Shown here piece after piece: positions 1 to 64,000 of a stretch of DNA of 64,000 nucleotides. The DNA is from an uncultured Polyangiaceae bacterium (lineage in GTDB: Bacteria > Acidobacteriota > Thermoanaerobaculia > Multivoradales > JAHEKO01). The stretch lies in the NCBI GenBank assembly GCA_964195975.1, contig CAXMQZ010000087.1:747-64746 (forward strand). Direction: 5' to 3'. Each line of letters opens with the position of its first letter. Position 1 is the first letter of the stretch. Under the pieces are notes generated by a model. The model worked only from the letters and a program-made list of their open reading frames with translations, was not told where the DNA came from and searched no databases. The translations under genes and the position numbers were made by a program.

Positions 1-847
1 TCTCCACATCGGACGGGCGTAGTCGATCAGGATCGACCTCCAACTCGACTTCGGCTTGCGAGAGCGCCAGCAGTCTGTCCAACAGCTCACGGATCGTAAT
101 TGCCTTGCCGGAGGCGATGTTGTAGACCTCCCCAGGAGTACCCTTTTCTACTGCGATCCAGTAGGCCCTTACCGTGTCCCGTACGTCCGTAAAGTCGCGT
201 TGCGCGCTCAGATTGCCGACTCGAATTACCGGTTCCTGGAGACCAGCCTCGATCGAGGCTATTTGCTTTGCGAAGTTCGACGTCACGAACACCTCTCCCC
301 TCCTGGGTCCGGTATGGTTGAACCCCCGGGTTCGGATGGTCTTGAGCCCGTAGCTCTTGAAGTACTGATAGGCCAGAAGATCCTGACCCACTTTTGAAAC
401 CGCGTAGGGCGACAAAGGTCGAAGTGGGTTGTCTTCCGTGATCGGAACCTCATCGGGCAAGACGAGGCCGTACTCCTCGCTGGAGCCAGCGATCTGAATG
501 GTGCAATCGAGACCCAACGAACGGATCGCTTCGAAGATATGGGTCTGGGAATTGATGTTGGTGCTCAGTGTCTCCGCCGGTGCCTTCCAACTGGCCGGAA
601 CAAAGCTTTGCGCGGCCAAATGAAAGATCAGGTCCGGGCGAACCTCGGCCAACGTTGTCTGCACAGCACTTGCATCGTTCAAATCGCATTCGACAAGTTC
701 GACCCGGTCGCCAAGGTGCTCGATGTTCTCCGTTCGGCTGCGCCAACGGCGAGTACCAAAAACTTCCACATCGGGATGATCGGCCAACAGATAGTCGGCG
801 AGATGTGAACCAGCGAATCCGGTAATACCGGTGATGAGTGCACGCAT
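1..847 (-). CDS. NAD-dependent epimerase/dehydratase (GDP-6-deoxy-mannose reductase / GDP-mannose dehydratase-like), 3' end outside window
   Basis: Reverse-complement translation from ATG at 847 gives MRALITGITGFAGSHLADYLL..., a GxxGxxG Rossmann N-terminus. It continues with a YxxxK-type SDR body in frame to position 1. It is absent from the ORF track because it is truncated at the window edge. Confidence 0.7.
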   Translation of the reverse strand, partial: MRALITGITGFAGSHLADYLLADHPDVEVFGTRRWRSRTENIEHLGDRVELVECDLNDASAVQTTLAEVRPDLIFHLAAQSFVPASWKAPAETLSTNINSQTHIFEAIRSLGLDCTIQIAGSSEEYGLVLPDEVPITEDNPLRPLSPYAVSKVGQDLLAYQYFKSYGLKTIRTRGFNHTGPRRGEVFVTSNFAKQIASIEAGLQEPVIRVGNLSAQRDFTDVRDTVRAYWIAVEKGTPGEVYNIASGKAITIRELLDRLLALSQAEVELEVDPDRLRPSDVE

Positions 848-905
848 CGGAACTCTCCTGCTCTAGTCTGACCTCAATAGCTACGCCTACCGCCACCACC
901 TGGTA

Positions 906-3278
906 TCAGAAGCCCGGACTGAAACCATACTGCGACCCTCCGCTCAGATCCAGAAAGGTACCGATGTTCTTGAGTGTGATGGCAAACCGGAAGTCCCGCT
1001 CCTTCTCGGCGGCGAAGTTGCGTTGATACTCCCGCACCTCGAGTCTGATCCCAAAACACTGCGAAAAATAGGACATGACATAGCGTTGACTCTGAAGATA
1101 CGACCGCTCGAAGTCGTAGTTGATTTGAGCATCGACCCGAAACCGGTTCGGCCACACACCGATTCCGGTATAGAACCGAATCTGATTGCTATTGGTATCG
1201 CCGGTCACCTTGTCGAAGCGGGTGAACCAGGTCAGACCAACGCTGTGGTTGTTGCCGATTCCCAAACCGCCGGTGATCGATGTCGATGTCAGCTGGCTGA
1301 ACAGGGTGCTGTAGGTCGCCTTGGCTTCCAGGCTCGATCGTTGGGAGGGGTTGAAACGATATCGCCCCGCAAGAGGGCCGGTGGTCGATGACTTGAACTC
1401 TTCATCAACGCCCCCAGAATCCAGCGTTTTGTCGTCGTCGAGACTGAAAAACTGGGTGATCTCGAGCGACATGATCTCGCGGGCACCACCCCCACCCGCG
1501 GATTCCTCTGCGGGCTTTGCCAACAGACGGTTGACAAAGTTGTAAGAAAAAATGTTGAACCCCTGAACCAGATCGACTTGGTCAAACTGAAGAATATCCC
1601 CGGCATCGTCATAGTCGCTGACAAAGCCATAGTTCCAGCGCGGCTCGATAATGTGCTTGAATTTCGCGAAGGGCCCGATGTTGCCGTCGAAAACTCGCGA
1701 GAACGATGGGCCAATGATTGCGCCGCTCGCAGTCGTCACGGTCCGGGTCAAACTCTCACCGGTGGTCTGGCCAATTTCCCGATCGATGCTGTCACTCCAG
1801 TAGGTCACCCGGCCTCCGCCCGTAACCGTTGCGGACAACCATGGCAGTGTGCTCAACGAGGCTGTCAGATTGGGTCCGAAATCGAAGCGTCCCCAGTTCC
1901 GATCGAAGCTTCTGCTGTTTTCATCGTCAGGGGGCAATCCGTCGCTACGTTCAGAGGTAATGTAGTTGGCCGAGCTGAGCGCATCGACATACAGCGGCAA
2001 ACCCCAGAGCTGAGTAGCTCTCAGACGATACTCGGCCTCGGGCAGCTGGCGGTTGGTCTGGGTGTCATCGTCTCTAATAAACGTTTCGTTCTGCTCTACC
2101 AGCATGTTGAAGGACTGCTGACCCCAGCTTCCGGACAAGAAGCCGCTCGAGATCAGACGCCGGATCGAGACGTTGTTGAAATCGCGTTCGAAATCACGGA
2201 AAAAATCAAAATCTGAGAAATCCTGAAACCGAATCACACCGCGGAGACCGCCAGGAAGATCGTTGCTGGTGTGGGTGTAGAAAACCTTCCAGCGGAGGCT
2301 GTCACTGTCTGGATCGTCGATGATCTGCCCTTCGAAATTACCCGCTGTGTGCTCGCTCGGTCGATATCGAAACTCGTTTCCGACGGCAAGAAAGTTCTCG
2401 CTGTAGATGTCTACAAGAAAGGTCGTGTCGTAGCTGTCGCCGAGGGTCTGAAAGTAGGCCAGACCCAAAACCGCACCGCGTTGGTTCGAGTAACCGATAT
2501 TGGGAAACAGGAGCCCTGATTGCCGCTCGGTCTTGGCCGGGTAGGCAAAGTAGGGGAAATAGAAGATCGGTGCTTTCTTGATACGAAATCGCGAGTTCTT
2601 GAGCTTTGCATAACCCTCGAGCTGCACCTCACCCCGGCTCACGCGCATATTCCAATCGGGGTTCTTGTCGAGACAGGAGGTCACCATACCGTCAACCAGT
2701 CGATATCTGTCCTCGCCCAGTTTGGTGATTTCGGCGCCTTCAAAATAGATATCGGGGTCGACATAGGCTTTGGCGTTGGTTACCGTTCCCGTCTCGGTCT
2801 CGAGATCGAAGAACATCGTGTCACCGACCAGGCGTTTGGGCCCTTCATCGAAAATGACATCGCCTTCGGCAGTGATTTGCTCGGCCTTGAGGTCTACGGC
2901 CACCTTTTCGCCCTGAAACAGATACTGCCGGAATCGCAACTCCACGCCACCACTCAAGACCACATAGTCTTCCCGCACATACTCTAGATGGCCAGCGGTG
3001 CCCACTGCGGTGCCCCCACCCTTGTCCGCGGGAAAAGGCACCTGGAAGGTGATGCGATCTAACCGTGGCCCCGTCGGGACCTGCGCGGCCCCCTCCTCGA
3101 GCTCGGCGTCTTGGTTCTCGAGTACGTCTGATTCAGCGTCCTGCTCCTGAATCGGGTCATCTTTGAAGAGATCATCTTGCAGGCTGTAGTCCTGGGACCT
3201 GGCGGGCATCGAAAGGCACACCGCAATTGAGGCGACAAGCGTCGCTCGGATCCAGCCCGAAATCCGATTTTGGTTCAA
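906..3278 (-). CDS. lptD: LPS-assembly outer-membrane protein LptD (OstA family)
   Basis: The 790 aa product has a signal peptide, an OstA-like N-terminal domain (ITAEGDVIFDEG...) and a long C-terminal beta-barrel with aromatic-rich strands. Confidence 0.85.
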   Translation of the reverse strand: MNQNRISGWIRATLVASIAVCLSMPARSQDYSLQDDLFKDDPIQEQDAESDVLENQDAELEEGAAQVPTGPRLDRITFQVPFPADKGGGTAVGTAGHLEYVREDYVVLSGGVELRFRQYLFQGEKVAVDLKAEQITAEGDVIFDEGPKRLVGDTMFFDLETETGTVTNAKAYVDPDIYFEGAEITKLGEDRYRLVDGMVTSCLDKNPDWNMRVSRGEVQLEGYAKLKNSRFRIKKAPIFYFPYFAYPAKTERQSGLLFPNIGYSNQRGAVLGLAYFQTLGDSYDTTFLVDIYSENFLAVGNEFRYRPSEHTAGNFEGQIIDDPDSDSLRWKVFYTHTSNDLPGGLRGVIRFQDFSDFDFFRDFERDFNNVSIRRLISSGFLSGSWGQQSFNMLVEQNETFIRDDDTQTNRQLPEAEYRLRATQLWGLPLYVDALSSANYITSERSDGLPPDDENSRSFDRNWGRFDFGPNLTASLSTLPWLSATVTGGGRVTYWSDSIDREIGQTTGESLTRTVTTASGAIIGPSFSRVFDGNIGPFAKFKHIIEPRWNYGFVSDYDDAGDILQFDQVDLVQGFNIFSYNFVNRLLAKPAEESAGGGGAREIMSLEITQFFSLDDDKTLDSGGVDEEFKSSTTGPLAGRYRFNPSQRSSLEAKATYSTLFSQLTSTSITGGLGIGNNHSVGLTWFTRFDKVTGDTNSNQIRFYTGIGVWPNRFRVDAQINYDFERSYLQSQRYVMSYFSQCFGIRLEVREYQRNFAAEKERDFRFAITLKNIGTFLDLSGGSQYGFSPGF

Positions 3279-4462
3279 CTCGCGATCTCCCGATCGATGA
3301 TCACAGCCGTGGCCTCACCTCCGCCGATACAAATAGCGGCACAGCCTCGCCTGAGTCCACGTTGTTCGAGCGCATGTAGCAAAGTCACGATGATCCGAGC
3401 GCCGGATGCACCAATTGGATGACCCAAAGCAACCGCTCCACCGTTGACATTGACCTTGTCGGTGGAGATACCGATCTCCTGGACGAACGCCATCGCCACG
3501 ACCGCAAACGCCTCGTTGACTTCCCAAAGGTCGATGTCATCGCGTTGAAGACCGGCTCGATCGAGCACGAGATCGACGATGTTGGTGGGCGCGGTCGTAA
3601 ACCACTCCGGTTCCTGGGCAATCGATGCTTGCGCCACCAGCCTCGCCATCGGTCGCAGACCAGACTGTCGAGCGTAGGCGGAGGTCGTCAAAGCGAGGGC
3701 AGCAGCGCCATCGTTGATTTTGCTCGCATTGGCCGCCGTGACCGTACCATCCTTTTGAAAAGCCGGTCTAAGGCCCGACATTCGGCTCAGGTCGACGCGA
3801 AACGGCTCTTCGTCGCGATCAACCGTAATCGGGTCACCCTTGCGCTGAGGCACTTCCACCGGAACGATCTCCGCATCGAATCGTCCACTTTCCGTCGCCT
3901 CTGTTGCGCGACGATAGCTCTCTGCAGCAAAAGCGTCCTGAGCCTGCCGCGAAAACTCATACTTTGCAGCACACATCTCAGCGCAGCTGCCCATATGGGT
4001 GTCGTTGTAGGGATCCCACAAACCGTCGTGAACCATGGAGTCGATGAGCTTCCCGTTGCCCAGTCTCAAACCATCGCGCGCCCCTACCGCTAAGTAAGGG
4101 GCGTTGGACATACTCTCCATTCCACCAGCTGCTACAAGGTTGAAATCGCCGCATCGGAGATCGTTGGCTGCTGTCATCACCGCTCTCATCGATGAGCCAC
4201 AAACCTTGCCAACGGTCACCGCACCCGTGGATACCGGGCATCCAGCGCCCAGTGCCACCTGCCGAGCAGGCGCTTGACCGACACCAGCGGTCAAAACGCA
4301 CCCCATGTACACCTGATCAATTTGATCAGCCGTGACACCGGCTTTATCGATCGATCCCGCCAACGCGATTGCGCCCAACTCGGGCGCAGCCAGCGTCCTC
4401 AGAGATCCCTGAAAGCTGCCTACTGGCGTGCGTACAGCACTCAGGATGACGATGTCTTGCAT
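3275..4462 (-). CDS. acetyl-CoA C-acetyltransferase (thiolase II)
   Basis: The 395 aa product starts MQDIVILSAVRTPVGSFQGSL and carries thiolase signature regions including the C-terminal GGGEATAVII. It overlaps lptD by 4 bp. Confidence 0.85.
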   Translation of the reverse strand: MQDIVILSAVRTPVGSFQGSLRTLAAPELGAIALAGSIDKAGVTADQIDQVYMGCVLTAGVGQAPARQVALGAGCPVSTGAVTVGKVCGSSMRAVMTAANDLRCGDFNLVAAGGMESMSNAPYLAVGARDGLRLGNGKLIDSMVHDGLWDPYNDTHMGSCAEMCAAKYEFSRQAQDAFAAESYRRATEATESGRFDAEIVPVEVPQRKGDPITVDRDEEPFRVDLSRMSGLRPAFQKDGTVTAANASKINDGAAALALTTSAYARQSGLRPMARLVAQASIAQEPEWFTTAPTNIVDLVLDRAGLQRDDIDLWEVNEAFAVVAMAFVQEIGISTDKVNVNGGAVALGHPIGASGARIIVTLLHALEQRGLRRGCAAICIGGGEATAVIIDREIAS

Positions 4463-4702
4463 GGCCTCCTCTCGCTAACCTCGAGGGTCTTTCGTCGCTC
4501 TATGGCACCACTGCCAACCTGCTGAAGACGAGGTGTCCGAGAAGGTCTCTTGTACCCGTCCGAAGCGGCATCATCGTAGCACAGCTATCCGCGTCAAATT
4601 ACCGACAAATGCTGATTAATCGAGGCCCCATCGTCCCCGTTCTTAACCTTCCGATGGTATCGTCGGTCGGCCCACACTCATGCTTGGTGGATACCTCTTC
4701 AG

Positions 4703-5131
4703 ATGAGAATACTGGCCATCGATTTTGGCGAAAAACGGATCGGCCTGGCTCTATCGGACCCCGACGCCAATCTGGCTCTTCCACTTACCACTCTAAATCG
4801 ACGCAGCGACAAAGAGGCCATAGCGGCGATTGCCCAGATAGTTCAAGATCAACAAGTGGGTCTGCTTGTGGTCGGCGAGCCGTTGAATATGGATGGGAGT
4901 CGAGGTGACTCGGCACGGCGCACCGCCAGCTTTGCCCGAAAGCTGCAATCCGCAACCGGTCTGCGATGCGTGATGGTCGACGAGACTCTGACTTCCATAG
5001 CCGCCAGGGATCGACTGATCGAGGCCGGGGTTGATTTACGTCGCCACCCAGAACGGGTAGATGCCGTGGCTGCGCAGCTGTTGTTGGAAGAGTTCCTCGC
5101 CAACTCTGACCCGAGCAGTCAGAATGACTAA
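4703..5131 (+). CDS. ruvX: Holliday-junction resolvase-like YqgF/RuvX
   Basis: The 142 aa product starts MRILAIDFGEKRIGLALSD and has the LLVVGEPLNMDGS motif of the RNase H-fold YqgF family. Confidence 0.85.
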   Translation: MRILAIDFGEKRIGLALSDPDANLALPLTTLNRRSDKEAIAAIAQIVQDQQVGLLVVGEPLNMDGSRGDSARRTASFARKLQSATGLRCVMVDETLTSIAARDRLIEAGVDLRRHPERVDAVAAQLLLEEFLANSDPSSQND

Positions 5132-6191
5132 GAACCTCAAGAAGGTACTGCTTTTCCTGGCCGTCGCTGTTTTGGCGATCTTGGCAACAATCGCTACGAT
5201 CGGATATCACTCCTGGAACCTGATCCACAGCCCATTCAAAGGGTACGCGACCGACCACGTTCAGCTGGAGATCAGGCGTGGTACCGACGCGCGAACGATC
5301 TTGGACCGGCTCGACGATGAGGGTGTGGTGGCCAACTCCGATCTGGCCAGGTATTTCCTCGTTTACCAACTCGGAGACCCTCCACTCCAGGCCGGTGAAT
5401 ATCGTTTCGAAGGCCCTCTCACGACGCCAGAAGTGCTGGATCAGTTGATCCAGGGTAGGGTCGTAACGTATCCCGTCACGATCGTAGAGGGTCTGACCCT
5501 TACCGAGACCGCTTCCGAGCTCTCGGTAGCCGGGTTTGGTAGCCGGGAGATCTTTGAATCGGAGATGAAATCGCCCCGGCTCGTTGCCGATCTAGACCCA
5601 GAAGCCACCAATCTTGAAGGGTATCTCTTCCCTGACACCTACAGCTTCACAAAAGGTACGCCGGAAGCCGAGATCGTCAAAACCATGGTCGAGAATTTTC
5701 GGCACCGGTTCGAAGTCGCGGTCTCTCCTCTGAGAGATGCTATGGATGAACGGAGCGTCCGCGATGTGGTCATCCTTGCCTCGATCGTCGAGAAGGAAGC
5801 GCGACTGGATGATGAACGAAGCCTGATAGCCGGTGTCTATTTCAATCGACTGAATCGCGGGATCGCACTCTATGCCGACCCGACAATCATCTACGCGTTG
5901 AAGCTACTCGGTCGCTGGGATGGAAATCTCCGCCGAGATGATCTCAAGCTCGATTCTCCCTACAACACGTACGTTCACCCGGGCTTGACCCCAGGACCGA
6001 TTGCATCTCCGGGCCTCGCCAGCTTGCAAGCGGCTGCTCAGCCGGCTCGGGTGCCCTATCTCTACTTTGTCAGCCGAAACGACGGTTCACACGTGTTTGC
6101 GAAGACTCTCGCTGAGCACAACCGCAACGTCTATCAATGGCAGAAACTCTATTGGAGACAACGGTGGGCAAAGGAGAAGGAGGGGGGCTAG
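5124..6191 (+). CDS. mltG: endolytic murein transglycosylase MltG (YceG-like)
   Basis: Starts at the internal Met MTKNLKK, with an N-terminal TM segment followed by a YceG domain (..LASIVEKEA.., ..YNTY..PGLTPGPI..). It overlaps ruvX by 8 bp. Confidence 0.85.
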   Translation: MTKNLKKVLLFLAVAVLAILATIATIGYHSWNLIHSPFKGYATDHVQLEIRRGTDARTILDRLDDEGVVANSDLARYFLVYQLGDPPLQAGEYRFEGPLTTPEVLDQLIQGRVVTYPVTIVEGLTLTETASELSVAGFGSREIFESEMKSPRLVADLDPEATNLEGYLFPDTYSFTKGTPEAEIVKTMVENFRHRFEVAVSPLRDAMDERSVRDVVILASIVEKEARLDDERSLIAGVYFNRLNRGIALYADPTIIYALKLLGRWDGNLRRDDLKLDSPYNTYVHPGLTPGPIASPGLASLQAAAQPARVPYLYFVSRNDGSHVFAKTLAEHNRNVYQWQKLYWRQRWAKEKEGG

Positions 6192-6232
6192 GTTCCCTGT
6201 CCGGGTAGCCGGCACAGTTGCGTTACGGGCTC

Positions 6233-7156
6233 CTACGGTAGGTTGACTCGCATACCGCGCTCGACTCCAGCAGCATCACCTGAGGTGATCGAGCAAAGGG
6301 CGACCTTCTCCTTGACCTCCTCAGCACGAACCCGGGCCACTTCAGTCATGCTTTCGTCGAGAAGCTCACCGGTCTCGGGATCTCGGACTGTCTCGACGCT
6401 GCCGACGACGAAGTCTTGACCGACAACAACACCTTCACGCCTACCCCGATTGACATAGATTTTCCCGTCCTTTACCAGTGCGACGGATCCGGCCCACGGA
6501 ATCCCCGGTAATTGATCCACGATCCAACCGACGGATTCGTCCACAGCAGCTTCTACGGCTTTTCCACGATTATCGCTCTTGAAGAGGTCGATATCGCCGC
6601 CAAAGTCGACTCCCGAGTATCCGAATGTGCCCGATTTCCGATCCGACTTTCCAACGACGTTGGTGGTGGCAACGACTTGACCCGTAGTCGAATCCACGAC
6701 GTAAACGGTCACGTTCACAACCGCGGTATCCTTCTTGCCGCCGATTCTGAATCCCTTCACTCGCACTCTTCCGCCGCCACCCGTTGTGCTGTGCTGTGTG
6801 TGAGTGATTACGCCTTTGACCAGTAGTTGGGCTGGCGTCATCTGACCACTCACCGGTGTCCTGCTCCCCTGGACGGTCGAGCCCGACGTCGCGAGATCTT
6901 GCTCCGCCATGGCCTCCGCCCTCATATCGGGCTCTCCGAGAACTACGAACCGACCACTTTGATTGAGCATGTCGGTCATGACCGCGCCCCAGGCGTCACC
7001 CAGGTTCCACGGACCCCAGTACCATTGATGACCGGATCGATTCTCGAATTTCGACACTGTGATGGTGTAGCGCAGCTCTTCTAATTCAGCCGCAAGCGCA
7101 CTCGGCAACGCCATGACGATCGCGGCAATTGTGGTTGTGATCAAGAGCTTTCTCAT
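6233..7156 (-). CDS. CsgG/HfaB-family secreted protein
   Basis: It has a signal peptide and the CsgG-like pattern TVSKFENRSG...SGRFVVLGEPDMRAEAMAEQDLATSG...AQLLVKGVITH. There is no lipobox cysteine. Confidence 0.5.
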   Translation of the reverse strand: MRKLLITTTIAAIVMALPSALAAELEELRYTITVSKFENRSGHQWYWGPWNLGDAWGAVMTDMLNQSGRFVVLGEPDMRAEAMAEQDLATSGSTVQGSRTPVSGQMTPAQLLVKGVITHTQHSTTGGGGRVRVKGFRIGGKKDTAVVNVTVYVVDSTTGQVVATTNVVGKSDRKSGTFGYSGVDFGGDIDLFKSDNRGKAVEAAVDESVGWIVDQLPGIPWAGSVALVKDGKIYVNRGRREGVVVGQDFVVGSVETVRDPETGELLDESMTEVARVRAEEVKEKVALCSITSGDAAGVERGMRVNLP

Positions 7157-7299
7157 TGCTGCCCCTACTTCATGACCGCTTGCTTACGAACCCGGATCGG
7201 ATGCGCACCGGGTCCGCTGGCCAGCGGGTCTATACCCGATCATGCACGCAGCAATCGTGCCAAGGGTCCCAACCAGCGTGATCGAGTAGGCTAGGTCTC

Positions 7300-7998
7300 G
7301 TGATAATCGTGAATGAAGGTCAAAATCTTCGAGTAATCACTCAGCCTGATCATGCCCGCTTCTCGGGCGAGCTGCTCGAGCTTTGGCTTCTAGATGCACT
7401 GCCAGACCACTCGAGACGTTCGGATCTTCTCTTTGCCGTGCGCGAACACGACAACGGCTGGAGGGAGGCGGATGCGTCGCCCCTAGTCGATCCGATTACC
7501 GCAACCCCCCACGACTTTCTCAGCTTTCCGGAGATGGAGAGACTCGAGGTCTGGAAGCGAGGTGTCGATCGATACGCCGACACCAGACCCTATTCAGCAT
7601 TGTTGATTCTGGAGCATGCCCGAGTGCTACACACCGCCTCGGACGATCTTTGGAGAGCCTTCCTGGACGAGCTCGAAGCCAAGCGTTCGGAGCTAGTCGA
7701 CAAGCTGGGACTCGATGAGGATCAATTGAAGGCCGACTACACCTACTTGCGTCTGACAGACAAGCTGTCATTGACTGTCTGCAATAAATGGCTGGACAGA
7801 TTGCGCTATGCGGGTGTCGAGAGCCAGGCCAGCGAAGACTCGATCACCCTGGATCCATTTCCTTTGGCCGGTGCGACGACTTTCCGAATTCCCTGTCGGT
7901 ATATTCCCAATCGGCCCTATGCCAGCGACTCCGACTTGGGTGGAGAATTGGCCACAGCTCGGTGGAACGAGCTCGAAATTCGGGTAAGACCGTCCTAG
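7300..7998 (+). CDS. hypothetical protein (possibly DUF3891-like)
   Basis: Intact 232 aa ORF. Its TAG stop codon (7996-7998) lies in the CCTAG target-site repeat of the adjacent IS element. Confidence 0.45.
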   Translation: MIIVNEGQNLRVITQPDHARFSGELLELWLLDALPDHSRRSDLLFAVREHDNGWREADASPLVDPITATPHDFLSFPEMERLEVWKRGVDRYADTRPYSALLILEHARVLHTASDDLWRAFLDELEAKRSELVDKLGLDEDQLKADYTYLRLTDKLSLTVCNKWLDRLRYAGVESQASEDSITLDPFPLAGATTFRIPCRYIPNRPYASDSDLGGELATARWNELEIRVRPS

Positions 7999-8942
7999 TT
8001 GTGGATTCCCATGAGGTTGTTCAGTAGCGGGAGTCTACTGATGGGTGGTTTGTTTCCAAGACTCATGTGTTGTCGGTGAAAGTTGTAGAAGTGGAGATAG
8101 AGCGGGAGCCGTTGAGTTCGCTGTTTGGAATGGCTGTAGATCCATCGGTAGGCCCATTCTCTCAGGAGCGTCTGGATAAAGCGTTCAGCTTTGCCGTTGG
8201 TCTGCGGTCGGTAGGGTCGAGTTCGCTTGGCTCGCAGGCCCAGCTGGCGACAGGTGGCCACGAAGCGCTTGGCGATGTAGCAGCCGCCGTTGTCGGTGAG
8301 AATGGCGCGGGCCTGGATTCCTTTGCCGGCAAACCAGGCCACTGCCCGCTTGAGGAAGGCAATAGCCGAGTCCTGGCGCTCATCGGGGAGGATCTCAACA
8401 TAGGCGAGCCGAGAGTGATCATCGATGCAGACGTGGACAAACTCCCAGCCGCCGCCTCGAGCCCGTTGGCGGTAGTCGCCGGTGACGCGATGTCCAATGG
8501 TGCCGATGCGGCCCAGCTTCTTGATGTCCAGGTGCAGGAGCTCACCGGGAAACTGCTTTTCGTAGCGCCTCACAGGCTCGTGCGGCTCGAGGGAGCGAAG
8601 ACGACCAAGGCCACAGCGCTGAAGGATGCGAGCCACCGTCGAGCGAGGCAAGCCCAGGCGGGCTGCAATCTCACTTCCCGTCAGACGTCGGCGGCGCAGA
8701 GCGACGATCTGAGCCACTTTCCCCGCAGGGGTCTGGGTCGGCATCCGGTGAGGTCGCGACGAGCGCTCCACGAGCCCAGACGGGCCCTCGGCCCGGTACC
8801 GGGCCAGCCACCGGTAGGCCGATCGCTGGCTGAGGCCCAGGGCCTCAGCCGCCTGCTTCACCGTCCACCCCTCCTCGCACACCCGCCGTACAAGCAGGGC
8901 TCGACTTGCGACGCAGCTTCGGGCATTCTTGTGGATGTCCAT
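7995..8942 (-). CDS. IS481-family DDE transposase
   Basis: The 315 aa product starts MDIHKNARSCVASRALLVRRV with an HTH, followed by an rve integrase core (...HLDIKKLGRI...TDNGGCY...RPYRPQTNGKAERF). Its stop codon is the flanking CTAG. Confidence 0.9.
   Translation of the reverse strand: MDIHKNARSCVASRALLVRRVCEEGWTVKQAAEALGLSQRSAYRWLARYRAEGPSGLVERSSRPHRMPTQTPAGKVAQIVALRRRRLTGSEIAARLGLPRSTVARILQRCGLGRLRSLEPHEPVRRYEKQFPGELLHLDIKKLGRIGTIGHRVTGDYRQRARGGGWEFVHVCIDDHSRLAYVEILPDERQDSAIAFLKRAVAWFAGKGIQARAILTDNGGCYIAKRFVATCRQLGLRAKRTRPYRPQTNGKAERFIQTLLREWAYRWIYSHSKQRTQRLPLYLHFYNFHRQHMSLGNKPPISRLPLLNNLMGIHN
8000..8041. repeat. IS481-family left terminal inverted repeat
   Basis: TTGTGGATTCCCATGAGGTTGTTCAGTAGCGGGAG pairs with the reverse complement of the right end at about 29 of 40 positions. 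Confidence 0.6.
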
Positions 8943-9003
8943 CCGGGTCTCCTTTCGGGTACTGATCGGTTAGGTCCCAATCAGCTTCTCCGAAAAAGCT
9001 CGG

Positions 9004-9045
9004 ATGGACAACTCCTTTCACTGAACAACGTGCTGAGACTCCACA
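9004..9045. repeat. IS481-family right terminal inverted repeat
   Basis: The reverse complement reads GTGTGGAGTCTCAGCACGTTGTTCAGTGAAAGGAG. Confidence 0.6.
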
Positions 9046-9105
9046 CCTAGGAGCCCTTCCGAGTAACTCGCGCAGCTATGCGGATTACTCGGAAGGGCTC
9101 CTAGG
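9046..9105. repeat. perfect 21-bp inverted repeat (hairpin) with an 18-nt loop
   Basis: CCTAGGAGCCCTTCCGAGTAA ... TTACTCGGAAGGGCTCCTAGG. Its first 5 nt are the right direct repeat of the IS. Confidence 0.8.
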
Positions 9106-9131
9106 CTAGCGAGCGTGATAACATCTCTGGC

Positions 9132-9698
9132 ATGCCGGAACCTGATTCCGACGTGGGTCTTCTGACGCCTGAACCGCTTGTAGAACCGACCCGAATCCGC
9201 ATCCCCTCCGCGCTCGGCACCCTGGGCGTCGAGCTCACGGGCGACGTGGTGACCCATGTCGTCATCGTCCCAAGAGGAAAAGCACGAAGTCAGTTTCGGG
9301 ATTTCTCAGATCTCAAGAGATCCGAGAGGTCCGATTTCCTGGACGAGGTTCTTGGTAGGTTTTCGGAGTTTTTGGCAGGCGCTAGACGAAGTCTGGGTCT
9401 CGAATACGATCTCAGTGCCACCGGAGTGACCGGTTTTACTCGCCGTGTGTTGAAACAAACCGCCAAGATCCCGTATGGCAAGACCCGAAGCTATCAACAG
9501 ATAGCAGAGGCGGCGGGAAGACCCACTGGCTATCGCCAAGTTCAATCAACCCTGATGGCGAATCCTCTTCCTTTGATTGTTCCCTGTCACCGGGTGGTTC
9601 CTGGAAAAACTGGAATTGGCAGCTTCATAGGCGGCGCCAAGAAAAAGAAATGGCTTCTCAGGCTCGAAGAGCGCACCCTAGCTATCGACGACCTGTAA
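9132..9698 (+). CDS. ogt: methylated-DNA-protein-cysteine methyltransferase (O6-alkylguanine alkyltransferase)
   Basis: Contains the IPYGKTRSYQQIAEAAG region and the PCHRVV active-site motif. Confidence 0.85.
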   Translation: MPEPDSDVGLLTPEPLVEPTRIRIPSALGTLGVELTGDVVTHVVIVPRGKARSQFRDFSDLKRSERSDFLDEVLGRFSEFLAGARRSLGLEYDLSATGVTGFTRRVLKQTAKIPYGKTRSYQQIAEAAGRPTGYRQVQSTLMANPLPLIVPCHRVVPGKTGIGSFIGGAKKKKWLLRLEERTLAIDDL

Positions 9699-10676
9699 GG
9701 GGCCACTGGCGAGACGAGCTGCTAGAACCTCAGCTCCGAGATTGACGAGATCCTCGGAGATCGCCTGCCGACGCTCAGGCGGGCACAAAAGCAGCACACA
9801 TCCCCCACCTCCCGCTCCACAGGCCTTCCCTCCCCAAGCACCCGCGGTAAGAGCTCGATCCAATATCGTCTCGATCATCGGTGTCGATTTGTGCTCGGAG
9901 AGCTGCCGTCGCCACTCCCACTCCTGAGAGACAAGTCGTCCAACCCTCTCGAGCTCGCCCCGTTCCAACGCCTCGACAACCTTCTGCGCAATGTCTCGAA
10001 TAGCATCGAGACTTCTGATGACCGCCGCATCCTTGTCAAGCCTTTTACGAACTACTGTCCAATTGTTTCCGGCGGAGAAGTGGCTTTGTCCGGTATAGGC
10101 AATCACAACGGAATCGCCCAAGACATCCAGATCAGTTTCGATTCTTCGCACCCGTTCGCCACCCGGTTCGTACCGTATCTCCAACGCACCGCCAAGAAGC
10201 GCTGGATAGTGATCTTGCCGACCTGTCGGAAGCTGCATCAGTCGAGCCTCTATGTCGCGGGCGAGAGCTGAACGCGCCTCAGGAGAGGACTCCTCGCGGC
10301 CAACCATGGCTTCGCCGGCGGCGATCGCAGCGACAGCGAGCGCGGAGCTGGCTCCGAGGCCACCACCACGCGGGGAATCGCTTTTGATTCGAGCATCGAA
10401 CGGGGGCAGCGAGAGGGCTTGCGCTATTTGACCCAAAAGCGCACCATCCTTGGTCTTTGCCAGCTCCTCTAGAGAGTGGGTTTCAATCAGCGAGTCACCC
10501 TGGCGAACTCTGTAGCCGGACTCGATCGGAGAGATCTCGACCTCGACCGCCAGATCAAGCGCCACATTCACGGTGCAGGCGCCTGGGTGAAGTATGCCGA
10601 GCGGCCAGATATCCAGCGTCCCACCTGCCAGGTCCGCCCGACACCACCCACGGGCTCGAACAGATCGAACAGACAA
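9678..10676 (-). CDS. GHMP-family sugar kinase (HddA-like heptose-7-phosphate kinase or galactokinase-like)
   Basis: N-terminal R..DLAGGTLDI matches the HddA-type RISFAGGGTD motif. The GHMP ATP motif GGGLGASSALAVAAIAA is present, and the C-terminal GAGGGGC is GHMP_C-like. Confidence 0.6.
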   Translation of the reverse strand: MSVRSVRARGWCRADLAGGTLDIWPLGILHPGACTVNVALDLAVEVEISPIESGYRVRQGDSLIETHSLEELAKTKDGALLGQIAQALSLPPFDARIKSDSPRGGGLGASSALAVAAIAAGEAMVGREESSPEARSALARDIEARLMQLPTGRQDHYPALLGGALEIRYEPGGERVRRIETDLDVLGDSVVIAYTGQSHFSAGNNWTVVRKRLDKDAAVIRSLDAIRDIAQKVVEALERGELERVGRLVSQEWEWRRQLSEHKSTPMIETILDRALTAGAWGGKACGAGGGGCVLLLCPPERRQAISEDLVNLGAEVLAARLASGPLQVVDS

Positions 10677-10684
10677 GGTTTTTC

Positions 10685-12058
10685 CTATCGACCTCGTGGA
10701 CGCGCCACGGCTGCAGGCTCGTCGTCAACAACAGCTACTGTTGCCGTCTTGACAGAAGGAAGAGTCTCGAGCACCTCTGCCGAATCCACTGCCTGACGGA
10801 GTTGATCTCTCCAGGCCGCGAATGCAGGCATTTGATCTGGAGAGATGGGCTCGGCTGGCTTGTTATCGAGATTGAGCGGGTTGATCCACCTGCCATCCTG
10901 CTGAATACGGTAGTCGAGATGGGACGCCGTTGCGAGCCCAGTCGATCCGACATAACCAATAACGTCACCCTGTCGCACTCGTCGGCCAGGTCGAATGCCA
11001 CTGGCGAACCGCGAAAGATGAAGGTAGGCGGTCAAGTATCCATTCGGGTGTCGAACCTTGACGGTCTTTCCTCCGCCACGATCCCAACCCGCAAATCGAA
11101 CTGTTCCACTCCCAGTCACCCGAACCGGTGTGCCGGTAGGCGCTCCGTAGTCCACACCATAATGGGGTCTATAGCGCTTGAGTATCGGATGAAAACGCCG
11201 GCTAGTGAATCCCGAGGTGATTCTCGAGTACCGTAAGGGAGAGCGAAGAAAAAGTTTTCTCAGGGGATTTCCATCAGCGTCGTAGTGCCCACCATCGTCT
11301 CCAAAACGGTAGGCCTCCAAACTTCTATTTTCGTTGACGTAATGCAGTGCCAGAACCTCGCCCACCCTATGGAACTCGCCATCGAGGAAAACCCGCTCGT
11401 AGATGACTTCGAAGGTGTCTCCCAGCCGAAGATCTCGATTGAAGTCGAGGTCCCACTGGAGAACCTCTGCCATTTCGTAGGCCAGGACGATCTCTCCTCC
11501 GGCCTGCCGGATCGAGGTCTCTAGAGCGCCGTGCAAGGATCCTCTGACCATTCGGATCGCCGTCTCCACGAGGAATGGGTGCCAGGTACCTCGCCAACCT
11601 TGATTCTCCCGCGCAACCACAAGATGGCCTTTGCCATCTATGGTCAGGCGTAGTCCTCGCAGCTCAGAGTCGAGATCCACCAAGATCGCATAGCGATCCA
11701 CTGGACGAATCCGTCGAACATTCACATGACGCGCGACCTCAGAGACAAGAGCTTGGGCCTCCTCAGGCTCCAGACCTAACTCATCGACCACGTCGCTGAG
11801 TGTCTCGCCCCGGCGAAAGGAAAACTCGACAGGCAACTCGGAACTCGGGAGCTCATGGTCCGGTCTTGCAGCCCACACGGACGACGCGATGAGATTTTGG
11901 TCGAACTCCAGAGCCCGAACAAGCGGATAGGGCGACTGGGAATACGATTCCAAGTGGTGCGTCATCCAGAGGAGAGCTGAGGCCAGCACCCCAAGGAAGA
12001 TGGGAACGCCCAACCTGAGGATGCGGCGGGTCTGTCTCGTTGTTTTCTTAACAGGCAT
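10685..12058 (-). CDS. M23 family murein endopeptidase (LysM-less, N-terminal TM anchor)
   Basis: C-terminal M23 core: HYGVDYGAPTGTPVRVTGSGTV...GGGKTVKVRHPNGYLTAYLHL...GYVGSTGLATASHLDY. Confidence 0.8.
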   Translation of the reverse strand: MPVKKTTRQTRRILRLGVPIFLGVLASALLWMTHHLESYSQSPYPLVRALEFDQNLIASSVWAARPDHELPSSELPVEFSFRRGETLSDVVDELGLEPEEAQALVSEVARHVNVRRIRPVDRYAILVDLDSELRGLRLTIDGKGHLVVARENQGWRGTWHPFLVETAIRMVRGSLHGALETSIRQAGGEIVLAYEMAEVLQWDLDFNRDLRLGDTFEVIYERVFLDGEFHRVGEVLALHYVNENRSLEAYRFGDDGGHYDADGNPLRKLFLRSPLRYSRITSGFTSRRFHPILKRYRPHYGVDYGAPTGTPVRVTGSGTVRFAGWDRGGGKTVKVRHPNGYLTAYLHLSRFASGIRPGRRVRQGDVIGYVGSTGLATASHLDYRIQQDGRWINPLNLDNKPAEPISPDQMPAFAAWRDQLRQAVDSAEVLETLPSVKTATVAVVDDEPAAVARPRGR

Positions 12059-12160
12059 GCGGGTTTAGCGATCGCCAGCCCGAGATTGAAGGTCGTCTAT
12101 CGCGGGCACTTTACCACAGCCACGAGTCCTATTCTGGGACTGCTGGAACTCGACCCTTGG

Positions 12161-12625
12161 CTAACCCAGCGCCTGTGAGATGACCGCGTCGGAGTCTTTT
12201 GTCAGCCTGCCAGAGAACACGGCGCTTCCGTCTTTGAGAATCAGCAGCCCAGGCAGGTGGGTTACCGAATAGCGCTTGGAAAAGGAGCCGTCTTTGTCGA
12301 GGTAGACGGCCGCCTTGGAGCTCTTGCCTTGGAGAAAGGCCTCGACATCCGATCTGTCCTCTTGAAAGTCGACCATGATCACCTTCGCCTGTTTGCCCCA
12401 CCGGTCATAGATCTGATTGGTCTGATTCACCACGTCTTTGCCTCGCGGGGACCAGGAGGCAAATACAACCACGATAACGGCACCCTTGCTCAGATTCGAC
12501 GCGCCCAACGTGCCACCTCCCAGACCTTCTAGCTGGTACTGCCGAGCCTGGGCCGCAAGTGGCATGACTGAGACTGCTGGAAGTGCCAGCAACAACAAGA
12601 CTGCAAAGGTTTTTCTCATGAGCAC
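12161..12625 (-). CDS. secreted TlpA/redoxin-like thioredoxin-fold protein lacking the CXXC active site
   Basis: It has a signal peptide. The motif VVVFASWSPRGKD replaces the canonical ..WCxxC.. of redoxins. Confidence 0.6.
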   Translation of the reverse strand: MLMRKTFAVLLLLALPAVSVMPLAAQARQYQLEGLGGGTLGASNLSKGAVIVVVFASWSPRGKDVVNQTNQIYDRWGKQAKVIMVDFQEDRSDVEAFLQGKSSKAAVYLDKDGSFSKRYSVTHLPGLLILKDGSAVFSGRLTKDSDAVISQALG

Positions 12626-12630
12626 TGACC

Positions 12631-12867
12631 TCAGAATCCTTCGCGCCTATGCGGAAGGCTGGTGAGAATTCTTCTACGCAGGCTCTCAGGAGCCGGTGTT
12701 TTGGAGCACCCCTTGCGTAACACCATCAACATTCTTTGCGTGTACTTGATTTGGCGAGCACAGTGAGGACAGATCACGAGGTGTTCTCGGAACGAGATCA
12801 GGAGGTCCTCCTCCATTTCATTGTCCGTGAAGAGGAAGATTACTTCTTTGACCCTGGTGCAATTCAT
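12631..12867 (-). CDS. zinc-binding anti-sigma factor (ZAS/RsrA-like)
   Basis: The 78 aa product has an H-x3-C-x2-C motif (EHLVICPHCAR) plus an N-terminal Cys. It lies immediately downstream of the ECF sigma gene. Confidence 0.65.
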   Translation of the reverse strand: MNCTRVKEVIFLFTDNEMEEDLLISFREHLVICPHCARQIKYTQRMLMVLRKGCSKTPAPESLRRRILTSLPHRREGF

Positions 12868-12931
12868 TCGCGGTCCTCGATCGACCTTGGACTCTGGTCG
12901 CCTTGCGGATTCCTCCGAGGCTCCTCTCTAG

Positions 12932-13606
12932 CTAACTACTCGTCTTACGACTATATTCCGCGTCGTCTTTTTTGTTCGAGTTGTTTACCGCCTTGTTTTC
13001 GCCCTTGCTTCTCATCTTGCTGGGCTCGCCTGCCCTCAGGTAGCCATGCTCGCGGGCGTACTCGAGCATTCCGACCTCGAGAAGCTTGCGGCCTCGATAG
13101 AGTCGGCTCATCACAGTCCCAAGCGGTAGCTCCAGAATCTCAGCGATCTCCTTGTACGAGAATCCTTCGAGATCCGCCAGGATGACCGCCATCTTGTAGT
13201 CGGTCGGCAGCCTGTCGAGTGCCTTCTGGACATCCTCGTCAAGAACATTCTCCAGGAGTTCCTCCTCTGGACTCTTTATCTTGCCAGTGGCGTCCTTGCT
13301 GACTTGCGTCTCGAAGGCGTCTTCGATGTCGGCGAAATCGCTTTGTGGTGGGGTTTTCTGCTTCTTTCGGTAATTATTGATAAAGGTGTTTTTGAGAATC
13401 TTGAACAGCCAGGCCTTGAAGTTAGTGCCCTCTTGGAACTTGTCGTAGTAGCGATAGGCCTTGAAATAGGTCTCCTGAACCAGATCCTCGGCATCTTGGG
13501 CATTCCGCGTCATGCGGTAGGCCGTGTTGTAGAGCGAGTCGACAAACGGCATGGCTGCCGCCTCGAAGTCCCATCCTCGTTGCTCACTAGTGGTGCTTTT
13601 GCTCAT
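12932..13606 (-). CDS. ECF-type RNA polymerase sigma-70 factor with Lys-rich C-terminal tail
   Basis: Region 2 (DAEDLVQETYFKAYR..) and region 4 (GFSYKEIAEILELPLGTVMSRLYRGR) are present. There is an unusual roughly 40 aa K/N/S-rich C-terminal extension. Confidence 0.85.
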   Translation of the reverse strand: MSKSTTSEQRGWDFEAAAMPFVDSLYNTAYRMTRNAQDAEDLVQETYFKAYRYYDKFQEGTNFKAWLFKILKNTFINNYRKKQKTPPQSDFADIEDAFETQVSKDATGKIKSPEEELLENVLDEDVQKALDRLPTDYKMAVILADLEGFSYKEIAEILELPLGTVMSRLYRGRKLLEVGMLEYAREHGYLRAGEPSKMRSKGENKAVNNSNKKDDAEYSRKTSS

Positions 13607-13737
13607 CGGTTTTCGCTGTGAGACACCCGACTCTGCCTCGAGAATTTGTAGACCCTGATTACTGGCAACGACCTATGCAGGGATCACACCAATAGTCTAA
13701 CCCGACCCTGAAGTGCGTGCTTGTTGCTATCTCGGCG

Positions 13738-15207
13738 TCAGAACAGGTTCCAACCAACCGAAATGACGCTACTGCGGGCCAGTTCGACTAGAGAACCTGG
13801 CAGAAGCCCCAACAACACCGTAACAAAAGCGCAGAGCCCCAACGTCGCAACCAGGACGGGTGCTCGCAGCGGCATCGGTGTGGTGTCGTCGGCATCCTTG
13901 AAGTACATCTGCACAACGACACCCATGTAGTAGTAAAGCGAAACTGCACTCGTCAGGACACCGATTACTGCCACCCAGGTCCAACCTGCCTCGACGGCAG
14001 CTGCAAACAGATACACCTTGCCGAAGAACCCACCCGTCGGAGGTATTCCAGTCAGTGCCAGCATGAAGACGAGCATCATGGCCGCTAGGTGTGGTGCTCG
14101 CCGAGCCAACCCCGCATAATCGCTGTAGGTCTCCCCAGCGTATTCCTTGCGCTCGAGCAAGAGTACGATGCCAAAAGCTCCAAGGGTAAAGAAGCTATAC
14201 GCGAACATGTAGAACATGGCGGCCCACAGCCCCATCTCGCTTGCCGCCAGGACACCCAGAAGGACGTAGCCCGCATGCGCGATCGAGCTATAGGCCAGCA
14301 TACGTTTCACGTTGGTCTGAGTCAGTGCTGCGACGTTGCCCCAGATCATCGACAGTCCCGCAACTGCAGCGACGACGACTTGCCACTCCACGACGAGCGG
14401 GCCGAGACCCTGGTAGAGGATTCTGATCAAGATAGCGAAAGAAGCCGCTTTCGAGGCAGTAGCCAGATATGCAGTTACAGGTGTCGGTGCACCGACATAG
14501 ACATCGGGTGTCCACACATGAAATGGAACGGCGGCAATCTTGAAGAAAAGTCCAATCACCAACAAGATCCAGCCTACGGTTGCCAGGAGGTTGCCATTCA
14601 ATGTCGCATTGATCAGACCTCCTGCAAGCTGTTCGAGGTTGAGGGTCCCCGTAGAACCGTAAAGCAACGAAATGCCATACAGCAAGAACCCGCTCGAAAG
14701 GGCTCCCAGAACAAAGTATTTGATTGCCGCTTCGTTCGACCGTGTCTCGCGCTTGAAGTACCCAGCCAGCACATAACTCGACAGCGCCATCAACTCGAGC
14801 GAGATCCAGATCGACAGCAGATTGAAGCCGCTAGCCATGAAAAGCATGCCCGTCGTAGCGAGCAGGATCAACGAGTAGTACTCACCAGCTCGGTACCGAC
14901 CCTCTTCGATGAATCGAACCGATAAGAGGATGGTCAAAGCCGTTGCGATCAGGAACACGAGCTTCCAGAAGAACGCGAAATTGTCGAGGATGAACATCTT
15001 GGCCAGTATCGGAAGACCGTTCGACTGGCCATGCGCCCAAAAAAGCAGACCCGTCGTGACCGCAATGCCAACAAGCGACAAAAAGGCGGTCTTGCGGCTA
15101 TCCAGGCCGCGACCGATAGAGCCTACGACCAACAGCACGAGGGCACAAACCGTGAGAAAGATCTCCGGTGCCAGCAGCAGGAACTCTTGTGGGTCGAAAG
15201 GCAACAT
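13738..15207 (-). CDS. nuoN: NADH-quinone oxidoreductase subunit N
   Basis: The 489 aa polytopic antiporter-like subunit is last in the nuo operon. Confidence 0.85.
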   Translation of the reverse strand: MLPFDPQEFLLLAPEIFLTVCALVLLVVGSIGRGLDSRKTAFLSLVGIAVTTGLLFWAHGQSNGLPILAKMFILDNFAFFWKLVFLIATALTILLSVRFIEEGRYRAGEYYSLILLATTGMLFMASGFNLLSIWISLELMALSSYVLAGYFKRETRSNEAAIKYFVLGALSSGFLLYGISLLYGSTGTLNLEQLAGGLINATLNGNLLATVGWILLVIGLFFKIAAVPFHVWTPDVYVGAPTPVTAYLATASKAASFAILIRILYQGLGPLVVEWQVVVAAVAGLSMIWGNVAALTQTNVKRMLAYSSIAHAGYVLLGVLAASEMGLWAAMFYMFAYSFFTLGAFGIVLLLERKEYAGETYSDYAGLARRAPHLAAMMLVFMLALTGIPPTGGFFGKVYLFAAAVEAGWTWVAVIGVLTSAVSLYYYMGVVVQMYFKDADDTTPMPLRAPVLVATLGLCAFVTVLLGLLPGSLVELARSSVISVGWNLF

Positions 15208-15211
15208 CGCG

Positions 15212-16807
15212 CTAGTTCTCTAGCTCCGCAAGCTTTTCCTCTACAACTCTGCCGTCGATTACTGCCAGCCCACCATTCTCGGCCAGGTCTATCTTGGTGA
15301 CCACATAGTCGACCGGCTTTTCCAGAATCTCGAAGAACGGCTTCGGGTAGAGACCGATCCAAAAGCAGAGCACGACAATCGGCACGAGATAGAGCATCTC
15401 CCTTCCGCTCAGGTCCGCGAGCCCCTCGTTCTCCGGGTTGGTGATGTTTCCAAAGAACACTCTTTGATACATCCAGAGCATGTACGCAGCACCGAGAACG
15501 ATCCCGATGACGCCCACCAGCGCCCACCACCAGACTCTATTGAAAGCCCCGACAAGAATGGTGAACTCACCGATAAAGCCATTGAGCACCGGAAGTCCGA
15601 TCGAAGACATCGTGATGATCATGAAAATCGTGGCGAACTTCGGCATGACGCTCGAGATGCCGCCATAGTCGGCGATCATTCTTGTATGTCTGCGTTCGTA
15701 GATCACACCGACCAAAAGGAAGAGAGCGCCGGTGGAAAGACCGTGATTGATCATCTGCAAGATACCGCCGTTCAACCCGGCCGTGTTGAGCGCAAAGACT
15801 CCCAACATCACGAACCCGAGATGGCTGACCGAAGAGTAGGCGACCAACTTCTTCATGTCTTTTTGCGCCATCGCTACCAAGGCTCCATAGATGATTCCGA
15901 TAATGGCGAGTCCAGCCATCCACGGCAGCAGCTGCAGGGTCGCTTCAGGCAGAATCGGTAGCGAGAAGCGCACAAAGCCATAGGTACCCATTTTCAACAA
16001 GACACCAGCCAGAATGACCGACCCTGCTGTCGGTGCCTCGACGTGTGCGTCGGGAAGCCACGTGTGGAATGGAAACATAGGCACCTTGATCGCAAAAGCA
16101 ACAAAGAAAACGAGAAATATCCAGATCTGAAGGTCGAGCGGTATCTCCGCTGAAATCTCATGAAATTGAGGTATGAAGAAGGTGCGTTCGTTTCCGAGCC
16201 CGCCCCAACCCAGAAGACCAGTGCTGTTGTAGAAGTAGAGTGCCAGAATTCCGAGAATCATCAGCACCGAGCCAACCAAGGTGTAGAGAAAAAACTTGAT
16301 AGCTGCATAGAGCCGTCTCGGACCACCCCAAATCCCGATGAGAAAGTACATCGGTACCAGCATCACTTCCCAAAACACATAGAACAGGAAGAAATCCATC
16401 GCCATGAACACGCCAAGCATCCCCGTCTGCAGCAGAAGCATGAAGACGTAGTACTCCTTCTCACGGTTGTCGATCGCGCTCCACGATGAGAGAAAAGCCA
16501 GGACACCCAGCAACGTCGTCAACAGAATCAGCAAAAGCGCAATGCCATCGATGCCGAACTCGTAGCGGGCTCCGAGCGATTCGATCCAACTAGCGCTCTC
16601 TCGAAACTGAAACAGATCTCCATCGCGATCGAAGGCGAACCAGAGTGGCACAGAGATCACGAAATCGAGCGCAGCCACCGCAGTCGCAAAGCGGCGGATC
16701 GACGCCCCATTCCCGCTACGCATGAAAAAGATGACAAATAGCGCCCCCAGCAGTGGCACATAACAGATGATGCTGAGGATCGGTATTCCTTGCAGCCAGT
16801 CAAACAT
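15212..16807 (-). CDS. nuoM: NADH-quinone oxidoreductase subunit M
   Basis: 531 aa antiporter-like subunit of the NuoM/ND4 family. Confidence 0.85.
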   Translation of the reverse strand: MFDWLQGIPILSIICYVPLLGALFVIFFMRSGNGASIRRFATAVAALDFVISVPLWFAFDRDGDLFQFRESASWIESLGARYEFGIDGIALLLILLTTLLGVLAFLSSWSAIDNREKEYYVFMLLLQTGMLGVFMAMDFFLFYVFWEVMLVPMYFLIGIWGGPRRLYAAIKFFLYTLVGSVLMILGILALYFYNSTGLLGWGGLGNERTFFIPQFHEISAEIPLDLQIWIFLVFFVAFAIKVPMFPFHTWLPDAHVEAPTAGSVILAGVLLKMGTYGFVRFSLPILPEATLQLLPWMAGLAIIGIIYGALVAMAQKDMKKLVAYSSVSHLGFVMLGVFALNTAGLNGGILQMINHGLSTGALFLLVGVIYERRHTRMIADYGGISSVMPKFATIFMIITMSSIGLPVLNGFIGEFTILVGAFNRVWWWALVGVIGIVLGAAYMLWMYQRVFFGNITNPENEGLADLSGREMLYLVPIVVLCFWIGLYPKPFFEILEKPVDYVVTKIDLAENGGLAVIDGRVVEEKLAELEN

Positions 16808-16860
16808 GAAGCCCCCTTACAATGCGACGCGCCGATTCTTCTCGGTCAAAAACATGATCC

Positions 16861-18933
16861 TCAACCCCTTATTGCGACGACGACGTAGAAAAGCACTAGT
16901 ACGAACATTCCCACGGCCATGACCAGGGCGTACTGAGATACAAGCCCTGTCTGTAGCCTGCGGAAGAACTTCGATCCGGTCTCGAAAATCCACCCCACCA
17001 AATTGACCAGACCGTCCACAACATACTTGTCGAAGAAACCCGAAATATACGCCGACAGCACCGTGAGATTACGGGTGCCCATGACGAGAAACCCATCAAT
17101 AAACCCAGTATCAAATCGGAACAACGCTCTGGCAGAGGCCCACGTACCGCGGACAATGGTCGCGTCGTAAAACTCATCGACCCAATATTTGTTGACCAGG
17201 ACACGATAGACCAGGGGAAATCGCTCCGCCCAGCGTTGGCCTCCAGCAAGCCCCTGGTTTCCACCATAGGTCTTCCAAGCGACGAAAATACCGAAGCCGG
17301 CTACCGCCACCGACAGGGTCATCAGGATCAACTCGACACCCACGCTCAAATGGTGCTCCCCGCCGTGGCCGCCGATCGTCTCGGTGACAGGAGCAAGAAA
17401 GTGTCCAAACCAGTTCCAATCCCAGTGTCCCACGCGCGGGATCCCGATCCATCCCGAGAAAACGGCCCCGATGGCTAAGACGATCAACGGAGTCGTCATC
17501 ACCGAAGGTGACTCGTGTACATGCTCCCACTGCTGCTCGGTGCCACGAAAATCGCCCCAGAAGGTCAAGAAAAGGAGTCGAAACATGTAGCACGCCGTCA
17601 GACCAGCAGTGGTCAAACCAACCAGCCAGAGCCAACGATGACCATCGAAAGCAGCTGTCAAGATCTGGTCTTTGCTGAAGAATCCGGCAAAGCCTGGCAC
17701 ACCGGAAATGGCCAACGTGCCGACAAGAAAGGTCTTGTAGGTGGTGGGCATGACCTTCCGTAACCCACCCATCTTGCGCATGTCCTGCTCGCCGCTCATT
17801 CCATGGATTACCGAGCCGGAACCGAGAAACATCAGACCTTTGAAGAAAGCATGAGTGAACAGATGGAAAATAGCCACGCTGTACGCACCCACGCCCGCAG
17901 CCAAAAACATGTATCCCAGTTGCGACACTGTCGAGTAGGCCAGTACTTTCTTGATGTCTGTCTGCGCCAAACCGATCGTGGCCGCAAAAATCGCCGTTAT
18001 CGCGCCGATCACTGCAACCACCTCTGAGACACTCGGTGCCAATTGATAGATCACATTGGCGCGAACTACCATGTAAACACCGGCGGTCACCATGGTCGCA
18101 GCGTGGATCAAGGCCGATACCGGTGTCGGGCCCGCCATCGCATCGGGCAACCACACATAGAGGGGAATCTGAGCGCTTTTGCCCATTGCGCCGATAAACA
18201 AACTGATTGCCACAAAGGCAGCCACACTCAGACCGAGAACCAGCGTGGTTTCTACCACGGCCGGATCGACGGCTATCCTGTCGAAGATCTTGCGATAGTT
18301 GAGGGTGCCAAAGGTCGTGGCCAGCGCAAACAGTCCCATGAGAAAACCAGCGTCGCCTATCCTGTTGACAATAAACGCTTTGCGGCCAGCATACGGTGGA
18401 AACTCTTCGGTAAACCAGAATCCGATCAAGAGATACGAACAGAGCCCCACACCCTCCCAACCGACAAACAACACCAGGAAGTTGTTGCCGAGAATGAGCA
18501 GCAACATCGCACCCATGAAGAGATTCATATAGACAAAGAACCGCTGAAAACTCGCATCTTGACTCATGTATCCGATCGAGTAGACATGAATCCAGAAGCC
18601 GACGAAGGTCACCATGAATAGCATCACCGCTGACAGCGGATCCAACAGAAACCCGACCTCGACTTCGAAATTGGATACCGATCCGTCACTCAGAGCGAGC
18701 GGCCCTGCAGGAACCCATAGATACAAAATCTGCTCGAAGGGCTCGTGTGCCGCATACTCAGGGCTCGCCATATAGCCGGCGATGGCTCCGATTCCAATCA
18801 AACAGGAGAGCCCGACGGTGCCACAAGCGATAATCGCCACCGCCTTCTTCGGAATCCTCTTCCACAACACAACGCCGTTGAGTAAAGAACCCAGAAGGGG
18901 AAGCAGCGGCACGATCCAGAGCAACTGTTTCAT
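16861..18933 (-). CDS. nuoL: NADH-quinone oxidoreductase subunit L
   Basis: The 690 aa product is of NuoL/ND5 length with a long C-terminal amphipathic helix region. Confidence 0.85.
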   Translation of the reverse strand: MKQLLWIVPLLPLLGSLLNGVVLWKRIPKKAVAIIACGTVGLSCLIGIGAIAGYMASPEYAAHEPFEQILYLWVPAGPLALSDGSVSNFEVEVGFLLDPLSAVMLFMVTFVGFWIHVYSIGYMSQDASFQRFFVYMNLFMGAMLLLILGNNFLVLFVGWEGVGLCSYLLIGFWFTEEFPPYAGRKAFIVNRIGDAGFLMGLFALATTFGTLNYRKIFDRIAVDPAVVETTLVLGLSVAAFVAISLFIGAMGKSAQIPLYVWLPDAMAGPTPVSALIHAATMVTAGVYMVVRANVIYQLAPSVSEVVAVIGAITAIFAATIGLAQTDIKKVLAYSTVSQLGYMFLAAGVGAYSVAIFHLFTHAFFKGLMFLGSGSVIHGMSGEQDMRKMGGLRKVMPTTYKTFLVGTLAISGVPGFAGFFSKDQILTAAFDGHRWLWLVGLTTAGLTACYMFRLLFLTFWGDFRGTEQQWEHVHESPSVMTTPLIVLAIGAVFSGWIGIPRVGHWDWNWFGHFLAPVTETIGGHGGEHHLSVGVELILMTLSVAVAGFGIFVAWKTYGGNQGLAGGQRWAERFPLVYRVLVNKYWVDEFYDATIVRGTWASARALFRFDTGFIDGFLVMGTRNLTVLSAYISGFFDKYVVDGLVNLVGWIFETGSKFFRRLQTGLVSQYALVMAVGMFVLVLFYVVVAIRG

Positions 18934-18936
18934 CCG

Positions 18937-19242
18937 CTAACCCCTAAGCTCCGTAGCCTGCTCCAAATCGATGCTCGAATGAAGTCGATAAAAGGCAACC
19001 AGGATCCCCAAACCGACTGCGGCCTCGCCAGCGGCCACCGCGATCGTAAACACGGCCATGACTTGGCCTGTCAAATCAGACATCTGATACGAGAACGCCA
19101 CCAGATTCAAATTCACAGAATTCAAGACCAGCTCGATACTCATGAGAACGATGATCATGTTTCTCCGTGTGACGATCCCGACAAGACCGATCACAAAGAG
19201 GATGCCGCTCAGCACCAGATAGTGAGTAGTCGCAATCTCCAC
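18937..19242 (-). CDS. nuoK: NADH-quinone oxidoreductase subunit K
   Basis: The 101 aa product has 3 TM helices and the motif ...LMSIELVLNSVNLNLVAFS.... Confidence 0.9.
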   Translation of the reverse strand: MEIATTHYLVLSGILFVIGLVGIVTRRNMIIVLMSIELVLNSVNLNLVAFSYQMSDLTGQVMAVFTIAVAAGEAAVGLGILVAFYRLHSSIDLEQATELRG

Positions 19243-19246
19243 TTCC

Positions 19247-19780
19247 TCACTCCTTCCTCGCCAGAACTACAGCACCGATCATCGCCACGAGCAGAAAAAT
19301 GGAAGCGATCTCGAACGGCAGCAGATATTCCCGGTAAAGATGCCAGCCGACGGCCTCGGAATTTCCCAACGCCTCACCATCGACATCTACGAGCTGCTCA
19401 GGGTATGGATTGGGTGGCCCAAACGAGACGCTCATGACGACAACCACGATCAGACCGATTAGAAGAATCGCCAAAATCACCGCCATCGGCCACTGGACAC
19501 CGAAAAGTCGCATCTCCTTCAACTTGTGAAGATTGACCAACATGATCACGAACAAAAACAGCACCATGATTCCGCCGCCATAGACAAAAACCTGAACCAC
19601 AGCAATAAATTCGGCATGTCGTAGCAAGAACAGAGCAGCCATGCTCAAGAAACAGACCAGAAGCGAAATCGCCGAGTACATCGGGTTGCGCATCGTGATC
19701 ACCGCAATAGCGGAACCGACCGTGATTACCGCGAACAGGTAAAAAAGCACTGCTGTGCCGTTGGCGACTAGAAAATCCAT
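19247..19780 (-). CDS. nuoJ: NADH-quinone oxidoreductase subunit J
   Basis: The 177 aa product resembles ND6 or NuoJ (..MYSAISLLVCFLSMAALFLL..). Confidence 0.85.
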   Translation of the reverse strand: MDFLVANGTAVLFYLFAVITVGSAIAVITMRNPMYSAISLLVCFLSMAALFLLRHAEFIAVVQVFVYGGGIMVLFLFVIMLVNLHKLKEMRLFGVQWPMAVILAILLIGLIVVVVMSVSFGPPNPYPEQLVDVDGEALGNSEAVGWHLYREYLLPFEIASIFLLVAMIGAVVLARKE

Positions 19781-19843
19781 AGACTCTCGATATTCGATAT
19801 CAGCGAGGAGGCGAGCGGCTCACCCTCGTCGATCCTGATTCCT

Positions 19844-20326
19844 CTACTTCTCAATCTCACGATCGGTGTACTCTGGTCTGACTTTCCATTCTTGCAATTC
19901 AGCCATATCGATGTAGAGGTTCTCCCACCGCTCGTAGCTGGCCAGTTCATATGTCTTGGTAGTCAACCAGATCGATTTTGGGTTGGTCGGACAGGCCTCT
20001 TCGCAAAGACCGCAGAACATACAACGTTGGAGGTCAATGTCGAATCGATCCAGCAGCTTTTCCTTCTTCTCCGTCTCGGGATTCACTTCTTGGTGCCAAT
20101 CAATGTAGATGATGTCGATCGGGCAGTCCCTGGCGCAAAGAGTGCACTTGATGCAGCGATCCTCGTCGAGGCGGAACATCCCGCGGAACCGGTGCGACGG
20201 CTCCATCCTTTCCTCCGGATACTGCACGGTGACTTTCTTCTTGAATATGTACTTGAAAGTTATTCCGAGACCGGCGAACAGGTCGAGCAACATGATTCGA
20301 TCGAGAAATCTCTTAGTCGAAGTCAT
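19844..20326 (-). CDS. nuoI: NADH-quinone oxidoreductase subunit I (2x[4Fe-4S] ferredoxin)
   Basis: Two CxxCxxCxxxCP motifs are present: CIKCTLCARDCP and CMFCGLCEEACP. Confidence 0.9.
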   Translation of the reverse strand: MTSTKRFLDRIMLLDLFAGLGITFKYIFKKKVTVQYPEERMEPSHRFRGMFRLDEDRCIKCTLCARDCPIDIIYIDWHQEVNPETEKKEKLLDRFDIDLQRCMFCGLCEEACPTNPKSIWLTTKTYELASYERWENLYIDMAELQEWKVRPEYTDREIEK

Positions 20327-20332
20327 GACACA

Positions 20333-21427
20333 TCACCCAAAAAGAATCTTCGCCAATCCGGTGCCTACTACCGCGATCAGCGATGTCGGAATCAGCCATT
20401 TCCAGCCGAGATCCATTAGTTGATCAAATCGATAGCGAGGAAAGGTTCCCCGAAACCAGATAAATGTGAATAAGAACACAACCAGCTTCAGCGTAAACCA
20501 GACAAGACCCGCAAGACCCACTGGAAGAAAACCAAGATCGAGAAAAGAAAGTACCTCGACGTTCGGAAACGGCCTCGACCACCCACCCAGAAAGAGAGTT
20601 ACCCCGATCGCTGAGACCACGATCATGTTGGCGTACTCGCCCAGAAAAAAGAGCGCAAACCGCATACCGCTGTACTCGGTATGAAAACCAGCGACCAGCT
20701 CTGACTCTGCCTCGGGAAGATCAAACGGGTTCCGATTCGACTCTGCAACACCCGCTACGAAATAGACAAAGAAGGCCAGGAACCCAAACGGAAAGAACCC
20801 GAATGCGAACCAACGTCCCTGCTCCAGCTGAGACATGACGATTCCATTCAGCGACATCGTTCCGGCCATCAATAGGGGTACGACCAGAGAGAATCCCTGA
20901 GGCACCTCGTACGAGATCATCTGTGCCGCCGACCTCAACCCACCAAGCAACGAAAATTTGCTGTTGGATGACCACCCACCGAGAATGATTCCGTAAACGC
21001 TTATGGTCGCCATGGCGATAACGAACAGCAAACCCACATTCACATCGGTGATAAACCAATTGGCGCCACCTGTGGTCGCCGACGAAGGACCGAAGGGAAC
21101 TACCGCAAAAATCACCAGGGCCGGACCCACCACCAGACAGGGCGCCAACACAAAAGCCCATCGCACCGCTCGATCCGGAATGGAGTCCTCTTTGACCAGT
21201 AACTTCGCCACATCGGCGATGGGTTGCAGAACCCCCCATGGGCCGACCCGGTTTGGACCGGTGCGGACTTGGAGAAAACCCAGAATCTTGCGTTCGGCAA
21301 GGGTCAGATAGGCGATCAATCCGAGAACGACCGCCATCACAAGTGCGATCTTGAGGGCGGGTTGGATCGTGTAGTCGAACAGGAAAGGACCAGCCGCCTC
21401 TCTCAACCCACTGAGAAGCTCTGCCAT
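20333..21427 (-). CDS. nuoH: NADH-quinone oxidoreductase subunit H
   Basis: The 364 aa product resembles ND1 or NuoH (..RTGPNRVGPWGVLQPIADV.., ..NRNPFDLPEAESELVAG..). Confidence 0.9.
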   Translation of the reverse strand: MAELLSGLREAAGPFLFDYTIQPALKIALVMAVVLGLIAYLTLAERKILGFLQVRTGPNRVGPWGVLQPIADVAKLLVKEDSIPDRAVRWAFVLAPCLVVGPALVIFAVVPFGPSSATTGGANWFITDVNVGLLFVIAMATISVYGIILGGWSSNSKFSLLGGLRSAAQMISYEVPQGFSLVVPLLMAGTMSLNGIVMSQLEQGRWFAFGFFPFGFLAFFVYFVAGVAESNRNPFDLPEAESELVAGFHTEYSGMRFALFFLGEYANMIVVSAIGVTLFLGGWSRPFPNVEVLSFLDLGFLPVGLAGLVWFTLKLVVFLFTFIWFRGTFPRYRFDQLMDLGWKWLIPTSLIAVVGTGLAKILFG

Positions 21428-22569
21428 CAGCGATCTACCTCACCCAAGACGATGTCGGTCGTACCGATCACCGCTATGAGATCCGCCAACAGGTCACCCC
21501 GAATCATCTCTGGAAGGACCTGCAGGTTGAGAAATGATGGAGGGCGGACCCGGCAGCGATAGGGATTGGGCGATCCATCCCCAATGATGTAGAAACCGAT
21601 CTCGCCCTTGGGTCCTTCGACTCCGTAATAGACCTCACCCTCTTTGGGAGCCTTCAGGACTCGAGGTTTCTTGGCCATGATCGGCCCATCCGGTAGCTGG
21701 TCGAGACACTGACGAAGAATCCTTACCGACTGCCTCATCTCTTCCATCCTGACCAGATACCGATCGTAGGTGTCGCAGTTGAAAAAGACCGGAACATCGA
21801 ACTCGACTTCCGAGTAGGCTTCATAGGGTCGAGCCTTGCGCAAGTCCCAGTCGATTCCGCTGCCACGGAGCATCGGTCCCGTGACGCCATAGTCCAGTGC
21901 CACATCGGGGTCGAGAACTCCGACTCCGACCGTTCGTTTCTTCCAAATCCGATTGTTGGTCAGGAGGCCCTCGTACTCGGCGATATTCTCCGGAAAGCTC
22001 TCGATGAATTCGGCGCACTTCTCGGTCCACCCCACCGGCAGATCGAAGGGTTGCCCGCCGGGGCGCATGCAATTGAGGGTCAGTCGCGCGCCGCAGTAGT
22101 CCTCGAACAGATCGAGCACGTGTTCGCGTTCCCGAAAGGTGTAGAAAAAAGGAGTCATGGCGCCAATGTCGATGGCGTGCGTTGCCAACCAGAGCAAGTG
22201 ACTCGAGATCCTCTGCAGCTCGGCCAGAATAGTGCGTATGTAGCGAGCCCGAGGCGGCACAATAATTCCAATAAGCTTCTCCACGGCTCCGACGTAGGCC
22301 AGATTGTTCGTGGCAGCAGCAACGTAGTCCATCCGGTCGGTATGGGGCACATTCTGAAAGAAGGGATGGAGCTCGAATAGCTTCTCCGTGCCTCGATGCA
22401 AATACCCGATAATCGGATAGCAATCGACGATTCGTTCACCGTCGAGCTTCACTTTTAGCCTCAAAACACCGTGAGTAGCAGGGTGTTGCGGCCCGAAATT
22501 GAGCTCCATTTCCTCGACCCCAAGCAGGGTCTCGGACGGCTGTGGAGCGGTGGTTTCGATGTCGGTCAT
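21427..22569 (-). CDS. nuoD: NADH-quinone oxidoreductase subunit D
   Basis: The 380 aa product is 49 kDa-subunit-like (..FGPQHPATHGVLRL.., C-terminal ..GEVDR). Confidence 0.9.
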   Translation of the reverse strand: MTDIETTAPQPSETLLGVEEMELNFGPQHPATHGVLRLKVKLDGERIVDCYPIIGYLHRGTEKLFELHPFFQNVPHTDRMDYVAAATNNLAYVGAVEKLIGIIVPPRARYIRTILAELQRISSHLLWLATHAIDIGAMTPFFYTFREREHVLDLFEDYCGARLTLNCMRPGGQPFDLPVGWTEKCAEFIESFPENIAEYEGLLTNNRIWKKRTVGVGVLDPDVALDYGVTGPMLRGSGIDWDLRKARPYEAYSEVEFDVPVFFNCDTYDRYLVRMEEMRQSVRILRQCLDQLPDGPIMAKKPRVLKAPKEGEVYYGVEGPKGEIGFYIIGDGSPNPYRCRVRPPSFLNLQVLPEMIRGDLLADLIAVIGTTDIVLGEVDR

Positions 22570-22615
22570 GGACGGATCAAACGTTCTTGGTCGTCACCTG
22601 GTTGCAATGGGTCTC

Positions 22616-23395
22616 TCAACTCTCCTCACCAGAGGATTCCGGGGCGGATTGCGATGTTTTCTCTTCGGGCGGCGCAGGTGGCCTCCAGCCAGTCCCTGTC
22701 CCCGCAACTGGGCCAGCATTGTCGGTGTAGGTCTCTGGATAGATGGCAGCCCCGGTATCGATACCCTCGACCGGAAAATCCTTCAGCAACGGATGGCCGT
22801 TGAATCCCTCCCAGAGAAGAATTCGCGTCATGTCTGGATGATCGGTAAAGCGGATCCCATACATGTCGTAGGTCTCCCGCTCGGCCCAGTTGGCACCCGC
22901 GTAAACCTTAGCTACCGACGGAACCTCGACTCCTACGTCGACTCTTACCTTCAATCGAACCTGATCGTTGGTCTCCAGGTTGTGAAGAATGTAAACGACT
23001 TCCAACTCTTTTTCTTCTCGGTTGTCGAAATGTGCACCGCAACTATCGACAAAGAGCTTGTAACCGTGCTCCTCTTTCAAGCTCCTGCAAACTTCGCGGA
23101 TCGACTGGCTATCGATCTCGAGGACCAGATCTCCAGCGAAACTTCGGGCCGAAAGAACTGCGTCGGCATGCGCTGCCCTCAATGAATCGACCAGGAGGCT
23201 ATCTTCGACCTCTTCCCAGCTTGGTGTCGACGGGTCTCTCTCCCACGGCTCCTTTGCCGCCTCGGCTTCTGCCAGAGCCTTCGCTTTAGCAGCCTTGGCC
23301 TTCGCTGCCGCTTCTTCCTTGGCCTTGGCCTCGGCTTCTGCGGAATCCGTTGGCGGGGTTTCGTCTAGGGGCTTGCCGTTATCGGAATCGGTCAT
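22616..23395 (-). CDS. nuoC: NADH-quinone oxidoreductase subunit C with Ala/Lys/Glu-rich N-terminal extension and Pro/Ser/Glu C-terminal tail
   Basis: The core 30 kDa-subunit motif is ..ETYDMYGIRFTDHPDMTRILL... A roughly 55 aa low-complexity N-terminal extension reads AEAEAKAKEEAAAKAKAAKAKA. Confidence 0.85.
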   Translation of the reverse strand: MTDSDNGKPLDETPPTDSAEAEAKAKEEAAAKAKAAKAKALAEAEAAKEPWERDPSTPSWEEVEDSLLVDSLRAAHADAVLSARSFAGDLVLEIDSQSIREVCRSLKEEHGYKLFVDSCGAHFDNREEKELEVVYILHNLETNDQVRLKVRVDVGVEVPSVAKVYAGANWAERETYDMYGIRFTDHPDMTRILLWEGFNGHPLLKDFPVEGIDTGAAIYPETYTDNAGPVAGTGTGWRPPAPPEEKTSQSAPESSGEES

Positions 23396-23398
23396 GGT

Positions 23399-23902
23399 TC
23401 AGCTCGGGCTCATCGGGCCCTGGTCGTCGAGATTGGATACCGACATGCGATCGATCCTGCGCTGGAGATGCATCAAACCCCACAACAGAGCCTCGGGTCT
23501 TGGAGGACACCCGGGGACATAGACCGATACCGGAATGACTCTGTCGACACCCTGGGTCACCGCATAGGTCCGATAGGGTCCTCCACAAGTGGCACACGCA
23601 CCCATCGCCAGAGCCCACTTGGGCTCCGGCATTTGATCCCACAACCGCTTCACAATCGGTGCCATCTTTTCAGTGACCGTTCCAGCAACAATCATCAGAT
23701 CGCACTGTCGGGGAGTCCCGCGCATGACCTCGGCACCAAACCTCGACATGTCGTGGCGAGGATCGAGCACAGCCATCATCTCGATGGCACAACAGGCCAA
23801 CCCGAACTGCATCGGCCAGATTGCGGATCGTCGAGCCCAATTGAAAATCTTGTCGTAGGTGGTGGTGAGGACGTTAGCCTCGACGTTATCCATCAGGCCC
23901 AA
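23399..23902 (-). CDS. nuoB: NADH-quinone oxidoreductase subunit B
   Basis: Contains [13 protein letters not shown]...[10 protein letters not shown]...[11 protein letters not shown], the conserved N2-cluster cysteines. Confidence 0.9.
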
Positions 23903-24249
23903 TTCAACGCCCCCCTATTCCACACGTAGATGTATCCAACAACCAGAATTGCCAGAAAAATCATCATCTCGATAAAGCCAAAAAGCGCCAACTTGTCGAG
24001 CAACACTGCCCATGGAAACAAGAAAATCGTCTCCACATCGAAAACAACAAACAGAACCGCGATCAGGTAGTAGCGAATAGCGAAAGGCTGATCGTGCGCA
24101 AACGTTTCGGGCTCATTGCCACATTCGTAGGGCTCGCTATTGGTCAATCCCCTGCCGCCGTGACGAAACAGCTTCGCCGCCATGAGAGTGACGAAGAGAA
24201 ACAAAATAACAATGACAATAAAGACGAGAATCGGAATATAGCCAGCCAC
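23893..24249 (-). CDS. nuoA: NADH-quinone oxidoreductase subunit A
   Basis: The 118 aa product has 3 TM helices (..YECGNEP....[18 protein letters not shown]..). Confidence 0.9.
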
Positions 24250-24500
24250 AGAAATCTCCGGTCGGGACTTCGGCCCGTAGCTCTCGGATTATCTTACCTG
24301 GAATGAAACGTAGAAAACGGTTGCATGGCCGTAGGGGACATCGCTACGTGCAAGAGTCGGAATGATCTCGACAACCTGACCCTGCGTCAGTTCAGTTGAC
24401 TCCGCAGCCCTACTCCGTCCTCCCGGGGGTAACCATATCCCACTTGATTTCAATCGCTCCTTCAACGATCGATTTTGCGTGTCTTCCAAGCTAAGCGAGG

Positions 24501-25571
24501 CTATTGTATAGGAGGGTGGGGGCCTGTCAAGGCGACCTCGAATAAGGAATCAGGAGCCACTCCTTTGCTCTGAACGAGCACTCGAATCTCGTCCCCCATG
24601 CCGCCCGGATCCAGCAGGGTCATGGCGTCGACCCTGTCCTGTTGGGAGACCTGGTCCAGCCCTTCGAAGATCCCACATGAAACCAACCATGACGCTTGAC
24701 GGGTCAGGGCAATGGTTTCGAGCCCAACCCGTTCTCCCTCCTCCCGAAGAGTCGTGAAGTCGATATGGGCCGAAAGATCCTGACCTCCCACATCGACCAG
24801 AGCGTTTCGATGCACCTGCTGACTCCGGTAGCAGGCCAGTGTACCCTCCATCCTGATCCGAGGATCCAGAAGTCTCTGTCGCTCGAAACCATAGTCGCAA
24901 GTAACCAGAATTCCACGATCCAGGCTCGATGCGAGACGACCATAAAGAGGACGCCAGTCAACCGAGAGATCGGCCACCTGCCCCGGACTCAGCTCAGTCT
25001 CCATTTCGCACCACATGGCCATGAGATCGGGACTCGACAGCTCTTTCTGGCAATACGAGAAAGTGCCTTCGTCTACGTCGACCCATAGCTCTCCAACTTC
25101 CCCGCCTTCGAGGCCGACAAGGCGGTGGACTGGCAGAGCATCGAAAAGCTCGTAGGAGAAAATCATCCCGCTCACGCCCTCCAAAAGCAGGCTGCCCAAA
25201 TCATCGAGCTGTTCGACCCCCACCGGGACACGCCTCGCTATCCTGTCCCATCCCATCAGCCGGCGCTCTGAAACGTGGTCGAGCGCGCCGACCAGGTGAC
25301 CCAGGTGGATCGCCGCCCCATAACCCGCTTCGAGATAGTCGGCCCTCACACCAAGGGCCCCATCCAACCGCTCCAGCAGTCGTGCTGTCGTACGTCCAAA
25401 AAGAGGCGACAGAGATGAGCCGGTGACAAAATCGCCCTCTTTTCCGATAGGAAGATCCTCGTGAGCGTAGTACCCACCATCTCCATACAGAGCCTCCTCC
25501 ATGAACTCCGAAAATGGAATCGGACCATTCTCAACGATCCGTGCTCGGAGTCGATCGGCGGGAAACGACAT
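24501..25571 (-). CDS. MidA/NDUFAF7-family SAM-dependent methyltransferase (COG1565, DUF185)
   Basis: Contains GPIPFSEFMEEALYGDGGYY...GDFVTGSSLSPLFG. The start was chosen at the internal Met MSFPADRL. The longer ORF reaching 25667 would overlap the divergent kinase gene by 19 bp. Confidence 0.7.
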   Translation of the reverse strand: MSFPADRLRARIVENGPIPFSEFMEEALYGDGGYYAHEDLPIGKEGDFVTGSSLSPLFGRTTARLLERLDGALGVRADYLEAGYGAAIHLGHLVGALDHVSERRLMGWDRIARRVPVGVEQLDDLGSLLLEGVSGMIFSYELFDALPVHRLVGLEGGEVGELWVDVDEGTFSYCQKELSSPDLMAMWCEMETELSPGQVADLSVDWRPLYGRLASSLDRGILVTCDYGFERQRLLDPRIRMEGTLACYRSQQVHRNALVDVGGQDLSAHIDFTTLREEGERVGLETIALTRQASWLVSCGIFEGLDQVSQQDRVDAMTLLDPGGMGDEIRVLVQSKGVAPDSLFEVALTGPHPPIQ

Positions 25572-25648
25572 AACAAGTCGGAGTTTACCGACCCTCTCAA
25601 GCCCGAGGCCCACAAGCGGCCTTTCCCGCGTGCTAAGATCCGCCGCAA

Positions 25649-26698
25649 ATGACTGACCCACCGTCACTTCCGACGACCGACAGGTTGCTCGAGATCATCG
25701 ATCTGATGGCCGGACAGCCGATCCTGATGCTGGTGGATCTGGTCCTCGATCGCTTTATCACCGGTAGACCGAAACGGATCAGCCGCGAGGCCCCGGTACT
25801 GATCTTGACCCACGAGAGCGAAGACATGACTCCCGGAGGGGGTGCCAACGCGGTCGCAAACATCGTGGCGTTGGACGGCGTACCGCTGCCCCTGGGTGTG
25901 GTGGGTGACGACGAGAGCGGCGGGCAGCTACTCGAGATCCTGCGCCGCTCCCGAGTCGACACCGCCGGCATCATCGAGCGGCGGGGTTTTCGCACCCCTA
26001 CCAAAACCAGAATTCTCGGTGGCGGCCATCACTCGATCAAACAGCAGATCGTGCGCTACGACATCGAGGACAAAATCGAGCTCACTCAGACCGAGATACA
26101 GCAGCTCGAAAAACAGATCGAGTGCTGGGACACCGAGGCTACAGTTGCGGTCTTGAGCGATTATGGGTACGGTGCGGTCTCTCCTTCCTTCTTGACCAGG
26201 ATGCGACAAGCCCTTGGAACCGACGGCACGGTGTTGTGTGACAGTCGCTACCGGCTCGGCGATTTCGCCGGTCTCGACGGGGCAACACCCAACGAGGAGG
26301 AAGCTCAAAGCCTCCTTGGTTCGCCGATCTCCGAAACCGAGGACCAGTTGCTGTCGGCGGGATCGAGTCTTGTCGATACTCTGTCTGCTCGCTTCTTGCT
26401 GATCACCCGAGGTAGCTATGGGATGAGCCTGTTCGACGACGGTTATTGCTGCCAGATTCCGGTTCATGGTACCGATGAAGTAGCGGATGTCACCGGCGCG
26501 GGCGACACCGTCATCGGTACGTTCGGATTGGCGCTGGCGTCAGGCGCGAGCGCCCTAGAGGCAGCTTTGCTCGCCAACTACGCTGGTGGAGTGGTGGTCA
26601 TGAAGCGGGGAACCGCAACTCTCGATCGCCAAGAATTGAGCGAAGCCGTGAGCTCCGACCGACGTCCACTCGAGGAGTCGAAATGGGCGAAGCTTTAG
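25649..26698 (+). CDS. D-glycero-beta-D-manno-heptose-7-phosphate kinase (HldE domain I / RfaE1-type, PfkB family)
   Basis: PfkB-kinase motifs are present: ..GGGANAVANI.. and C-terminal DVTGAGDTVIGTF. Confidence 0.8.
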   Translation: MTDPPSLPTTDRLLEIIDLMAGQPILMLVDLVLDRFITGRPKRISREAPVLILTHESEDMTPGGGANAVANIVALDGVPLPLGVVGDDESGGQLLEILRRSRVDTAGIIERRGFRTPTKTRILGGGHHSIKQQIVRYDIEDKIELTQTEIQQLEKQIECWDTEATVAVLSDYGYGAVSPSFLTRMRQALGTDGTVLCDSRYRLGDFAGLDGATPNEEEAQSLLGSPISETEDQLLSAGSSLVDTLSARFLLITRGSYGMSLFDDGYCCQIPVHGTDEVADVTGAGDTVIGTFGLALASGASALEAALLANYAGGVVVMKRGTATLDRQELSEAVSSDRRPLEESKWAKL

Positions 26699-27162
26699 GT
26701 CTCGAAGACCTGAAAACCAGGCTGGATGGTTTCAGACCAAGCGGCGGAAAAGTCGTCCTTGCCAACGGTCACTTCGACGTTCTTCATGTCGGTCATTTGC
26801 GCTATCTCGAGGCTGCCAAGGAGCAAGGAGACCTGCTCGTCGTCGCTATCAACGACGACAACTCGGTCGCTCGACTCAAGGGCAAGGGTCGACCTGTAGT
26901 CCCGGCCTCCGAAAGAGCCGAGCTGCTGGCCGCGCTGATTCCGGTCGATTTCGTCGTGGTCTTCAGTGGCGATTCGCCCGGCGATCTGCTGCAGGAGTTG
27001 CAGCCTGACGTGCACTGCAAGGGAACAGACTACGGTTCCCCCGATCGGGTGCCAGAGTATGAGGTAGTCCGGGCCTATGGCGGTGCTACGGCGCTAGTCG
27101 GAGACCCGAAAGATCATTCCACCACCGATCTGATCTCGAAAATCAAGAACCTGCCTGACTGA
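26683..27162 (+). CDS. D-glycero-beta-D-manno-heptose-1-phosphate adenylyltransferase (HldE domain II / RfaE2-type)
   Basis: This is a cytidylyltransferase-like nucleotidyltransferase (VVLANGHFDVLHVGHLRYLEAAK, (T/H)xGH motif). It overlaps the kinase gene by 16 bp. Confidence 0.8.
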   Translation: MGEALGLEDLKTRLDGFRPSGGKVVLANGHFDVLHVGHLRYLEAAKEQGDLLVVAINDDNSVARLKGKGRPVVPASERAELLAALIPVDFVVVFSGDSPGDLLQELQPDVHCKGTDYGSPDRVPEYEVVRAYGGATALVGDPKDHSTTDLISKIKNLPD

Positions 27163-27186
27163 TTGTTAGACATTCGAAGCTATCGG

Positions 27187-28218
27187 ATGGCCTCTACGAG
27201 AATCCTTCTCATACGCACCAGCGCCCTCGGGGATGTGATCCATGCCCTACCCGTGCTCACTGCACTAAGGCGGAACCTGCCCGAGGCTCGAATCGCTTGG
27301 CTGGTGGAAGAGGCCTACGTACCCTTACTCCAGTCGCATCCGGACCTCGACGAAGTAATACCGGTACGACTCCGTGACTGGCGAAAAAGGCCAATCTCCC
27401 GTTCAACATGGTCTGGGATTCGCGCCTTTCTCAAGCAACTAGAAAACTACCGTGCAGAAATCGTGCTCGACCTGATGGGAAATCACAAGGCTGGCATTCT
27501 GGCCGCGCTGACCATGTCGGATCGAAGGATTGGGCTCGCCCGGAGGTTTCGCCGCGAACCCTCGAGCGCAATCTGGATCAGCGAATCGATCCGGCCAAGT
27601 GGTGAGCATACGGTCGATCGAATGTTGAGCCTGTTGGAGGCTTTGGGGTTGCCGGAGCAGCCAGTCGACTTCGGACCTGAAAAGCTCCGCACAGCGCTGG
27701 GGGTAGCGACGGACCTCTCCAACCTGGATCCACCTAGAATCGTAGTCCACCCCGGAGCTGGCTGGCCCAACAAGCGCTACCCTCCAGATCGCTGGGGTGT
27801 AGTCGCAAAAATTCTCCACGAGCGGACGGGGCTTCGTACTCGAGTCATCTCGACCGAATCGGAAGTGGAGCTCGCTCGAGCCATCGAGCGGACAAGCTCG
27901 GGCGCTGCGAAGGTAGTCTCGGCGCCCGATTTGTCTAGCTTGGCCGCAGAGCTCCTCAGCGCGACTTTGGTGATGGGCGGTGACACCGGACCGATTCACC
28001 TCGCTCATGCTCTCGGCCGAACAGTTCTGTGTCTCATGGGTCCCACCGACCCGGCGCGAAATGGACCGTATGGGGCCATTGAGAACGCCCTTTGGCATCC
28101 GTTGCCCTGTAGCTTTTGCTACAAGCGATACCAAGATGCCCAGACCTGTATGTTGGAACTGACACCCGAGGTGGTTGCTGATCGAGCCTTGGATCTTCTG
28201 GAACCAAGGCTCTCCTAG
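27187..28218 (+). CDS. ADP-heptose:LPS heptosyltransferase (glycosyltransferase family 9)
   Basis: N-terminus RILLIRTSALGDVIHALP plus ..VVHPGAGWPNKRYP.. and ..MGGDTGPIHLAHALG.., typical of WaaC/WaaF/RfaQ. Confidence 0.75.
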   Translation: MASTRILLIRTSALGDVIHALPVLTALRRNLPEARIAWLVEEAYVPLLQSHPDLDEVIPVRLRDWRKRPISRSTWSGIRAFLKQLENYRAEIVLDLMGNHKAGILAALTMSDRRIGLARRFRREPSSAIWISESIRPSGEHTVDRMLSLLEALGLPEQPVDFGPEKLRTALGVATDLSNLDPPRIVVHPGAGWPNKRYPPDRWGVVAKILHERTGLRTRVISTESEVELARAIERTSSGAAKVVSAPDLSSLAAELLSATLVMGGDTGPIHLAHALGRTVLCLMGPTDPARNGPYGAIENALWHPLPCSFCYKRYQDAQTCMLELTPEVVADRALDLLEPRLS

Positions 28219-28406
28219 GGGCCAAATCAGGGTGCGGCTAGCGCCTTTATGGACTAGTCCATTGACCTGATTTCCGTGCGATTGCTAGACTCTCTCACCG
28301 TGCTACTCGTAGTGACCGGCTGCTTCTTGGTAATTTCTGACCATATGTCGAGTGGGCCAACCCACGGCCGGATGAGCTCCAAGGTACCGGAAGAGGAAAT
28401 CGAATC

Positions 28407-30119
28407 GTGACTCGACTCGGCGAGCTACTAGTCAAAGCGGGCAAGATCACTGACGATCAGCTCGAGAACGCTCTTTCGGCGCAGCAGACCGACGGTGGTC
28501 GGGTCGGAACTCATCTCGTCAAGTTGGGTTTTATCGACGACGACGACTTGGTCGAGTTCTTGTCGCAGAGATATGGGGTCCCGGCAATCAATCTTGGTGA
28601 GATCGAGGTCGACGAGTCGATCATAGGAATCATTCCAGCCGAAGTCGCGCGCAAGTACACAATCCTGCCGGTATCGAAAGCAGGAGCCAAGCTGACCATT
28701 GCAATGGTCGATCCGACCAATGTCTTCGCGATGGATGACGTGAAGTTCATGACGGGCTACAACGTCGAGCCGGTCGTAGCCTCGGACTCCTCGCTGCGCG
28801 GCGCAATCGACCAGTACTACGGCAGCACTCACTCCATCGAGCTCAAAAAGGTCATGGAGGATCTGGCCGACACCGATGAAACCGATCTGGAAGTTCTCGA
28901 AGAAGAGGAAGATCTCGATCTCGAGGCTCTGGAAGCAGAATCGGAGGAGGCGCCTGTTGTACGACTGGTCAACATCATCTTGACCGATGCCATCAAGCGT
29001 GGGGCTTCGGATATTCATGTCGAGCCTTATGAGAAGGACTTCCGGGTTCGCTACAGACTGGATGGTCTTCTCTACGAAATGATGCGTCCGCCCTTGAGGC
29101 TCAAGGAGGCCATCACCAGCCGTCTCAAGATCATGGCCAAGCTCGACATCGCCGAGAAGCGACTGCCGCAGGATGGCCGCATCAAGATCAAGACGCGGGT
29201 CGGTGGCAAGGTCAAGGATCTCGACTTTCGAGTCTCCGTCCTACCGACGATTTTTGGCGAGAAGATCGTTCTTCGCTTACTCGACAAAGACAACCTGGAG
29301 CTCGACATGACCAAGCTGGGATTCGAGTCGGAATCCTTGCGTCGATTCGAACAGGCTGTTCTCAGGCCCTTTGGCATGGTGCTTGTTACCGGTCCAACGG
29401 GATCTGGGAAGACAAATACTCTGTACTCCGCTCTATCTCGAATCAACACACCCGAGACCAACATCATGACGGCCGAGGATCCGGTCGAATTCAACCTGGT
29501 TGGTGTCAACCAGGTCCAGATGAAAGAGCAGATCGGTCTCAATTTCGCTTCAGCTCTACGCTCCTTCCTGCGTCAGGATCCAAACATCATTCTTGTGGGT
29601 GAGATTCGAGATTTCGAAACCGCAGAAGTCGCTATCAAGGCAGCGCTAACCGGCCACTTGGTGTTGTCCACTCTTCATACCAATGATGCCCCTTCTTCGA
29701 TCAACCGCATGATGAACATGGGCATCGAGCCTTTTCTGGTGGCGAGCTCGGTGAATCTCATTGCGGCGCAGCGTCTCATTCGAAGGATATGCACGACCTG
29801 TAAAGAGCCGCTCGAAGTGCCGGAGCAGGCCCTTCTGGACATCGGTTTCTCGAAGTCAGATACCGAGGCCCTCAAGCTCTTCCGAGGAAAGGGCTGCGAG
29901 CGATGCGGTGGTACGGGCTTCAAAGGGAGAATCGCCCTGTTTGAAGTCATGGACGTCGACGAAGGGATCCGCGAGTTGATTCTCTCCGGCGGCAGTGCAA
30001 ACGAGCTGCGGATGCAATCCCTCGAGAACGGAATGATCAGTCTTCGCGCCAGTGGCCTGCAGAAGATTCGTCAAGGTCTGACAACTCTCGAAGAGGTACT
30101 TCGAGAAACGGTCGCCTAA
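28407..30119 (+). CDS. GspE/PilB-family secretion ATPase (type II secretion / type IV pilus assembly)
   Basis: It has a T2SSE_N domain and Walker A GPTGSGKTN. It also carries the tetracysteine motif CTTC...CERCGG. Confidence 0.85.
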   Translation: MTRLGELLVKAGKITDDQLENALSAQQTDGGRVGTHLVKLGFIDDDDLVEFLSQRYGVPAINLGEIEVDESIIGIIPAEVARKYTILPVSKAGAKLTIAMVDPTNVFAMDDVKFMTGYNVEPVVASDSSLRGAIDQYYGSTHSIELKKVMEDLADTDETDLEVLEEEEDLDLEALEAESEEAPVVRLVNIILTDAIKRGASDIHVEPYEKDFRVRYRLDGLLYEMMRPPLRLKEAITSRLKIMAKLDIAEKRLPQDGRIKIKTRVGGKVKDLDFRVSVLPTIFGEKIVLRLLDKDNLELDMTKLGFESESLRRFEQAVLRPFGMVLVTGPTGSGKTNTLYSALSRINTPETNIMTAEDPVEFNLVGVNQVQMKEQIGLNFASALRSFLRQDPNIILVGEIRDFETAEVAIKAALTGHLVLSTLHTNDAPSSINRMMNMGIEPFLVASSVNLIAAQRLIRRICTTCKEPLEVPEQALLDIGFSKSDTEALKLFRGKGCERCGGTGFKGRIALFEVMDVDEGIRELILSGGSANELRMQSLENGMISLRASGLQKIRQGLTTLEEVLRETVA

Positions 30120-30137
30120 AAGTCCGTCCAAGTTCTG

Positions 30138-30701
30138 TCAGGCCCGACTATCCCAGAGCACTTCCGGAACACCCTTCTTCAGATTCTCGTAACGCGCCAT
30201 TACAAACAGGGCGTCAGAAAGACGGTTGAGGTATTCGATCGCTACCGGATTGACTGCCTCTTGCGCGGACAAACCTACGAGGTCTCGCTCGGCCCTGCGG
30301 CACACAGTTCGAGCCATGTGGAGTTGTGCGGCGCCACCGCTTCCGCCTGGCAGAATGAAGTTTTCGAGCGGTGGCAACTCTTCTGAAAATGAATCCATGA
30401 TCGACTCGAGAGAATCGACATGCCGTTGCTCGATGACCGGAACAGGCATGGCTTGCTTGTCCTCTTCGAGGATGCATAGATCCGATCCGAGGTTGAAGAG
30501 CTCATTCTGAATTCGACCCAGTTTGTCTCTGATCGAACCCTCCAGACCGGTTGTCATGGCGACTCCGATCGCGGAGTTGAGCTCATCCACCGTTCCATAG
30601 GCGTTGATCCGCAGTGAGTTTTTCCTGACTCGCTGGCCACCACCGAGCGCGGTTGTACCGTCGTCTCCAGTTCGCGTGTAAACTTTTGTAATCCTCGGCA
30701 T
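30138..30701 (-). CDS. PduO-type ATP:cob(I)alamin adenosyltransferase
   Basis: The N-terminus [17 protein letters not shown] is characteristic of the PduO/MMAB family. Confidence 0.8.
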
Positions 30702-30758
30702 TCGTCACCGCTCTTTTGGAGCAGCACCGAGTCTAACTCAAGCGTCGCCTGCACATAA

Positions 30759-32600
30759 GTGGCCCCCTCGATGGTTCAACCGCGCTCGACACCAACCCCC
30801 TCTCCACGGGTGGTGCTCCAGGTGCCCCGGGGAGACGACATCAGGTGGATGGAGTTTCTCGCCCCGACTGAGATTCTTCAGACCCGGGATCTCTCTCAGG
30901 TTCACTTCATTCTGGACAGAGTCGACCGTGCAGCCGCCGCAGGTCAATTCGCCGCCGGCTTCGTGAGTTACGAAGCGGCTCCGGCCTTCGACTCCGCCTT
31001 GACCACAGCCCAGCCAGCCGGCCCACCATTGGTTTGGTTTGGACTTTTTGACCAGAATCGAATCTTGGAGCCTGCGCCGACCGAACGAGCCAAGGTCATC
31101 CAACAGCTCGACTGGCAACCGATCATCTCAAAACAAACCTATTACTCCTGCGTTGAAACCATTCACCGACATATCGCGAACGGCGACACCTACCAGGTCA
31201 ATCTGACCTTTCCTCTCGAGGCCAACTCGAGCGGTGTCGAGCCCTGGGAGCTCTTCGTGCAGCTCTGCCGCCAGCAGAGATCGAGTTGCTGCGCCTTTGT
31301 CGACACGGGCGACTGGGTATTATGCTCTGCCTCGCCGGAGCTCTTCTTCGCACTCGATCAAAATCGAATCGTTTGTCGACCGATGAAAGGAACAGTGGGG
31401 CGAGGGCGGACCCTCCGCGAAGACGAGTGCAATTCCGCATGGCTTCGCAACTCTGAGAAAAACCGAGCCGAAAACGTGATGATCGTCGACATGGTTCGAA
31501 ACGATCTCGGCCGTATTGCCCATCCCGAGACTGTCGAAGTCACACGACTCTGGGAACTGGAGAGGTATCCGTCGCTGTTTCAGCTCACCTCGACAGTCGA
31601 GGCGGATACCGATGCCCAATTGCCCGAGATTTTCTCGGCATTGTTTCCCTGTGCGTCGATCACCGGAGCACCCAAGATCCGAGCCAGCGAGATCATTATG
31701 GATCTCGAGCGTCAGCCCAGAGGCGTCTATACGGGCGCCATCGGGTTTGTCGGTCCTCAAAGGCAGGCTAGATTCAATGTCGCCATTCGGACCATCCAGA
31801 TCGATCGCAAACTGGATCTCGCTCGGTATGGAACCGGTGGCGGTATTGTCTGGGAATCCTCAGCCGAGGATGAGTGGCTGGAGTGTCGAACCAAGGGACT
31901 GGTTCTGAAATCGGCCCAGCCGGACTTCGATCTCCTCGAAACCCTTCTCTGGACTCCTTCCGAGGGATACCTGCTTCTCGACAGGCATCTCGAGCGCCTC
32001 CGAGATTCGGCAAACTTCTTCGACTACCCCCTCGATCTGGACACAGTACGCGCCGAGTTGGACCGGCAGACGAAAAGTAACGGAGCCTCCGACAAGCGAA
32101 TTAGACTGTTGGTGAGCGAGTCAGGTGCTGTCAGAGTCGAGGCCGCGGCAGTCGATTCTGATTCGAGACCGTGGAGAGTCGCTTTGGCCTCCGACCCAAT
32201 CGATTCGAGTGATCATTTCTTGTTCCACAAGACGACGAACCGGACTGTTTACGACCGGCGGCGTCAGGAGTTTCCCGACTTCGAAGATGTCATCTTGTGG
32301 AACGAGAGACACGAACTGACGGAGTCCAGCCTGGCCAATATTGTCCTTCGTTTCGGAGATAAGCTCTACACTCCACCGATCGATTCTGGGCTACTTGCAG
32401 GCACCATGCGTGCCGAGTTGCTCGAACAGGGTCGAATCATGGAACGAAGGCTAGACATCCAAGACTTGTTTCGAGCTGACGAGCTTGTTCTGATCAATTC
32501 CGTCCGAGGCTGGATAGAGGCTCGGCTTATGAACTCCAGCGACCCCGAGGCGGGCGTTCAGATCGAGCTTTCCGAACCGGTCGCAGCCAAGCCCGATTGA
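30759..32600 (+). CDS. bifunctional aminodeoxychorismate synthase component I / aminodeoxychorismate lyase (PabB-PabC fusion)
   Basis: A chorismate-binding domain (..GDTYQVNLTFP.., ..PMKGT.., ..SITGAPKIRA..) is followed by a class-IV aminotransferase (PabC-like) C-terminal domain. Confidence 0.75.
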   Translation: MAPSMVQPRSTPTPSPRVVLQVPRGDDIRWMEFLAPTEILQTRDLSQVHFILDRVDRAAAAGQFAAGFVSYEAAPAFDSALTTAQPAGPPLVWFGLFDQNRILEPAPTERAKVIQQLDWQPIISKQTYYSCVETIHRHIANGDTYQVNLTFPLEANSSGVEPWELFVQLCRQQRSSCCAFVDTGDWVLCSASPELFFALDQNRIVCRPMKGTVGRGRTLREDECNSAWLRNSEKNRAENVMIVDMVRNDLGRIAHPETVEVTRLWELERYPSLFQLTSTVEADTDAQLPEIFSALFPCASITGAPKIRASEIIMDLERQPRGVYTGAIGFVGPQRQARFNVAIRTIQIDRKLDLARYGTGGGIVWESSAEDEWLECRTKGLVLKSAQPDFDLLETLLWTPSEGYLLLDRHLERLRDSANFFDYPLDLDTVRAELDRQTKSNGASDKRIRLLVSESGAVRVEAAAVDSDSRPWRVALASDPIDSSDHFLFHKTTNRTVYDRRRQEFPDFEDVILWNERHELTESSLANIVLRFGDKLYTPPIDSGLLAGTMRAELLEQGRIMERRLDIQDLFRADELVLINSVRGWIEARLMNSSDPEAGVQIELSEPVAAKPD

Positions 32601-32664
32601 GTTCCAGCAGGGGTTGAAACAACCATCCCCTGCTCGCCGTAAAGATGATAGGAGGAGCTATCCC

Positions 32665-32943
32665 ATGCTTGAATTCATCCTTATCTCTGGCCTGATGATC
32701 GCGGTTGCGATCTTCGGCGTTATCCTCTTCGTGCTCGGGTTTTTTCTCAAGCTGGTGTTTCGAGTCCTGCTGCTCCCATTTGCGCTTCTCGGTGGTGTCT
32801 TGAAAGTTGTGCTACTTCTTCCGCTGCTGATAGTTGGGTTGGTGGTGGCACCGGTCATATTTGCCGTGTTGCTCCTGATGGCGCTACCGATCCTGCTCTT
32901 GATGGGTCTATTCGGCTTCGGTTGGGCTGTCGTAGCTGCCTGA
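32665..32943 (+). CDS. small hydrophobic membrane protein (hypothetical)
   Basis: About 92 aa with 3 predicted TM helices. An AGGAGG ribosome-binding site lies 8 nt upstream of ATG 32665. Confidence 0.3.
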   Translation: MLEFILISGLMIAVAIFGVILFVLGFFLKLVFRVLLLPFALLGGVLKVVLLLPLLIVGLVVAPVIFAVLLLMALPILLLMGLFGFGWAVVAA

Positions 32944-33093
32944 CACCACTCCTGGCCACCGCTGCGAGACACGCCGTCCCCACGACTCTGGCAGGTCCGA
33001 CCCTCTAGCAGGTTGAGGCGACGATATACTGGTCGAAGATCTGTCGTTGTTCAACGTTTGCCCAAATTATTCATGGGGGCTAGGAGGGACGAG

Positions 33094-33684
33094 ATGTTCA
33101 AAAGACCCTTATCATGGTTGCTTGCGCCTGTCGGCATCGTCGCACTGACCTTGCTGACAGGATGTGGTCCGTACAACAACTTGGTAGCGCTGGAGGAGGG
33201 CGTAGATACTGCTTGGAGCCAAGTCGAGAATGTCTATCAACGACGTGCCGATTTGATTCCCAACCTTGTAAACACGGTCAAAGGAGCTGCCGATTTCGAA
33301 CAGGACACGCTGACACAGGTTGTCGAGGCCCGCGCCAAGGTTGGACAAGTCAACTTCCAGGGGGCCCCGGACGCCGGGCAACTCCAGCAGTTTCAGGCCG
33401 CTCAAGACCAGCTGTCATCGGCCCTATCCCGCTTGCTAGTAGTCGTAGAGCAGTATCCCGACATCAAAGCGACCCAGTCGTTTCGTGACCTGCAGGCCCA
33501 ATTGGAGGGCACCGAGAATCGGATCGCTGTGGAACGGCGTCGGTTCAACGAGGCGACCCAGGTATACAACACCACGCGTCGGCAGTTCCCATCGGTTCTC
33601 TACGCCAAGGCTTTCGACTTCGAGCAAAAGCCGTACTTCGAGTCCAGTCCGGGTGCCGAAGAGGTTCCAGTAGTCGAGTTCTAG
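33094..33684 (+). CDS. lemA: LemA family protein
   Basis: N-terminal TM segment followed by a LemA core (..VENVYQRRADLIPNLVNTVKG.., ..QYPDIKATQSFRDLQAQLEGTENRIAVERRRFNE..). Confidence 0.8.
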   Translation: MFKRPLSWLLAPVGIVALTLLTGCGPYNNLVALEEGVDTAWSQVENVYQRRADLIPNLVNTVKGAADFEQDTLTQVVEARAKVGQVNFQGAPDAGQLQQFQAAQDQLSSALSRLLVVVEQYPDIKATQSFRDLQAQLEGTENRIAVERRRFNEATQVYNTTRRQFPSVLYAKAFDFEQKPYFESSPGAEEVPVVEF

Positions 33685-33695
33685 GGTCTCTCGAA

Positions 33696-34352
33696 TTGGC
33701 TGTGACCGATTTCTTCTCCGAGCAGGAACTGGAAGCCGTTCGAGCCGCAACCCTCGCGGCTGAGTCCCAGACCGGTGGTGAGTTGGTCTGCGTGATCGTC
33801 GAACGCTGCGACAGCTATGAAGCTTCCTGGTGGAAGGTTGCCACGCTCGGCGCCCTGGCCGGATCCATATTGGCCTCCCTTTGGTACTCATCGAGAGGTG
33901 GCTGGGGTGGACCGACGGCGTCGTGGATACTGCTTCCTCCGGTGACAGGCGCTGCGGTTGGCCTCTTGCTGGTCCTGATCGTGCCGTGGCTTCAGCGGCT
34001 TCTGATTCCAGCAGGAGTCATCGAGCGCCGAGTCGACCGTCGAGCTGCGGTGGCGTTTCTCGAAGAGGAGGTCTTTGCCACTCGCGATCGGACCGGAGTG
34101 CTGATCTTCTTGGCCCTATTCGAACATCAGATTCGAATTCTTCGCGACCAAGGTGTCGAAGACAAAGTCCCTCCAACCGCATGGTCTGAGATCGCAGACG
34201 ATTTGACTCGGGGTCTTCGATCCGGACATCCAGGATCGGCCCTCGTTCGTGCAATCGAAGCCTCCGGCAACCTGCTCACCAAAAGCGGCGTAGCGCGACG
34301 GACCGATGACCGTGACGAGTTGAGCAATGAGCCCAGACTCCACGATGAGTAG
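33696..34352 (+). CDS. TPM-domain-like membrane protein of LemA operon
   Basis: The N-terminus FSEQELEAVRAATLAAESQTGGELVCVIV resembles the TPM or DUF477 pattern. Two TM helices follow. Confidence 0.5.
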   Translation: MAVTDFFSEQELEAVRAATLAAESQTGGELVCVIVERCDSYEASWWKVATLGALAGSILASLWYSSRGGWGGPTASWILLPPVTGAAVGLLLVLIVPWLQRLLIPAGVIERRVDRRAAVAFLEEEVFATRDRTGVLIFLALFEHQIRILRDQGVEDKVPPTAWSEIADDLTRGLRSGHPGSALVRAIEASGNLLTKSGVARRTDDRDELSNEPRLHDE

Positions 34353-35280
34353 CCGTCGAGTGTGGCGACTGACCGCGCTGGTTGCTTGTGCTGTCGGATG
34401 GGGCTGGATCTCGCCCGCCGCAGGCAAGGAAGTTCCTTTTCTCTCCGGGCGAGTCAACGACCTGGCAGATCTCCTGTCTAGCCAAGCAGAGAACGATATC
34501 GAAATGCGGCTCGAAGCGCTCGAGACCGAGAGCGGAGCGCAGATTGCCGTGCTGACAATCCACAGTCTGGAAGGCGAGGTTCTAGAAGATTACAGTCTTC
34601 AAGTGGCCGAGACCTGGAAATTGGGTCGTGGACAATTCGACGACGGTGCATTGTTACTGATTGTCCGAGACGAGCGTAAGATGAGACTCGAGGTGGGTTA
34701 TGGCCTCGAGCCCATTTTGCCGGATGCCATCGCCAAACGTATCCTCGATACCGTACTTCAACCCCGCTTCCGTGAAGGTGATTTTGACGGCGGAGTGATC
34801 GCCTCGATCGATACTATCGCGGGTCTTGTCAAGGGTGATGGAACGTTGCCTCCACCCGCAATCGATCCAGCTGCCGGCAGCCGACGACATGGTCCCTCAA
34901 ACGCGATCGGCTTCCTCGTGTTCCTGGCAATTGTGGGGCTGTTCTCACTGCAGGCCCTATCCTCTCGAGGGTGTGCGGGTTGGGGATTGTATCTGTTCTT
35001 GCTGCCGTTCTGGATCTTCTTCCCGATCGCAATCTTCGGTAGACCGGGAGGCTATATCCCGGGAGTCCTTTGGATTGTCGGGTTCCCCTTGCTTTGGCTT
35101 GTGCTCCACCGCACCTCTGGCGGCAAGAAGTGGTTCGATCGCCACGATGGGGGTGGTGGTGGACCCCTCATCTTTGGCGGTGGTGGTGGTGGCTGGTCGT
35201 CTTCGGGAGGCGGTTTTGGTGGCGGATTCAGCGGTGGAGGTGGAAGCTTTGGCGGTGGCGGGGCCTCGGGCAGTTGGTAG
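34327..35280 (+). CDS. TPM-domain protein (YgcG-like) with Gly-rich C-terminal tail
   Basis: It has a signal peptide and a TPM core (..LEALETESGAQIAVLTIHSLEG...LLLIVRDERKMRLEVGYGLEPILPDAIAKRI..). These are followed by TM segments and a GGGGGxxGGGG tail. Confidence 0.75.
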   Translation: MSPDSTMSSRRVWRLTALVACAVGWGWISPAAGKEVPFLSGRVNDLADLLSSQAENDIEMRLEALETESGAQIAVLTIHSLEGEVLEDYSLQVAETWKLGRGQFDDGALLLIVRDERKMRLEVGYGLEPILPDAIAKRILDTVLQPRFREGDFDGGVIASIDTIAGLVKGDGTLPPPAIDPAAGSRRHGPSNAIGFLVFLAIVGLFSLQALSSRGCAGWGLYLFLLPFWIFFPIAIFGRPGGYIPGVLWIVGFPLLWLVLHRTSGGKKWFDRHDGGGGGPLIFGGGGGGWSSSGGGFGGGFSGGGGSFGGGGASGSW

Positions 35281-35411
35281 ACAGCCTTGGCACGATCCTC
35301 TTGTTTTGTCGGCTTCGACAGCCCTGTGTAGCCTCGCACAGACCCAAAACCAGAATAAACGATAGGATTCGGGGGCGAATCGGCCTCAAAAGCCGATCAG
35401 GGAAGTCACTA

Positions 35412-36632
35412 ATGAGCTCGAAACGTTGCCACTGGTTTGTCCTAGGACTTCTGATCGCCCTGATCAGTTCGGCCGGTTTTGCGGCCGGGTTTGTCGAGGA
35501 GATAGTTTCGTTCTCGACTCACGATGGACTGACACTCGAAGGCGTATTGACCTACCCGGCAGGTGAAGTCGGGCCATTTCCTGGCATGCTTCTGATTGCG
35601 GGGAGCGGCCTTCAAGACGCAGACGTGTCGATTCACGAGCCAACTCTGAGCATCACCTATGGGATGCAGAAGCACTTTCAGGTACTGAGTCGGCACTTCA
35701 GTCGAAACGGATGGGCCGTCCTGCGCTATAACAAGCGCGGTGCGAGCTTCGATCACATCGACGATCGTCCCGATATCCTGAAAGCATCGAGTCTTGATGA
35801 TCTTGTCGAGGACGCACGAAGTGCTCTCCGCGAGCTTCTGAGACACCCAAAGGTCGCCGCAAAACCCCTGGTCATCTATGGGCATTCCGAGGGCACCATG
35901 GTTGCGACTCGGCTGGCCGCCGACCAGGGGCAACTCGACCTTCTGGTGCTGGCTGGTAGCGTCGCCGGAGACTATTCAGAGCTGCTCGAATACCAGTTGG
36001 TAGACCGCAACCTCATGTTTTTCCGCCAGGCTGCAGACACCGACGGAGACGGAGCACTGACCCGAAAAGAGCTGAACGCCCTCGACAACCAGAATGGTAT
36101 GGGGTCGATATACGTTCGTAATTCAGCAGAGCTATTGTTCGAGCTCGTCAAGTCCCCTAGCGGTACGTCCCTGGTTCGAGGGTTCAATCCAGCTACGGAT
36201 AGAAATGCTGACGGTCAGCTGCAGATTGCAGATGAGATCGATCCTGCGTTGCGAGCTGCAGCAAGCCGACTTGTCGCTCTGGGTCGGACCGGCGTTCTTG
36301 GTGAGTACCTTCAAAGCCTGTTGATGGCAAGGCCGAACAAGTCGATCATTCATCGTGTCAATGCACGCGTGCTCTTTGTGCATGGCGAGTTGGACGTGCA
36401 AACGCCCTTGGATGAGGCGTTGATTCTGATGGCCAAGATGGAATCAAACGACCGCAGCGATTACGACGCCCTGTTCCTTCCGAATCTCGGTCACACATTC
36501 TCTCCACCCAACGACTACTTTGCCGGCGATGGCAAGCTGTCGATCCTGGACAACCTGACGCTCAACGTGCCCAAGTTCGAAGTCCGCCGACGGCTGTTGG
36601 GGCGCATCGAAGACATACTCCAGATTCAGTAG
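35412..36632 (+). CDS. secreted alpha/beta-hydrolase with inserted EF-hand-like Ca-binding loops
   Basis: It has a signal peptide and a GHSEG nucleophile elbow. DxDxDG loops are present (DTDGDGALTRKELNALD and DRNADGQLQIADEID). Confidence 0.65.
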   Translation: MSSKRCHWFVLGLLIALISSAGFAAGFVEEIVSFSTHDGLTLEGVLTYPAGEVGPFPGMLLIAGSGLQDADVSIHEPTLSITYGMQKHFQVLSRHFSRNGWAVLRYNKRGASFDHIDDRPDILKASSLDDLVEDARSALRELLRHPKVAAKPLVIYGHSEGTMVATRLAADQGQLDLLVLAGSVAGDYSELLEYQLVDRNLMFFRQAADTDGDGALTRKELNALDNQNGMGSIYVRNSAELLFELVKSPSGTSLVRGFNPATDRNADGQLQIADEIDPALRAAASRLVALGRTGVLGEYLQSLLMARPNKSIIHRVNARVLFVHGELDVQTPLDEALILMAKMESNDRSDYDALFLPNLGHTFSPPNDYFAGDGKLSILDNLTLNVPKFEVRRRLLGRIEDILQIQ

Positions 36633-36725
36633 TTCTCAGTCCGGCGTGTTCATAACCGCGCTGGAATCCCCTTGCAGCGGAAGACATCACAGCCGATCTG
36701 TTGAGTCACTGGCAAACTCGACAGG

Positions 36726-39170
36726 TTGAACAGCGCCCATCCATTCAGTTCCCGCCGAGCGGAGTTGGTCCACCTCGTCAATATCGTGGTGGTGGCGCTG
36801 TTTGCGACAACCCCGGTTGTGGCCCATATGCCACCAACGGAGGCCGCCAATCAGGCAAGCCAGGGCGCGATGATCCCCGGGCCCAATTCGACGCCACCCT
36901 TTCTTCGTCGCTATATCGATGTCGACTACGGTGGGAACGGAAAGCCGGGATGGGTCCATGCGGCGGACATGGACAGGGATGGCGACCTCGACATCGTCGC
37001 CGGTGGAGGCTTCGCCCTGTTCATCTATGAGAACGACGGCGAAGAAGGTGGCTGGAAGCGGTTTGGAAATCTCGACGTCTCCAACGCTATCGGTGCCAAC
37101 GGTGGAGAGCTCTATGATGTCGACAACGACGGGCATATCGATGTCGTTTCAGCCAAGTACCAGGACGATGTCGGCTGGTGGAAAAACCCCGGGCCCCCTC
37201 TCAGCAGCACTCCCTGGGATTTTTTCATCATTAGCACCGAGACTCGATACATGCACGACCTGATTCGTGTCGATATCGATGGTGATCAGGTCGCAGAGGA
37301 GTTCATTGCCGACCTGAATCAAGGCTACTGGAACGCCAGGATCACAATCAAATGGTTTCGCCCCGGCACTGATCCCCAACAGGCCTGGGAGCAACACACT
37401 ATCGAGGTCGATCGGCCCGAGGGTTCGCCCCATGGGCACTCGGGTCTCGATCTTGCGGACATCGACGACGACGGCCAATTGGATCTTGCCTATTCCAACG
37501 GCTGGTATAAGGGGCCGGCCGATCCGGCAGGGGTATGGACCTGGTACGAAGTCACAGACGAGTACGGCATCTCGAACACTCTTGCCCGGGATATGGATGA
37601 GGACACCGATCTCGATTTATTGATGGGCGCCGGTCACCATGGTCAGGGAGTCTATTGGTACGAGCAACCTGAGGATCCAATCGCAGGAGTCTGGACCAAG
37701 CACGATATCGACGCCTCGATCCATCACCCGGAGTGTCTACAGACGACCGACGACGGCAACGACGGTGACATCGACGTCGTAACCTGCAACCTCTTTTTTG
37801 GTGAGGATCCCGGAGAGCCCGATTGGTCGGAGGAAGTTCACGACATATTCATGTTTGAGAATCTCCCCGGAAAAAACAACTGGGACATGACCCTGATCAG
37901 CCCCAACTCCTTTCCCAGTCATCAACTACAGCTGAGCGATGTCAATCGGGATGGTCGACTGGATATCTTGAGCGAGTCGGCAGCACACTCGGTCATCAGC
38001 TACTACGAGAACGCCTTTGATCGCCTTCGACTCGACCTCGAAGTCGTCGACGAAACCTACCCGGGGAATGGCCGACCCGGCTGGTCGAGCACCGGGTACA
38101 TCGATGGCGACAACCTTCTCGATGTGATCGCTGGAGGCGGTGGAGCTATTCACTGGTATCGAGCACCCGATTGGACGCGATTCCCTATCGAGGTCATTTC
38201 CACCGCAGGCGGCAACGGGGGTCTCATCATGCAGGTCGACGACGATCCCTATCCCGACGTCGTCGCGGCACTGTTTGACGGCGATCTTGTCTGGTGGCGC
38301 AACCCCGGACCCGGTTCGGTAACCGGAGTTTGGACCCGTCACATCATTGACGGTGCTATCTCCGACTTCAACCACGATCTCGTCATGGGAAACCTAGACG
38401 AGGATCCCGACGAAGAGATCGTTGCCCTTTTTGTCGATGGGGGAGTCTTCTGGTACGACATCCCCGCCGATCCGTTGACCTCGCCGTGGCCCAGGACCAC
38501 CATCCTCAATACGATCAGCGACCCTTTTGTTGGACTGGCAATGTGCAATTTAGACGGTGATTCCGATCTCGACGTCGTGATCTCGAACCGCTGGTATGAA
38601 ACGCCGGCGAACCCCTCGACGCCGAACTGGGTTTCGCACCAACTCTTCAGCCAGAATGTTCAAAACGTCACTTGTGCTCAGGTCAACAGTGACGCCAGGA
38701 TGGATGTCGTCGCAGCCGAAGGATTTGTTCATCCGAATGGTCGTATTCTCTGGTCGGAGTCACCACCCGACCCGCGCAATGATTCCTGGGCTGAACATGT
38801 CATTTTGGATGGGCTTGATGGACCCGAGAACATCTGGGCCGGCGATCTCGATGGCGACGGCGACACCGATATCGTAAGTGGCGAAATGGGAACCTCGACC
38901 GGATGGGACGACTCTGACAGCAACCTTTTTATTCTTTTCGGACGCACCACACCAACTCTCGGTTGGGAGCGTCGAGATCAAGCCTGGAGCGTAGGCGTCA
39001 GCGCGCGGGTCAACCCATCCGATTTCGACACCGATGGCGATATCGACTTCGTCGCCGACGGCAACGCCGAGGGTCACATCTATCTCTGGCGCCATGTCGG
39101 GACCAACGCCTTTTTCAGCGACGGCTTCGAGACCGCCGACATGTCGGCTTGGACAGCCTTCCAACCGTAG
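36726..39170 (+). CDS. FG-GAP/VCBS-repeat beta-propeller protein
   Basis: At least 9 DxDxDGxxD(I/L/V)V repeats, for example DMDRDGDLDIV, DVDNDGHIDVV and DLDGDGDTDIV. Confidence 0.7.
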   Translation: MNSAHPFSSRRAELVHLVNIVVVALFATTPVVAHMPPTEAANQASQGAMIPGPNSTPPFLRRYIDVDYGGNGKPGWVHAADMDRDGDLDIVAGGGFALFIYENDGEEGGWKRFGNLDVSNAIGANGGELYDVDNDGHIDVVSAKYQDDVGWWKNPGPPLSSTPWDFFIISTETRYMHDLIRVDIDGDQVAEEFIADLNQGYWNARITIKWFRPGTDPQQAWEQHTIEVDRPEGSPHGHSGLDLADIDDDGQLDLAYSNGWYKGPADPAGVWTWYEVTDEYGISNTLARDMDEDTDLDLLMGAGHHGQGVYWYEQPEDPIAGVWTKHDIDASIHHPECLQTTDDGNDGDIDVVTCNLFFGEDPGEPDWSEEVHDIFMFENLPGKNNWDMTLISPNSFPSHQLQLSDVNRDGRLDILSESAAHSVISYYENAFDRLRLDLEVVDETYPGNGRPGWSSTGYIDGDNLLDVIAGGGGAIHWYRAPDWTRFPIEVISTAGGNGGLIMQVDDDPYPDVVAALFDGDLVWWRNPGPGSVTGVWTRHIIDGAISDFNHDLVMGNLDEDPDEEIVALFVDGGVFWYDIPADPLTSPWPRTTILNTISDPFVGLAMCNLDGDSDLDVVISNRWYETPANPSTPNWVSHQLFSQNVQNVTCAQVNSDARMDVVAAEGFVHPNGRILWSESPPDPRNDSWAEHVILDGLDGPENIWAGDLDGDGDTDIVSGEMGTSTGWDDSDSNLFILFGRTTPTLGWERRDQAWSVGVSARVNPSDFDTDGDIDFVADGNAEGHIYLWRHVGTNAFFSDGFETADMSAWTAFQP

Positions 39171-39178
39171 ATTGGAAC

Positions 39179-40186
39179 TCAGCGCATACTGTTGAGTCCG
39201 ACAAAGGTGCCACCGTTGCGGCGGCAAAGAATGCGCATGAGGGTGGCAAACCGGACGCCTGTAGTATCGGAGACGCCGGCGACCGTAAAGATAACCGGAA
39301 ATCCGATTGCGTGAATCCTCACCAAACGACTGCCTGATTTGTCGCTCTTGTTGATTCGATCGACGGTTCGCACCACCTCGTCGATGGATCGGCCAGTGAA
39401 CTCGTCACCAAACACGTAGATGCTCACCTTCTTGTCCGGAGCCGCAAAGGTCCTGATGGCTCGCGTAATCCCTTCGACCGGGCTACTGTTGCTAAAAACA
39501 CTCCAGCTGCGCAGGCGATCAAGAATCACTTTCCGGCGTGCCGGTGTATCGGGTATCCACTTTCCGGAGTAGCGCGAGAACATGTACTGGCCCATGTCGT
39601 TCATGACCTGCAAACCCTTGACCGTTGGATAGGCGTCCAGTACCTGCGTCATCTTTTGCTGAACCAGCGGCCAGGCATAGGTAAACATGCTGCCCGAAGT
39701 GTCGATCACGAAGATGATGTACTCGCTATCGACAGGAATTCCTCCGACTAGCTCCTGTTCGATCTTCCGCCTGCCGGTCTGCTGTTGAAGACGGAGCATC
39801 TCGGCTGTGAGATCCTGCTGAGCCGCCTCGAGCCGCCCTGCGATGATCTCACTCACAGCCGAGTCCTGGCTCGATGCGGCAAACTCGCCTTGGATCTCCA
39901 GTAGATCGCCTTTGAGACGTGCGAGCTTCTCCTGCTCTTTCGAGAGTTGTTCGATCCGGCCAGGAAGCTCTCGGTTCAAGATCGTGGTCTCTCCTCGAAT
40001 CTCGAAGAGCTCTTCTTGAAGTTTGGCTATCAACCCATCCAGATCGACTCGTGCCATTTCGATCGCACGGGGCTCGCCGATCTTAGTAAGGACAAGAAGC
40101 AACACAATGGCTCCAAATCCACAACAGATGACGTCCAGGAAGGAGAGACTGAAACCGTCCAGACCAGCCCTGTTTCTTTTTCTCAT
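39179..40186 (-). CDS. ExbD/TolR-like TM anchor + coiled coil + vWA domain protein (paralog 2)
   Basis: The N-terminus SLSFLDVICCGFGAIVLLLVL has an Asp in the ExbD/TolR position. It is followed by a long coiled coil and a vWA motif IIFVIDTSGSM. Confidence 0.6.
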   Translation of the reverse strand: MRKRNRAGLDGFSLSFLDVICCGFGAIVLLLVLTKIGEPRAIEMARVDLDGLIAKLQEELFEIRGETTILNRELPGRIEQLSKEQEKLARLKGDLLEIQGEFAASSQDSAVSEIIAGRLEAAQQDLTAEMLRLQQQTGRRKIEQELVGGIPVDSEYIIFVIDTSGSMFTYAWPLVQQKMTQVLDAYPTVKGLQVMNDMGQYMFSRYSGKWIPDTPARRKVILDRLRSWSVFSNSSPVEGITRAIRTFAAPDKKVSIYVFGDEFTGRSIDEVVRTVDRINKSDKSGSRLVRIHAIGFPVIFTVAGVSDTTGVRFATLMRILCRRNGGTFVGLNSMR

Positions 40187-41307
40187 GGCCAGTCGTCCGA
40201 TGGGCTCAAGAACGACCCTCGCGTGGCCATAGCAAGCCGCCAGAAGGCACTCGATGCTTCGGGGTCTCCCTCCATCGGGAAGAGGATTACGTTGACGGGA
40301 ATGCTCTTGGGTAGCTGATCAAAAGCTCGATTGAACAGCTTGAGTCGCTGTTTGGCGCTGACCTTGTTGGATTTCGGGGGGGTGCGTCCCATCGTAGGTA
40401 GGCCATCGACCAGCAGCACGATATTGTCCGGTTTGGGCTGGAGCGTTGCCACTGATTCGAATGCCCTGTACAGATTGGTACCCTTGTCCGGTGGGGTGAT
40501 CCGGAGGCGCTCGACCGCCTCGTCCAAAAAACCGGGATCGTTGGCTCGCAACCAGGTCCCTTTGGTGTCGGGGATCAAGGATTCAACCCTCTCATTGAAC
40601 GTATAAATCTGAAACTGACTGTCCTCGGGCATTTGGGCCGTTAACCAGTCGACGGTAGCAACAGCCTGACGCCACTTGCCAGACAGAATTTTCTGACGGT
40701 CAGGGAGGTTCCGTCGCCGAATCACATTGACCACAGTAGAGCCCAACATGCTTGCGGAGCTATCCACCAAGATTAGGATCCTGTTTCCACCTACTTTCAA
40801 TCCGGTCAAATACTGACGAGTCCCGTCGCCAATGACCGTGCGGATCTGATCACCTCCTGAGTCTCCTTCGGTCACCGCTAGGGCGGCAAATCGCCGAGTA
40901 CTCTCCTCGAGCGATTTCAAATCGGCCATCAACTTGTTGAGATGCTCCTGCTGCGCAAGACTGAGGTTCTCGTGTGTAGCGAGCTCGACTTGAAGGGCCT
41001 CGATCTCTTCGATGAGCCGTCTAGACAGCCCTTGCGCGATAACTTTTTTCTTGACGATGTCTCGAAGCGAGTTGCGAAGCTCGACGAGTCGCTCATGACC
41101 TTCCAGCACTTCGTAGTCCAGCCGGTCCACTTCGGCCTGCAGGTCTTCGGTCATCCTGTCGGATCTCAGACCCACCGAGGCATTGATCACCATGAACAAG
41201 AGCACCACGGAGCCAAAGCCGCACGTCATCGCATCTAGAAACGACAGGCTGAAGACGCTCGCTTGACCTCTTGACGCTCGTCTAGCCATCGTTCTCCAAC
41301 ACGACAA
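40183..41307 (-). CDS. ExbD/TolR-like TM anchor + coiled coil + vWA domain protein (paralog 1)
   Basis: The N-terminus FSLSFLDAMTCGFGSVVLLF is followed by a coiled coil and the vWA motif ILILVDSSASM. Confidence 0.6.
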   Translation of the reverse strand: MSCWRTMARRASRGQASVFSLSFLDAMTCGFGSVVLLFMVINASVGLRSDRMTEDLQAEVDRLDYEVLEGHERLVELRNSLRDIVKKKVIAQGLSRRLIEEIEALQVELATHENLSLAQQEHLNKLMADLKSLEESTRRFAALAVTEGDSGGDQIRTVIGDGTRQYLTGLKVGGNRILILVDSSASMLGSTVVNVIRRRNLPDRQKILSGKWRQAVATVDWLTAQMPEDSQFQIYTFNERVESLIPDTKGTWLRANDPGFLDEAVERLRITPPDKGTNLYRAFESVATLQPKPDNIVLLVDGLPTMGRTPPKSNKVSAKQRLKLFNRAFDQLPKSIPVNVILFPMEGDPEASSAFWRLAMATRGSFLSPSDDWP

Positions 41308-42691
41308 TCAACGGAATTTCGATACCAGGGCTTCCCAAACCGAGACGATCTCCTGCTTCGGCTTCACAAGTTCCGTCGATCGGTCGGTCGTTGAGGTAGG
41401 TCCCATAGGTACTGTGGTCCTCGATCAGAACCCGATCACCATCTCGGCGGATATGGCAGTGAGATCTCGAGACACCAGTGGTGTCTCCCGTCAGGTTTAC
41501 ACCCCGTTGATCACCAGCCAGGGCCACACCCAACCAGAACGGTTCCTCCCCAATTGGATAGGCGGTGCCACCGTAGACCAGGTGAGTCGGTGGACGCCTC
41601 GCCAGAGTCGGGGCTGTTGTGACGATCGGCTGTTCTCCAGGCTGTGTCGCCACGATATCGACCGTCGGTTTACCCAGTCGAACCACAAAAGGAAGCTCAT
41701 CACCTTCGGCCTCGATTTGGAGGCGATTGACCAGAGCACCAACCGCCGCTGCTCCTTCGGGCAGGACGACGACGTCGGTTCCACTCAGTTCGGCCAACCT
41801 GGATTGCAGCCCTGGAATCGCCGCAGCGCGCGAAGTCAACAGGATCTGCGGCGCGTCTCCTGACGCCGTAAGCGCTCCTGCCAGATTCGAGACTGTTCTG
41901 AGTTGATCTTGCACAGCTGCGATGAACTGACTCCTCGCAACGTCGATCGTATAGATCCGACCTCCATACTCGAGACTCACCTCTGCGACGTCTTCGTCTC
42001 TCAACATGTCCAGCCAAGCCGGCAAGCTGTCGTAGAGAGCCTGCTCGCTGGCTGCGTTGTGCAAAGGGTCGAAACGGGTACTGCGCACAAACTGCCCTGC
42101 GATGAGCTTCGCCCACAGGTCCTGCATCGTGGCAAGACCAACAGCCCCGCTCTCTTGGACCCGCTGGCGGACAAGGCCCGAAGTCTGATCCATCTCGGTC
42201 CAGACAAACCGATGTAGAAGAATCTCCAGATGAAGTATCCGATCGGCGTTCGAGTGACCAGCAACAGATGCGAGCGCGCTATCTACCAGCCCGGAGACAG
42301 GCATCCCGGCGGATCGGGCGATGCCGAGCAGCAGGCCTAGCTGCCAGGTCAGAAACGACCCCGGTACGGCCAGCAACATGCCCTCGACCCCGTCGCCGTC
42401 ACGAGTTGCACTGACAGCCTCCTTCGACAAAGCTTCGAGGTGTCGGTGAACCAGATCCGCCTGAGTGAGCTGTTCGGGGAATGGCCGAGGCAGGGAGTCG
42501 GTACCCAGACTATCCCAGAAGTCATTCAGCGAGCGACGCGGGTTGAGCCGCGCCTGGGCTCTTGCTTCTTGGCCAACAACCACCGATGTGCCGTCCAAGA
42601 GAGCATAACCAGGACTTGGGCCCACGATCAGCCCCTGGCCGTCCGAGATCAAAATGCCCGGGTCGGTAAGCTCGATCGCCAGAATAGACAC
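41282..42691 (-). CDS. Hsp70/actin-fold (possibly catalytically degenerate) protein with C-terminal FHA domain
   Basis: The N-terminus AIELTDPGILIS...VVVGQEARAQARLNPRRSL resembles DnaK GIDLGTTNS...VGQPAKRQAVTNP. The C-terminal FHA signature is GVSRSHCHIRRDGDRVLIEDHSTYGTYLNDRPI. Confidence 0.55.
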   Translation of the reverse strand: MSILAIELTDPGILISDGQGLIVGPSPGYALLDGTSVVVGQEARAQARLNPRRSLNDFWDSLGTDSLPRPFPEQLTQADLVHRHLEALSKEAVSATRDGDGVEGMLLAVPGSFLTWQLGLLLGIARSAGMPVSGLVDSALASVAGHSNADRILHLEILLHRFVWTEMDQTSGLVRQRVQESGAVGLATMQDLWAKLIAGQFVRSTRFDPLHNAASEQALYDSLPAWLDMLRDEDVAEVSLEYGGRIYTIDVARSQFIAAVQDQLRTVSNLAGALTASGDAPQILLTSRAAAIPGLQSRLAELSGTDVVVLPEGAAAVGALVNRLQIEAEGDELPFVVRLGKPTVDIVATQPGEQPIVTTAPTLARRPPTHLVYGGTAYPIGEEPFWLGVALAGDQRGVNLTGDTTGVSRSHCHIRRDGDRVLIEDHSTYGTYLNDRPIDGTCEAEAGDRLGLGSPGIEIPLIVVLENDG

Positions 42692-42741
42692 GACGCTCCC
42701 TTGTCAGACCCGTTGATTCAAAGAGTCCTTCGGTTCCATCT

Positions 42742-43554
42742 TCAGCTTCTTGTCTCCCCGGCTATTTGAAGATGTCGAATGAGGTTTCGGTCGAGATAGT
42801 TCTCCGTTTCCAGCACCAACCTCTCCTGTTGAAGCTGCAGCTGATGCAGCAAGAACATCAACACGATGCTTATGAGTAGAGCGACAAAAGTCGAGTTGAA
42901 CGCTACCCCCAGGCTCTGGGTAACACCTGCAATATCTCCTTCGACCGCCTTGTGGGCCTGACCCAGGGCCTCACCGATTCCCCGCACTGTTCCTAGAAAG
43001 CCTATCGAAGGGATGGCCCAAGCAATATAGCGAACCATCGACAACTCGGAATCCAGTCGCTCTGACTCGGCATTGACGATTGCATGGGCGGTTGTGGAGA
43101 CATCTTGAATGTTGCGCGTGGCACCAAAGCGATCCAATGAAGCCAGCAATGCCCTGGGAAGAAGATAGTACTGTTCTGACTCCGGTAGCGACTGAATCTG
43201 CCGCGCGTACTCTCGCGCATCTTCCGGAAGGATCTTGGTTCCGTCAGCGAGAAGCACCAACTCCTCTTGCAACTGTTTGTGCTCCTTGGCGGTCTCGATT
43301 CCTTTGTACACCATGATCGCAATCGCCCAAAACATCAGGACAAAACAAGCCTCTTGCTCGAAATCTCGAATAACCACCCAGACGGATCGTTCTTGCACAT
43401 AGGATGGGTCGACCTGCATCAGCGCTGTCTGCTCCGCCAGAATCACAGCAGCGCGAGGTCGAACCACAATCACATAGAAAGCGTGGACGACGATCAGCGA
43501 CACCGCTAGCGATAGGGCTTGGTAAACGAACTCGACCGGGTAGTTCTTTTTCAT
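42742..43554 (-). CDS. MotA/TolQ/ExbB-family proton-channel protein
   Basis: Three TM helices with the conserved YIAWAIPSIGFLGTVRGIGEALG and ...STFVALLISI... signature. Confidence 0.75.
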   Translation of the reverse strand: MKKNYPVEFVYQALSLAVSLIVVHAFYVIVVRPRAAVILAEQTALMQVDPSYVQERSVWVVIRDFEQEACFVLMFWAIAIMVYKGIETAKEHKQLQEELVLLADGTKILPEDAREYARQIQSLPESEQYYLLPRALLASLDRFGATRNIQDVSTTAHAIVNAESERLDSELSMVRYIAWAIPSIGFLGTVRGIGEALGQAHKAVEGDIAGVTQSLGVAFNSTFVALLISIVLMFLLHQLQLQQERLVLETENYLDRNLIRHLQIAGETRS

Positions 43555-43567
43555 GAGAGAAGTGGCC

Positions 43568-43843
43568 TCAGATATCCACAGGAAAGGAAACCGAGCTGCC
43601 AGCCGGCAACTTCTCGGTCGGAACAAAAACCTTCAAAGACTCGGTGGGCCGATCTTGCTGTGACTCCTCGTCCCCACTCTCCTCTTCCGGCGCGCCGCTG
43701 GCCTCAGAGTCCGGTTCCTGCTCGGGGGTGGCTTCGACTTGCTCCGATTCTGACCCGGTTTGGGCCACGGACGGAGAGTCCAGCGTCCACAGCCAACCTG
43801 CCATGACTACCGCGGTGAATAGGACAACGACGATCAATTTCAT
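43568..43843 (-). CDS. small TM-anchored acidic, disordered protein (hypothetical)
   Basis: The 91 aa ORF sits between operon genes with 13-14 bp spacers. It has an N-terminal hydrophobic helix followed by an E/S/D-rich region. Confidence 0.35.
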   Translation of the reverse strand: MKLIVVVLFTAVVMAGWLWTLDSPSVAQTGSESEQVEATPEQEPDSEASGAPEEESGDEESQQDRPTESLKVFVPTEKLPAGSSVSFPVDI

Positions 43844-43857
43844 TTATCTCTCCTAGG

Positions 43858-46311
43858 CTATTCAGCAAATCGGGCCACGCGAAAGCCGACATCGGGTCGA
43901 GCTTTGTTGCCATAGTCCCGATAGCTCAGCCTGAGCTCGGTTATTGTCGAATCCATCCAACTCGAACCTCGAATGACACGATAGTCCCCCTCCGCCGGCC
44001 CCAAGGGGTCGACATCAGGTCCTTGCGTCGTCGGTGGCGGTATCGAGTAGTAGTCCTGCACCCACTCGGCGACATTACCGCCCATGTTCTTGACCCCGAC
44101 ATCGTTGGCGTCGAAGCTGTCAACTGGTGCTGTCGCTGGATATCGGTCGTTGTAACCCGAAAGTGTCTTTTGGAGCATCTCAGCTGCCGATTGATCGCCA
44201 TAGTTACCCGATCCTGATGGTACCGGCAACGAATCTCCCCAGGGGAACTTGAGCGCCTGCTGTCGACCAGCAAACCGAGCGGCCCAGGCCCACTCGGCTT
44301 CCGTTGGCAAACGATACCCGGTATTGAACGGTTGCACGAGGACGAATGTGCCACCCTCTCCAGTATAGGCCTTGGGAAGCGAGTCCTGTTCACTCAACCA
44401 GTTGCAAAACCTCACGGCGTCCTCCCAGGTTACTCCAACCACGGGGTGGTCATCTTTTTCCAGACTTGCGCTCTCCGCCCTTCCAGATCGATGACTCGGC
44501 TGAAACTTCTTGAACTGCCGATTGGAGATCTCGCGAGCACCGATGTAGAAAGCTCGTGTAAGCTGAACATCGCGCAGCGTCTCATTGGCCCTGCGGCCCG
44601 GCTCGCGTCGCGACGCGCCCATTCGAAACGAGCCCGGCTCGATCAGCACCAGCTCCTGACCCAGCGAATTACGAAGTGTCGCTGGTGTGGACGCCCTGCG
44701 AACCTCCTCGGGTGTTCTAAGTGTCACCCGAATCTGTTGCGGGAAGCCCGGACGAGGTGTAATGGTCTGCCGAAAGGTCTCGAAACCCTCCTTTTCAACT
44801 ACGATCTCGTGCGGTATGGCTTGCAAACGCAGCGTCTGGTTTGCCCCACCTCTCGATTCGCCATCGACAATGAGCTCTGCATCGGCTGGCCTGCCATCGA
44901 TCTCGATCTCGCCAAATAGGGGTACCAGCTCGACAGTCACCTCGTGTCGTTTTCCGGACACTATTTCGACCGACTCGTTCGAGGCTTCGAAACCCAGCTT
45001 GGATAGACCGATCTCATATGACTTACCTGGCTTGAGCTCCAGCTTCAACGGAGTCTGTCCGGCATATTCGCCATCGATCGACACCGTTGCCTCTCGAGGC
45101 TGACTCGCCAGAACCAAGATTCCATCGCTAGGTTGTAAGACGATTGATGGCAGTGACTGCGGTACATTCGCCTGGACCAGCAGCTGACTCCGATACGATT
45201 TGTACCCTCTCAGACTCACTTCCACCTTTCGACTTCCAGCAGCCACATCGGCTACCACCGGTGTCTTGCCGACCGACATGCCATCAATTTGAATCGTGGC
45301 TCCGGTCGGTTGTGATTTGAATTCGACCGCGGCCCAATTCGGAGTCAAATCAACCGACAAATCGAAGATCGCCCCCGCGCCCTCCACCGGCACCGTAGTC
45401 GAGAACGGGACGTAACTCGGATGAATGATTTCAACAAGGTGGTTGCCCTCCGCCAGCGGCACTGGATCGATTGGTGTTCGGCCGACCGACTTGCCATCGA
45501 CCAGCACCTCTGCGTCACCGCTGGGACGGGCCGTTATGACAAGCAGACCTGGCATCTTCTCTAGCGTGTACTGATAGCTCTGACTAGCCTCACGCGTTAC
45601 TTCGAGTGGTGCTGCCAAAGGAAGATAGCCCTCCTTTTCGAGCCGCACTTGGTATTCGCCCGGGCGAAGAAGATAGCGACCACCCAGCTCGATCTTCAAC
45701 CGAGTTCCGTCGACCGAGACTCGATCCGCCGGCGGATCGCTCGAGATCTCTACAGCCCGGGCGGTAAACAGGAACCAGGCCGCAGAACCCAAAAGCACCA
45801 AACTTGCAAGAACCACTATTCTTGCAAGACTCGGCTTCTTCCTTCTGGCTCGCGTTCGGTCAATCGAAGCCGGCGTAAACTCCACTGGGCTTACTCGCGT
45901 GTCTATCTCATGATCGGCACCCTTTTCCGGCCGAGATCTCGCCTGAACGAGGGGTGGGTCGGTCTTTATCTCAGGGGGTCGATGCGCTATCTCGAAATGA
46001 AAGCCGTTCTCACGTTGGGACACCGAGATCTCACTTTGCCCCAGTCGAAGAATGTCTCCGCTACGCAGCCACTGCGACGCCGATAACGGTGCACCATTAC
46101 AGATCACGACCACATCGCCATCCATGGGTTGGACAAAGAGGTCGCCTCCCTCAAACCCCAGAATGGCCAGCGGTTTGTCGCCGGAATAGCCTGGGATGCG
46201 GATGTCGCTCTCGGGGCCACCTAGATGTAAGGGGAGCTCGTCGGACCGAAACCTGTCCTCTCCATCTGCGTGAACAACCACGATGGCTGTACTCAAATCT
46301 TCTCCTCGCAC
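43858..46311 (-). CDS. FHA - TM - multi-PEGA - FGE-sulfatase (formylglycine-generating-enzyme-like) domain protein
   Basis: An N-terminal FHA domain (..GDILRLGQSEISV..) and one TM helix are followed by at least 5 PEGA-like repeats (..VDGKSVGRTP.., ..IDGMSVGKTP.., ..IDGEYAGQTP..). The C-terminal FGE-sulfatase domain reads RMGAS...HPVVGVTWEDAVRFCNWLS...YRLPTEAEWAWAA...GNVAEWVQD...GFRVARF. Confidence 0.75.
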   Translation of the reverse strand: MRGEDLSTAIVVVHADGEDRFRSDELPLHLGGPESDIRIPGYSGDKPLAILGFEGGDLFVQPMDGDVVVICNGAPLSASQWLRSGDILRLGQSEISVSQRENGFHFEIAHRPPEIKTDPPLVQARSRPEKGADHEIDTRVSPVEFTPASIDRTRARRKKPSLARIVVLASLVLLGSAAWFLFTARAVEISSDPPADRVSVDGTRLKIELGGRYLLRPGEYQVRLEKEGYLPLAAPLEVTREASQSYQYTLEKMPGLLVITARPSGDAEVLVDGKSVGRTPIDPVPLAEGNHLVEIIHPSYVPFSTTVPVEGAGAIFDLSVDLTPNWAAVEFKSQPTGATIQIDGMSVGKTPVVADVAAGSRKVEVSLRGYKSYRSQLLVQANVPQSLPSIVLQPSDGILVLASQPREATVSIDGEYAGQTPLKLELKPGKSYEIGLSKLGFEASNESVEIVSGKRHEVTVELVPLFGEIEIDGRPADAELIVDGESRGGANQTLRLQAIPHEIVVEKEGFETFRQTITPRPGFPQQIRVTLRTPEEVRRASTPATLRNSLGQELVLIEPGSFRMGASRREPGRRANETLRDVQLTRAFYIGAREISNRQFKKFQPSHRSGRAESASLEKDDHPVVGVTWEDAVRFCNWLSEQDSLPKAYTGEGGTFVLVQPFNTGYRLPTEAEWAWAARFAGRQQALKFPWGDSLPVPSGSGNYGDQSAAEMLQKTLSGYNDRYPATAPVDSFDANDVGVKNMGGNVAEWVQDYYSIPPPTTQGPDVDPLGPAEGDYRVIRGSSWMDSTITELRLSYRDYGNKARPDVGFRVARFAE

Positions 46312-48350
46312 CGCACGACCACCGGATCCATTCTTCCCTCTGGGGAGACCTTGAATACACGTCGCACATCGCGGTACCCCTCACGGCTCCCTATCGCGGT
46401 GTAGGAGCCCGGTCGCAACTCGAGCTGACGTTGTTCGAACCGACCGAGCGACCCGACCCGGTAGACCACCACATAAGTGTAGTTGTCAGACACCAGTCGA
46501 ATCTGGACCGGAGTAGAAGCCACCTCGATCACCTGCTCGAGCTGAGTGATCTGGCGTCGGATTCTGGGGCCCTCCGGGAGAGCATCTCTGGCTTGGCCCA
46601 ATAGATCGATGGCCTCATTCAGCACCGGCTGAGTGGAGAATCGATCCGGATGCATGATGTGAAAATCGAGCCGATCGCTCAACTCGGCTCGCTCGGATGC
46701 GAGGCGCTGCCCTTCGATGGCAAAGCGGATCGCTGGGTCGAGCTTCAGGACCGCCGCGTACTCGGTCTCCGCTTCTCGCCAATGCTCGGTACTCGCAAGC
46801 TCCCGCGCCCTTTCGCGATGACTTTCAATCGCTGCTAGACGCATCTGTTGTTCGGCCCTGGCCAGACCATCGGCTGCCTCTCTGGAGTCGGGTCGGACCG
46901 CCAGCGCTCTCTGAAACGCTGCCTGTGCCTCCGAGAAGCTGTCTCGTTCGAGCGCACGCAGGCCAGCCGACATTGCCTCTGAAAAGGCCTTTACACCCTC
47001 GGAACTGGGTCGGCGATTCTGAGGAACCGACAGACGAGGCGGCTCCGGCAACGGCGTTGGCCTGGCAGACGACAGATCTTGATCGGGTGCGGGTGGCTCA
47101 GCTGCAGAAGCAACGACAGGAGAGGGTCGGGCCTCGATCGTCTCAATCGCGTCGCCATCCCCTGAGCTCGGCCCTGTTGACGGTCCTGGGGGCGGCTTGG
47201 CCAGCCCAGCGGGCCCGGACCTACCTTCCTCGGAATCAATTCGTATCGGTTCTCCAGCCTCGATCTCCTCTCCTACATCTTCAGCCGCCTCCGACCCGGG
47301 AACGGCGACCTGAGGATTCTCGCGCACCCAGTTGGGCAGAAGTACAAACACGGCCACCGCCAAGAGCCCAAGAAATCCAAATGCCAAGACGGTCATGATC
47401 CGGCCAGAGCTCCAGCGACTACCGACCCGCCCTTTCGTACGCTGAGCCGAAATAGATGCGGTAGCTATTCGCGATTCCAACGCACGAGGTGGAGCGCTGA
47501 TTCGAATGGGTGCTACCGGACGACCCTCGGGCTTCGCATCCGTGGTCGAGATCACGGCGAGTACTTCCTTCAAGGCTTGTCGAACAGATGCCATGTCCGA
47601 AGGCCTGTCTGAGGATCTTCGAGACAGCATGCTAGCGACCAGGTCATCAGCTTCGACAGGTAGCGAGCAGATCGAAGAGAGTCTGGTCGCCGTGCGACCA
47701 TAGCGGTCCTCGATCGAAGCGAGATCCGAAAAGACGGACTTTCCGGCGATGAGCTCGAACAACAGAGTGCCCAGCCCGTAGATGTCATCCGAGATGGCTG
47801 CAGGCTCCCCGCTCGATTGCTGTGGACTCTGATTGGTCTTCGAACCGCCACCAACCAGCTGCAAGTCTGTGGCGCTCGGTTCGAGCAGACCTGCTATTCC
47901 AAAATCACCGACGCGTAGCCGCCCTTGCTTGTCGAGCAGAATATTGCTGCACTTCAGATCGCGATGAATGACTCCGGCGGCATGCGCGTATTCCAGTGCG
48001 TCAACGACTCCACCTACTTTTTTCAGAATAGCAGGCAGAGAACCACCGAGTAGCTGCCCCATATCCCCGCCATCGAGATACTCAGCCGTGTAGAAGATCT
48101 CCTGATCGACTTCATGGAGCTCATAGACTCGGACGATGTTTTCGTGAACGAGTTTTTTCGCTATCCGAAACTCTTGCCGCAACAGATCAGCCGAGGTCCC
48201 CGAGGCATTGCCCCGCGCCAACTTGATCACCAGGTCGATATCGAACTCGGTGTCATGGGCGAGCCAAACCTCGCTCATACCCCCCGAGCCGATGCTTCGA
48301 ATCGCCTTGAAACGGGTACCGAGATGGCGTGAGCTACTCAAGTCAGGCAT
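46293..48350 (-). CDS. Hanks-type Ser/Thr protein kinase with TM segment and C-terminal TPR-like/unknown extracytoplasmic domain
   Basis: Kinase motifs GSGGMSEV, HRDLKCSNILL and DFG are present. A TM helix (IMTVLAFGFLGLLAVAVFVLL) is followed by a Pro-rich linker and helical repeats. It overlaps the downstream gene by 19 bp. Confidence 0.85.
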   Translation of the reverse strand: MPDLSSSRHLGTRFKAIRSIGSGGMSEVWLAHDTEFDIDLVIKLARGNASGTSADLLRQEFRIAKKLVHENIVRVYELHEVDQEIFYTAEYLDGGDMGQLLGGSLPAILKKVGGVVDALEYAHAAGVIHRDLKCSNILLDKQGRLRVGDFGIAGLLEPSATDLQLVGGGSKTNQSPQQSSGEPAAISDDIYGLGTLLFELIAGKSVFSDLASIEDRYGRTATRLSSICSLPVEADDLVASMLSRRSSDRPSDMASVRQALKEVLAVISTTDAKPEGRPVAPIRISAPPRALESRIATASISAQRTKGRVGSRWSSGRIMTVLAFGFLGLLAVAVFVLLPNWVRENPQVAVPGSEAAEDVGEEIEAGEPIRIDSEEGRSGPAGLAKPPPGPSTGPSSGDGDAIETIEARPSPVVASAAEPPAPDQDLSSARPTPLPEPPRLSVPQNRRPSSEGVKAFSEAMSAGLRALERDSFSEAQAAFQRALAVRPDSREAADGLARAEQQMRLAAIESHRERARELASTEHWREAETEYAAVLKLDPAIRFAIEGQRLASERAELSDRLDFHIMHPDRFSTQPVLNEAIDLLGQARDALPEGPRIRRQITQLEQVIEVASTPVQIRLVSDNYTYVVVYRVGSLGRFEQRQLELRPGSYTAIGSREGYRDVRRVFKVSPEGRMDPVVVRCEEKI

Positions 48351-48371
48351 GGCCTCGGGGACACGCCGGAC

Positions 48372-49610
48372 TCACTGCAAAGACGAGGTCTCGATGGCCA
48401 GCTCCGTGTCGGCGTTGGGGTCACCAGCAAGTCCGGTCTCCGTGGCATAGATTTGTTGAAGCAGACCTCGCCACTTGGCGTACTGGTTTTCGAGGTTACC
48501 GGTAAGGCGAACGGTCTCGCCCTCCACCTCCACCACCAACGGGGCGACCTCGGCATCGAACGAAACCCCGAGCTCCCTGATGGCTTCGCGATGCATCTTG
48601 GCTTCTTTTCCGGTTGCTATTCCGCTTCGCAGCACCATGATGCCACCGATCAGGGCAGCATCCCTGGCCACCGCCTCCAGACCGCTTCCTGGACTGGCTA
48701 CGACAGCTCCAAAGATCGCCAGTGCACCAATGATTTTGCGATTTCGAGCCTTTTTCTTGATCTCGTCCAATGCTATCTGCTCTTCGTAGGTGTAAGAGCG
48801 CCAGTCGTCGTAGGGAACCTCCATCGAAGCAGAGAAGTTGGCGTAGTTCTCATTGAGCGTGTCGATGAACATGTAGTCGCGCTCTCGTATCTGGACGATT
48901 CGGCCCATCATGGGATCGTCTTGCGCAGGCAGCTTCGCTACCGTATAGCGACCCTTCCTGTTGATCTCCAGATAGTCGTCGTAGAGCGTGGGTGCCAAGC
49001 CTCTTGCAAAACGCAGCTCGGAGATCCGTCTAAGCACCAGAAGATCTTCATTCTTCAGTTTTCTCCGAGTCTCGAGAAGCTCATTGGCTATGGCTCCATA
49101 GAGCGCCTCGAACGGCTCACGTGTCTCCAGTTCCTCGCTCTTCGGACCATAGGCGCGAGTGTCAGCCTCCTGTTTGAATCGCTTCTCCAGCCACTCGCGT
49201 CCGGATGAATCGGTGGCGCTTACCTCGACGACAAGCACTTTTCCATTCGACTTGATGATTCGACCGGTCACCGTCAGATCAACCGATGCGGTGTCTTGAG
49301 GCACGACCCGAACGGCACCCCATTGCCCCGTAGACTCGAGAGTCTCTTTCAAGCGCATGGGAATGTAGCGAGCCTCAGACTTTCGAACCTCAGGAAAGAC
49401 CTCGACCTGGTACTTCTTGTCTGTCGTCGGTTCCTCGGAGAGACCCGGATCAAAGAGCTCGATCCCCACATCGAGAAGGCTGTCCTCGGGTATGTCCTCG
49501 CGGGCCTGGATGGCCTTTGTGCTGGTCGTAGCGCTGGTTGCCGGACCGGATAGACCGGTAAGGAAAAGAGCTGCTGCCAGAAAAGTGCATCGAAGCTGAA
49601 GTCGTTTCAT
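48372..49610 (-). CDS. secreted hypothetical protein (signal peptide, C-terminal hydrophobic segment)
   Basis: The 412 aa ORF is in the operon. It has a signal peptide (MKRLQLRCTFLAAALFLTGLSGPATSA). Confidence 0.5.
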   Translation of the reverse strand: MKRLQLRCTFLAAALFLTGLSGPATSATTSTKAIQAREDIPEDSLLDVGIELFDPGLSEEPTTDKKYQVEVFPEVRKSEARYIPMRLKETLESTGQWGAVRVVPQDTASVDLTVTGRIIKSNGKVLVVEVSATDSSGREWLEKRFKQEADTRAYGPKSEELETREPFEALYGAIANELLETRRKLKNEDLLVLRRISELRFARGLAPTLYDDYLEINRKGRYTVAKLPAQDDPMMGRIVQIRERDYMFIDTLNENYANFSASMEVPYDDWRSYTYEEQIALDEIKKKARNRKIIGALAIFGAVVASPGSGLEAVARDAALIGGIMVLRSGIATGKEAKMHREAIRELGVSFDAEVAPLVVEVEGETVRLTGNLENQYAKWRGLLQQIYATETGLAGDPNADTELAIETSSLQ

Positions 49611-49636
49611 CTCGTGTCCCCTACAGTTCGTCCTGA

Positions 49637-50596
49637 TCAGCTCTTGCTGCTACCGGACTTGTAGTCCCGATACTCTTCCCACAGTTTCTCACGAAGCTCC
49701 GGATCGTCCTCGGTCATGGCTGCCTCTCGAAGCTGTCGCGCGATGATGTCGTCGTCGCTTCCATCACCGACATCCGATGGCACCCGGCCACCACCACCGC
49801 CTCCGGCAGATCCGCCACTCGCTTCACCTTCCTGCTCGGCCACTTCTTGTTGCTCGGCTTGTTCCGCGGCACCACCCGACTCCTCTCCTTCAGCCCCGGC
49901 CTCAACATCGGCGATCGCAGTGTCAGCATACTCTCCAGCACCCGAGTATCCTCCGCTTTCGGCTCCTGAGGCGGCCTCCTCCGCAGCGGCCGCGCTCGCC
50001 TCTTCCCGGCGCTCCTTTTCGAGAAGCTCCTGTTCTCGGAGCAACTCGCCATCGAACTCGGCAAGCGATCGCGCCAACTCTTCATCGAGAGCCGCGGTCC
50101 GCTCGCCGGCGGTCTGCGATCCTTGACGGATCGCGCCTCCAGAGGCTGCAGCCCTGGCATCATCGGGTACGGCGGGGCCACTTGGCTCGCTCGGCTCCCC
50201 AGAGGGATTTTCAGAACCCGGATCGCTCATAGAGGCTTTCTCAGGTTGACCACCCTCGGGCCCAGCAGCACCGTCCTCTCCAGAGGACATTTCATCGCTG
50301 CCGCCTTCAGCCGACTCGGCGCCCTCTCCAGGGGGCAGTACCTGCTCGACCTGAGAGGTTTCGGCTCCCCCTCCCGATTCCGAATCCGAAGGTGGCTGGC
50401 TGGGGTCAGAGGGGCTGGATGTCGGAGATGGAGGTGGAGGCGTCGAAGGTGTTTGCGGGGCCGACGGCGAGGGTGGAGTCGGCGGCGGCATCGATGGCGA
50501 AGGAGGCTGCGTCGAGGTACTCGAACAGCCCACGAAGGCCATCGCATGACCGATCAACGCTGCTACCAACAGTAGTTTTCTTGGCTTGACTCTCAT
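49637..50596 (-). CDS. lipoprotein with Pro/Ser-rich and acidic low-complexity regions
   Basis: Starts at MRVKPRKLLLVAALIGHAMAFVGC (lipobox-like). It has PPTPPSPSAPQTPSTPPPPSP and E/A/G-rich tracts. Confidence 0.5.
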   Translation of the reverse strand: MRVKPRKLLLVAALIGHAMAFVGCSSTSTQPPSPSMPPPTPPSPSAPQTPSTPPPPSPTSSPSDPSQPPSDSESGGGAETSQVEQVLPPGEGAESAEGGSDEMSSGEDGAAGPEGGQPEKASMSDPGSENPSGEPSEPSGPAVPDDARAAASGGAIRQGSQTAGERTAALDEELARSLAEFDGELLREQELLEKERREEASAAAAEEAASGAESGGYSGAGEYADTAIADVEAGAEGEESGGAAEQAEQQEVAEQEGEASGGSAGGGGGGRVPSDVGDGSDDDIIARQLREAAMTEDDPELREKLWEEYRDYKSGSSKS

Positions 50597-50774
50597 GACA
50601 TCAGCTCTCGTTAGCAGCGGCAACTCGAACAGGGCGCGATTCTCAGGTCCGGGCGATTCCCAACCGAACATTCCCGATGTGTCCGAGCAGGAACTGATTA
50701 CAGTCTAGCTCAAGCTCGTTCGACCTTGAGAACCGCTGCGTCTACCTCTAAATTCCTAGCAAATACCAGGCCAA

Positions 50775-51731
50775 TTACTTCGGTAGGGGAACTGCGAAGT
50801 GCTGTCGACAGAACTCCAAACGAGCCACAATCGAAGCTGGTTCACTCGAGATCGACTGCACCAATTCGAGACGACTCTGTAGCCCTGCTTCGTTGGCGAT
50901 CTGGATACTGAGACCCGGTCGGGCATTGAACTCGAGAATCAAAGGGCCAAGATCGCGGTCGATGACGATATCGATTCCAAGATATCCCAGTCCCGTGATC
51001 TCGTATCCTTCCGCCGCCATTTCTAGAATCTGGTTCCAAGCGGGCAGAACCATCCCTGCCAGCTTCTGACCAGTGTCAGGGTGCTCGCTGACGCAACGAT
51101 TGTCCAGAACACCCCCCAGGCTAGATCCGGTAGCGATGTCGACACCAACGCCTACCGCCCCCTGATGCAAGTTTGCTCGGCCATCGGAGAGCCGGGTCGG
51201 GAGCCGAGTCATCGCCATGACGGGATAACCCTGAAATACGATGAGTCGAATGTCGGGCACGCCGCGATAGCTCATCGGCGCCAGCGCCTCCGCGGTCTGG
51301 ACGCAGTACTCGACCATCACCCTGTCGCGTTGACCACCGAGGCTGTAGAGACCACTGAGCATGTTGGAAATGTGATGGGCCATCTCATCCCGATCGACCG
51401 GGGCACCGCTCGATTTGAAAAAGACATCTCGCCGACGACCCTTGATCACCAACACACCGTTGCCACCGCTACCGTGGGCTGGCTTTACGACAAACTGATC
51501 TCGAGCTCCCAATAAGTCTGTGAGATCTCGAATGTCATGCTGAGTCGATAAGACAGCAAACAGTTCCGGGACGGGCATTCCAGCCTCGACTGCCAGCTGT
51601 TTTGTGCGTAGCTTGTCGTCGACGAGGGGGTAGAGTCGCCGCGGGTTGAACCGGCGGATGTAGTCGACGTTGCGGCTATTAATGCCCAGCACACCAAGCC
51701 GTCGAAGATGTTGTACCCCGTTATTCATCAC
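50775..51731 (-). CDS. RimK-like ATP-grasp amidoligase (alpha-L-glutamate ligase-related)
   Basis: ATP-grasp motifs are present (..FVVKPAHGSGGNGV.., ..LGYLGIDIVID...ILEFNARPG). The N-terminal RLAN-like region is MMNNGV..LGINSRN. Confidence 0.75.
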   Translation of the reverse strand: MMNNGVQHLRRLGVLGINSRNVDYIRRFNPRRLYPLVDDKLRTKQLAVEAGMPVPELFAVLSTQHDIRDLTDLLGARDQFVVKPAHGSGGNGVLVIKGRRRDVFFKSSGAPVDRDEMAHHISNMLSGLYSLGGQRDRVMVEYCVQTAEALAPMSYRGVPDIRLIVFQGYPVMAMTRLPTRLSDGRANLHQGAVGVGVDIATGSSLGGVLDNRCVSEHPDTGQKLAGMVLPAWNQILEMAAEGYEITGLGYLGIDIVIDRDLGPLILEFNARPGLSIQIANEAGLQSRLELVQSISSEPASIVARLEFCRQHFAVPLPK

Positions 51732-53244
51732 GGCGGATCAGATCGCGGTAACGAAACAGCTCAAGCAGGCGATATCCCGTGTATCGACCCAGCAAGAGAA
51801 TCATCGCTAGAAGAATCAGAAGTACTTCAGGAAAAACCACCACCAAGTACTCGATCGAATCGAGACTCATGACCTGGTAGCAGATTGCGGCGACGAGCAA
51901 GGTGCCAACGCCCTGCTGGATCGCCTCGGTCGGCCCCACCTCCTCCCAGACAATCGACATGCGCTCGATCGCGATCGTCAGGATGACGAGTGGAAAGAGC
52001 GCCACCGATAACCCGATCTCCAAGCCAAGACGATGACTCAAGATGCTGATCGTCAGAAGCGCCAGGACGACCAGAATCAAGACCGCTGCCAGTCGGGGCA
52101 CCAGCAATAGCCTGAGACGGTCCAACAGAAAGCGCAGACCGACTCCTACACCTACGACCAGGACGAAAAGCACAATCCCAGCGAAAAGCCGAGTCTCGCG
52201 AAACGATAGCGCCACAAGGACAGGCAAGAACGTTCCAAAGGTCTTGACTCCAATAACGCTTCTAAGCAATACGATCAGAAAGGCGCCGATCGGAACCAGT
52301 AGCAAGACCTTGTACACCGCCTGTACTTGGATTGGAAGCCGAAGCAGCGAGTAATCGGCTACGGGTGAATCCAGGAGATCGGCTCGCCGTTCAGCAACCT
52401 CGAGCGCTTGAAGCACGTTGCGCCAGGTCGAGATCTCGACCTCGGGGTTACTCGCTCCGACGAAATCGATCAAAGGTCGACCGCCACGCCACCAGATAAA
52501 GAGATTTTCCGGCCGCACTCGCTCCCTTGATCCGGGGCTGTACCAGTGCCATGAAGAACCATCCCAGACTTCAAGGTAGGGCAGGAACATCGCCCTTCGC
52601 TCACCATCCCGCAAATCGAGGCCGTAGGCCACACGAGAAGCAACTTCACCCTTTGCGAGAAGCTGGGTCGCGATTTCAGCCTTGCGCCCAGGAGATCGGC
52701 CGCGAGATAAGAGAAGCTCCATGTTTTCGTCCGGGTCTGGATCGTTGATTCGACGAAGAACCTCGGTGGTGAAGCTGGTGATATCTGCAGACTGAGCCTG
52801 CGCCTGCTCGACGATGGTTTCGATAGCGGTCTCAAATGGCTCACCAAGACTTTCGATCACGACGGGCCCCGGCGTATCCGCATCCTGAACAGAAGGGTCG
52901 GGCGTAACGACGGCCCGGTAGTAAAAGGTTTGGCGACCAGCTGCTTCCCGGATCGCCCACTGAGCTTCGCGCCAGATCTCCTCTTCGACTACCGCCAAGC
53001 CAAAGCCCCGCGAAACGAAGTTCTCGTCGAGAATGACGAAGCCTGGGGGGTTCGAAGGCAGCTGCAACACTGCCTTTACCGGACGGGTATAGCTGTCAAC
53101 GGTAAATCGAGCCTGAACTGTCCACACACGCGATTCCACATCCGGCAGCAGGGGGTATCCGAGTGCCACAACCTTGTAGACGATCAGAGCCAAACCGGCC
53201 GCCGCCAGCAGACCGGCCGAGATCCACAGTGGGACACGGCTCAC
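51721..53244 (-). CDS. inactive transglutaminase-like domain fused to 7 transmembrane helices
   Basis: An N-terminal TM helix and a roughly 280 aa extracytoplasmic domain are followed by a 7-TM C-terminal block. Overlaps with its neighbours are 4 bp and 11 bp. Confidence 0.7.
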   Translation of the reverse strand: MSRVPLWISAGLLAAAGLALIVYKVVALGYPLLPDVESRVWTVQARFTVDSYTRPVKAVLQLPSNPPGFVILDENFVSRGFGLAVVEEEIWREAQWAIREAAGRQTFYYRAVVTPDPSVQDADTPGPVVIESLGEPFETAIETIVEQAQAQSADITSFTTEVLRRINDPDPDENMELLLSRGRSPGRKAEIATQLLAKGEVASRVAYGLDLRDGERRAMFLPYLEVWDGSSWHWYSPGSRERVRPENLFIWWRGGRPLIDFVGASNPEVEISTWRNVLQALEVAERRADLLDSPVADYSLLRLPIQVQAVYKVLLLVPIGAFLIVLLRSVIGVKTFGTFLPVLVALSFRETRLFAGIVLFVLVVGVGVGLRFLLDRLRLLLVPRLAAVLILVVLALLTISILSHRLGLEIGLSVALFPLVILTIAIERMSIVWEEVGPTEAIQQGVGTLLVAAICYQVMSLDSIEYLVVVFPEVLLILLAMILLLGRYTGYRLLELFRYRDLIRRDE

Positions 53245-53750
53245 TTGCCATCCTCCAACGGACAGGTGGGTTCGGTGGTGAACGACTCGCCGGCATCAAC
53301 CAGCGCGACATTCTCGAGAGCATTGCGCCCCAGGAGGACCGGATACTGGAATCCACTCCGGTCGACGAGACTGACCTCGACCTCATCGAGATGATCACCG
53401 AGGCAGATCTCTACTTGTACAACCGGACGGCGCTGGCTTGGCCCCTCGTGTTCTTTGATGTAGGCGTAACGAATCAATCTTTTCTTGTACCGAATTCGGC
53501 GGCCCGAGTTTCTGTCGATAACCAAGAACTCGACCCATCGATCACCGTCTCTCTCCCTATAGCGCCGAATCTTGGAGGCGTCGAGCGACGAGGTGTCAGC
53601 TCCAGTGTCCAGCTTGGCCTCCATCCTCAGGCGACTCTTGCCTATCTCTACCCGCTCGACCCAACCAAAGATGTCTTTCTTTCGAGAGACTGCCCACGAG
53701 GGTTCAACTAAAAGAACCACAAAGAGAAAAGCCGGAAGCGCAACTGACAC
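53241..53750 (-). CDS. retropepsin-like aspartyl protease (Pfam 'putative ATP-dependent zinc protease' family)
   Basis: It has a signal peptide and the LDTGADTSSL aspartyl-protease motif. The conserved partner genes lie downstream. Confidence 0.65.
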   Translation of the reverse strand: MSVALPAFLFVVLLVEPSWAVSRKKDIFGWVERVEIGKSRLRMEAKLDTGADTSSLDASKIRRYRERDGDRWVEFLVIDRNSGRRIRYKKRLIRYAYIKEHEGPSQRRPVVQVEICLGDHLDEVEVSLVDRSGFQYPVLLGRNALENVALVDAGESFTTEPTCPLEDGK

Positions 53751-54097
53751 GATTTTGAATCTCAGGTCGACCTCCGATGGAGTTGCTTTCCCAAATTTCT
53801 GCCTCGACCCTCTTAGGCGTTGGTTCAGAGAATTCTACAGCGTAGACCTCCAACCTTCAGGGCCTAGGTCAGGTGAGCCGCAGAAAAGGTCTTCAGCGCG
53901 GTTGCCGATCCCACTTCTCGGGAGATTTTCGAGACCCTTCGAAACCAAGGACCGCCTCGATCTGAAAGAGTTGCGGTTTGTTCGCAAAGAAGGCTGTGAG
54001 ATGAACTCGGAAGGCGAATCCGGCTCCTTCCACGGAGCCTCCTCGTCAATAGCCGCGTAGGCGAAACAAATCGGCCCTGAGCAGTGTAGTAAAACAT

Positions 54098-55936
54098 ATG
54101 AATGGACGCGAAGTTGCTCGGAGGAGCCCCATGGATAAATCTCGAAACATACCCAAGGTACTTTCTTGCCTCTGCTTGACAGGGACACTATTGAATCCCG
54201 GCCAAGCATCTGCGAACCACACAGACTGGGTAGTCGAAAGTAACGAATATTCTGAGCTCGTAACCCAGCTCTTTGGCAAGTACGTTCCAGAACTTCTCAC
54301 TAAACTGGGTGACGAGCGCTTCGATGAGTCGATTCGTCAGTATCCATTGGATTCCAATGAATTGGCGCGCAAAGACGAAACGCTGCTGATTGCCACGCTT
54401 GAGAAGGGCAGACGGGAAGAAACAGATCCCGCTGTGCTTCAGGACATCGACATCCTGATTCACCTCCTCGACCTCGACATCGAATTGACCGACGTCGAGG
54501 AGAGTCTGATGTTGCCCTACTTCGATCTGGCAAAACAGGTATATACGGGCCTCCGTCCTCTGCTCGACGCTCAGGTCTCAGCGGAGAGGCGAGAATTCGC
54601 CCTGGTGCGATTGCGGAAGTACACAGGACTCGATAACGACCTTGAACCGCTCGGCTCCCAGATCGAGACTTATGTGCGTGCTCGGCTCGACGACCCGGGT
54701 CTCCTGGGTCCGTTCAAAGGAGAGATTGAGACAGACTTGGCGCTAGCACCCCGCATCGCAGACGGACTTGGAAAGATGTTCGCGCAATTCGAGATTCCAG
54801 ACTACGAGGAGCCTCTCGAGATCCTTAGACAGCAGATCGAAAAACACGCGGAGTTTATTCAGGCCGAAGTGCTCCCTCGTGCTCGAGAGGATTTTCGACT
54901 TCCACCGGAGTTGTACGCCCTCAGGCTTCAAGAGATCGGGATCGATATGCCGATTCCCGAGCTGACCAGCCGGGCCCGAACCAGCTTCCGAGAGATCCAG
55001 AACGAGATGCAGGCCTTGGCGGTCCAGATCGCCAAGCAGAGAGACTTTGCTTCCACTGATTACCGGGATGTCATTCGCGAGCTCAAGGAGGAACAGCTTG
55101 CGGCCGACGAGATCGTCGACTTCTACCAGGAGACGATCAAGAGCGTCGAAGCAATCATTCGAGAGCAGGAGGTGGTCACGCTTCCGAGTCGAGTACTGCA
55201 AGTGCGTATCGCAAACGAAGCCGAGGAAGCCGTGATCAGAGCAGCCACCATCCGCTGGCCGAACCTGCTTGGCGACGCGGCCGAGGTGGGCGAGATCATC
55301 CTTCCTGTGCGTCGACCCAAGAGCGATCCTGCAGATGACCTGAAGTTCGATGACTTTACTCACAGGTCAGCAGCTTGGAGTCTAGTGATCCACGAAGGAA
55401 GACCCGGACATGAGCTCCAGATGGCATCCATCATGGAGAAAGGGGTCTCAACGGCACGAGCCTTTTATGCCTTCAACAGCACGAACGTCGAGGGATGGGC
55501 CCTATACGTCGAAGCGGTCATGAAACCCTATCTCCCTCTGGACGCTCAGCTCATCTCACTTCAGCATCGGCTACTCCGAGCGGCGCGCGCCTTTCTCGAT
55601 CCAGGGCTTCAAAGTGGGGAAATCACCACGGAGCAGGCCGCCCGGATTCTTTTCCACGATGTAGTTCTCTCCGCAGCTGTAGTCGACCAGGAGCTCGAAC
55701 GCTATACAAGCGACTCACCTGGACAAGCCACCTCCTACTTTTGCGGCTATCAGCGGTTGACCGAGCTACGAGCCCGAGTGGAATTGCTGCAGGGAGACAC
55801 CTTTAATCAGAAGGCCTTTCACAACTTCATTCTCGGCCAGGGTCTACTGCCCCCCTCCGCGCTCAGCCAAGCTGTGATGAAGGACTTTGTTGGATCCGGA
55901 GATCGCTCGGATGCGGAAGGTGTCAACACGCCCTGA
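54098..55936 (+). CDS. DUF885-family secreted/lipoprotein, putative metallopeptidase-like
   Basis: Contains a HEGRPGHELQ motif (HExxxGH..Q) typical of DUF885. A signal peptide is present if the start is at Met 54131. Confidence 0.6.
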   Translation: MNGREVARRSPMDKSRNIPKVLSCLCLTGTLLNPGQASANHTDWVVESNEYSELVTQLFGKYVPELLTKLGDERFDESIRQYPLDSNELARKDETLLIATLEKGRREETDPAVLQDIDILIHLLDLDIELTDVEESLMLPYFDLAKQVYTGLRPLLDAQVSAERREFALVRLRKYTGLDNDLEPLGSQIETYVRARLDDPGLLGPFKGEIETDLALAPRIADGLGKMFAQFEIPDYEEPLEILRQQIEKHAEFIQAEVLPRAREDFRLPPELYALRLQEIGIDMPIPELTSRARTSFREIQNEMQALAVQIAKQRDFASTDYRDVIRELKEEQLAADEIVDFYQETIKSVEAIIREQEVVTLPSRVLQVRIANEAEEAVIRAATIRWPNLLGDAAEVGEIILPVRRPKSDPADDLKFDDFTHRSAAWSLVIHEGRPGHELQMASIMEKGVSTARAFYAFNSTNVEGWALYVEAVMKPYLPLDAQLISLQHRLLRAARAFLDPGLQSGEITTEQAARILFHDVVLSAAVVDQELERYTSDSPGQATSYFCGYQRLTELRARVELLQGDTFNQKAFHNFILGQGLLPPSALSQAVMKDFVGSGDRSDAEGVNTP

Positions 55937-56087
55937 GGACGGGTAGCATCCAACACCAGGAGCCAGCCTCTCGCAATCGAGGGATCTCGGAGATGTAGGT
56001 GGATGACCGAGGCAACGAAAACCCCGGGGCGGCGAACTCTGCTCGAATTCAGATATCCTCAGCGCTCGACAAAACCGGAGGTTTTCA

Positions 56088-58223
56088 ATGCGTCGCATGT
56101 TCCCAGTCGTAAGCCTAGTTGTTTGTACGGCCCTGACTCTTCACGCCCAAGAACTCGATGATCTGTTCAGCGCTGCCCGTAGTGGCGACGTAGATGGAGT
56201 GAGGTCTGCGATAGGCGACGGTGTATCGGTGGATTCGGTAGATCAATACGGCATCACGGCTCTATCGATGGCGGCAGGTAACGGACACCTCGAACTAGTC
56301 GAGTTCCTCCTCGACAAAGGTGCCGATCCCAATATCGCAGAGAGCTTCTACTACTCCTTAGCTCTAGAGTCCGCGCTCTTTTCCAACCACCTGGATGTGG
56401 TGGAACTCTTGCTCGAGAGGCGATCCGATGGGCGTGAAGCGGCCCTCGTGTTCGCCTTCGATCAGGACCTGCCTCTGCTGGCTCGCGCCGCGGTCGATAG
56501 TGGACCGATCTACCAATCCGACCTGGCCGATCTTCAAAAGAGAAAAGACCTCGATCCAAAGCTGGCCGAGATTCTCGCCGATGCAACCTCTCGACCTGAT
56601 CCCAAACCGCCCATCTACAGCGTCGACGAGCTTCATGCCCACACCGGTATCTTCGAGGGTTGGGATTCAGGCATTCGTGCGGAAGTAGCTTTACGCGAAC
56701 GATCGCTCCTGATCGGTATTGATGGTGAATCGATGCGGGAGCTCGTTCTCACAAGGGAGCGGCATTTTGAGACTGCCGATCGAGAGGTCGAAATCGTCTT
56801 CTTCGGACGGGCGGGTTTGATCGAAGGATTCCAGCTCTACCAGAGCGAGGCGGAGCCCGTAGGGCTGCGAAGAAGCGTGGCCGAGCCGGTGTCGGCCGCA
56901 AGCCTCGGTCTCGAATCGATATCGACTGAGCCGGTCGGTTCCCCGGTAGTGAACTGGCCGAGCTTTCGGGGCGACAACGGCTCCGGGATCGGGGACGGAG
57001 TCGACACTCCATCGAGCTGGAATCTCGACAGCGGTGAATCTATCCGATGGCGAATCGGGCTTCCGGGTCTAGGCAACTCCAGCCCAGTAATCTGGCAAGA
57101 AAAACTGTTTGTCACTACCGCTGTCGCCAAGGATGTCGAGCAGACCATTCGAACCGGTTTGACCGGTTCTGGTGAAGGGGTCGATGAGGCCGTTACCCAC
57201 CGTTGGATGGTGATGGCCTACGACAAAAACACGGGAGCCGCCCTTTGGGAGACCGAGGTGGGAACCGGGATCCCCCTGACTCAACGCCACTTCAAGGCAA
57301 CACAGGCCAACTCAACCCCTGCCACCGATGGCAAGCACCTCGTGGTGGTGTTCCCCACCGCGGGTCTGGCCTGTCTCGATCTCGCTGGGAATCTGCTTTG
57401 GAAACACGACCTGGGGGGGCTGAACGCGGGCGCATTCACCGACCCGAACATTCAGTGGGGCTACGCCAGCTCACCCATTATTCTCGATGACATGGCCATC
57501 CTCCAGGTCGACATCCAAGAGGATCCTTATTTAGCCGCGTGGGATCTCGAGACCGGCGAACAGCTCTGGAGAACCGACCGAGATGTCGCACCCTCGTGGG
57601 CTACGCCAAGTTTGTTGCAAGCGTCGACCGGAGATGAGTTGATCGTGAATGGCTCGACGATCCACGGCTACGATCCAAGAACAGGCAAGGAGCTGTGGAG
57701 CCTGGGTCCAAACTCCGAGCTCGTGATCGCAACACCGGTGGTGGGCGATGGTGTGGTCTATGTATCGGCCGGATATCCGCCGGTCAAACCGATCTATGCC
57801 GTCCGGGCAGGCACGAGGGGGGCTTACGAAGTCGAACCCGGAACCGATCACGACCAGCTGCTCTGGAGTCAACAGAGAGGTGGCGCCTATATGCCGTCTC
57901 CTCTTCTCTATCGCGGATTTCTATTTATCGTCCATCACAACGGACGTCTGGTTGTTTACGACGCCAAGACCGGAACACCGGTTTACAAGGGTCGGTTTTC
58001 CCAGGGTGGGGTTTTTACGGCATCTCCAATCGCTGTCAACGGAAAACTGTACGCTCCAACCGAGGAAGGTCTTCTCTATGTCTTGGACACAAGTCCCGAG
58101 TTCGGTGAGCTCGCGGTCAACGACATGGGTGAGCCTTTGATGGCTACTCCGGCGGTCTCGGAAGGGATTCTGGTAATCCGGACGCCGTCCCATCTGACCG
58201 CAATAGCCAACAAGTCGAAATGA
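56088..58223 (+). CDS. ankyrin-repeat + PQQ-like beta-propeller (BamB-like) secreted protein
   Basis: It has a signal peptide and 3-4 ankyrin repeats (..GITALSMAAGNGHLELVEFLLDKGADPN..). Multiple PQQ-like blades follow (..LWKHDLGG.., ..GEQLWRTD.., ..GKELWSLG..). Confidence 0.7.
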   Translation: MRRMFPVVSLVVCTALTLHAQELDDLFSAARSGDVDGVRSAIGDGVSVDSVDQYGITALSMAAGNGHLELVEFLLDKGADPNIAESFYYSLALESALFSNHLDVVELLLERRSDGREAALVFAFDQDLPLLARAAVDSGPIYQSDLADLQKRKDLDPKLAEILADATSRPDPKPPIYSVDELHAHTGIFEGWDSGIRAEVALRERSLLIGIDGESMRELVLTRERHFETADREVEIVFFGRAGLIEGFQLYQSEAEPVGLRRSVAEPVSAASLGLESISTEPVGSPVVNWPSFRGDNGSGIGDGVDTPSSWNLDSGESIRWRIGLPGLGNSSPVIWQEKLFVTTAVAKDVEQTIRTGLTGSGEGVDEAVTHRWMVMAYDKNTGAALWETEVGTGIPLTQRHFKATQANSTPATDGKHLVVVFPTAGLACLDLAGNLLWKHDLGGLNAGAFTDPNIQWGYASSPIILDDMAILQVDIQEDPYLAAWDLETGEQLWRTDRDVAPSWATPSLLQASTGDELIVNGSTIHGYDPRTGKELWSLGPNSELVIATPVVGDGVVYVSAGYPPVKPIYAVRAGTRGAYEVEPGTDHDQLLWSQQRGGAYMPSPLLYRGFLFIVHHNGRLVVYDAKTGTPVYKGRFSQGGVFTASPIAVNGKLYAPTEEGLLYVLDTSPEFGELAVNDMGEPLMATPAVSEGILVIRTPSHLTAIANKSK

Positions 58224-58238
58224 GATCAGGGGCTACAG

Positions 58239-59972
58239 CTAGGCTGGGACAAGGGTCGGGTAGACGGGGTCCCAAATCCATGACTCGACTCGTGATGCGA
58301 TCTCATCACCCGTAGCCGCGGGGGCAGATCCCGACTCGCAGGCCTGATTGGCAACGGCTTCGGCAATGACTGCCGACACTTCTCTGAGTCGACTCAAATT
58401 TGGATAGAGCTGTCCGGCCGCCAACTCCTCGGTTGTCACTTGGCTCGCGAGTGTCTTGGCCGCGACTGTGAACATCGCGTCAGTAACCTCGGTAGCTGCT
58501 ACCGAGAGGGCTCCTAGACCAACCCCGGGGAAAATAAACACATTATTGCCCTGTCCGATTCTGTGGGTTCTGCCTTCGTATTCAACCGGATCGAAAGGGC
58601 TTCCGGTGGCAACAACGGCGCGACCCAGGGTCCACTCGATCAGATCCGCAGGCCTGGCCTCGGAGTTGGCAGTGGGATTGGAGAAGGGGAAAATCATCGG
58701 TCGGTCGACGGCCGTCGCCATGGTTCGGATGATCTCCTCGCCAAACGCCCCCGGCTGGCCGGACGTCCCGATAAGCACTGTGGGGCGAAGGACGCGAACC
58801 GTATCGGCAAGGTCGTATCCTTCGCGACCCTCGAGACCCAGACGCTGGCCGGCTTCGAGAGGAAACGAGAAGTCCTCTTTGTACTCGTCACCTTCACGGT
58901 ACTCTCGACCCTCGATAAGAAGTCCCCGGCTATCCAGAAGGGCCAACCTCGTCGCAATTTCGGCCCGAGTCAACCCCTCCTGAGCCAGGAAAGTTCGAAT
59001 CTGCTTGGCTATTCCCACTCCGGCAGCACCTGCCCCGAGAATGACAAACCGATGGTCAGCAAGAGGCACTTCGGTCGCGCGGACGCCTGCTAGAACCCCA
59101 GCAACGGCGACAGCCGCTGTTCCCTGAATATCGTCGTTGAATGACAACAGCTGGTGACGGTACCTCTCGAGAATACGCATCGCGTTGACCTTCTTGAAGT
59201 CCTCCCACTGAAGAAGGGCACGCGGATAGAGCGTCTTGACTGCCGATACGAATTCATCAACCAGAGAGTCGTACTCCTCGCCTCGGCACCTTGGATGTCG
59301 CCAACCGATATAGAGGTCGTCTTGCAGCAACGACTCGTTGTCGGTGCCAACATCCAGACACACGGGCAAAGTCCGACTCGGATGGATTCCCGCACCTACG
59401 GTATACAACGCAAGTTTGCCAATAGGTATGCCCATGCCGCCCGCGCCCTGGTCACCAAGGCCCAGGATCCGCTCGCCGTCGGTCACAACGATGAGTCGCA
59501 CGTCGCTGCACTCGGCATTGCCGAGGATGTCCTTGATCCGCCCCTTGTGTTCGGGCGTGATCCAAATGCCCCGCGCCCGTCTGAAAATATGGCTGTACCG
59601 TTGTGTGGCGAGACCGACGATCGGCGTGTAGACGATCGGTAGGAACTCTTCGAGGTTTTCGCTCAACAGGCGATAAAAGAGAGTCTCATTGCGATCCTGA
59701 AGGGCGACGAGGCCGATGTATTTCTCGAGAGGATCGGTCTTTCGGTCGATACTGCTGAAGTTGCGCTCGACTTGCTGAGCCATCGAGCTGACCATGTTCG
59801 GCAACAGCCCTTCCAGATCGAAGACTCGTCGTTCCTCGAGAGTGAAACCAGTGCCCTTGTTCAAGAGAGGATTGTGAAGGAGAGCTGCCCCTCTCTCGCG
59901 TACCTCGATCGGTTCGGACTCTCTCGCTTTCTTGCTCATGTCGCTGGCCATGGTCGTCTCCTCAAGGCGCAA
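58239..59972 (-). CDS. NAD(P)-dependent malic enzyme
   Basis: The 577 aa product contains ..NKGTGFTLEER.., Rossmann motifs ..VILGAGAAGVGIA.. and ..FNDDIQGTAAV... Confidence 0.85.
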   Translation of the reverse strand: MRLEETTMASDMSKKARESEPIEVRERGAALLHNPLLNKGTGFTLEERRVFDLEGLLPNMVSSMAQQVERNFSSIDRKTDPLEKYIGLVALQDRNETLFYRLLSENLEEFLPIVYTPIVGLATQRYSHIFRRARGIWITPEHKGRIKDILGNAECSDVRLIVVTDGERILGLGDQGAGGMGIPIGKLALYTVGAGIHPSRTLPVCLDVGTDNESLLQDDLYIGWRHPRCRGEEYDSLVDEFVSAVKTLYPRALLQWEDFKKVNAMRILERYRHQLLSFNDDIQGTAAVAVAGVLAGVRATEVPLADHRFVILGAGAAGVGIAKQIRTFLAQEGLTRAEIATRLALLDSRGLLIEGREYREGDEYKEDFSFPLEAGQRLGLEGREGYDLADTVRVLRPTVLIGTSGQPGAFGEEIIRTMATAVDRPMIFPFSNPTANSEARPADLIEWTLGRAVVATGSPFDPVEYEGRTHRIGQGNNVFIFPGVGLGALSVAATEVTDAMFTVAAKTLASQVTTEELAAGQLYPNLSRLREVSAVIAEAVANQACESGSAPAATGDEIASRVESWIWDPVYPTLVPA

Positions 59973-60031
59973 TCATACGGCGAAACACCGGATCTCGAAG
60001 CTAGGAGTAAACTCGTCGCTGAACCCGACCA

Positions 60032-61507
60032 TTGAAACAAAAGGAGAACCCTATGGATTATCCACGCAGACAGCTCTTGAAGGGCGCCGGCTTGGCACTC
60101 ATGGGCACTGGTTTTCTGGGTCGATACGACCAGGTCGCAGCGGCTCAGGCAGGGCCGATGTCCTTGACCGACAGTCTAAAGGCGCAAGCTGGAGGAGACA
60201 GCAACAAGCTGCTTCTAGGTCCTCAACCGGGCGAGGAGGGTCCACCCGAACCAGCCGACTACGACCGGCTACCGCTCGAATGGAACAAACGAGTGGTCTC
60301 CAACCTGAAAATGAAACTCGCGGCACGCGACATCGACGCGTTTCTGGTCAGAGACAAGCTCAACATCATCTATCTCACCGGCTACTGGCACACTACAACC
60401 GAGCGTCCGCAAGCAACGTTCATGAACAAAGACGATATGGACCCCTGGTTTCTCTATCCTGGATTGGACCGTGACATCGTCAAATCCTGGTGGTTTGGCG
60501 ACGGTCGAATGTACTTCGACTTCCAGCATGCCGACGGGGGTTTTCCCAACGAAGGAAAAGTCCTGCAGGGTGCCACAGTAGATCTGTTCAGATTCATGCT
60601 CGAAGGCATCAAAGAACATGGTATCCAGGGCTCTAGAATCGGTGTTGACGGCGAGCTCTATCCGTCTCAGATTGCGAAGTGGGACGAAATCCTTCCTGGG
60701 GTCGAATGGGTCGACATCTCGGATGTTCTGATGAAGATGCGTCAAGTCAAGACACCCGAGGAGCTCGCTCTGTGGAGAAGAGCCTACGTCTACTTCGACC
60801 AGGCCCACGCATTCGCCCGCGACTACATCTTGACTCACGGCACAGACATAACCGACTACGAGGTCGGTGTCGCAACCGAGCTCTACATCAACGATCGTCT
60901 GTATTCAGATCTGGATCTGGCTGGTGGTGCGCCCCATCATGGAGTCCAAAGCGGTGTCGGAATCGGGGTTCGAGCTGGCGAGGTGACAGGCTATCCCCAC
61001 CCCAACCAGCCCTATTTCAACAAGATTGGCAAAGGGATGGCCTTGCAAGTGGCGGGAGGGGCACGCATCGGCGGCTATGGGCACGAGAACTACAGGCCCT
61101 ACATCATTGCCGACAACGCCGGTCAATTCGACTCGCATATGCAGAAGCTCTGGGAAGTCAGCAAACACACTTGCGATATGCAGATGGAGCTGTCAGTCGA
61201 AGGAGTTACCTGCTCGCATGTCGCCTACCAGATTCACAAGTATCAGGTTGAACAGGGTGTTCAGCAGTATATTTACCACCGACCGGCCCATGGTGCGGGG
61301 ACCGAGGGTCATCAGTCGCCCTACATCGCACTGGGCGATTTCACCATGCTCGAGCGGAACATGACTTTTTCCGAGGAGCCCGGCCTCTATGACCCTGAGA
61401 ACGGTTGTGGCTTCAACTGGAGTGACACCGTGGTCGTCGGTCGCAAATCGGGATACCGGATGAGCCGCGTACCCTACTCCAAAGAGTGGTGCTGGATAAA
61501 ACTTTAG
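60032..61507 (+). CDS. Tat-exported M24-family metallopeptidase (Xaa-Pro aminopeptidase/creatinase-like)
   Basis: A twin-arginine motif (RRQLLKGAG) is present. The pita-bread fold reads ..HGVG.E.H....FSEEPGLY. Confidence 0.7.
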   Translation: MKQKENPMDYPRRQLLKGAGLALMGTGFLGRYDQVAAAQAGPMSLTDSLKAQAGGDSNKLLLGPQPGEEGPPEPADYDRLPLEWNKRVVSNLKMKLAARDIDAFLVRDKLNIIYLTGYWHTTTERPQATFMNKDDMDPWFLYPGLDRDIVKSWWFGDGRMYFDFQHADGGFPNEGKVLQGATVDLFRFMLEGIKEHGIQGSRIGVDGELYPSQIAKWDEILPGVEWVDISDVLMKMRQVKTPEELALWRRAYVYFDQAHAFARDYILTHGTDITDYEVGVATELYINDRLYSDLDLAGGAPHHGVQSGVGIGVRAGEVTGYPHPNQPYFNKIGKGMALQVAGGARIGGYGHENYRPYIIADNAGQFDSHMQKLWEVSKHTCDMQMELSVEGVTCSHVAYQIHKYQVEQGVQQYIYHRPAHGAGTEGHQSPYIALGDFTMLERNMTFSEEPGLYDPENGCGFNWSDTVVVGRKSGYRMSRVPYSKEWCWIKL

Positions 61508-61542
61508 CCTGAGCTCGGCCCTCTACAAAAAACCGACCCTGG

Positions 61543-62445
61543 ATGACTCGACACCCTAGACCTGCAAACCCTCTTACTCCTTTTTGGTACGCAAGGAGCT
61601 TCCTCGCGGTAGCGTGCGTGTCGCTCCTTACGTTGGCCGAGTTGATCGGTGCCCCAGCACTCCAGGCGCAGGAGGCGTCCGAAATCTCCACTCCGCCTGA
61701 TGTAGAGGCGATCATCGAGCAGATCCTCGAGCTCCGCGACCAACTCGACGCCCTGCTGGCGACGTTGCCACCTGAGCTTAGAGAAGAGGTCGAGCGCCAA
61801 TGGAAAACCAGGCTCGAGGCGAAAGAGCGAAGCGAGACGCCTCAGGTCTCACCGTCAGTTCCCGACGAATTCGAGGCCGAATCAGCTGAGCTCCCCTCCG
61901 CCCCCGAAGAGCCTGATCTGTTGGGCCGAGAAGCTCGTGAGACCACCGAGCTTGTAGACCAGATCGACCCCGAAAGCCCTGCTTCTCCCCCAGAGCCGGA
62001 GCCGGCCGCCGTGCAGACCTGCGTCCATCTGGCCGCCTTTGACACCAACGATGACGGAGTGGTGTCGGCGGGCGACAGATATTGGCGTTATTTGCGATTG
62101 TGGACCGATAACGGTAACGGTACTGTCGACGAAGAGCTCGAGATCAAGTCGCTCTTTGCGCTGGAGATTCAGGAGATTCGGATCGAGCTCGACTACTACG
62201 GACTACCGAATAATGTGTCTGGAGACATCAGGGTGGGCGATGACCTACAGCTTGTTATTGTCGATCCAAAACGAAACTCGACCTCTTACGCCACCTTGGT
62301 CGTGCAAGCAGGGCGGATGGCCAGGGGTGGGAATATCTGGCTAGCGGATCACTCCGGCCAGGTGCTCAGTGGCTATCAAACGGTGGGACCCGCGATTATC
62401 GCGGAGACGCAAGACGGCAAGCGCCTGCCGCTGGTGTGTCCATAA
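61543..62445 (+). CDS. secreted hypothetical protein with acidic, Pro-rich linker
   Basis: The 300 aa ORF has an N-terminal hydrophobic segment. No recognisable domain was found. Confidence 0.4.
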   Translation: MTRHPRPANPLTPFWYARSFLAVACVSLLTLAELIGAPALQAQEASEISTPPDVEAIIEQILELRDQLDALLATLPPELREEVERQWKTRLEAKERSETPQVSPSVPDEFEAESAELPSAPEEPDLLGREARETTELVDQIDPESPASPPEPEPAAVQTCVHLAAFDTNDDGVVSAGDRYWRYLRLWTDNGNGTVDEELEIKSLFALEIQEIRIELDYYGLPNNVSGDIRVGDDLQLVIVDPKRNSTSYATLVVQAGRMARGGNIWLADHSGQVLSGYQTVGPAIIAETQDGKRLPLVCP

Positions 62446-62564
62446 CAGCCCACAAAGCCTGTCGAAGGGCTTGAAATGGTCGAGCGTCTGCTATCGTTAC
62501 CTGGCTGTCAGTAGTGAGCTGTCAGCTCCTTGATAGCATTTCCCACTCGACAAGGTTTGCTCTC

Positions 62565-63011
62565 ATGAAGTATCTACTCTCCCTATCATTGCTGGCGCTT
62601 GTTGCCTGCACCAGCGATGGGCCAAGATTTACCCCCGAAAAGCTCGACATGCTGACCCTGCAGGGAGGCATGCCGGACGAGGGCGTGACCTTCGATCGGC
62701 AAGCCTTTACGGTGACCGAAAGCGGAACAGTCCAGTTCGAGATGACGACCCTCGAAGCAAGGAACGCTGTTACCGGTGTCCTTTTCGAAGACGCCGCTCT
62801 GATCGTGAACTTTGGCTCTCCCGGAATCGACATAGCGGGCGATCCGACCTGCCTGATCACCGTCACCAATTTCATGGGACAAGGCGACACCTTCTCCCTG
62901 GGCTTGAGACCAAGCCTCTATTGTCTGGTGCTGATTCGACCCAGCGAAATCGTCATCCCCACTTCGGCGATCATCGAGTACACGATGACGTTGACCGGCG
63001 CCTTCTCCTGA
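62565..63011 (+). CDS. lipoprotein (hypothetical)
   Basis: Starts MKYLLSLSLLALVAC, a lipobox (LVAC). Confidence 0.45.
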   Translation: MKYLLSLSLLALVACTSDGPRFTPEKLDMLTLQGGMPDEGVTFDRQAFTVTESGTVQFEMTTLEARNAVTGVLFEDAALIVNFGSPGIDIAGDPTCLITVTNFMGQGDTFSLGLRPSLYCLVLIRPSEIVIPTSAIIEYTMTLTGAFS

Positions 63012-63132
63012 GCCCAAGAAAATTGACGCCCCCCTCACCGCCGGGTTGTGACATAGGCGACATACCCTGGTAGGATCCAACTACGTTTGTACTTTGAATA
63101 GGAGTAGGGTCGTTCGAGAACCGATTGATAAT

Positions 63133-63185
63133 TCGCGTTTTTTCGATGGTTGCGTTTCTTTGATGGTAGCGTTTCTTTGATGAAG
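63133..63185. repeat. three imperfect tandem copies of a ~17-bp motif (CGCGTTTTTTCGATGG / TGCGTTTCTTTGATGG / AGCGTTTCTTTGATGA)
   Basis: Seen directly in the sequence. It ends about 10 bp upstream of the sortase ORF start. Confidence 0.6.
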
Positions 63186-63196
63186 GTGTAGCTCAA

Positions 63197-63952
63197 TTGA
63201 AGTGGCTAAAGGTAACCGAATACGTCGCTTGGGCGGTGGGCTTCGCCCTGCTGGGCTTCTATGTCGCCGCACGAAGCCAAAGCGCGTCCACCCGAGCAGG
63301 TGACATCGAGAAATTCAACCAGGCCAAAGCTGCCATCTCCTCAGGGTCGCCGTCAGCTCCTGAGTCGATCGCGGCCGGCCCTGTCGCCGCACCTCTATCC
63401 ACCTCGACGTCGATTGCGCCGGCTAGAAGTCTGCCCGACACTGCACCGTTTGATTTCACCCTGTGGGCGGAGGGCCGGATCAAAAAGTACGAGGAAAGTC
63501 TCGAGGCCGAGCTCGGTCTACCGATGGCAATCCTCCGGGTTCCAGAGCTAGATCTGGAAGTGCCGGTCCTCGAAGGGACTGACCATGTGGTTCTCGACCG
63601 AGCGGTGGGAAGAATCGCGGGAACCGTGCGACCTGGTGAAGTCGGAAACTCGGGAATCGCCGGCCATCGCGACGGTATTTTCCGAGGACTCAAAGACATC
63701 GATTTAGGCGACGTTATCGAAGTGGAGACCCTGACTGGCATTTCTTCCTTTGAAATCGATAAAATCTCCATCGTCAGTCCAACGCAGGTGGAAGTCTTGG
63801 AACCAACACCGGAGCCTGTAATTACACTTGTGACTTGTTATCCGTTCTACTTTGTTGGCAAAGCGCCCCAACGGTACATCGTGAGGGCTTCGCTTAAGCA
63901 ACCTGTAAGTGTTCAAGCTGCTCTAACCGATGCGAGGGTATCGGTTGACTAG
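63197..63952 (+). CDS. sortase-family transpeptidase (diderm-type, class 6-like)
   Basis: An N-terminal TM helix is followed by a conserved His (..IAGHRDG..). The catalytic motif TLxTC is present as ITLVTCYPF, and an Arg lies downstream (..YIVRA..). Confidence 0.7.
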   Translation: MKWLKVTEYVAWAVGFALLGFYVAARSQSASTRAGDIEKFNQAKAAISSGSPSAPESIAAGPVAAPLSTSTSIAPARSLPDTAPFDFTLWAEGRIKKYEESLEAELGLPMAILRVPELDLEVPVLEGTDHVVLDRAVGRIAGTVRPGEVGNSGIAGHRDGIFRGLKDIDLGDVIEVETLTGISSFEIDKISIVSPTQVEVLEPTPEPVITLVTCYPFYFVGKAPQRYIVRASLKQPVSVQAALTDARVSVD

Positions 63953-64000
63953 GCTCGAGGCTGGCTGAATCGAGCTGTTCGGCCGGCGATCGCTTTCAGG

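Follow-up and report, generated by a model that had tools for sequence, protein, structure and literature searches.

The window analysed here is a 64,000-nucleotide stretch of DNA from an uncultured bacterium of the Acidobacteriota, and on its minus strand it carries two adjacent, overlapping genes, which we label vWA-1 and vWA-2. Both encode a protein with a basic N-terminal tail, one transmembrane (TM) helix that bears an invariant Asp, ~100 residues of heptad helix and a von Willebrand A (vWA) domain with a complete MIDAS. The features of the two genes are as follows.

39179..40186, minus strand: vWA-1 gene, 335 aa, with basic tail, TM helix, coiled coil and vWA domain (ORF and AF2 model)
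40085..40153, minus strand: vWA-1 TM ('trans-pore') helix, residues 12-34, with the Asp18 codon at 40133-40135; the helix of the AF2 model starts at residue 12
39779..40084, minus strand: vWA-1 periplasmic heptad helix, residues 35-136 (AF2), about 15 nm if straight
39182..39739, minus strand: vWA-1 vWA domain, residues 150-335, with the MIDAS D162-x-S164-x-S166 at 39689-39703, plus S234 and D261
40183..41289, minus strand: vWA-2 gene, 368 aa; the mechanical ORF extends to a TTG at 41307
41185..41253, minus strand: vWA-2 TM helix, residues 13-35, with the Asp19 codon at 41233-41235 (conserved columns)
40870..41172, minus strand: vWA-2 heptad helix, residues about 40-140 (3.5-residue periodicity)
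40186..40782, minus strand: vWA-2 vWA domain, residues about 170-368, with the MIDAS D176-x-S178-x-S180 at 40750-40764, plus T271 and D295

The true start of vWA-2 is almost certainly the ATG at 41289 and not the TTG at 41307; from this ATG the protein has the length of its homologs (363-368 aa), and the codon overlaps the stop of the upstream gene. At the other end of the gene, the vWA-2 stop overlaps the vWA-1 start codon as ATGA. A sequence-only reading of this DNA had proposed two tandem paralogs here, and both ORFs were found as it described them. The two proteins share 27% identity, and in an hhalign comparison the whole of vWA-1 aligned to the vWA-2 family (99.6%, E 8e-24). The two are full-length paralogs, and the features that they share are not a chance pattern. 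Homologs of vWA-1 were found at 70-99% identity, and the family as a whole comprises 1375 clusters at 50% identity, with 51-71% identity between phyla; this strong conservation argues for selection on the whole architecture.

Both heads belong to the von Willebrand A superfamily, with a Rossmann-like alpha/beta fold and a complete DxSxS...T/S...D metal site, in agreement with the earlier assignment of a vWA domain with a DxSxS MIDAS to each protein. The vWA-2 head lies above the Pfam cut-offs for VWA_2 (33.8 bits against a cut-off of 27, 5.7e-8) and VWA_3 (2.6e-6), the vWA match spanning residues 177-302, whereas vWA-1 stays below the Pfam vWA threshold at 14.3 bits; HMM searches with Pfam thus bear out the domain in one of the two proteins. 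For vWA-1 the assignment comes from hhalign and from an AF2 model (pLDDT 88.8) that resembles solved vWA domains (Foldseek E 7e-7 to 1e-4). The MIDAS residues are invariant in both families, namely D162/S164/S166, S234 and D261 across 87 vWA-1 orthologs, and D176/S178/S180, T271 and D295 across 29 vWA-2 orthologs.

Between the membrane and the head, the sequence-only reading had placed about 150 residues of heptad coiled coil; its heptad character was upheld, and its length was revised to about 100 residues. In the AF2 model of vWA-1, residues 12-136 form one unbroken helix. When hydrophobicity is averaged over each family, its periodicity peaks at exactly 3.5 residues for vWA-1 and vWA-2 alike, a result reached by 0 of 2000 shuffles, and the power of this periodicity in vWA-2 (77) was likewise matched by 0 of 2000 shuffles. 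The TM helix and stalk are ungapped between the paralogs, vWA-1 residues 4-136 aligning with vWA-2 residues 5-137 (hhalign).

Both proteins open, as had been noticed from the letters, with a basic stretch followed by a shared Asp-bearing N-terminal motif, GFSLSFLDVICCGFGAIVLL in vWA-1 and VFSLSFLDAMTCGFGSVVLL in vWA-2. Across 87 diverse orthologs, D18 and C22 of the vWA-1 helix are invariant and F16, L17, F24, G25 and A26 are at least 90% conserved; in the vWA-2 helix L18, D19, A20, M21, T22, C23, G24 and G26 are invariant (29 orthologs). Throughout about 80 genome loci the helix Asp is seen in both paralogs, with a single exception that is probably damaged; the vWA-2 helix motif occurs in about 78 genome loci. 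Neither helix contains a His, and neither carries an SHLS/His motor-binding motif. The net charge of vWA-1 is +2.4 in the N-tail versus -0.9 past the TM helix, and these tail charges indicate an N-in, C-out topology, as in ExbD, TolR and MotB.

The helix had been described as ExbD/TolR-type, with its Asp exactly at the position of ExbD D25 and TolR D23. In depth the correspondence held, since ExbD (D17..D25), TolR (E15..D23) and vWA-1 (D10..D18) all have the Asp 7 residues past their last acidic residue on the cytoplasmic side, and it is followed by 16-22 hydrophobic residues versus 18-20 in ExbD/TolR. Depth, spacing and topology are equal, but no significant alignment score accompanies them. 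Pfam scans of the full length of both proteins gave no match even at E<=10 to the ExbD/TolR profile PF02472, which spans both the TM helix and the periplasmic domain, and their first 60 residues matched no family at all at this threshold. A profile built from 58 diverse helices found no ExbD, TolR or MotB chain in the whole PDB at E<=10, its lone match being an ankyrin repeat (E 2.4). This HMM was then scored on the N-termini of E. coli ExbD, TolR and MotB together with 2000 shuffles of each. The full-sequence scores were marginal (p about 0.009, 0.004 and 0.16, respectively) and were set aside as evidence because the local alignment register leaves the Asp residues unpaired. An ungapped PSSM anchored on the Asp gave negative scores that did not exceed those of the shuffles (p 0.17 for ExbD, 0.40 for TolR and 0.06 for MotB); among these non-significant scores the Asp-to-Asp register came first with TolR and MotB and third with ExbD. 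The sequence does not allow homology of the helix to ExbD/TolR to be demonstrated, and so worded that part of the earlier claim lacks support; the match consists of topology and Asp depth.

A gene of the TolQ/ExbB family lies 1.1 kb upstream of the vWA genes, in a cluster with the following further features.

41282..42691, minus strand: cytoplasmic protein with an Hsp70/DnaK NBD-like part (residues 1-340) and an FHA domain (about 365-465), from AF2, Foldseek and Pfam
42742..43554, minus strand: MotA/TolQ/ExbB-family membrane protein, 270 aa from the ATG at 43554, Pfam MotA_ExbB 1.5e-14
43568..43843, minus strand: small secreted protein, 91 aa, with signal peptide, acidic low-complexity linker and conserved C-terminus
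43858..46311, minus strand: bitopic envelope protein PEGA-FGE, 817 aa, with N-terminal cytoplasmic domain, TM helix, five PEGA domains and an FGE-sulfatase domain (GldK/PorK-like)
46293..48350, minus strand: Ser/Thr kinase with TM helix, TPR and C-terminal beta-rich domain, from Pfam Pkinase (1.5e-34) and TPR
48372..49610, minus strand: secreted 412-aa protein, upstream member of the cluster, with a visible signal peptide

The MotA-like protein matched PF01618 with 54.3 bits against a cut-off of 22.9 and TolQ 8odt with a phmmer E of 0.008. Its NCBIfam TolQ match (1e-7) is below cut-off, and given that its NCBIfam scores lie far under the cut-offs it is not a TolQ/ExbB equivalog. The Thr residues equivalent to TolQ T145/T178 (ExbB T148/T181), in the window Thr189 (codon 42988-42990) and Thr222 (codon 42889-42891), are invariant in 71 of 71 orthologs, and the position of TolQ E173/ExbB E176 is Val in this family. 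No ExbD, TolR or MotB domain was detected in any cluster gene with Pfam or NCBIfam, tblastn with the E. coli ExbD, TolR and MotB proteins gave no match in 81 loci, and the cluster has no unassigned gene-sized gap, i.e., no room for such a gene. The vWA proteins gave no OmpA/MotB match in Pfam or NCBIfam, their C-terminal domain being the vWA domain. The MotA-like protein is presumed to be the pentameric partner of the vWA pair.

The Hsp70-NBD-like protein was modelled with an AF2 pLDDT of 91 and matched Hsp70 NBDs in Foldseek with E 1e-17 to 2e-19, its FHA domain being identified by Pfam (7.4e-10); by eye, its usual Gly-rich phosphate loops seem divergent. The small secreted protein has no family match in Pfam or NCBIfam, and its C-terminus follows the motif ...F.P(S/T)E......V(S/P)FP(V/I/T)DI-COOH, which reads ...SFPVDI in the window; 65 of 66 loci contain a corresponding ORF that ends in this motif. 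In the PEGA-FGE protein, the PEGA (7e-60) and FGE-sulfatase (5e-48) domains were identified with Pfam, and a GldK model matched at 9e-36, below its cut-off. Its N-terminal domain looks FHA-like by eye, and this identity stays unconfirmed because Pfam gave no match and the closest PDB entry, the FhaA FHA domain, had an E of 0.23. The secreted 412-aa protein has no Pfam match.

To describe the conservation of the cluster, 81 loci out of roughly 180 genome loci were examined for synteny; they belong to Acidobacteriota, Gamma- and Alphaproteobacteria and Desulfobacterota. Most of them share one recurring order: TPR, PEGA-FGE, small secreted protein, MotA-like, Hsp70-NBD(+FHA), vWA-2, vWA-1. The vWA-2 gene, and thus a pair of vWA genes, was found in 80 of the 81 loci, an adjacent MotA-like gene in 74, the PEGA-FGE gene in 68, and an Hsp70-like gene between the MotA-like and vWA-2 genes also in 68, while seven loci without the Hsp70-like gene retain a minimal core of MotA-vWA2-vWA1. 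Conservation of the kinase-TPR protein is confined to its TPR/C-terminal part (residues about 455-685), which is present in 63 loci, with the kinase domain in 12. The kinase and FHA parts are accessory, as they are absent from most loci, and this layer co-varies from locus to locus. Upstream tblastn matches to the 412-aa protein were obtained in 39 loci, many of them clipped by the locus edge. The nearest of the 80 genome loci listed, from Ca. Sulfomarinibacteraceae, has 71% identity; the carriers include Pseudoalteromonas denitrificans and Microbulbifer echini (Alteromonadales and Cellvibrionales genomes) and the likewise cultured Seongchinamella unica, and one Verrucomicrobia locus holds a solitary vWA-1 ortholog with no motor neighbours. 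Elsewhere in the window, a strong AT skew at 14-22 kb was found to be the complex I operon.

A vWA domain as the output of a proton-driven stator had been put forward as a new effector type, and on this point the earlier reading was anticipated. Paired "TPH-vWA" proteins beside tolQ-like genes were predicted in 2025 from a seed in Idiomarina loihiensis, with AF3 models of the TPH-vWA/TolQ-like complex that place the two Asp residues within the ring of Thr residues (PMC12204202, Mol Biol Evol). Like those proteins, the window pair is a heterologous TM-tethered vWA pair in close linkage with a tolQ-like gene and without a tolR, exbD or motB gene nearby, and it shows a conserved helix Asp, a conserved pentamer Thr and no TonB/TolA SHLS/His motif. 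The taxonomic ranges also overlap (Proteobacteria, Verrucomicrobia), whereas the window pair comes from Acidobacteriota and the seed from Idiomarina, a genus absent among the 80 loci listed and the cluster names. Because PMC12204202 already describes paired TPH-vWA proteins by tolQ-like genes, the window pair is best taken as a new member of this predicted kind, placed there by the described features, and the surprise is limited since the central idea is in print. The section of PMC12204202 on TPH-vWA mentions no PEGA-FGE, TPR, Hsp70-NBD/FHA, kinase fusion or small ...SFPVDI protein; the larger conserved operon, the co-varying kinase/FHA layer and the small secreted ...SFPVDI protein appear to be new.

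The reading that we favour, with somewhat better than even confidence, is that vWA-1 and vWA-2 replace ExbD/TolR in a TolQ/ExbB-like proton-driven motor and that their heads transmit force in the periplasm. In its favour are the invariant Asp and Thr residues, the adjacent MotA-like gene, the missing ExbD/TolR/MotB gene, the topology and Asp depth, the matching TM-stalk segments, the complete MIDAS of both heads, the strong conservation of the family and the AF3 models of PMC12204202; the lack of significant similarity between the helix and ExbD/TolR/MotB, the Val at TolQ E173/ExbB E176 and the solitary vWA-1 ortholog in Verrucomicrobia count against it. Beyond the domain anatomy, the invariance of the key residues, the N-in topology, the paralogy and the conserved operon described above, we infer a 5:2 assembly, proton coupling, a heterodimer, the identity of a ligand and a mode of regulation. 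Two paralogs that each carry an invariant TM Asp fit the dimer of a 5:2 motor; vWA-1 and vWA-2 would form a heterodimer whose two Asp-bearing helices sit within the TolQ/ExbB-like pentamer, at the place taken by ExbD, TolR or MotB in 5:2 motors. Proton flow via the Asp/Thr site would turn or ratchet the dimer relative to the pentamer, and the two heptad helices, equal in length, would form a parallel stalk of about 15 nm that carries the two MIDAS heads into the periplasm. There the heads may hold a partner through metal coordination of one of its acidic residues and pass force on to it; the candidates are the co-conserved PEGA-FGE and TPR proteins and the two secreted proteins, the 412-aa one and the small one that ends in ...SFPVDI. 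In the lineage of the window, the TPR-fused Ser/Thr kinase and the FHA domains on cytoplasmic partners could add a phospho-switch.

More tentatively, and with doubts that outweigh our confidence, the whole cluster of about eight genes can be read as an undescribed trans-envelope 5:2 proton motor with a MIDAS-tipped heterodimer axle and, in some lineages, an FHA-read Ser/Thr phospho-switch. Such a machine would comprise the 412-aa, TPR (± kinase), PEGA-FGE and ...SFPVDI proteins together with the TolQ-like pentamer, the Hsp70-NBD protein (± FHA) and the vWA-2/vWA-1 axle. Its MIDAS heads would clamp either the carboxylate/Asp at the C-terminus of the small secreted protein or an acidic residue in another envelope protein encoded by the cluster. 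We know of no 5:2 motor with Ser/Thr phosphorylation and FHA regulation, and a literature search found none.

The same motor might also run with its roles reversed, so that the vWA heads are a static anchor comparable to MotB's peptidoglycan-binding domain, holding the dimer to an envelope structure, and the TolQ-like pentamer turns and works on the cytoplasmic Hsp70-NBD-like (actin-fold) protein. In MotAB and ZorAB the periplasmic domain of the B subunit anchors and the work is done in the cytoplasm, although the similarity of the window system to Zorya is weak; PEGA and vWA are typically binding modules and not catalytic, and the usual place of the Hsp70-like gene between the MotA-like and vWA-2 genes also suits this arrangement. 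We consider it unlikely, given that the minimal core persists in the seven loci without the Hsp70-like gene, that the MotA-like protein is nearest to TolQ/ExbB, whose output is periplasmic, and that the co-conserved genes mostly encode periplasmic or envelope proteins.

The similarity to Zorya is a weak PADLOC match of the MotA-like protein to ZorA (E 2e-4, 18 bits over the MotA core), and with the matches of the kinase to defence-kinase models, which reflect generic kinase similarity, it would be the starting point for a Zorya-type anti-phage defence system, in which a MotAB-like complex senses envelope perturbation. Zorya systems combine a long-tailed ZorA, a ZorB that has a peptidoglycan-binding domain, and ZorC/D or ZorE. 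The other cluster proteins have no PADLOC match, there is no ZorA-like long tail and no ZorC or ZorD, and the surroundings are housekeeping genes such as complex I; the 51-71% identity and fixed synteny across phyla are unlike patchy, fast-evolving defence islands. The PADLOC results and the conservation pattern led us to reject this candidate, whose probability we put close to nil. A complex with no ion-driven mechanics at all would have the vWA proteins as membrane-tethered periplasmic scaffolds or receptors (BatA/BatB or integrin-like) in a Ser/Thr-kinase/FHA signalling complex, with a TM Asp that helps the helices to assemble or binds a cation, and with a TolQ-like protein that is only a channel or scaffold. 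The non-demonstrable helix homology to ExbD/TolR and the kinase and FHA parts of the cluster are in keeping with this, and paired TM-anchored vWA proteins occur in other systems as BatA/BatB. It would leave the missing ExbD/TolR partner unexplained, and the absolute invariance of the Asp in both paralogs and of both pore Thr of the partner, the accessory nature of the kinase/FHA parts and the lack of a BatA N-terminal domain in Pfam scans make it improbable in our view.

The favoured proton-driven motor can be compared with several known systems. With ExbB-ExbD/TolQ-TolR it shares a partner of the same Pfam family with both pore Thr kept, and its dimer subunits resemble theirs in N-in topology, in having one TM helix and in the depth of the Asp. 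It differs in the 100-residue coiled coil and vWA head in place of a small periplasmic domain, in the lack of significant helix homology and of a TonB/TolA-type third subunit, in the proposed heterodimer of paralogs, and in the Val at the position of ExbB E176/TolQ E173. GldL-GldM/PorL-PorM would be alike as a 5:2-type motor, predicted here, whose dimer subunit is a long periplasmic stalk toward outer-membrane partners, and the gene order is similar, with an FGE-sulfatase-fold gene just upstream (GldK in T9SS, PEGA-FGE in the window), then the motor and then the stalk. The vWA proteins have no sequence relation to GldM, GldN and T9SS genes are absent, and in GldLM the key acidic residue sits on GldL and not on the dimer; the resemblance is organisational only. 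In AglR-AglQ-AglS of Myxococcus gliding, a TolQ-like protein is paired with two distinct TolR-like subunits that make up a heteromeric axle, which parallels the two different axle subunits per TolQ-like protein proposed here; AglQ and AglS are canonical short TolR-like proteins, and CglB, the vWA protein of the Agl system, is not part of an axle subunit but an outer-membrane lipoprotein of its own. MotA-MotB likewise combines a pentamer and a dimer, as predicted here, with a TM Asp near the cytoplasmic end and a periplasmic domain on a linker; unlike it, the window system lacks a plug, an OmpA-like domain and a flagellar context, and its MotA-like protein is nearer to TolQ/ExbB. Two further candidates were rejected: the BatA/BatB aerotolerance operon, as no BatA N-terminal or MoxR/DUF58 Pfam match was found in the proteins or their neighbours, and the MoxR-vWA/ternary conflict systems, which do not include the vWA-1/vWA-2 architecture (Kaur et al., 2020).

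If the prediction holds, the vWA pair would add a fourth or fifth functional class to the 5:2 ion-driven motors, beside the flagellar, Ton/Tol, gliding/T9SS and Zorya classes, and one in which the axle itself bears a metal-dependent adhesion head. With the fixed operon, the small secreted protein and its invariant C-terminal peptide, and kinase/FHA parts that co-vary, what was a one-paragraph prediction becomes directly testable. The 1375 clusters of the family are spread over Acidobacteriota and many marine and soil Proteobacteria, and given its very strong conservation the vWA family probably serves a general, still unnamed function in the envelope of these bacteria.

Two neighbouring minus-strand genes of the window, vWA-1 and vWA-2, each encode a transmembrane (TM) helix bearing an Asp, a coiled coil and a vWA head. 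They belong to a cluster with the following features:

39179-40186, minus strand: vWA-1, 335 aa
40183-41289, minus strand: vWA-2, 368 aa from an ATG start (the ORF drawn by rule begins at TTG 41307)
41282-42691, minus strand: Hsp70-like protein, an Hsp70/DnaK nucleotide-binding-domain (NBD)-like module (1-340), then an FHA domain
42742-43554, minus strand: MotA-like protein of the MotA/TolQ/ExbB family
43568-43843, minus strand: small secreted protein, a signal peptide followed by an acidic, variable linker and a conserved C-terminus
43858-46311, minus strand: PEGA-FGE protein, five PEGA domains and an FGE-sulfatase domain
46293-48350, minus strand: kinase-TPR protein, a Ser/Thr kinase, a TM segment, TPR repeats and a C-terminal domain

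vWA-2 is likely to start at the ATG at 41289 rather than at the TTG at 41307; this ATG lies across the stop codon of the gene upstream, and the resulting 368 aa agree with the size of almost every homolog. An ATGA joins the end of vWA-2 to the beginning of vWA-1, and the two genes are translationally coupled. BLASTP showed 27% identity between the proteins over the first 170 residues (E 2e-9), and profile-profile comparison of their ortholog families gave 99.6% probability and E 8e-24 over 317 columns. These data bear out the two tandem paralogs claimed in an earlier sequence-only reading and indicate paralogy along the entire length.

Both proteins begin with a basic tail (MRKRNRAGLDG in vWA-1, MARRASRGQAS in vWA-2) followed by the motif (F/V)(S)LSFLD(V/A)xxCGFG(A/S)(I/V)VLL. 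Among 87 aligned vWA-1 orthologs, which share 32-64% identity with the query, D18 and C22 were invariant and F16, L17, F24, G25 and A26 were conserved at 90% or more, while L18-D19-A20-M21-T22-C23-G24 was invariant in 29 vWA-2 orthologs, confirming the basic stretch and shared Asp motif read from the sequence. By inspection, the Asp is kept in both genes across 81 related loci from several phyla, the sole exception being L076, a locus that looks damaged. The N-terminal tails carry a net charge of +2.4 to +2.6 against -0.9 to 0.07 over the 15 residues after the helix; by the positive-inside rule this difference predicts a cytoplasmic N-terminus and an external vWA domain, the same topology as in ExbD, TolR and MotB.

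The AlphaFold2 model of vWA-1, computed with the ortholog alignment as input (pLDDT 88.8), contained an unbroken helix (12-136), a disordered linker (137-155) and an alpha/beta domain (156-330) resembling the solved vWA domains of ITIH1, alpha2delta-1, bacterial 4fx5 and ANTXR2 (Foldseek E 7e-7 to 1e-4). The spectrum of family-averaged hydrophobicity along the helix peaked at exactly 3.5 residues for each of the two families, and 0 of 2000 shuffles reached this; such a period is characteristic of a coiled coil and not of a plain helix. The proposed heptad coiled coil thus stood, with its length revised from about 150 aa to a stalk of ~100 residues (~15 nm) past the membrane. TM helix and stalk aligned between the paralogs free of gaps (vWA-1 4-136 with vWA-2 5-137, profile-profile), as would be needed for a parallel in-register heterodimer. 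The predicted vWA domain with a MIDAS site was confirmed in both proteins, the sites being complete and invariant (D162/S164/S166/S234/D261 in vWA-1; D176/S178/S180/T271/D295 in vWA-2); the suggested check by vWA HMM succeeded in Pfam for vWA-2 alone, vWA-1 scoring 14.3 bits, below threshold.

The presumed pentameric partner, the MotA-like protein, scored 54.3 bits against a Pfam cut-off of 22.9 for its family; it was nearest the TolQ/ExbB models, yet far under their equivalog cut-offs, and matched TolQ cryo-EM chains at phmmer E 0.008. When aligned with TolQ and ExbB of E. coli, 71 of 71 orthologs had Thr at the equivalents of TolQ T145/T178 and ExbB T148/T181 (T189 and T222 in the window), and the family had Val at the TolQ E173/ExbB E176 position. 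None of the seven cluster proteins matched ExbD/TolR, MotB or OmpA-like models, tblastn with E. coli ExbD, TolR and MotB gave zero matches in the 81 loci, and the cluster genes abut, so that there is no space for an unrecognised 130-aa gene.

The sequence-only reading had staked itself on the Asp occupying the position of ExbD D25 and TolR D23, a test that came out mixed, negative by sequence statistics and positive by geometry. The N-terminal fragments of the vWA proteins matched nothing in Pfam at E<=10, and a profile built from 58 diverse helices retrieved no ExbD, TolR, MotB, PomB or ZorB chain at E<=10 from 177,635 PDB sequences. Against the ExbD, TolR and MotB sequences of E. coli MG1655 this profile scored 4.8, 5.2 and -0.8 bits, with the Asp residues left unpaired in the reported local alignment. 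When ungapped scoring was anchored on the Asp, the Asp-Asp register ranked 1st of 116 in TolR, 1st of 282 in MotB and 3rd of 115 in ExbD, with scores that were negative and no better than those of composition-matched shuffles (p 0.40, 0.06 and 0.17, respectively). By geometry, seven residues separate the last cytoplasmic acidic residue from the Asp in ExbD (D17...D25), TolR (E15...D23) and vWA-1 (D10...D18), the Asp is followed by 18, 20, 16 and 22 uncharged residues in ExbD, TolR, vWA-1 and vWA-2, and the local strings are alike (PFIDVM, PLLDVL, SFLDVI). The claim therefore holds in the topological sense, in which the positions are equivalent, and sequence statistics neither establish nor exclude a common ancestry of the helices.

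Among 50%-identity cluster representatives, 1375 relatives of vWA-1 were found at E<=1e-3, 344 of them at E<=1e-30, and a scan with each species represented by a single genome gave at least 80 loci at 51-71% identity. The acidobacterial carriers are Ca. Sulfomarinibacteraceae (71% identity, the closest among the matches listed), Thermoanaerobaculia and Vicinamibacteria; many are Gammaproteobacteria (Halieaceae, Microbulbifer echini, Pseudoalteromonas denitrificans, Seongchinamella unica, Porticoccus, Steroidobacteraceae, Woeseiaceae), joined by Desulfobacterales, Rhodospirillales and one Verrucomicrobia MAG. Tblastn with the window proteins showed a near-universal order of 412-aa secreted protein, TPR/C-terminal domain, PEGA-FGE, small ORF, MotA-like, Hsp70-like, vWA-2 and vWA-1. 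Matches were present in 80 of the 81 loci, many of them cut by contig ends, for vWA-2, in 74 for MotA-like, 68 each for PEGA-FGE and Hsp70-like, 63-65 for the TPR part and 39 for the 412-aa protein. In the seven loci that are without the Hsp70-like gene, the MotA-like, vWA-2 and vWA-1 genes are directly adjacent, which marks this triad as the core. The Verrucomicrobia MAG (L050, 8001-9002) carries a lone ortholog of vWA-1, at 55% identity and with the motif intact, and neither a MotA-like nor a vWA-2 gene lies within 8 kb to either side; the explanation is either partners encoded in another part of the genome or a chimeric contig.

A predicted lipoprotein (49637-50671, minus strand; lipobox AFVGC) that contains a very extended low-complexity region, acidic and rich in Pro, Ser, Gly and Glu, was found upstream of the cluster in only three other loci. 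Directly upstream in the window (50775-53750, minus strand) are genes for an ATP-grasp (ATPgrasp_ST), an inactive-transglutaminase/7TM protein and a putative ATP-dependent Zn protease, a triad that showed no linkage to the vWA cluster within the 8 kb upstream covered in the other loci examined. An 814-aa FG-GAP/VCBS-repeat protein (36726-39170, plus strand) is encoded convergently with the vWA genes and is not kept beside the cluster elsewhere among the loci examined; further away (33013-35280, plus strand) lie a LemA gene and, after it, two TPM-domain genes, the second with a Gly-rich C-terminal tail. At 13738-22569 the plus strand has a strongly positive AT skew (0.17-0.27), which coincides with the minus-strand operon for NADH:quinone oxidoreductase (complex I), whose genes encode membrane subunits; the skew is an ordinary effect of composition.

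The Hsp70-like model (pLDDT 91) matched Hsp70 NBDs in Foldseek at E 1e-17 to 2e-19, and the protein has no substrate-binding domain. Hsp70 proteins usually carry the Gly-rich phosphate-binding loops DLGTT and DLGGGT; by eye, the corresponding loops look divergent here (AIELTDPG, HLEILLHR), so the protein may lack ATP hydrolysis. The FGE-sulfatase domain of PEGA-FGE matched the T9SS GldK/PorK model at E 9e-36, below the cut-off, which may be generic fold similarity only; the T9SS order gldK-gldL-gldM is echoed by an FGE-fold gene just upstream of the motor gene. Of the kinase-TPR protein, only the periplasmic part (~455-685) is conserved in other loci, and the kinase domain was detectable in 12 (L006, L014, L022, L034, L036, L042, L046, L056, L078, L079, L081, L083). 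By approximate tblastn counts, the FHA part of the Hsp70-like protein occurred in 12/12 loci with the kinase against 16/42 without, and the putatively FHA-like N-terminal 110 residues of PEGA-FGE in 8/12 against 9/42, a co-variation by which the phospho-signalling layer appears to be an accessory module gained and lost as a unit. The small ORF had no family match, and 65 of 66 loci have an equivalent in the same gap, variable and acidic except for a strongly conserved C-terminus, F.P(S/T)E......V(S/P)FP(V/I/T)DI-COOH. Its product could serve the MIDAS heads as an acidic ligand.

The simplest reading to take in every invariant feature, and as a whole probably the right one, is a proton motor of the 5:2 type, in which a vWA-2/vWA-1 heterodimer would replace the ExbD/TolR/MotB dimer, the two Asp residues would point towards the ring of Thr in the TolQ-like pentamer, the coiled coil would serve as the shaft and the MIDAS heads would bind a periplasmic or outer-membrane partner through one of its acidic residues. 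We infer assembly, proton coupling, heterodimer, ligand and direction of work from the observed anatomy, invariance, topology, paralogy and synteny. The same motor might instead use its heads as anchors and deliver its output to the cytoplasmic Hsp70-like protein, which we consider rather unlikely, and a vWA scaffold or signalling complex without mechanical action would account for the cluster with lower probability still. A defence system like Zorya is highly improbable: the PADLOC results speak against it, as do the constant gene order and high identity between phyla and the housekeeping surroundings, e.g., the complex I operon at 13.7-22.6 kb.

The idea of a vWA domain as a new effector type of such motors, reached again from the raw sequence, had already been published for the "TPH-vWA" proteins (PMC12204202; Mol Biol Evol 2025), the only description of the family in the literature searched, which reports no experiment. 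That study found a vWA family tightly co-occurring with tolQ homologs without tolR/exbD, 'predominantly in heterologous pairs', with AF3 models placing the helix Asp within the Thr ring; the family was seeded on Idiomarina and is mainly from Proteobacteria and Verrucomicrobia (PMC12204202). The window genes show every defining feature of that family covered by the comparison, namely an Asp-bearing N-terminal helix, a vWA fold, a heterologous gene pair and linkage to a tolQ-like gene with no tolR/exbD nearby, and on this basis we count the pair as a newly found acidobacterial member of this predicted kind. Beyond the text of PMC12204202, the present analysis appears to add the negative outcome on helix homology, an extended conserved operon, an Hsp70-NBD partner, a kinase/FHA layer that co-varies, and a small secreted protein with an invariant C-terminal peptide.

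Follow-up and report, generated by a model that had tools for sequence, protein, structure and literature searches.

An Hsp70-like domain with degenerate nucleotide motifs, joined to an FHA domain, is encoded in a conserved proton-channel operon

Proton-driven channels of the TolQ/ExbB/MotA type are the power source for flagella, Tol-Pal, Ton, gliding and Zorya defence, and to our knowledge the control of their cytoplasmic faces has been worked out in very few cases. In the 64,000-nucleotide stretch of bacterial DNA analysed here (the window), an operon of nine genes, g1 to g9, encodes such a channel subunit (g6) directly beside g7, whose product carries an Hsp70-like and an FHA domain, so what might a protein of this kind do next to a proton channel? 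The features of the operon are collected in Table 1. The g7 gene starts with GTG, has a Shine-Dalgarno sequence (AGGGAG) 5 nt upstream of it, and ends in an 8 nt overlap of its stop with the ATG of g8. Its translation contains no visible TM segment or signal peptide, and its 669 homologs are about 470 aa long. The linker between the two domains has pLDDT below 50 at residues 345–362 of the predicted model, and in 52 homologs it is 20–45 aa long and unconserved.

Table 1. Features of the nine-gene operon and of g7, in window coordinates
Feature	Coordinates	Strand	Description	Basis
g1	49637..50671	-	Probable lipoprotein with long acidic/Pro-rich low-complexity region	Translation; conserved first operon gene
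g2	48372..49610	-	Secreted; N-terminal domain like ring-forming outer-membrane-proximal lipoproteins (FlgT-ring protein, PelC, TolB-N, CsgG, PqiC)	
g3	46293..48350	-	Transmembrane Ser/Thr protein kinase with periplasmic TPR region	Pfam Pkinase E 1.5e-34, TPR; TM in translation
g4	43858..46311	-	N-terminal FHA-like cytoplasmic domain, TM helix, 5 PEGA repeats, FGE-sulfatase domain	Pfam PEGA, FGE-sulfatase
g5	43568..43843	-	Small secreted peptide, invariant C-terminus ...SFPVDI	ORF, positional homologs
g6	42742..43554	-	TolQ/ExbB/MotA-family proton-channel subunit, 270 aa from ATG 43554	Pfam MotA_ExbB E 1.5e-14
g7	41282..42691	-	469-aa cytoplasmic protein: Hsp70-NBD-like domain, linker, FHA domain	ORF, translation
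g7 residues 1–340	41672..42691	-	Hsp70 nucleotide-binding-domain fold, nucleotide motifs degenerate	Structure comparison
g7 residues 341–367	41591..41671	-	Linker: disordered, Pro-rich, variable in length and sequence	pLDDT, homolog comparison
g7 residues 368–462	41306..41590	-	FHA domain	Pfam, PDB matches, conserved residues
g8	40183..41289	-	N-in TM helix with conserved Asp (SFLD), coiled coil, vWA with D-x-S-A-S MIDAS	Pfam VWA_2, translation
g9	39179..40186	-	g8 paralog: TM with SFLD Asp, coiled coil, vWA with D-T-S-G-S	BLASTP g8 vs g9 E 2e-9

Comparison of g6 with TolQ (8odt) aligns TM2–TM3 and shows both pore threonines to be kept (G-T-V and (N-S)-T); the mechanical open reading frame of g6 starts at TTG 43626 and overlaps g5, and ATG 43554 was taken as its start. 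Pfam and NCBIfam searches gave no ExbD, TolR or MotB matches in the operon. The SFLD aspartate and MIDAS of g8 are at least 90% conserved (n = 84), as is the SFLD aspartate of g9 (n = 82; g9 conservation values have n = 80–82). An N-terminal profile of g4 has marginal FHA matches (EssC, kinesins, Rv1747), and g5 homologs of 54–61 aa with the same position and C-terminus are present at five other loci (L001, L002, L003, L084 and L085). A scan of the operon for promoters and terminators found nothing beyond chance.

The placement of g7 between the channel and its vWA partners, pointed out in the original prediction, recurs at about 80 loci, drawn from three phyla, across which the order of all nine genes is fixed. 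Clustered at 50% identity, the g7 family has 2,233 representatives, and 381 species genomes contain it (the genome scan used an eight-sequence alignment of close g7 relatives). No g7 homolog was found on plasmids by tblastn, and literature searches returned no description of a g7-type protein or of the nine-gene operon. This uncharacterised, proton-channel-based envelope machine is thus present in hundreds of bacterial species with g7 as a fixed part, and since cultured Steroidobacter and Peristeroidobacter strains have the operon, its genetics and biochemistry are feasible.

Could this be an anti-phage or conflict system, either built like Zorya around a MotA channel or of the Kaur-Aravind vWA/FGE/kinase type, with g7 as signal relay? 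The g6 protein weakly matches PADLOC ZorA (E 2e-4), the kinase matches PD-T4-6 models, and the conflict systems of PMC7159879 reuse FGE-sulfatase, vWA, PEGA and kinase domains. However, these PADLOC matches are generic and at the level of domains, g7, g8, g2 and g1 are unmatched in PADLOC-DB 2.0, where g9 has only a marginal LmuB match (E 0.05–0.08), and neither MotA nor ExbB is mentioned in PMC7159879. An effector (nuclease, protease or NADase), a MoxR or STAND NTPase and a plasmid homolog are all absent, and fixed nine-gene synteny in three phyla together with a periplasmic component resembling ring lipoproteins is more like housekeeping envelope machinery. We therefore consider a defence role very unlikely.

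The N-terminal domain of g7 was originally proposed to have an Hsp70/actin fold, and Foldseek structural matches agree and assign its 340 aa to the Hsp70 nucleotide-binding-domain (NBD) fold. It is a two-lobed, actin-like domain closest to Hsp70 NBDs, with Ssz1 as the top structural match; PilM and FtsA are not its closest structural relatives. At the sequence level the relationship is distant. Pfam HSP70 (PF00012) does not match g7 or, at E up to 10, any of 22 individual N-domains, single-sequence searches of Pfam, NCBIfam, PADLOC and the PDB (phmmer) with the g7 N-domain gave no matches, and DnaK is reached by HMMER with the g7 family profile only (E 1.3e-3). HMMER nonetheless gives the same pairing of VVGQEARAQARLNP and VGQPAKRQAVTNP as had been drawn earlier between g7 and DnaK. 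A protein of this fold might also form filaments and serve, like MreB, as a cytoskeletal element that follows the motor or sets its position, the part that MreB plays in Agl-Glt gliding; to this we attach very little weight.

Are the nucleotide-binding residues of this Hsp70-like domain conserved? The phosphate-1, phosphate-2 and adenosine loops proved to be degenerate across the g7 family; the lack of G-T-T in phosphate-1 had been noticed before, and the other motifs are more degenerate than was then noted. At the phosphate-1 site, where Hsp70s have D-x-G-T-T-x-S, g7 residues 7–13 are E-L-T-D-P-G-I and the family consensus is E-(L/I)-x-D-A-G-(I/V/L), with residue equivalence taken from strand-loop-strand positions in the predicted g7 model. 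In the HMMER alignment the phosphate-2 segment of the family, LHLD-i-q-L-h-r-v-v, pairs with LVFD-L-G-G-G-T-F-D of T. thermophilus DnaK, so that D-L-G-G-G-T is replaced by D-x-(Q/H/L)-L-H-R; the Asp is kept in 48 of 52 homologs and is Glu in the g7 of the window. The adenosine motif G-G-x-x-R-x-P fares similarly: VILVGGATRVP of DnaK pairs with LLLS-x-R-x-A-x-LPG, and G-G becomes S-x, positions 286–287 being S/T/A and H/D/S in the family. Ungapped extension of the HMM alignment puts an invariant tryptophan, W59, opposite the catalytic lysine K70 of DnaK, while hhalign with a single DnaK sequence (probability 3%, E 0.014) deletes eight residues including K70 in the g7 family; neither alignment has a conserved Lys opposite K70.

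By these comparisons the g7 N-domain appears to derive from an Hsp70 NBD whose ATP-holding, glycine-rich loops have been lost, and we therefore take it for a structural or docking module that works without nucleotide and not for a chaperone ATPase; g7 would then be a pseudo-ATPase that does not bind ATP. It could instead still be an active Hsp70/actin-type ATPase with non-canonical motifs, which remodels or assembles the motor or its vWA partners and uses the FHA domain to select clients. Acidic residues do persist at or beside the Mg-coordinating positions (E7 in 47, D137 in 51 and D156 in 48 of 52 homologs, against D8, E171 and D194 of DnaK), D10 and G12 of the phosphate-1 loop are invariant, and the overall order, an NBD followed by a linker and a beta-sandwich, resembles that of full-length Hsp70, with Foldseek alignments extending over 530–570 columns. 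Nevertheless, all three glycine-rich phosphate/adenosine loops are bulky throughout the family (Q/H/L-L-H-R; S-x-R), the catalytic Lys is not alignable, and Pfam finds no J-domain or nucleotide-exchange partner (DnaJ, GrpE) in the operon, so we judge an active ATPase to be unlikely. Since D10, R206, D208, E216 and Q217 are invariant polar residues in the cleft region and the acidic positions persist, some ligand, even a non-canonically bound nucleotide, is possible under the docking-module reading.

Like every other part of the original prediction that could be checked, the C-terminal FHA domain is borne out; the canonical Arg of its G-R motif, however, is missing. Pfam FHA (PF00498) scores 39.6 bits against a gathering threshold of 20.7 (E 7.4e-10, covering only model positions 15–67 of 67), and the domain matches FHA structures in the PDB. 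Residues that contact phosphothreonine or shape the binding loops, namely S408 (48 of 52 homologs), R409 (45), H411 (49), S427-T428 and N434 (52), are kept in 87–100% of the family (T428 is T in 35/52 and T or S in 42/52), as is G388 (52/52). The residue after G388 is V, I, S or T and never the conserved Arg, and R396, present in 37/52 homologs, is two residues away from where the canonical Arg would stand, within an extended beta3-beta4 loop. At both informative loci where g7 lacks the FHA domain, the operon's kinase domain is missing too, an association of two loci counted with phylogeny ignored.

This co-variation lends indirect support to a link with kinase signalling, and phosphothreonine reading by the g7 FHA domain, with phospho-dependent regulation, is suggested by the retained residues. 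But in seven operons whose g7 has the FHA domain, g3 has no kinase domain (one, L029, may be cut by the contig end), and with the canonical Arg absent as well, the FHA domain may be phosphorylation-independent or use other kinases. It could be a plain docking domain like those of EssC, YscD and GltG, with the kinase regulating something else; the weak Pfam match of g7 to Yop-YscD_cpl and the second FHA-like domain in g4, more degenerate than that of g7 and without S-x-x-H, favour this. The family-wide retention of the phosphothreonine-site residues, R396 near the canonical position and the joint loss of FHA and kinase domains all speak against it, and we regard phosphorylation-independent docking as possible and a minority reading. 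That g7 couples kinase signalling to the motor, as was originally suggested, remains the interpretation that we prefer.

In the model that we think probably correct, g7 is a soluble subunit, on the cytoplasmic side, of a conserved envelope-spanning machine, with an Hsp70-like dock and a phospho-responsive FHA domain. The machine would be centred on the TolQ/MotA-type proton channel g6, and its transmembrane partners would be the heterologous TM-coiled-coil-vWA pair g8/g9 instead of TolR/ExbD. The Hsp70-like domain, the constant part of g7 that is present even in FHA-less variants, would most likely be seated at the channel's cytoplasmic face, held either by the cytoplasmic domain of g6 or by the short N-terminal tails of g8 and g9, and the docking site at the channel might resemble that of the actin-fold adaptor PilM gripping the PilN tail. 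On its flexible linker, the FHA domain would act as an accessory phosphothreonine reader that makes motor assembly or activity responsive to the transmembrane Ser/Thr kinase g3, which may sense something periplasmic through its TPR region. More tentatively, and with more doubt than belief on our part, g7 could define a new kind of cytoplasmic component in proton-driven motors of the 5:2 type, an Hsp70-derived pseudo-ATPase that serves as clutch, brake or torque receiver (as FliG or YcgR does for MotA) and is switched through its FHA domain by a periplasm-sensing kinase, in a previously unrecognised phospho-regulated machine whose vWA heads pull on the outer-membrane-proximal ring g2 or the peptide g5.

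The family is large. In all its members the proton channel is encoded alongside a domain of Hsp70 origin that appears to have abandoned ATP, and in most of them an FHA domain would link this domain to a Ser/Thr kinase. If this reading is true, bacteria have put the Hsp70 ATPase fold to new use as a passive scaffold, and the TolQ-plus-vWA motors, proposed only in 2025 (PMC12204202), gain in g7 a tangible regulatory subunit.

How does g7 compare with known systems? The g7 protein differs from Hsp70s (DnaK, Ssz1, Ssb, BiP and Hsp110/Sse1) in a subdomain IB about 40 residues shorter, in carrying an FHA domain (residues 368–462 of a protein that ends at 469) in place of the C-terminal substrate-binding domain and lid, and in lying inside a motor operon without DnaJ or GrpE. 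Ssz1, an atypical Hsp70 of the ribosome-associated complex, is a scaffold and does not depend on an ATPase cycle; it is eukaryotic and has a rudimentary substrate-binding domain and a J-protein partner. Its proposed likeness to g7 as an Hsp70-type scaffold accompanies the structural match, but Ssz1 keeps its nucleotide loops and was crystallised with ATP-Mg (title of 4gni), whereas those of g7 are degenerate. PilM-PilN provides an actin-fold protein as cytoplasmic anchor of a trans-envelope apparatus, and adaptors of the PilM/FtsA/GspL type are, like g7, cytoplasmic actin-fold proteins encoded beside bitopic membrane partners; a PilM:PilN(1-12) fusion (5eou) is among the structural matches. 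The T6SS Fha1/TagH with PpkA, GltG of Agl-Glt, whose FHA domain is predicted to dock beneath the TolQ-like pentamer, and mycobacterial FhaA/FhaB(FipA) likewise combine an FHA domain, a transmembrane Ser/Thr kinase and a membrane machine, but none of these FHA proteins has an Hsp70-like domain, g7 lacks the canonical FHA Arg, and NCBIfam TagH and FhaB matches to g7 are weak and far under the cut-offs (TagH 21.6 vs 120). The operon core has a parallel in PMC12204202, which samples mostly Proteobacteria and Verrucomicrobia and proposes a TolQ-like channel with paired TPH-vWA "force transducers": the MotA/ExbB-family gene, the two heterologous TM-vWA genes, each with a conserved Asp in its helix, and the lack of tolR/exbD all fit that description. 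The passages retrieved from that paper mention no Hsp70-like or FHA gene, kinase or PEGA-FGE protein, all of which are present in the operon described here.

The product of g7, the gene under study, has an Hsp70-NBD-like domain (NBD, nucleotide-binding domain; residues 1-340), a linker (341-367) and an FHA domain (368-462), and has neither a TM segment nor a signal peptide, which places it in the cytoplasm. The original prediction had delimited this minus-strand ORF exactly, and the four peptides it quoted are all found in the 469 aa translation; the start codon is GTG, with a good Shine-Dalgarno sequence (AGGGAG) five bases 5' of it. The family is well populated (669 matches, proteins of ~470 aa), and its members are annotated in the source databases solely as "hypothetical protein" or "FHA domain-containing protein". 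At three positions that its family largely conserves the window's own g7 deviates: residue 57 is D where 46/52 homologs have R, residue 156 is E where 48/52 have D, and residue 451 is G where 47/52 have R.

Residues 1-340 were not recognised by Pfam, NCBIfam or PADLOC in single-sequence searches, and none of 22 family members scanned individually reached the Pfam HSP70 model, even at E up to 10. An AlphaFold2 model built from a 52-sequence alignment is confident (mean pLDDT 91.5), with disorder only in linker residues 345-362, and all 50 of its best Foldseek matches are Hsp70s (E down to 2e-19; TM 0.69-0.77 on NBD-only chains). In structure comparison MreB (25.4), actins and Arps (~20-23), FtsA (19.7), ParM (19.6), PilM (16.5) and hexokinases (~15) scored clearly lower. 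When a profile of the N-domain alone was compared with PDB sequences, the best 11 matches were again all Hsp70s, headed by T. thermophilus DnaK (E 1.3e-3), with the alignments in register. Because these three approaches agree, the predicted Hsp70/actin fold is confirmed and is Hsp70-like specifically rather than generically actin-like; we regard the structural claims as solid and g7 as, by descent, a divergent Hsp70 NBD. That g7 forms an MreB-like filament is highly improbable.

Nucleotide-binding residues were assessed by HMMER alignment to DnaK combined with column counts over 52 homologs, the register being confirmed with the PDB sequence only where that alignment extends. The phosphate-1 loop, whose equivalence to that of DnaK is by secondary-structure position in the model (between strands 2-7 and 13-17), reads E7-L-T-D10-P-G12, against E-x-x-D-A-G as the family consensus; D10 and G12 do not vary, and, as had been predicted, the hydroxyl/amide cradle of G-T-T is lacking. 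Conservation at the other sites shows phosphate-2 and adenosine motifs to be degenerate too. The phosphate-2 motif D-L-G-G-G-T-F-D of DnaK is D156-(L/I)-(Q/H/L)-L159-H160-R161-x-V in the family; its Asp is retained in 48/52 (Glu in the window's g7), and bulky residues, 88-96% conserved in their own right, take the place of its three glycines and Thr. The G-G position of the adenosine motif is S286-x287. At the position of K70, the catalytic Lys of DnaK, two alignments disagree and neither supplies a Lys: in one, extended without gaps from the N-P motif, invariant W59 falls at this position, and in the other hhalign pairs R-F-W-D...R-P-F with R-R-F-Q-D...M-P-F and deletes eight residues including K70. 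Acidic residues are retained at or beside metal-site positions (E7, D137, D156), and a family-specific invariant motif, T-R-F-D-P-L-H...E-Q, starts the region that is subdomain IIB in Hsp70. In our reading of these sequences canonical ATP binding has probably been lost in g7, a stronger statement than a degenerate phosphate-1 motif, and the cleft possibly holds another ligand or a partner peptide. A still-active, non-canonical ATPase, to which the retained acidic residues might lend themselves, is unlikely in the face of three degenerate motifs. By sequence model, motifs and domain architecture alike, g7 falls outside the Hsp70 family proper.

The FHA domain is the single Pfam domain of g7 (residues 404-453, E 7.4e-10; 39.6 bits, the gathering score being 20.7), and the best PDB sequence matches are the solved bacterial FHA domains of Rv0020c/TB39.8 and GarA. 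Most residues that shape the pocket or contact phosphothreonine are present, since G388, S408, R409, H411, S427, G430 and N434 are 87-100% conserved in 52 homologs. The domain had been called canonical; it is a real FHA domain, but "canonical" is a slight overstatement, because the conserved Gly lacks the Arg that usually comes after it, and the beta3-beta4 loop is longer by about five residues. In that loop R396, present in 37/52, lies two positions off the Arg of Rv0020c in the profile alignment. Phosphothreonine binding is, from these residues, likely though not assured.

The operon (Table) contains the predicted arrangement of g7 between channel and vWA partners, one that is kept in about 80 loci of three phyla. 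The channel, g6, can be aligned to TM2-TM3 of TolQ, with both pore threonines retained; none of g1-g9 is a TolR/ExbD/MotB homolog. The TM helices of g8 and g9 carry an S-F-L-D motif, in which Asp is conserved at 90% or more (n=84 and n=82), and a D-x-S-x-S MIDAS motif is retained in each vWA domain. The g8 ATG sits inside the final codons of g7, an overlap of 8 nt, and g9 and g8 overlap by 4 nt; g7 is translationally coupled and fixed in an operon with the channel and its vWA partners. The N-domain profile found 2,233 cluster representatives (50% identity) at E <=1e-3 and 1,142 at E <=1e-30. Scanning one genome per species gave 381 genomes with the family, mostly Acidobacteriota (Marinacidobacterales, Thermoanaerobaculia, Vicinamibacteria), gammaproteobacterial Steroidobacteraceae, including cultured Steroidobacter and Peristeroidobacter, and Desulfobacterales. 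Since the order and orientation of g1-g9 are the same in essentially all loci with enough flanking DNA, g7 is a fixed component of the system and not a chance neighbour.

Features of the operon, its surroundings and homologous loci
Feature	Position	Strand	Description
Operon g1-g9	39179-50671	-	tightly packed; g7 seventh
g1		-	lipoprotein-like; acidic low-complexity sequence
g2		-	secreted protein, 412 aa
g3		-	transmembrane Ser/Thr kinase; TPRs periplasmic
g4		-	FHA-like cytoplasmic domain, TM helix, five PEGA repeats, FGE-sulfatase domain
g4 N-terminus	45982-46311	-	first ~110 aa
g5	43568-43843	-	small secreted peptide
g6, mechanical ORF	42742-43626	-	MotA/ExbB/TolQ-family channel; TTG start 43626 overlaps g5
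g7	41282-42691	-	Hsp70-NBD-like and FHA domains
g7 end/g8 start	41282-41298	-	recurrent D-G
g8, g9		-	N-terminal TM helix, coiled coil, vWA domain; paralogs, E 2e-9
Known gene triad	50775-53750	-	directly upstream, separate from operon; sugar-transfer-associated ATP-grasp enzyme, 7TM + inactive transglutaminase fusion, putative ATP-dependent Zn protease
LemA gene, two TPM-domain genes	33013-35280	+	in that order
FG-GAP-repeat protein	36726-39170	+	814 aa; convergent with operon end
g5 homolog, L001	9011-9187
g5 homolog, L002	9018-9194
g5 homolog, L003	9007-9189
g5 homolog, L084	2118-2282
g5 homolog, L085	8980-9165
g3 homolog, L002	5372-6565		C-terminal TPR part only
FHA-GAF-SpoIIE gene, L001	13465-15102	-	PP2C-type phosphatase; straight after operon, opposite strand

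Read from ATG 43554 (MKKNYPVEF...), g6 has 270 aa, in line with homologs of 264-279 aa. In g7 homologs, whether or not they have the FHA domain, the D-G close to the C-terminus falls on the g8 start: GAT-GGC holds the g8 ATG, and its GGAG ribosome-binding site is within the L-E codons just before (TTG GAG). It is probably at the nucleotide level, rather than as a protein motif, that this tail is conserved. The g4 N-terminus has marginal profile matches, mostly to FHA domains (EssC, E 0.014; kinesins; Rv1747; E 0.014-1.2), and looks like a degenerate FHA domain without S-x-x-H; if it is real, the operon holds two FHA-type modules. The g5 ORF, between the PEGA-FGE and channel genes, encodes 91 aa in the window and 54-61 aa in homologous loci. 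Its N-terminus resembles a signal peptide, its spacer is acidic and its C-terminal motif is invariant: F/V-P-(T/S)-E-x-(L/I)-(S/P)-A-(D/G)-S-x-(V/I)-S-F-P-V-D-I-stop. In the periplasm the peptide could serve as an acidic ligand of the vWA MIDAS sites. Together the components fit an apparatus that spans the envelope.

Among 129 listed representatives that were inspected, about 30 are short (338-366 aa), ending 10-20 residues past the last NBD strand. Five of these short forms were looked up; the downstream vWA gene is full in L084, L085 and L089 and partial in L087, and they are therefore real FHA-less variants of the same operon. Both FHA-less loci with a visible g3 (L085, L089) have only its TPR part, without the kinase domain. 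Over all loci the kinase domain is present in 60 and absent in 7 with FHA, and present in 0 and absent in 2 without it (Fisher p 0.015, phylogeny ignored), an association that is suggestive, not proven. From the FHA-less variants and these counts, the Hsp70-like domain is the constant core and the FHA domain an add-on that tends to accompany the kinase. Seven operons retain the FHA domain and encode no kinase domain, and on the sub-question, which cuts across all the readings considered here, of whether the FHA domain acts without phosphorylation, we hold this possible though doubtful, the phosphothreonine-pocket residues being largely kept. A g3 reduced to its C-terminal TPR part despite a g7 FHA domain is seen in L002, L010, L012, L018, L023 and L072. 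As the TPR part is kept where the kinase domain is lost, the periplasmic part of g3 seems to function in its own right. The FHA-GAF-SpoIIE gene of L001 may be the kinase's counterpart; no gene of this type adjoins the operon in the window.

The reading that we favour, with reasonable though incomplete confidence, is that the NBD-like domain is a docking module and that the FHA domain brings it under control of the kinase. The former would dock, independently of nucleotide, on the channel's cytoplasmic face or on g8 and g9, by way of their short N-terminal tails, and the latter would read threonine phosphorylation made by g3, thereby gating assembly or activity. We give the reading of the operon as a defence system very little credence.

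TolQ-like channels without TolR, tightly linked to heterologous TM-vWA pairs with a proton-binding Asp in the TM helix of the vWA proteins, were put forward as a class in 2025, on the basis of genomics and AF3 modelling, according to passages of PMC12204202. The g6/g8/g9 core matches the class as those passages describe it; they mention no Hsp70-like or FHA gene, kinase or PEGA-FGE protein, all of which this operon has. In open-access papers and bioRxiv preprints we found neither an Hsp70-NBD-FHA protein nor the nine-gene operon described. PilM holds PilN, and the docking role proposed for g7 is comparable. Comparable too is the role of the GltG FHA domain, predicted to lie under the AglR pentamer (PMC11761067); g7 would work like the actin-fold adaptors of envelope machines and the FHA regulators combined.

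Follow-up and report, generated by a model that had tools for sequence, protein, structure and literature searches.

Introduction

Bacterial genomes very commonly encode domains with the fold of formylglycine-generating enzymes (FGEs) but without their catalytic cysteines, and nearly all of these are unexplained. PorK (GldK) is a non-enzymatic protein that sits in the periplasm beside the proton-driven 5:2 motor GldLM/PorLM. FHA folds occur in envelope-spanning machines. In Pseudomonas, PpkA–Fha1–PppA brings together a bitopic Hanks kinase with a periplasmic domain, FHA scaffolds and a PP2C phosphatase in the control of such a machine, and the PpkA–Fha1 threonine-phosphorylation pathway gates type VI secretion. 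The FHA folds of YscD/PrgH and EssC/YukB act without phosphothreonine.

A TolQ-only gene combined with a heterologous pair of transpore-helix vWA proteins was recently proposed to form a proton-driven motor (Mol Biol Evol 2025; PMC12204202). That paper, which works from an Idiomarina-seeded set, makes no mention of kinase, FHA, Hsp70-like, PEGA–FGE, TPR or small secreted partners: the terms "kinase", "sulfatase" and "PEGA" occur zero times in its text, and the matches to "kinase" in its supplement are unrelated. Hanks kinases fused to FGE-sulfatase domains make up the "Proteo1" family of a bacterial STK atlas (10.1101/2025.01.12.632604), and FGE-like ("FGS") domains, PEGA domains behind a TM segment, vWA domains and kinases recur in conflict systems (Kaur et al. 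2020; PMC7159879).

Here we describe a gene in a 64,000-nucleotide stretch of bacterial DNA, referred to in the following as the window, that encodes an FHA-fold domain, a TM helix, PEGA repeats and an FGE-like domain in a single protein, together with the conserved gene cluster to which it belongs. All features described below lie on the minus strand, and coordinates are those of the window.

Results

The gene and its start codon

The open reading frame extends uninterrupted over 817 codons, from a GTG at 46311 to a stop at 43858. Direct reading of the sequence pointed to a TTG at 46296–46294 as the likely start, with a Shine–Dalgarno-like AGGAG (46302–46306) located upstream of it and separated by a 5-nt spacer. 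For this reason, the protein is probably 812 aa long (coding sequence 43858–46296) rather than 817 aa. Residue numbers nevertheless count from GTG 46311, the start of the longest ORF. The TTG overlaps the TGA stop codon (46295–46293) of the upstream gene, encoding a membrane Hanks kinase, within a TTGA tetranucleotide (46293–46296). An overlap of 19 bp had been given in the initial annotation, which is the value for the longest ORF. With a 4-bp overlap instead, translational coupling to the kinase gene is better supported, not worse, and the tight pairing of the two genes stands. The same 4-bp start/stop overlap was also called in six related loci (L081, L082, L084, L085, L087 and L089). The ORF is not split by a frameshift: about 70 homologues of 785–835 aa aligned over 97–100% of the query. 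The column counts given below refer to 95 homologues of about 800 aa that aligned with the protein end to end. The combined FHA/TM/PEGA/FGE-like architecture originally described for this protein was thus found in one intact chain.

Membrane topology and PEGA repeats

The protein has one hydrophobic segment, at approximately residues 160–185, within which a single TM helix lies at about residues 163–183 (45763–45825). Because the positively charged stretch RTRARRKKPS precedes the helix, we infer an N-in, C-out topology by the positive-inside rule, which makes this a bitopic protein of the inner membrane; the charge distribution flanking the helix fits the periplasmic location previously assigned to the PEGA and FGE-like parts. 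The helix is followed by five PEGA β-sandwich repeats, predicted to be periplasmic, at residues 186–535 (44707–45756). The Pfam PEGA model (PF08308) matched in five stretches with E = 7.3e-60 (199.2 bits, cut-off 20.8), and self-comparison placed the repeat limits at approximately 186–253, 255–323, 326–393, 397–464 and 467–535.

The FGE-like domain

Residues 552–814 (43870–44658) have the FGE-sulfatase (C-type-lectin-like) fold and are predicted to be non-catalytic. The Pfam FGE-sulfatase model (PF03781) matched over positions 3–255 of its 255, with E = 4.7e-48 (164.5 bits, cut-off 23.3), so the fold assignment held up. The domain shares its fold and the motifs RLPTEAEW and G-N-x-x-E-W with true FGEs (human SUMF1 and the Streptomyces and Thermomonospora enzymes), but the Cu-binding Cys pair of these enzymes is replaced throughout the family, and the domain is located behind a membrane anchor and PEGA repeats. 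Alignment to 2afy showed that the positions of human FGE Cys336 and Cys341 are occupied by D787 and E792, at either end of D787-S-T-I-T-E792 (43936–43953). Across the 95 homologues, these columns were never Cys, holding H/Q/D/S and E/D/Q, and the only two Cys residues in the protein are at positions 71 and 636. Since the catalytic pair is absent, the protein is not a formylglycine-generating enzyme, in agreement with the initial view that the domain does not mature sulfatases; no sulfatase gene was present among the 20 neighboring ORFs scanned. A sulfoxide synthase of the EgtB/OvoA/SenA type was also rejected, as the FGE fold is preceded by the five PEGA repeats and the protein has no N-terminal DinB-like/His-triad domain.

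Loss of the Cys pair rules out FGE chemistry, though not every catalysis; the PvdO family, whose model also matched the domain below its cut-off, is named a dehydrogenase by NCBIfam. The domain might still be an active SUMF1/EgtB/PvdO enzyme working on a periplasmic substrate, for example in the oxidative maturation of the small secreted protein encoded downstream. Consistent with this are the strong FGE-sulfatase match, the NCBI name of one homologue ("SUMF1/EgtB/PvdO family nonheme iron enzyme"), weak matches to PvdO and SenA/EgtB models, and a set of charged or polar residues that the homologue alignment showed to be invariant in this family (R569, E570, R573, N576, E577, H607 and S609); in addition, the neighboring gene always codes for a small secreted protein whose C-terminal peptide is conserved. 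However, the Cys pair was found in 0 of the 95 homologues, the DinB/His-triad domain required by sulfoxide synthases is missing, and the NCBIfam enzyme models scored far under their cut-offs (PvdO, 54 of 500 bits; EgtB, 31.8 of 360; SenA, 39.5 of 420). The top-scoring family model was instead that of a structural protein, GldK/PorK (TIGR03525; 9e-36). We therefore regard an enzymatic role as very unlikely.

The match to TIGR03525 reached 124 bits against a cut-off of 350. With no lipobox on the protein and no Por/Gld genes in the cluster, the protein was not assigned to the PorK/GldK family. PorK chains were nevertheless among the PDB matches, in a long alignment covering positions 79–273 of the 276-residue FGE-domain query. 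In phmmer comparisons, the domain matched human FGE with E = 3e-22 (local) and PorK with E = 2e-17. By this measure it is about equally similar to true FGEs and to PorK, and the PorK analogy is drawn on a sub-threshold match.

The C-terminus is highly conserved, with R794, R798, D799, R805, D807, G809, R811 and R814 invariant. A variable protein of a diversity-generating retroelement (DGR; TvpA/Mtd type) was rejected on account of this conserved, rather than hypervariable, C-terminus and the absence of a template repeat: the 3′ 843 nt of the gene had no second copy within the window.

The N-terminal FHA-fold domain and cytoplasmic linker

The N-terminal domain, residues 9–110 (45982–46287), is a degenerate FHA-fold domain, predicted to be cytoplasmic, that lacks the canonical phosphothreonine (pThr)-binding Arg, Ser, His and Asn. 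Pfam FHA had no match to residues 1–161, even at E ≤ 10. A family profile of 34 sequences, run against the PDB, matched the FHA domains of Ki-67, Rv1747, FhaA and GarA with E-values of 1e-4 to 1e-2, and FHA domains made up 13 of its first 14 matches. An AF2 model of residues 1–123 had a pLDDT of 92.2, and the best 50 matches of this model in a Foldseek search of the PDB were all FHA domains (best E = 1.7e-4, TM ≈ 0.5–0.58). Together, the profile, AF2 and Foldseek results agree with the eleven-stranded β-sandwich of the FHA fold. The FHA domain of the initial annotation is therefore real at the level of the predicted fold, with support that is consistent and numerically modest (E ≈ 1e-4, TM ≈ 0.5–0.58); what did not stand up was a Pfam gathering score or the pThr-contacting residues. 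In the family alignment, the position of the GR-motif Arg is a deletion. The S-x-x-H positions are variable, being D/K/P/L in the window's protein, and no part of the domain varies more than the loop in which the canonical S/T-x-N is found. N72 is invariant; its counterpart in the alignment is the structural "vNG" turn, not the peptide-binding Asn. Recognition of phosphothreonine in the cytoplasm, as first proposed for this domain, is thus not supported in that form. Nor is the protein unusual in the sense of being rare, as the N-terminal domain family alone comprises 702 clusters at 50% identity (E ≤ 1e-10).

The FHA domain is followed by a flexible linker with a nearly invariant Thr-x-Pro-Pro, T117-D-P-P (45952–45963), in which the T117, P119 and P120 columns are near-invariant. 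In the AF2 model, this stretch has a pLDDT of about 80 and no secondary structure. Purely as a working hypothesis, it may be a phospho-acceptor or docking motif. Next to the membrane, the cytoplasmic motif RVSPVEFTP (45871–45897) follows the pattern I-x-P-V-x-F-x-P in the homologue alignment, and this pattern is retained in homologues that have no FHA domain.

A conserved nine-gene cluster

The gene was found in one and the same cluster in 19 of 19 related loci. The order is lipoprotein, secreted protein, (kinase–)TM–TPR protein, PEGA–FGE protein, small secreted protein, TolQ/ExbB-like protein, Hsp70-NBD(–FHA) protein and two vWA proteins. In the window, the cluster begins with a predicted lipoprotein (49637–50671; lipobox FVGC) in which a long low-complexity stretch is acidic and the C-terminal segment is conserved, the latter being the part kept in synteny. 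The secreted protein (unk412; 48372–49610) has 412 aa and a signal peptide; it is conserved in synteny and had no Pfam or NCBIfam family match. The gene directly upstream of the PEGA–FGE gene (46293–48350) encodes a 685-aa kinase–TM–TPR protein comprising a Hanks Ser/Thr kinase at residues 15–258, with K43, HRD (129–131) and DFG (149–151), a TM helix at approximately 318–340, a Pro-rich linker, TPRs at approximately 455–545 and a β-rich C-terminal domain.

Downstream lies a small secreted protein of 91 aa (43568–43843) with a signal peptide, an acidic linker and the conserved C-terminus F-x-P-S/T-E-x-x-x-A/E-D-x-x-V-x-F-P-x-D-I-COOH; loci L081–L089 have a small gene at the same position. It is followed by a TolQ/ExbB/MotA-like proton-channel protein (42742–43626; likely start Met25 at 43554), identified by MotA_ExbB and TolQ matches. 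No TolR/ExbD gene was found in the cluster, as judged by the lack of an ExbD Pfam match. The next gene (41282–42691) encodes a predicted cytoplasmic Hsp70-NBD-like protein, consisting of the NBD (residues 1–340), a disordered linker and an FHA domain (370–462) that retains an S-R-S-H motif. Its AF2 model had a pLDDT of 89.6, and its top Foldseek matches were all Hsp70 NBDs (E = 1e-19; target-normalized TM up to 0.78). The last two genes encode vWA proteins. In the first (374 aa; 40183–41307), an N-terminal TolR/ExbD-like helix, FSLSFLDAMTCGFG, in which the Asp is invariant, is combined with a coiled coil and with a vWA domain whose MIDAS motif reads DSSAS. The second (335 aa; 39179–40186) has a TolR-like helix, FSLSFLDVICCGFG, paralogous to that of the first, and its vWA domain, which carries a DTSGS motif, is divergent. 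Both paralogues carry the helix motif (F/L)S(L/M)(S/A)FLD..CGFG with its invariant Asp in 16 of 16 loci examined.

These features are shared with the clusters of PMC12204202, which have the same tolQ-like gene without tolR/exbD and a tightly linked, TM-tethered vWA pair with a conserved proton-binding Asp in the helix. Here, the channel protein had MotA_ExbB and TolQ matches, and the FSLSFLD helix was found in both vWA proteins in 16/16 loci.

The PEGA–FGE gene, the TolQ-like gene and the vWA gene(s) were kept together in all 10 orthologous genome loci, and unk412 and the C-terminal region of the TPR protein in all 8 orthologous loci that extend upstream. Six further loci, reached via homologues of the PEGA–FGE protein, have the same gene order, and the PEGA–FGE gene also occurs in three loci reached independently via the Hsp70-like protein. 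From its gene order, the PEGA–FGE protein is an invariant member of a conserved, uncharacterized nine-gene cluster with a predicted function in the envelope. Its invariant partners are the TolQ-like channel, the two vWA proteins with TolR-type helices, the Hsp70-NBD-like protein, the TPR protein and three secreted proteins or lipoproteins; pairing with the kinase does not define its context.

From Gammaproteobacteria to Acidobacteriota and Myxococcota, the gene order is rigid, as in housekeeping envelope machines. This speaks against reading the cluster as a conflict or anti-phage system like those of Kaur et al. (2020). In a system of that type, the surface-exposed FGE-like domain would serve to bind an invader, while the kinase, FHA and vWA parts would set the threshold of a response, perhaps with a Zorya-like motor of the MotA type. 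The FGS, TM–PEGA, vWA and kinase parts are common to those systems (PMC7159879), the genes flanking the cluster differ between genomes, and PADLOC matched the TolQ-like protein weakly to ZorA (2e-4), with further generic hits to defence kinases. However, the cluster lacks a MoxR, STAND or GTPase core as well as any effector (nuclease, TIR or caspase), the FGE-like C-terminus is strongly conserved instead of hypervariable, and the window has no DGR template repeat. Matches to PADLOC-DB 2.0 within the cluster were limited to generic kinase and MotA homology, with no model matching the PEGA–FGE, vWA, Hsp70-like or secreted proteins. A defensive role thus seems quite improbable, in addition to being at odds with the rigid gene order.

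The kinase and FHA domains vary between lineages

The FHA domains of the PEGA–FGE protein and the Hsp70-like protein were both present in 11 loci and both absent in six complete FHA-less loci. A clear kinase domain was confined to FHA-positive loci, 9 of the 11; in the other two, L081 and L087, the cluster is without one. Locus L008 gave a kinase-like match that was weak only. These patterns indicate that the kinase domain and both FHA domains have been gained or lost together across lineages. In the Pseudomonadales-type loci L004, L005, L007, L010 and L086, kinase and FHA domains are absent and the PEGA–FGE core is present. An FHA–GAF–SpoIIE (PP2C) phosphatase gene adjoins the cluster in L089; for the window's cluster, the ORFs scanned to a distance of about 9 kb on either side included no phosphatase gene.

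One model for the protein is a receptor-like transducer, in which a ligand is sensed in the periplasm by the FGE-like domain, and the cytoplasmic FHA domain recognizes, in the canonical way, a phosphothreonine that the adjacent kinase has produced, the functional unit being a kinase–substrate pair. The FHA fold itself, the 4-bp overlap of the two genes, the kinase with its K43, HRD and DFG, and the presence of the FHA-like domain in kinase-bearing lineages and its absence where the kinase domain is absent would all agree with this. However, the pThr-contacting Arg, Ser, His and Asn are missing or unconserved and there is no Pfam FHA match, and L081 and L087 have the FHA domain with no kinase domain in the cluster. 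Moreover, the PEGA–FGE core persists without kinase and FHA in the five Pseudomonadales-type loci, and pairing with the kinase is therefore not its core function. We consider the transducer model unlikely. The co-variation of FHA and kinase could equally mean that the FHA-like domain binds a phosphosite in a non-canonical way.

Discussion

The reading we favor, at somewhat better than even confidence, is that the PEGA–FGE protein spans the periplasm and serves a TolQ–vWA machine as a non-enzymatic scaffold or binding subunit, with a phospho-signaling layer as an optional addition to the machine. The core of the cluster would be a proton-driven motor of the 5:2 type, made of a TolQ-like pentamer and a heterodimer of the two vWA proteins, whose TolR-like Asp helices would stand in for TolR/ExbD, as proposed in PMC12204202; the 5:2 motor, in which the Asp would be coordinated by a ring of Thr and protons would drive rotation, is itself a computational proposal of that study. 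The PEGA stalk and FGE-like head would form the binding or scaffold subunit of this motor, with the TPR protein, the secreted proteins and the lipoprotein as its putative partners in the periplasm or outer membrane. In the cytoplasm, the protein may be tied to the Hsp70-NBD-like protein through its juxtamembrane peptide and its FHA-like domain. We infer all of these protein–protein contacts within the cluster from synteny alone.

In some lineages, including that of the window, a phospho-regulatory layer would have been added as a block, consisting of the Hanks kinase fused to the TPR protein, the FHA domain on the Hsp70-like protein and the FHA-like domain on the PEGA–FGE protein. The latter is most likely a phospho-independent or non-canonical docking module, like the FHA folds of YscD/PrgH and EssC, while T117 would be a candidate substrate of the kinase that could be read by the better-preserved FHA domain of the Hsp70-like protein.

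Several known systems resemble parts of this arrangement. PorK shares the FGE-sulfatase fold, but is an outer-membrane lipoprotein, whereas the protein described here is an FHA–TM–PEGA fusion without a lipobox; the motor partner is GldL/M in the one case and the TolQ-like and vWA proteins in the other, and the cluster has no type IX secretion genes. YscD/PrgH (type III secretion) and EssC/YukB (type VII secretion) have the same domain order, with an N-terminal FHA fold in the cytoplasm, one TM helix and a series of repeated domains in the periplasm or outside the cell, and the Foldseek matches included FHA structures of EssC and T7SSb (9qks_H, rank 7; 5fwh, rank 31). These proteins differ in having ring-building motifs or ATPase domains rather than PEGA and FGE-like domains, and the secretion ATPase and export gate of their systems are absent from the cluster. 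The logic of the H1 type VI secretion system of Pseudomonas, with PpkA–Fha1–PppA, is comparable with that of the cluster, down to a PP2C phosphatase counterpart in L089; in contrast, the cluster has no type VI secretion genes and the FHA-like domain lacks the pThr-binding residues used by Fha1. Proteo1 kinases unite a Ser/Thr kinase and a periplasmic FGE-like domain in one signaling unit, as here, except that here the two are on separate, coupled proteins, and the FGE-like protein persists in lineages without the kinase. The Proteo1 examples P0102 and P0103 were among the homologue matches of the PEGA–FGE protein.

A more elaborate version can be offered only tentatively, and we think it is rather less probable than not to be correct as a whole: the cluster might encode an undescribed trans-envelope machine in which the TolQ-like pentamer turns the vWA heterodimer, the PEGA–FGE protein serves as a PorK-like arm that spans the periplasm as a scaffold or to bind a ligand, and the Hanks kinase gates assembly or activity from the cytoplasm via the FHA domains of this protein and of the Hsp70-NBD-like (actin-fold) protein. 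If true, this would be the first case of Ser/Thr-phosphorylation control of a motor of the TolQ/ExbB family.

The fixed partners of the PEGA–FGE protein suggest that its role, next to a proton-driven motor, is structural or one of binding, like that of PorK in type IX secretion. The TolQ-plus-vWA "motor", proposed in 2025 with no function or partners given, now has a conserved partner set, namely the PEGA–FGE protein, the TPR(–kinase) protein, the Hsp70-NBD(–FHA) protein, two secreted proteins and a lipoprotein, with a kinase/FHA layer that is added or removed as a block across lineages. What has been an anonymous "PEGA domain-containing protein" becomes a testable hypothesis in Steroidobacter denitrificans (ACG33_00830) and Sulfidibacter corallicola, both of which appear in our homologue and locus tables. 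The lineages with and without the kinase would constitute a natural experiment on the regulation of an envelope motor by threonine phosphorylation.

The PEGA–FGE Protein and Its Start Codon

The ORF at 43858-46311 on the minus strand comprises 817 codons without interruption, from a GTG at 46311 to the stop codon at 43858. It is not split by a frameshift: about 70 homologues of 785–835 aa aligned with it over 97–100% of the length, at 38–75% identity. Database names of the homologues are generic ("PEGA domain-containing protein", "SUMF1/EgtB/PvdO family nonheme iron enzyme"). The PEGA and FGE-sulfatase domains recognized in the initial annotation were both recovered by Pfam, the former as five stretches (E = 7.3e-60) and the latter as a full-length domain at residues 552–814 (E = 4.7e-48; residues are counted from the GTG). 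By self-comparison, the PEGA repeats were placed at approximately 186–253, 255–323, 326–393, 397–464 and 467–535. A hydropathy scan gave one hydrophobic segment, at residues ≈160–185, in agreement with the single TM helix proposed before. Because this segment is preceded by the sequence RTRARRKKPS, the positive-inside rule would place the N-terminus in the cytoplasm and the PEGA and FGE parts in the periplasm, consistent with the periplasmic display previously suggested for the FGE part.

The kinase gene (46293-48350, minus strand) lies directly upstream. The 19 bp overlap reported between the two genes is a property of the longest ORF. An alternative TTG start (46296-46294), five codons downstream of the GTG, is preceded by AGGAG (46306-46302) at 5-nt spacing and is joined with the kinase stop codon TGA (46295-46293) in a TTGA tetranucleotide, giving a 4 bp overlap. 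The same 4 bp start/stop overlap was called by gene callers for this gene pair in the related loci L081, L082, L084, L085, L087 and L089. Most homologues have the N-terminus "MS..IV...", in agreement with the TTG start, and the protein is probably 812 aa long. The proposed translational coupling to the kinase gene is thus well supported, through the shorter overlap.

The FGE-Like Domain

In an alignment with human FGE (2afy, "...GGSYMCHRS..."), Cys336 and Cys341 fell on D787 and E792. In 95 homologues, the corresponding columns contained H/Q/D/S and E/D/Q, and none had Cys (0/95). Only two cysteines occur in the whole protein, as residues 71 and 636. Judged by its sequence, the domain is not a formylglycine-generating enzyme, and the earlier view of an FGE-like domain without a sulfatase role held up when the catalytic pair was checked. 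No DinB-type domain precedes the FGE fold. The best NCBIfam model was GldK/PorK (9e-36, 124 bits, below the cut-off of 350). GldK/PorK is a structural ring lipoprotein of the T9SS.

The domain might instead be an active enzyme of another kind. The family has invariant charged residues of its own (R569, E570, R573, N576, E577, H607 and S609), and PvdO, a match below cut-off, is named a dehydrogenase by NCBIfam; however, the enzyme models (EgtB, SenA and PvdO) all scored far below their cut-offs, and we consider enzymatic activity quite improbable. We rejected a reading as a DGR variable protein on the grounds of a conserved C-terminus and the lack of a template repeat in the window.

The FHA-Like N-Terminal Domain

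Pfam gave no FHA match to the isolated N-terminus (residues 1–161), even at E ≤ 10, and the domain was therefore tested by profile search and by structure prediction. When a profile of 34 N-termini of the family (A1) was searched against PDB sequences, 13 of the first 14 matches were FHA domains (Ki-67, Rv1747, FhaA, GarA), at E values between 1e-4 and 1e-2. Residues 1–123 were modelled confidently with AlphaFold2 (pLDDT 92.2), and the best 50 Foldseek matches of this model in the PDB were all FHA domains (best E = 1.7e-4, TM ≈0.5–0.58); EssC and T7SSb structures occurred among the matches. Since both the profile and the Foldseek matches point to FHA domains, the predicted fold is that of an FHA domain, though the scores are modest.

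Profile-to-structure alignments placed the invariant G31 on the Gly of the canonical "GR", with the Arg deleted in the family. The S-x-x-H positions are occupied by residues that the family does not conserve (D/K/P/L in the window), and the S/T-x-N peptide-binding loop corresponded to the part of the family that varies most ("FxQPxxxxxxVxxNG"). The invariant residues are P27, G31, N72 and W81, of which N72 aligned with the structural "vNG" turn. Because the GR Arg, SxxH and S/T-x-N are missing or unconserved, canonical phosphothreonine recognition is unsupported, and the domain is a degenerate FHA. Of the FHA assignment made initially, then, the fold stands, without a Pfam match or the canonical contact residues, and the cytoplasmic phosphothreonine recognition attributed to it is not supported.

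The N-terminal domain alone gave 702 clusters at 50% identity (E ≤ 1e-10), so the architecture is not unusual in the sense of rare, as had been suggested. The long proteins P0229, P0250, P0254, P0304 and P0344 (865–5734 aa) carried 4–7 tandem copies matching the FHA-like profile, with E down to 1e-34, showing that this FHA subtype occurs in arrays elsewhere too, in proteins of unrelated architecture. Within the family, the motif T117-x-P-P was nearly invariant in the flexible linker of the FHA-bearing proteins. A juxtamembrane peptide before the TM segment, I-x-P-V-x-F-x-P (RVSPVEFTP in the window, residues 139–147), was kept in the FHA-less proteins, which are ≈690 aa long.

Genes of the Cluster

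The cluster is transcribed on the minus strand and begins with a predicted 344-aa lipoprotein (49637-50671; lipobox FVGC) with an acidic low-complexity region. About 70% of it is Pro/Ser/Glu/Gly/Ala low-complexity, and only the last ≈45–150 residues are kept across loci (...DDDIIARQLREAAMTEDDPELREKLWEEYRDYK). There follow a secreted 412-aa protein of no known family (48372-49610) and the kinase gene (46293-48350), which encodes a Hanks kinase, a TM helix, a Pro-rich linker, a TPR region and a β-rich C-terminal domain. This last domain (residues ≈585–685, 46296-46598, minus strand; periplasmic) was the best-conserved part of the protein across loci, including those without the kinase; its sequence (LRPGSYTAIGSREGYRDV) resembles a PEGA-type sandwich, with no significant Pfam model. 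The PEGA–FGE gene stands between the kinase gene and the gene for a small secreted protein of 91 aa (43568-43843). Downstream are a MotA/ExbB/TolQ-like protein (42742-43626; Pfam, NCBIfam), a 469-aa protein with a C-terminal FHA domain (41282-42691; Pfam), a vWA protein (40183-41307; Pfam) and a divergent vWA paralogue (39179-40186). No credible Pfam or NCBIfam family was found for the 344-, 412- and 91-aa proteins or the first 384 aa of the 469-aa protein.

The N-terminal 340 residues of the 469-aa protein matched no sequence family, and phmmer with the single sequence against the PDB found only the FHA domain. An Hsp70-like fold was weak by profile (Ssz1, E = 0.012) and became clear only after structure prediction: the model (pLDDT 89.6) matched Hsp70 nucleotide-binding domains in Foldseek with E = 1e-19 and a target-normalised TM of ≤0.78. 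The FHA domain of this protein passes the Pfam threshold and retains S-R-S-H. A search with this Hsp70-like–FHA partner gave 669 hits.

With the TTG start given by the ORF-finder, the TolQ-like gene would overlap the small gene that precedes it; homology supports a start at Met25 (≈43554, "MKKNYPVEF..."). Both vWA proteins start with a helix FSLSFLD(A/V)..CGFG, in which the Asp is invariant in both paralogues (16/16 loci), and both retain the D-x-S-x-S MIDAS motif. The cluster contains no TolR/ExbD gene.

The small secreted protein is 58–121 aa long and lies between the PEGA–FGE and TolQ-like genes (L081, 12462-12644; L082, 12442-12792; L083, 11449-11685; L084, 11417-11731; L085, 11426-11791; L086, 11061-11393). 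Its acidic linker body is unconserved, and its C-terminus is always ...F-x-P-S/T-E-x-x-x-(A/E)-D-x-x-V-x-F-P-x-D-I-COOH. The protein resembles a peptide ligand on a tether, which might bind the TPR domain, the MIDAS site of a vWA protein or the head formed by the FGE-like domain.

Conservation and the Kinase/FHA Modules

We compared 19 related loci obtained by three independent routes. Scanning genome contigs with the generic FGE motifs GGN[VA]AEW and RLPTEAEW gave 10 orthologous loci out of 80 (L001–L010), the others being unrelated FGE-domain genes; homologues of the PEGA–FGE protein led to 6 loci (L081–L086), and homologues of the Hsp70-like protein to 3 (L087–L089). The PEGA–FGE gene, the TolQ-like gene and the vWA pair occurred together in 19/19 loci. 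Where the contig was long enough, the 412-aa protein, the Hsp70-like protein, the small secreted protein and the TPR half (the C-terminal part of the "kinase" protein, which is conserved with the cluster) were present too. The cluster was found in Gammaproteobacteria (Steroidobacter, Lysobacterales, Pseudomonadales, Luminiphilus, Porticoccaceae, SAR92, OM182), Acidobacteriota (Sulfidibacter) and Myxococcales; labelled relatives were Thermoanaerobaculia/Acidobacteriota and gammaproteobacterial MAGs. L088, from a Myxococcales MAG, has the cluster genes in two divergent operons (13499-20794, minus strand; 8826-13471, plus strand), and the FHA-like domain is called as a 174-aa gene of its own upstream of a 604-aa PEGA–FGE gene, a separation that may be either genuine or due to a frameshift.

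The flanking genes vary between genomes. In the window, a three-gene unit upstream (50775-53750, minus strand) encodes a Zn_protease (53241-53750), an inactive transglutaminase–7TM fusion (51721-53244) and a sugar-transfer-associated ATP-grasp protein (50775-51731). It is a RimK-like peptide-ligase system that is not conserved with the cluster; its ATP-grasp and 7TM-transglutaminase genes were rejected as cluster members because none of the related loci has them. An FG-GAP repeat protein of 814 aa (36726-39170, plus strand) converges on the cluster end and does not adjoin the cluster in other genomes. Farther out are a LemA gene followed by two TPM-domain genes (33013-35280, plus strand), a common membrane triad, and a 711-aa protein (56088-58223, plus strand) in which ankyrin repeats are fused to a PQQ/BamB-like β-propeller, to our knowledge an uncommon combination in bacteria.

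The queries were then divided into domains, each of which was searched in every locus. The kinase domain, the FHA of the PEGA–FGE protein and the FHA of the Hsp70-like protein were all present in the window and in L001, L003, L082, L083, L084, L085, L088 and L089, and all absent from L004, L005, L007, L010 and L086. L081 and L087 had both FHAs and no kinase domain; L008 lacked both FHAs and had a weak kinase-like stretch (25% identity); and L002 had the FHA of the PEGA–FGE protein, with neither the kinase domain nor the Hsp70-like gene. Since there are loci without the kinase domain, the kinase is unnecessary for the core machine, and the kinase and two FHA domains behave like a single accessory unit with a regulatory role. 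This co-variation of FHA and kinase is what might be expected of a receptor whose FHA reads phosphothreonine canonically, as first proposed, but the binding residues missing from that FHA and the existence of lineages without the kinase make such a receptor unlikely.

An FHA–GAF–SpoIIE (PP2C-type) phosphatase gene lies directly after the second vWA gene in L089 (13465-15102, minus strand), the only such case among the loci seen; no PP2C phosphatase was found among the ORFs scanned within ≈9 kb on either side of the cluster in the window.

Discussion

In 2025, a class of loci was described in which a tolQ-like gene lacks a tolR partner and is closely linked to a heterologous pair of vWA proteins tethered by a TM segment; the "transpore helix" of these vWA proteins carries a proton-binding Asp, and a new 5:2 motor was proposed (PMC12204202). 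The TolQ-like gene and vWA pair of the window, with no TolR/ExbD, match this class, whereas the other cluster genes go unmentioned there (PMC12204202).

From sequence, predicted structure and synteny, we infer that the PEGA–FGE protein could be a non-enzymatic subunit of a TolQ-like/vWA machine, with cytoplasmic docking and kinase regulation, a composite model that we regard as moderately probable. The protein would span the periplasm, with the five PEGA sandwiches as a stalk and the lectin-fold domain as a head. PorK works beside the GldLM/PorLM motor, and the role of the PEGA–FGE protein may be comparable. On the cytoplasmic side, its peptide and FHA-like domain would connect with the Hsp70-NBD-like protein. 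YscD/PrgH and EssC have FHA folds that serve as phospho-independent or non-canonical docking modules, and the FHA of the PEGA–FGE protein may act likewise. The kinase, where present, would regulate assembly or activity through phosphosites, with T117 as a candidate, and these may be read by the better-preserved FHA of the Hsp70-like protein. The machine as a whole may exert force on an outer-membrane partner or serve in adhesion or export.

The cluster could also be taken for a defence or conflict system, as the conflict systems of Kaur et al. 2020 repeatedly feature FGS, PEGA, vWA and kinase domains (PMC7159879). It has, however, no NTPase core or effector and shows neither hypervariability nor a DGR repeat, and PADLOC gave only generic-domain matches; a defensive role thus seems very doubtful. 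Kaur et al. treat FGS, PEGA and vWA with no TolQ/MotA-linked system (PMC7159879). The themes of PEGA domains following a TM segment and of FGS domains that bind without catalysis are known (PMC7159879), as is a kinase fused to an FGE-sulfatase domain (10.1101/2025.01.12.632604). In the literature searched, we found no description of the architecture of the PEGA–FGE protein or of the full operon. The combination appears to be new, as do the set of partners around the proposed motor and a kinase/FHA layer that varies as a block. Rather than a one-protein curiosity, the cluster represents an uncharacterised, testable envelope system.
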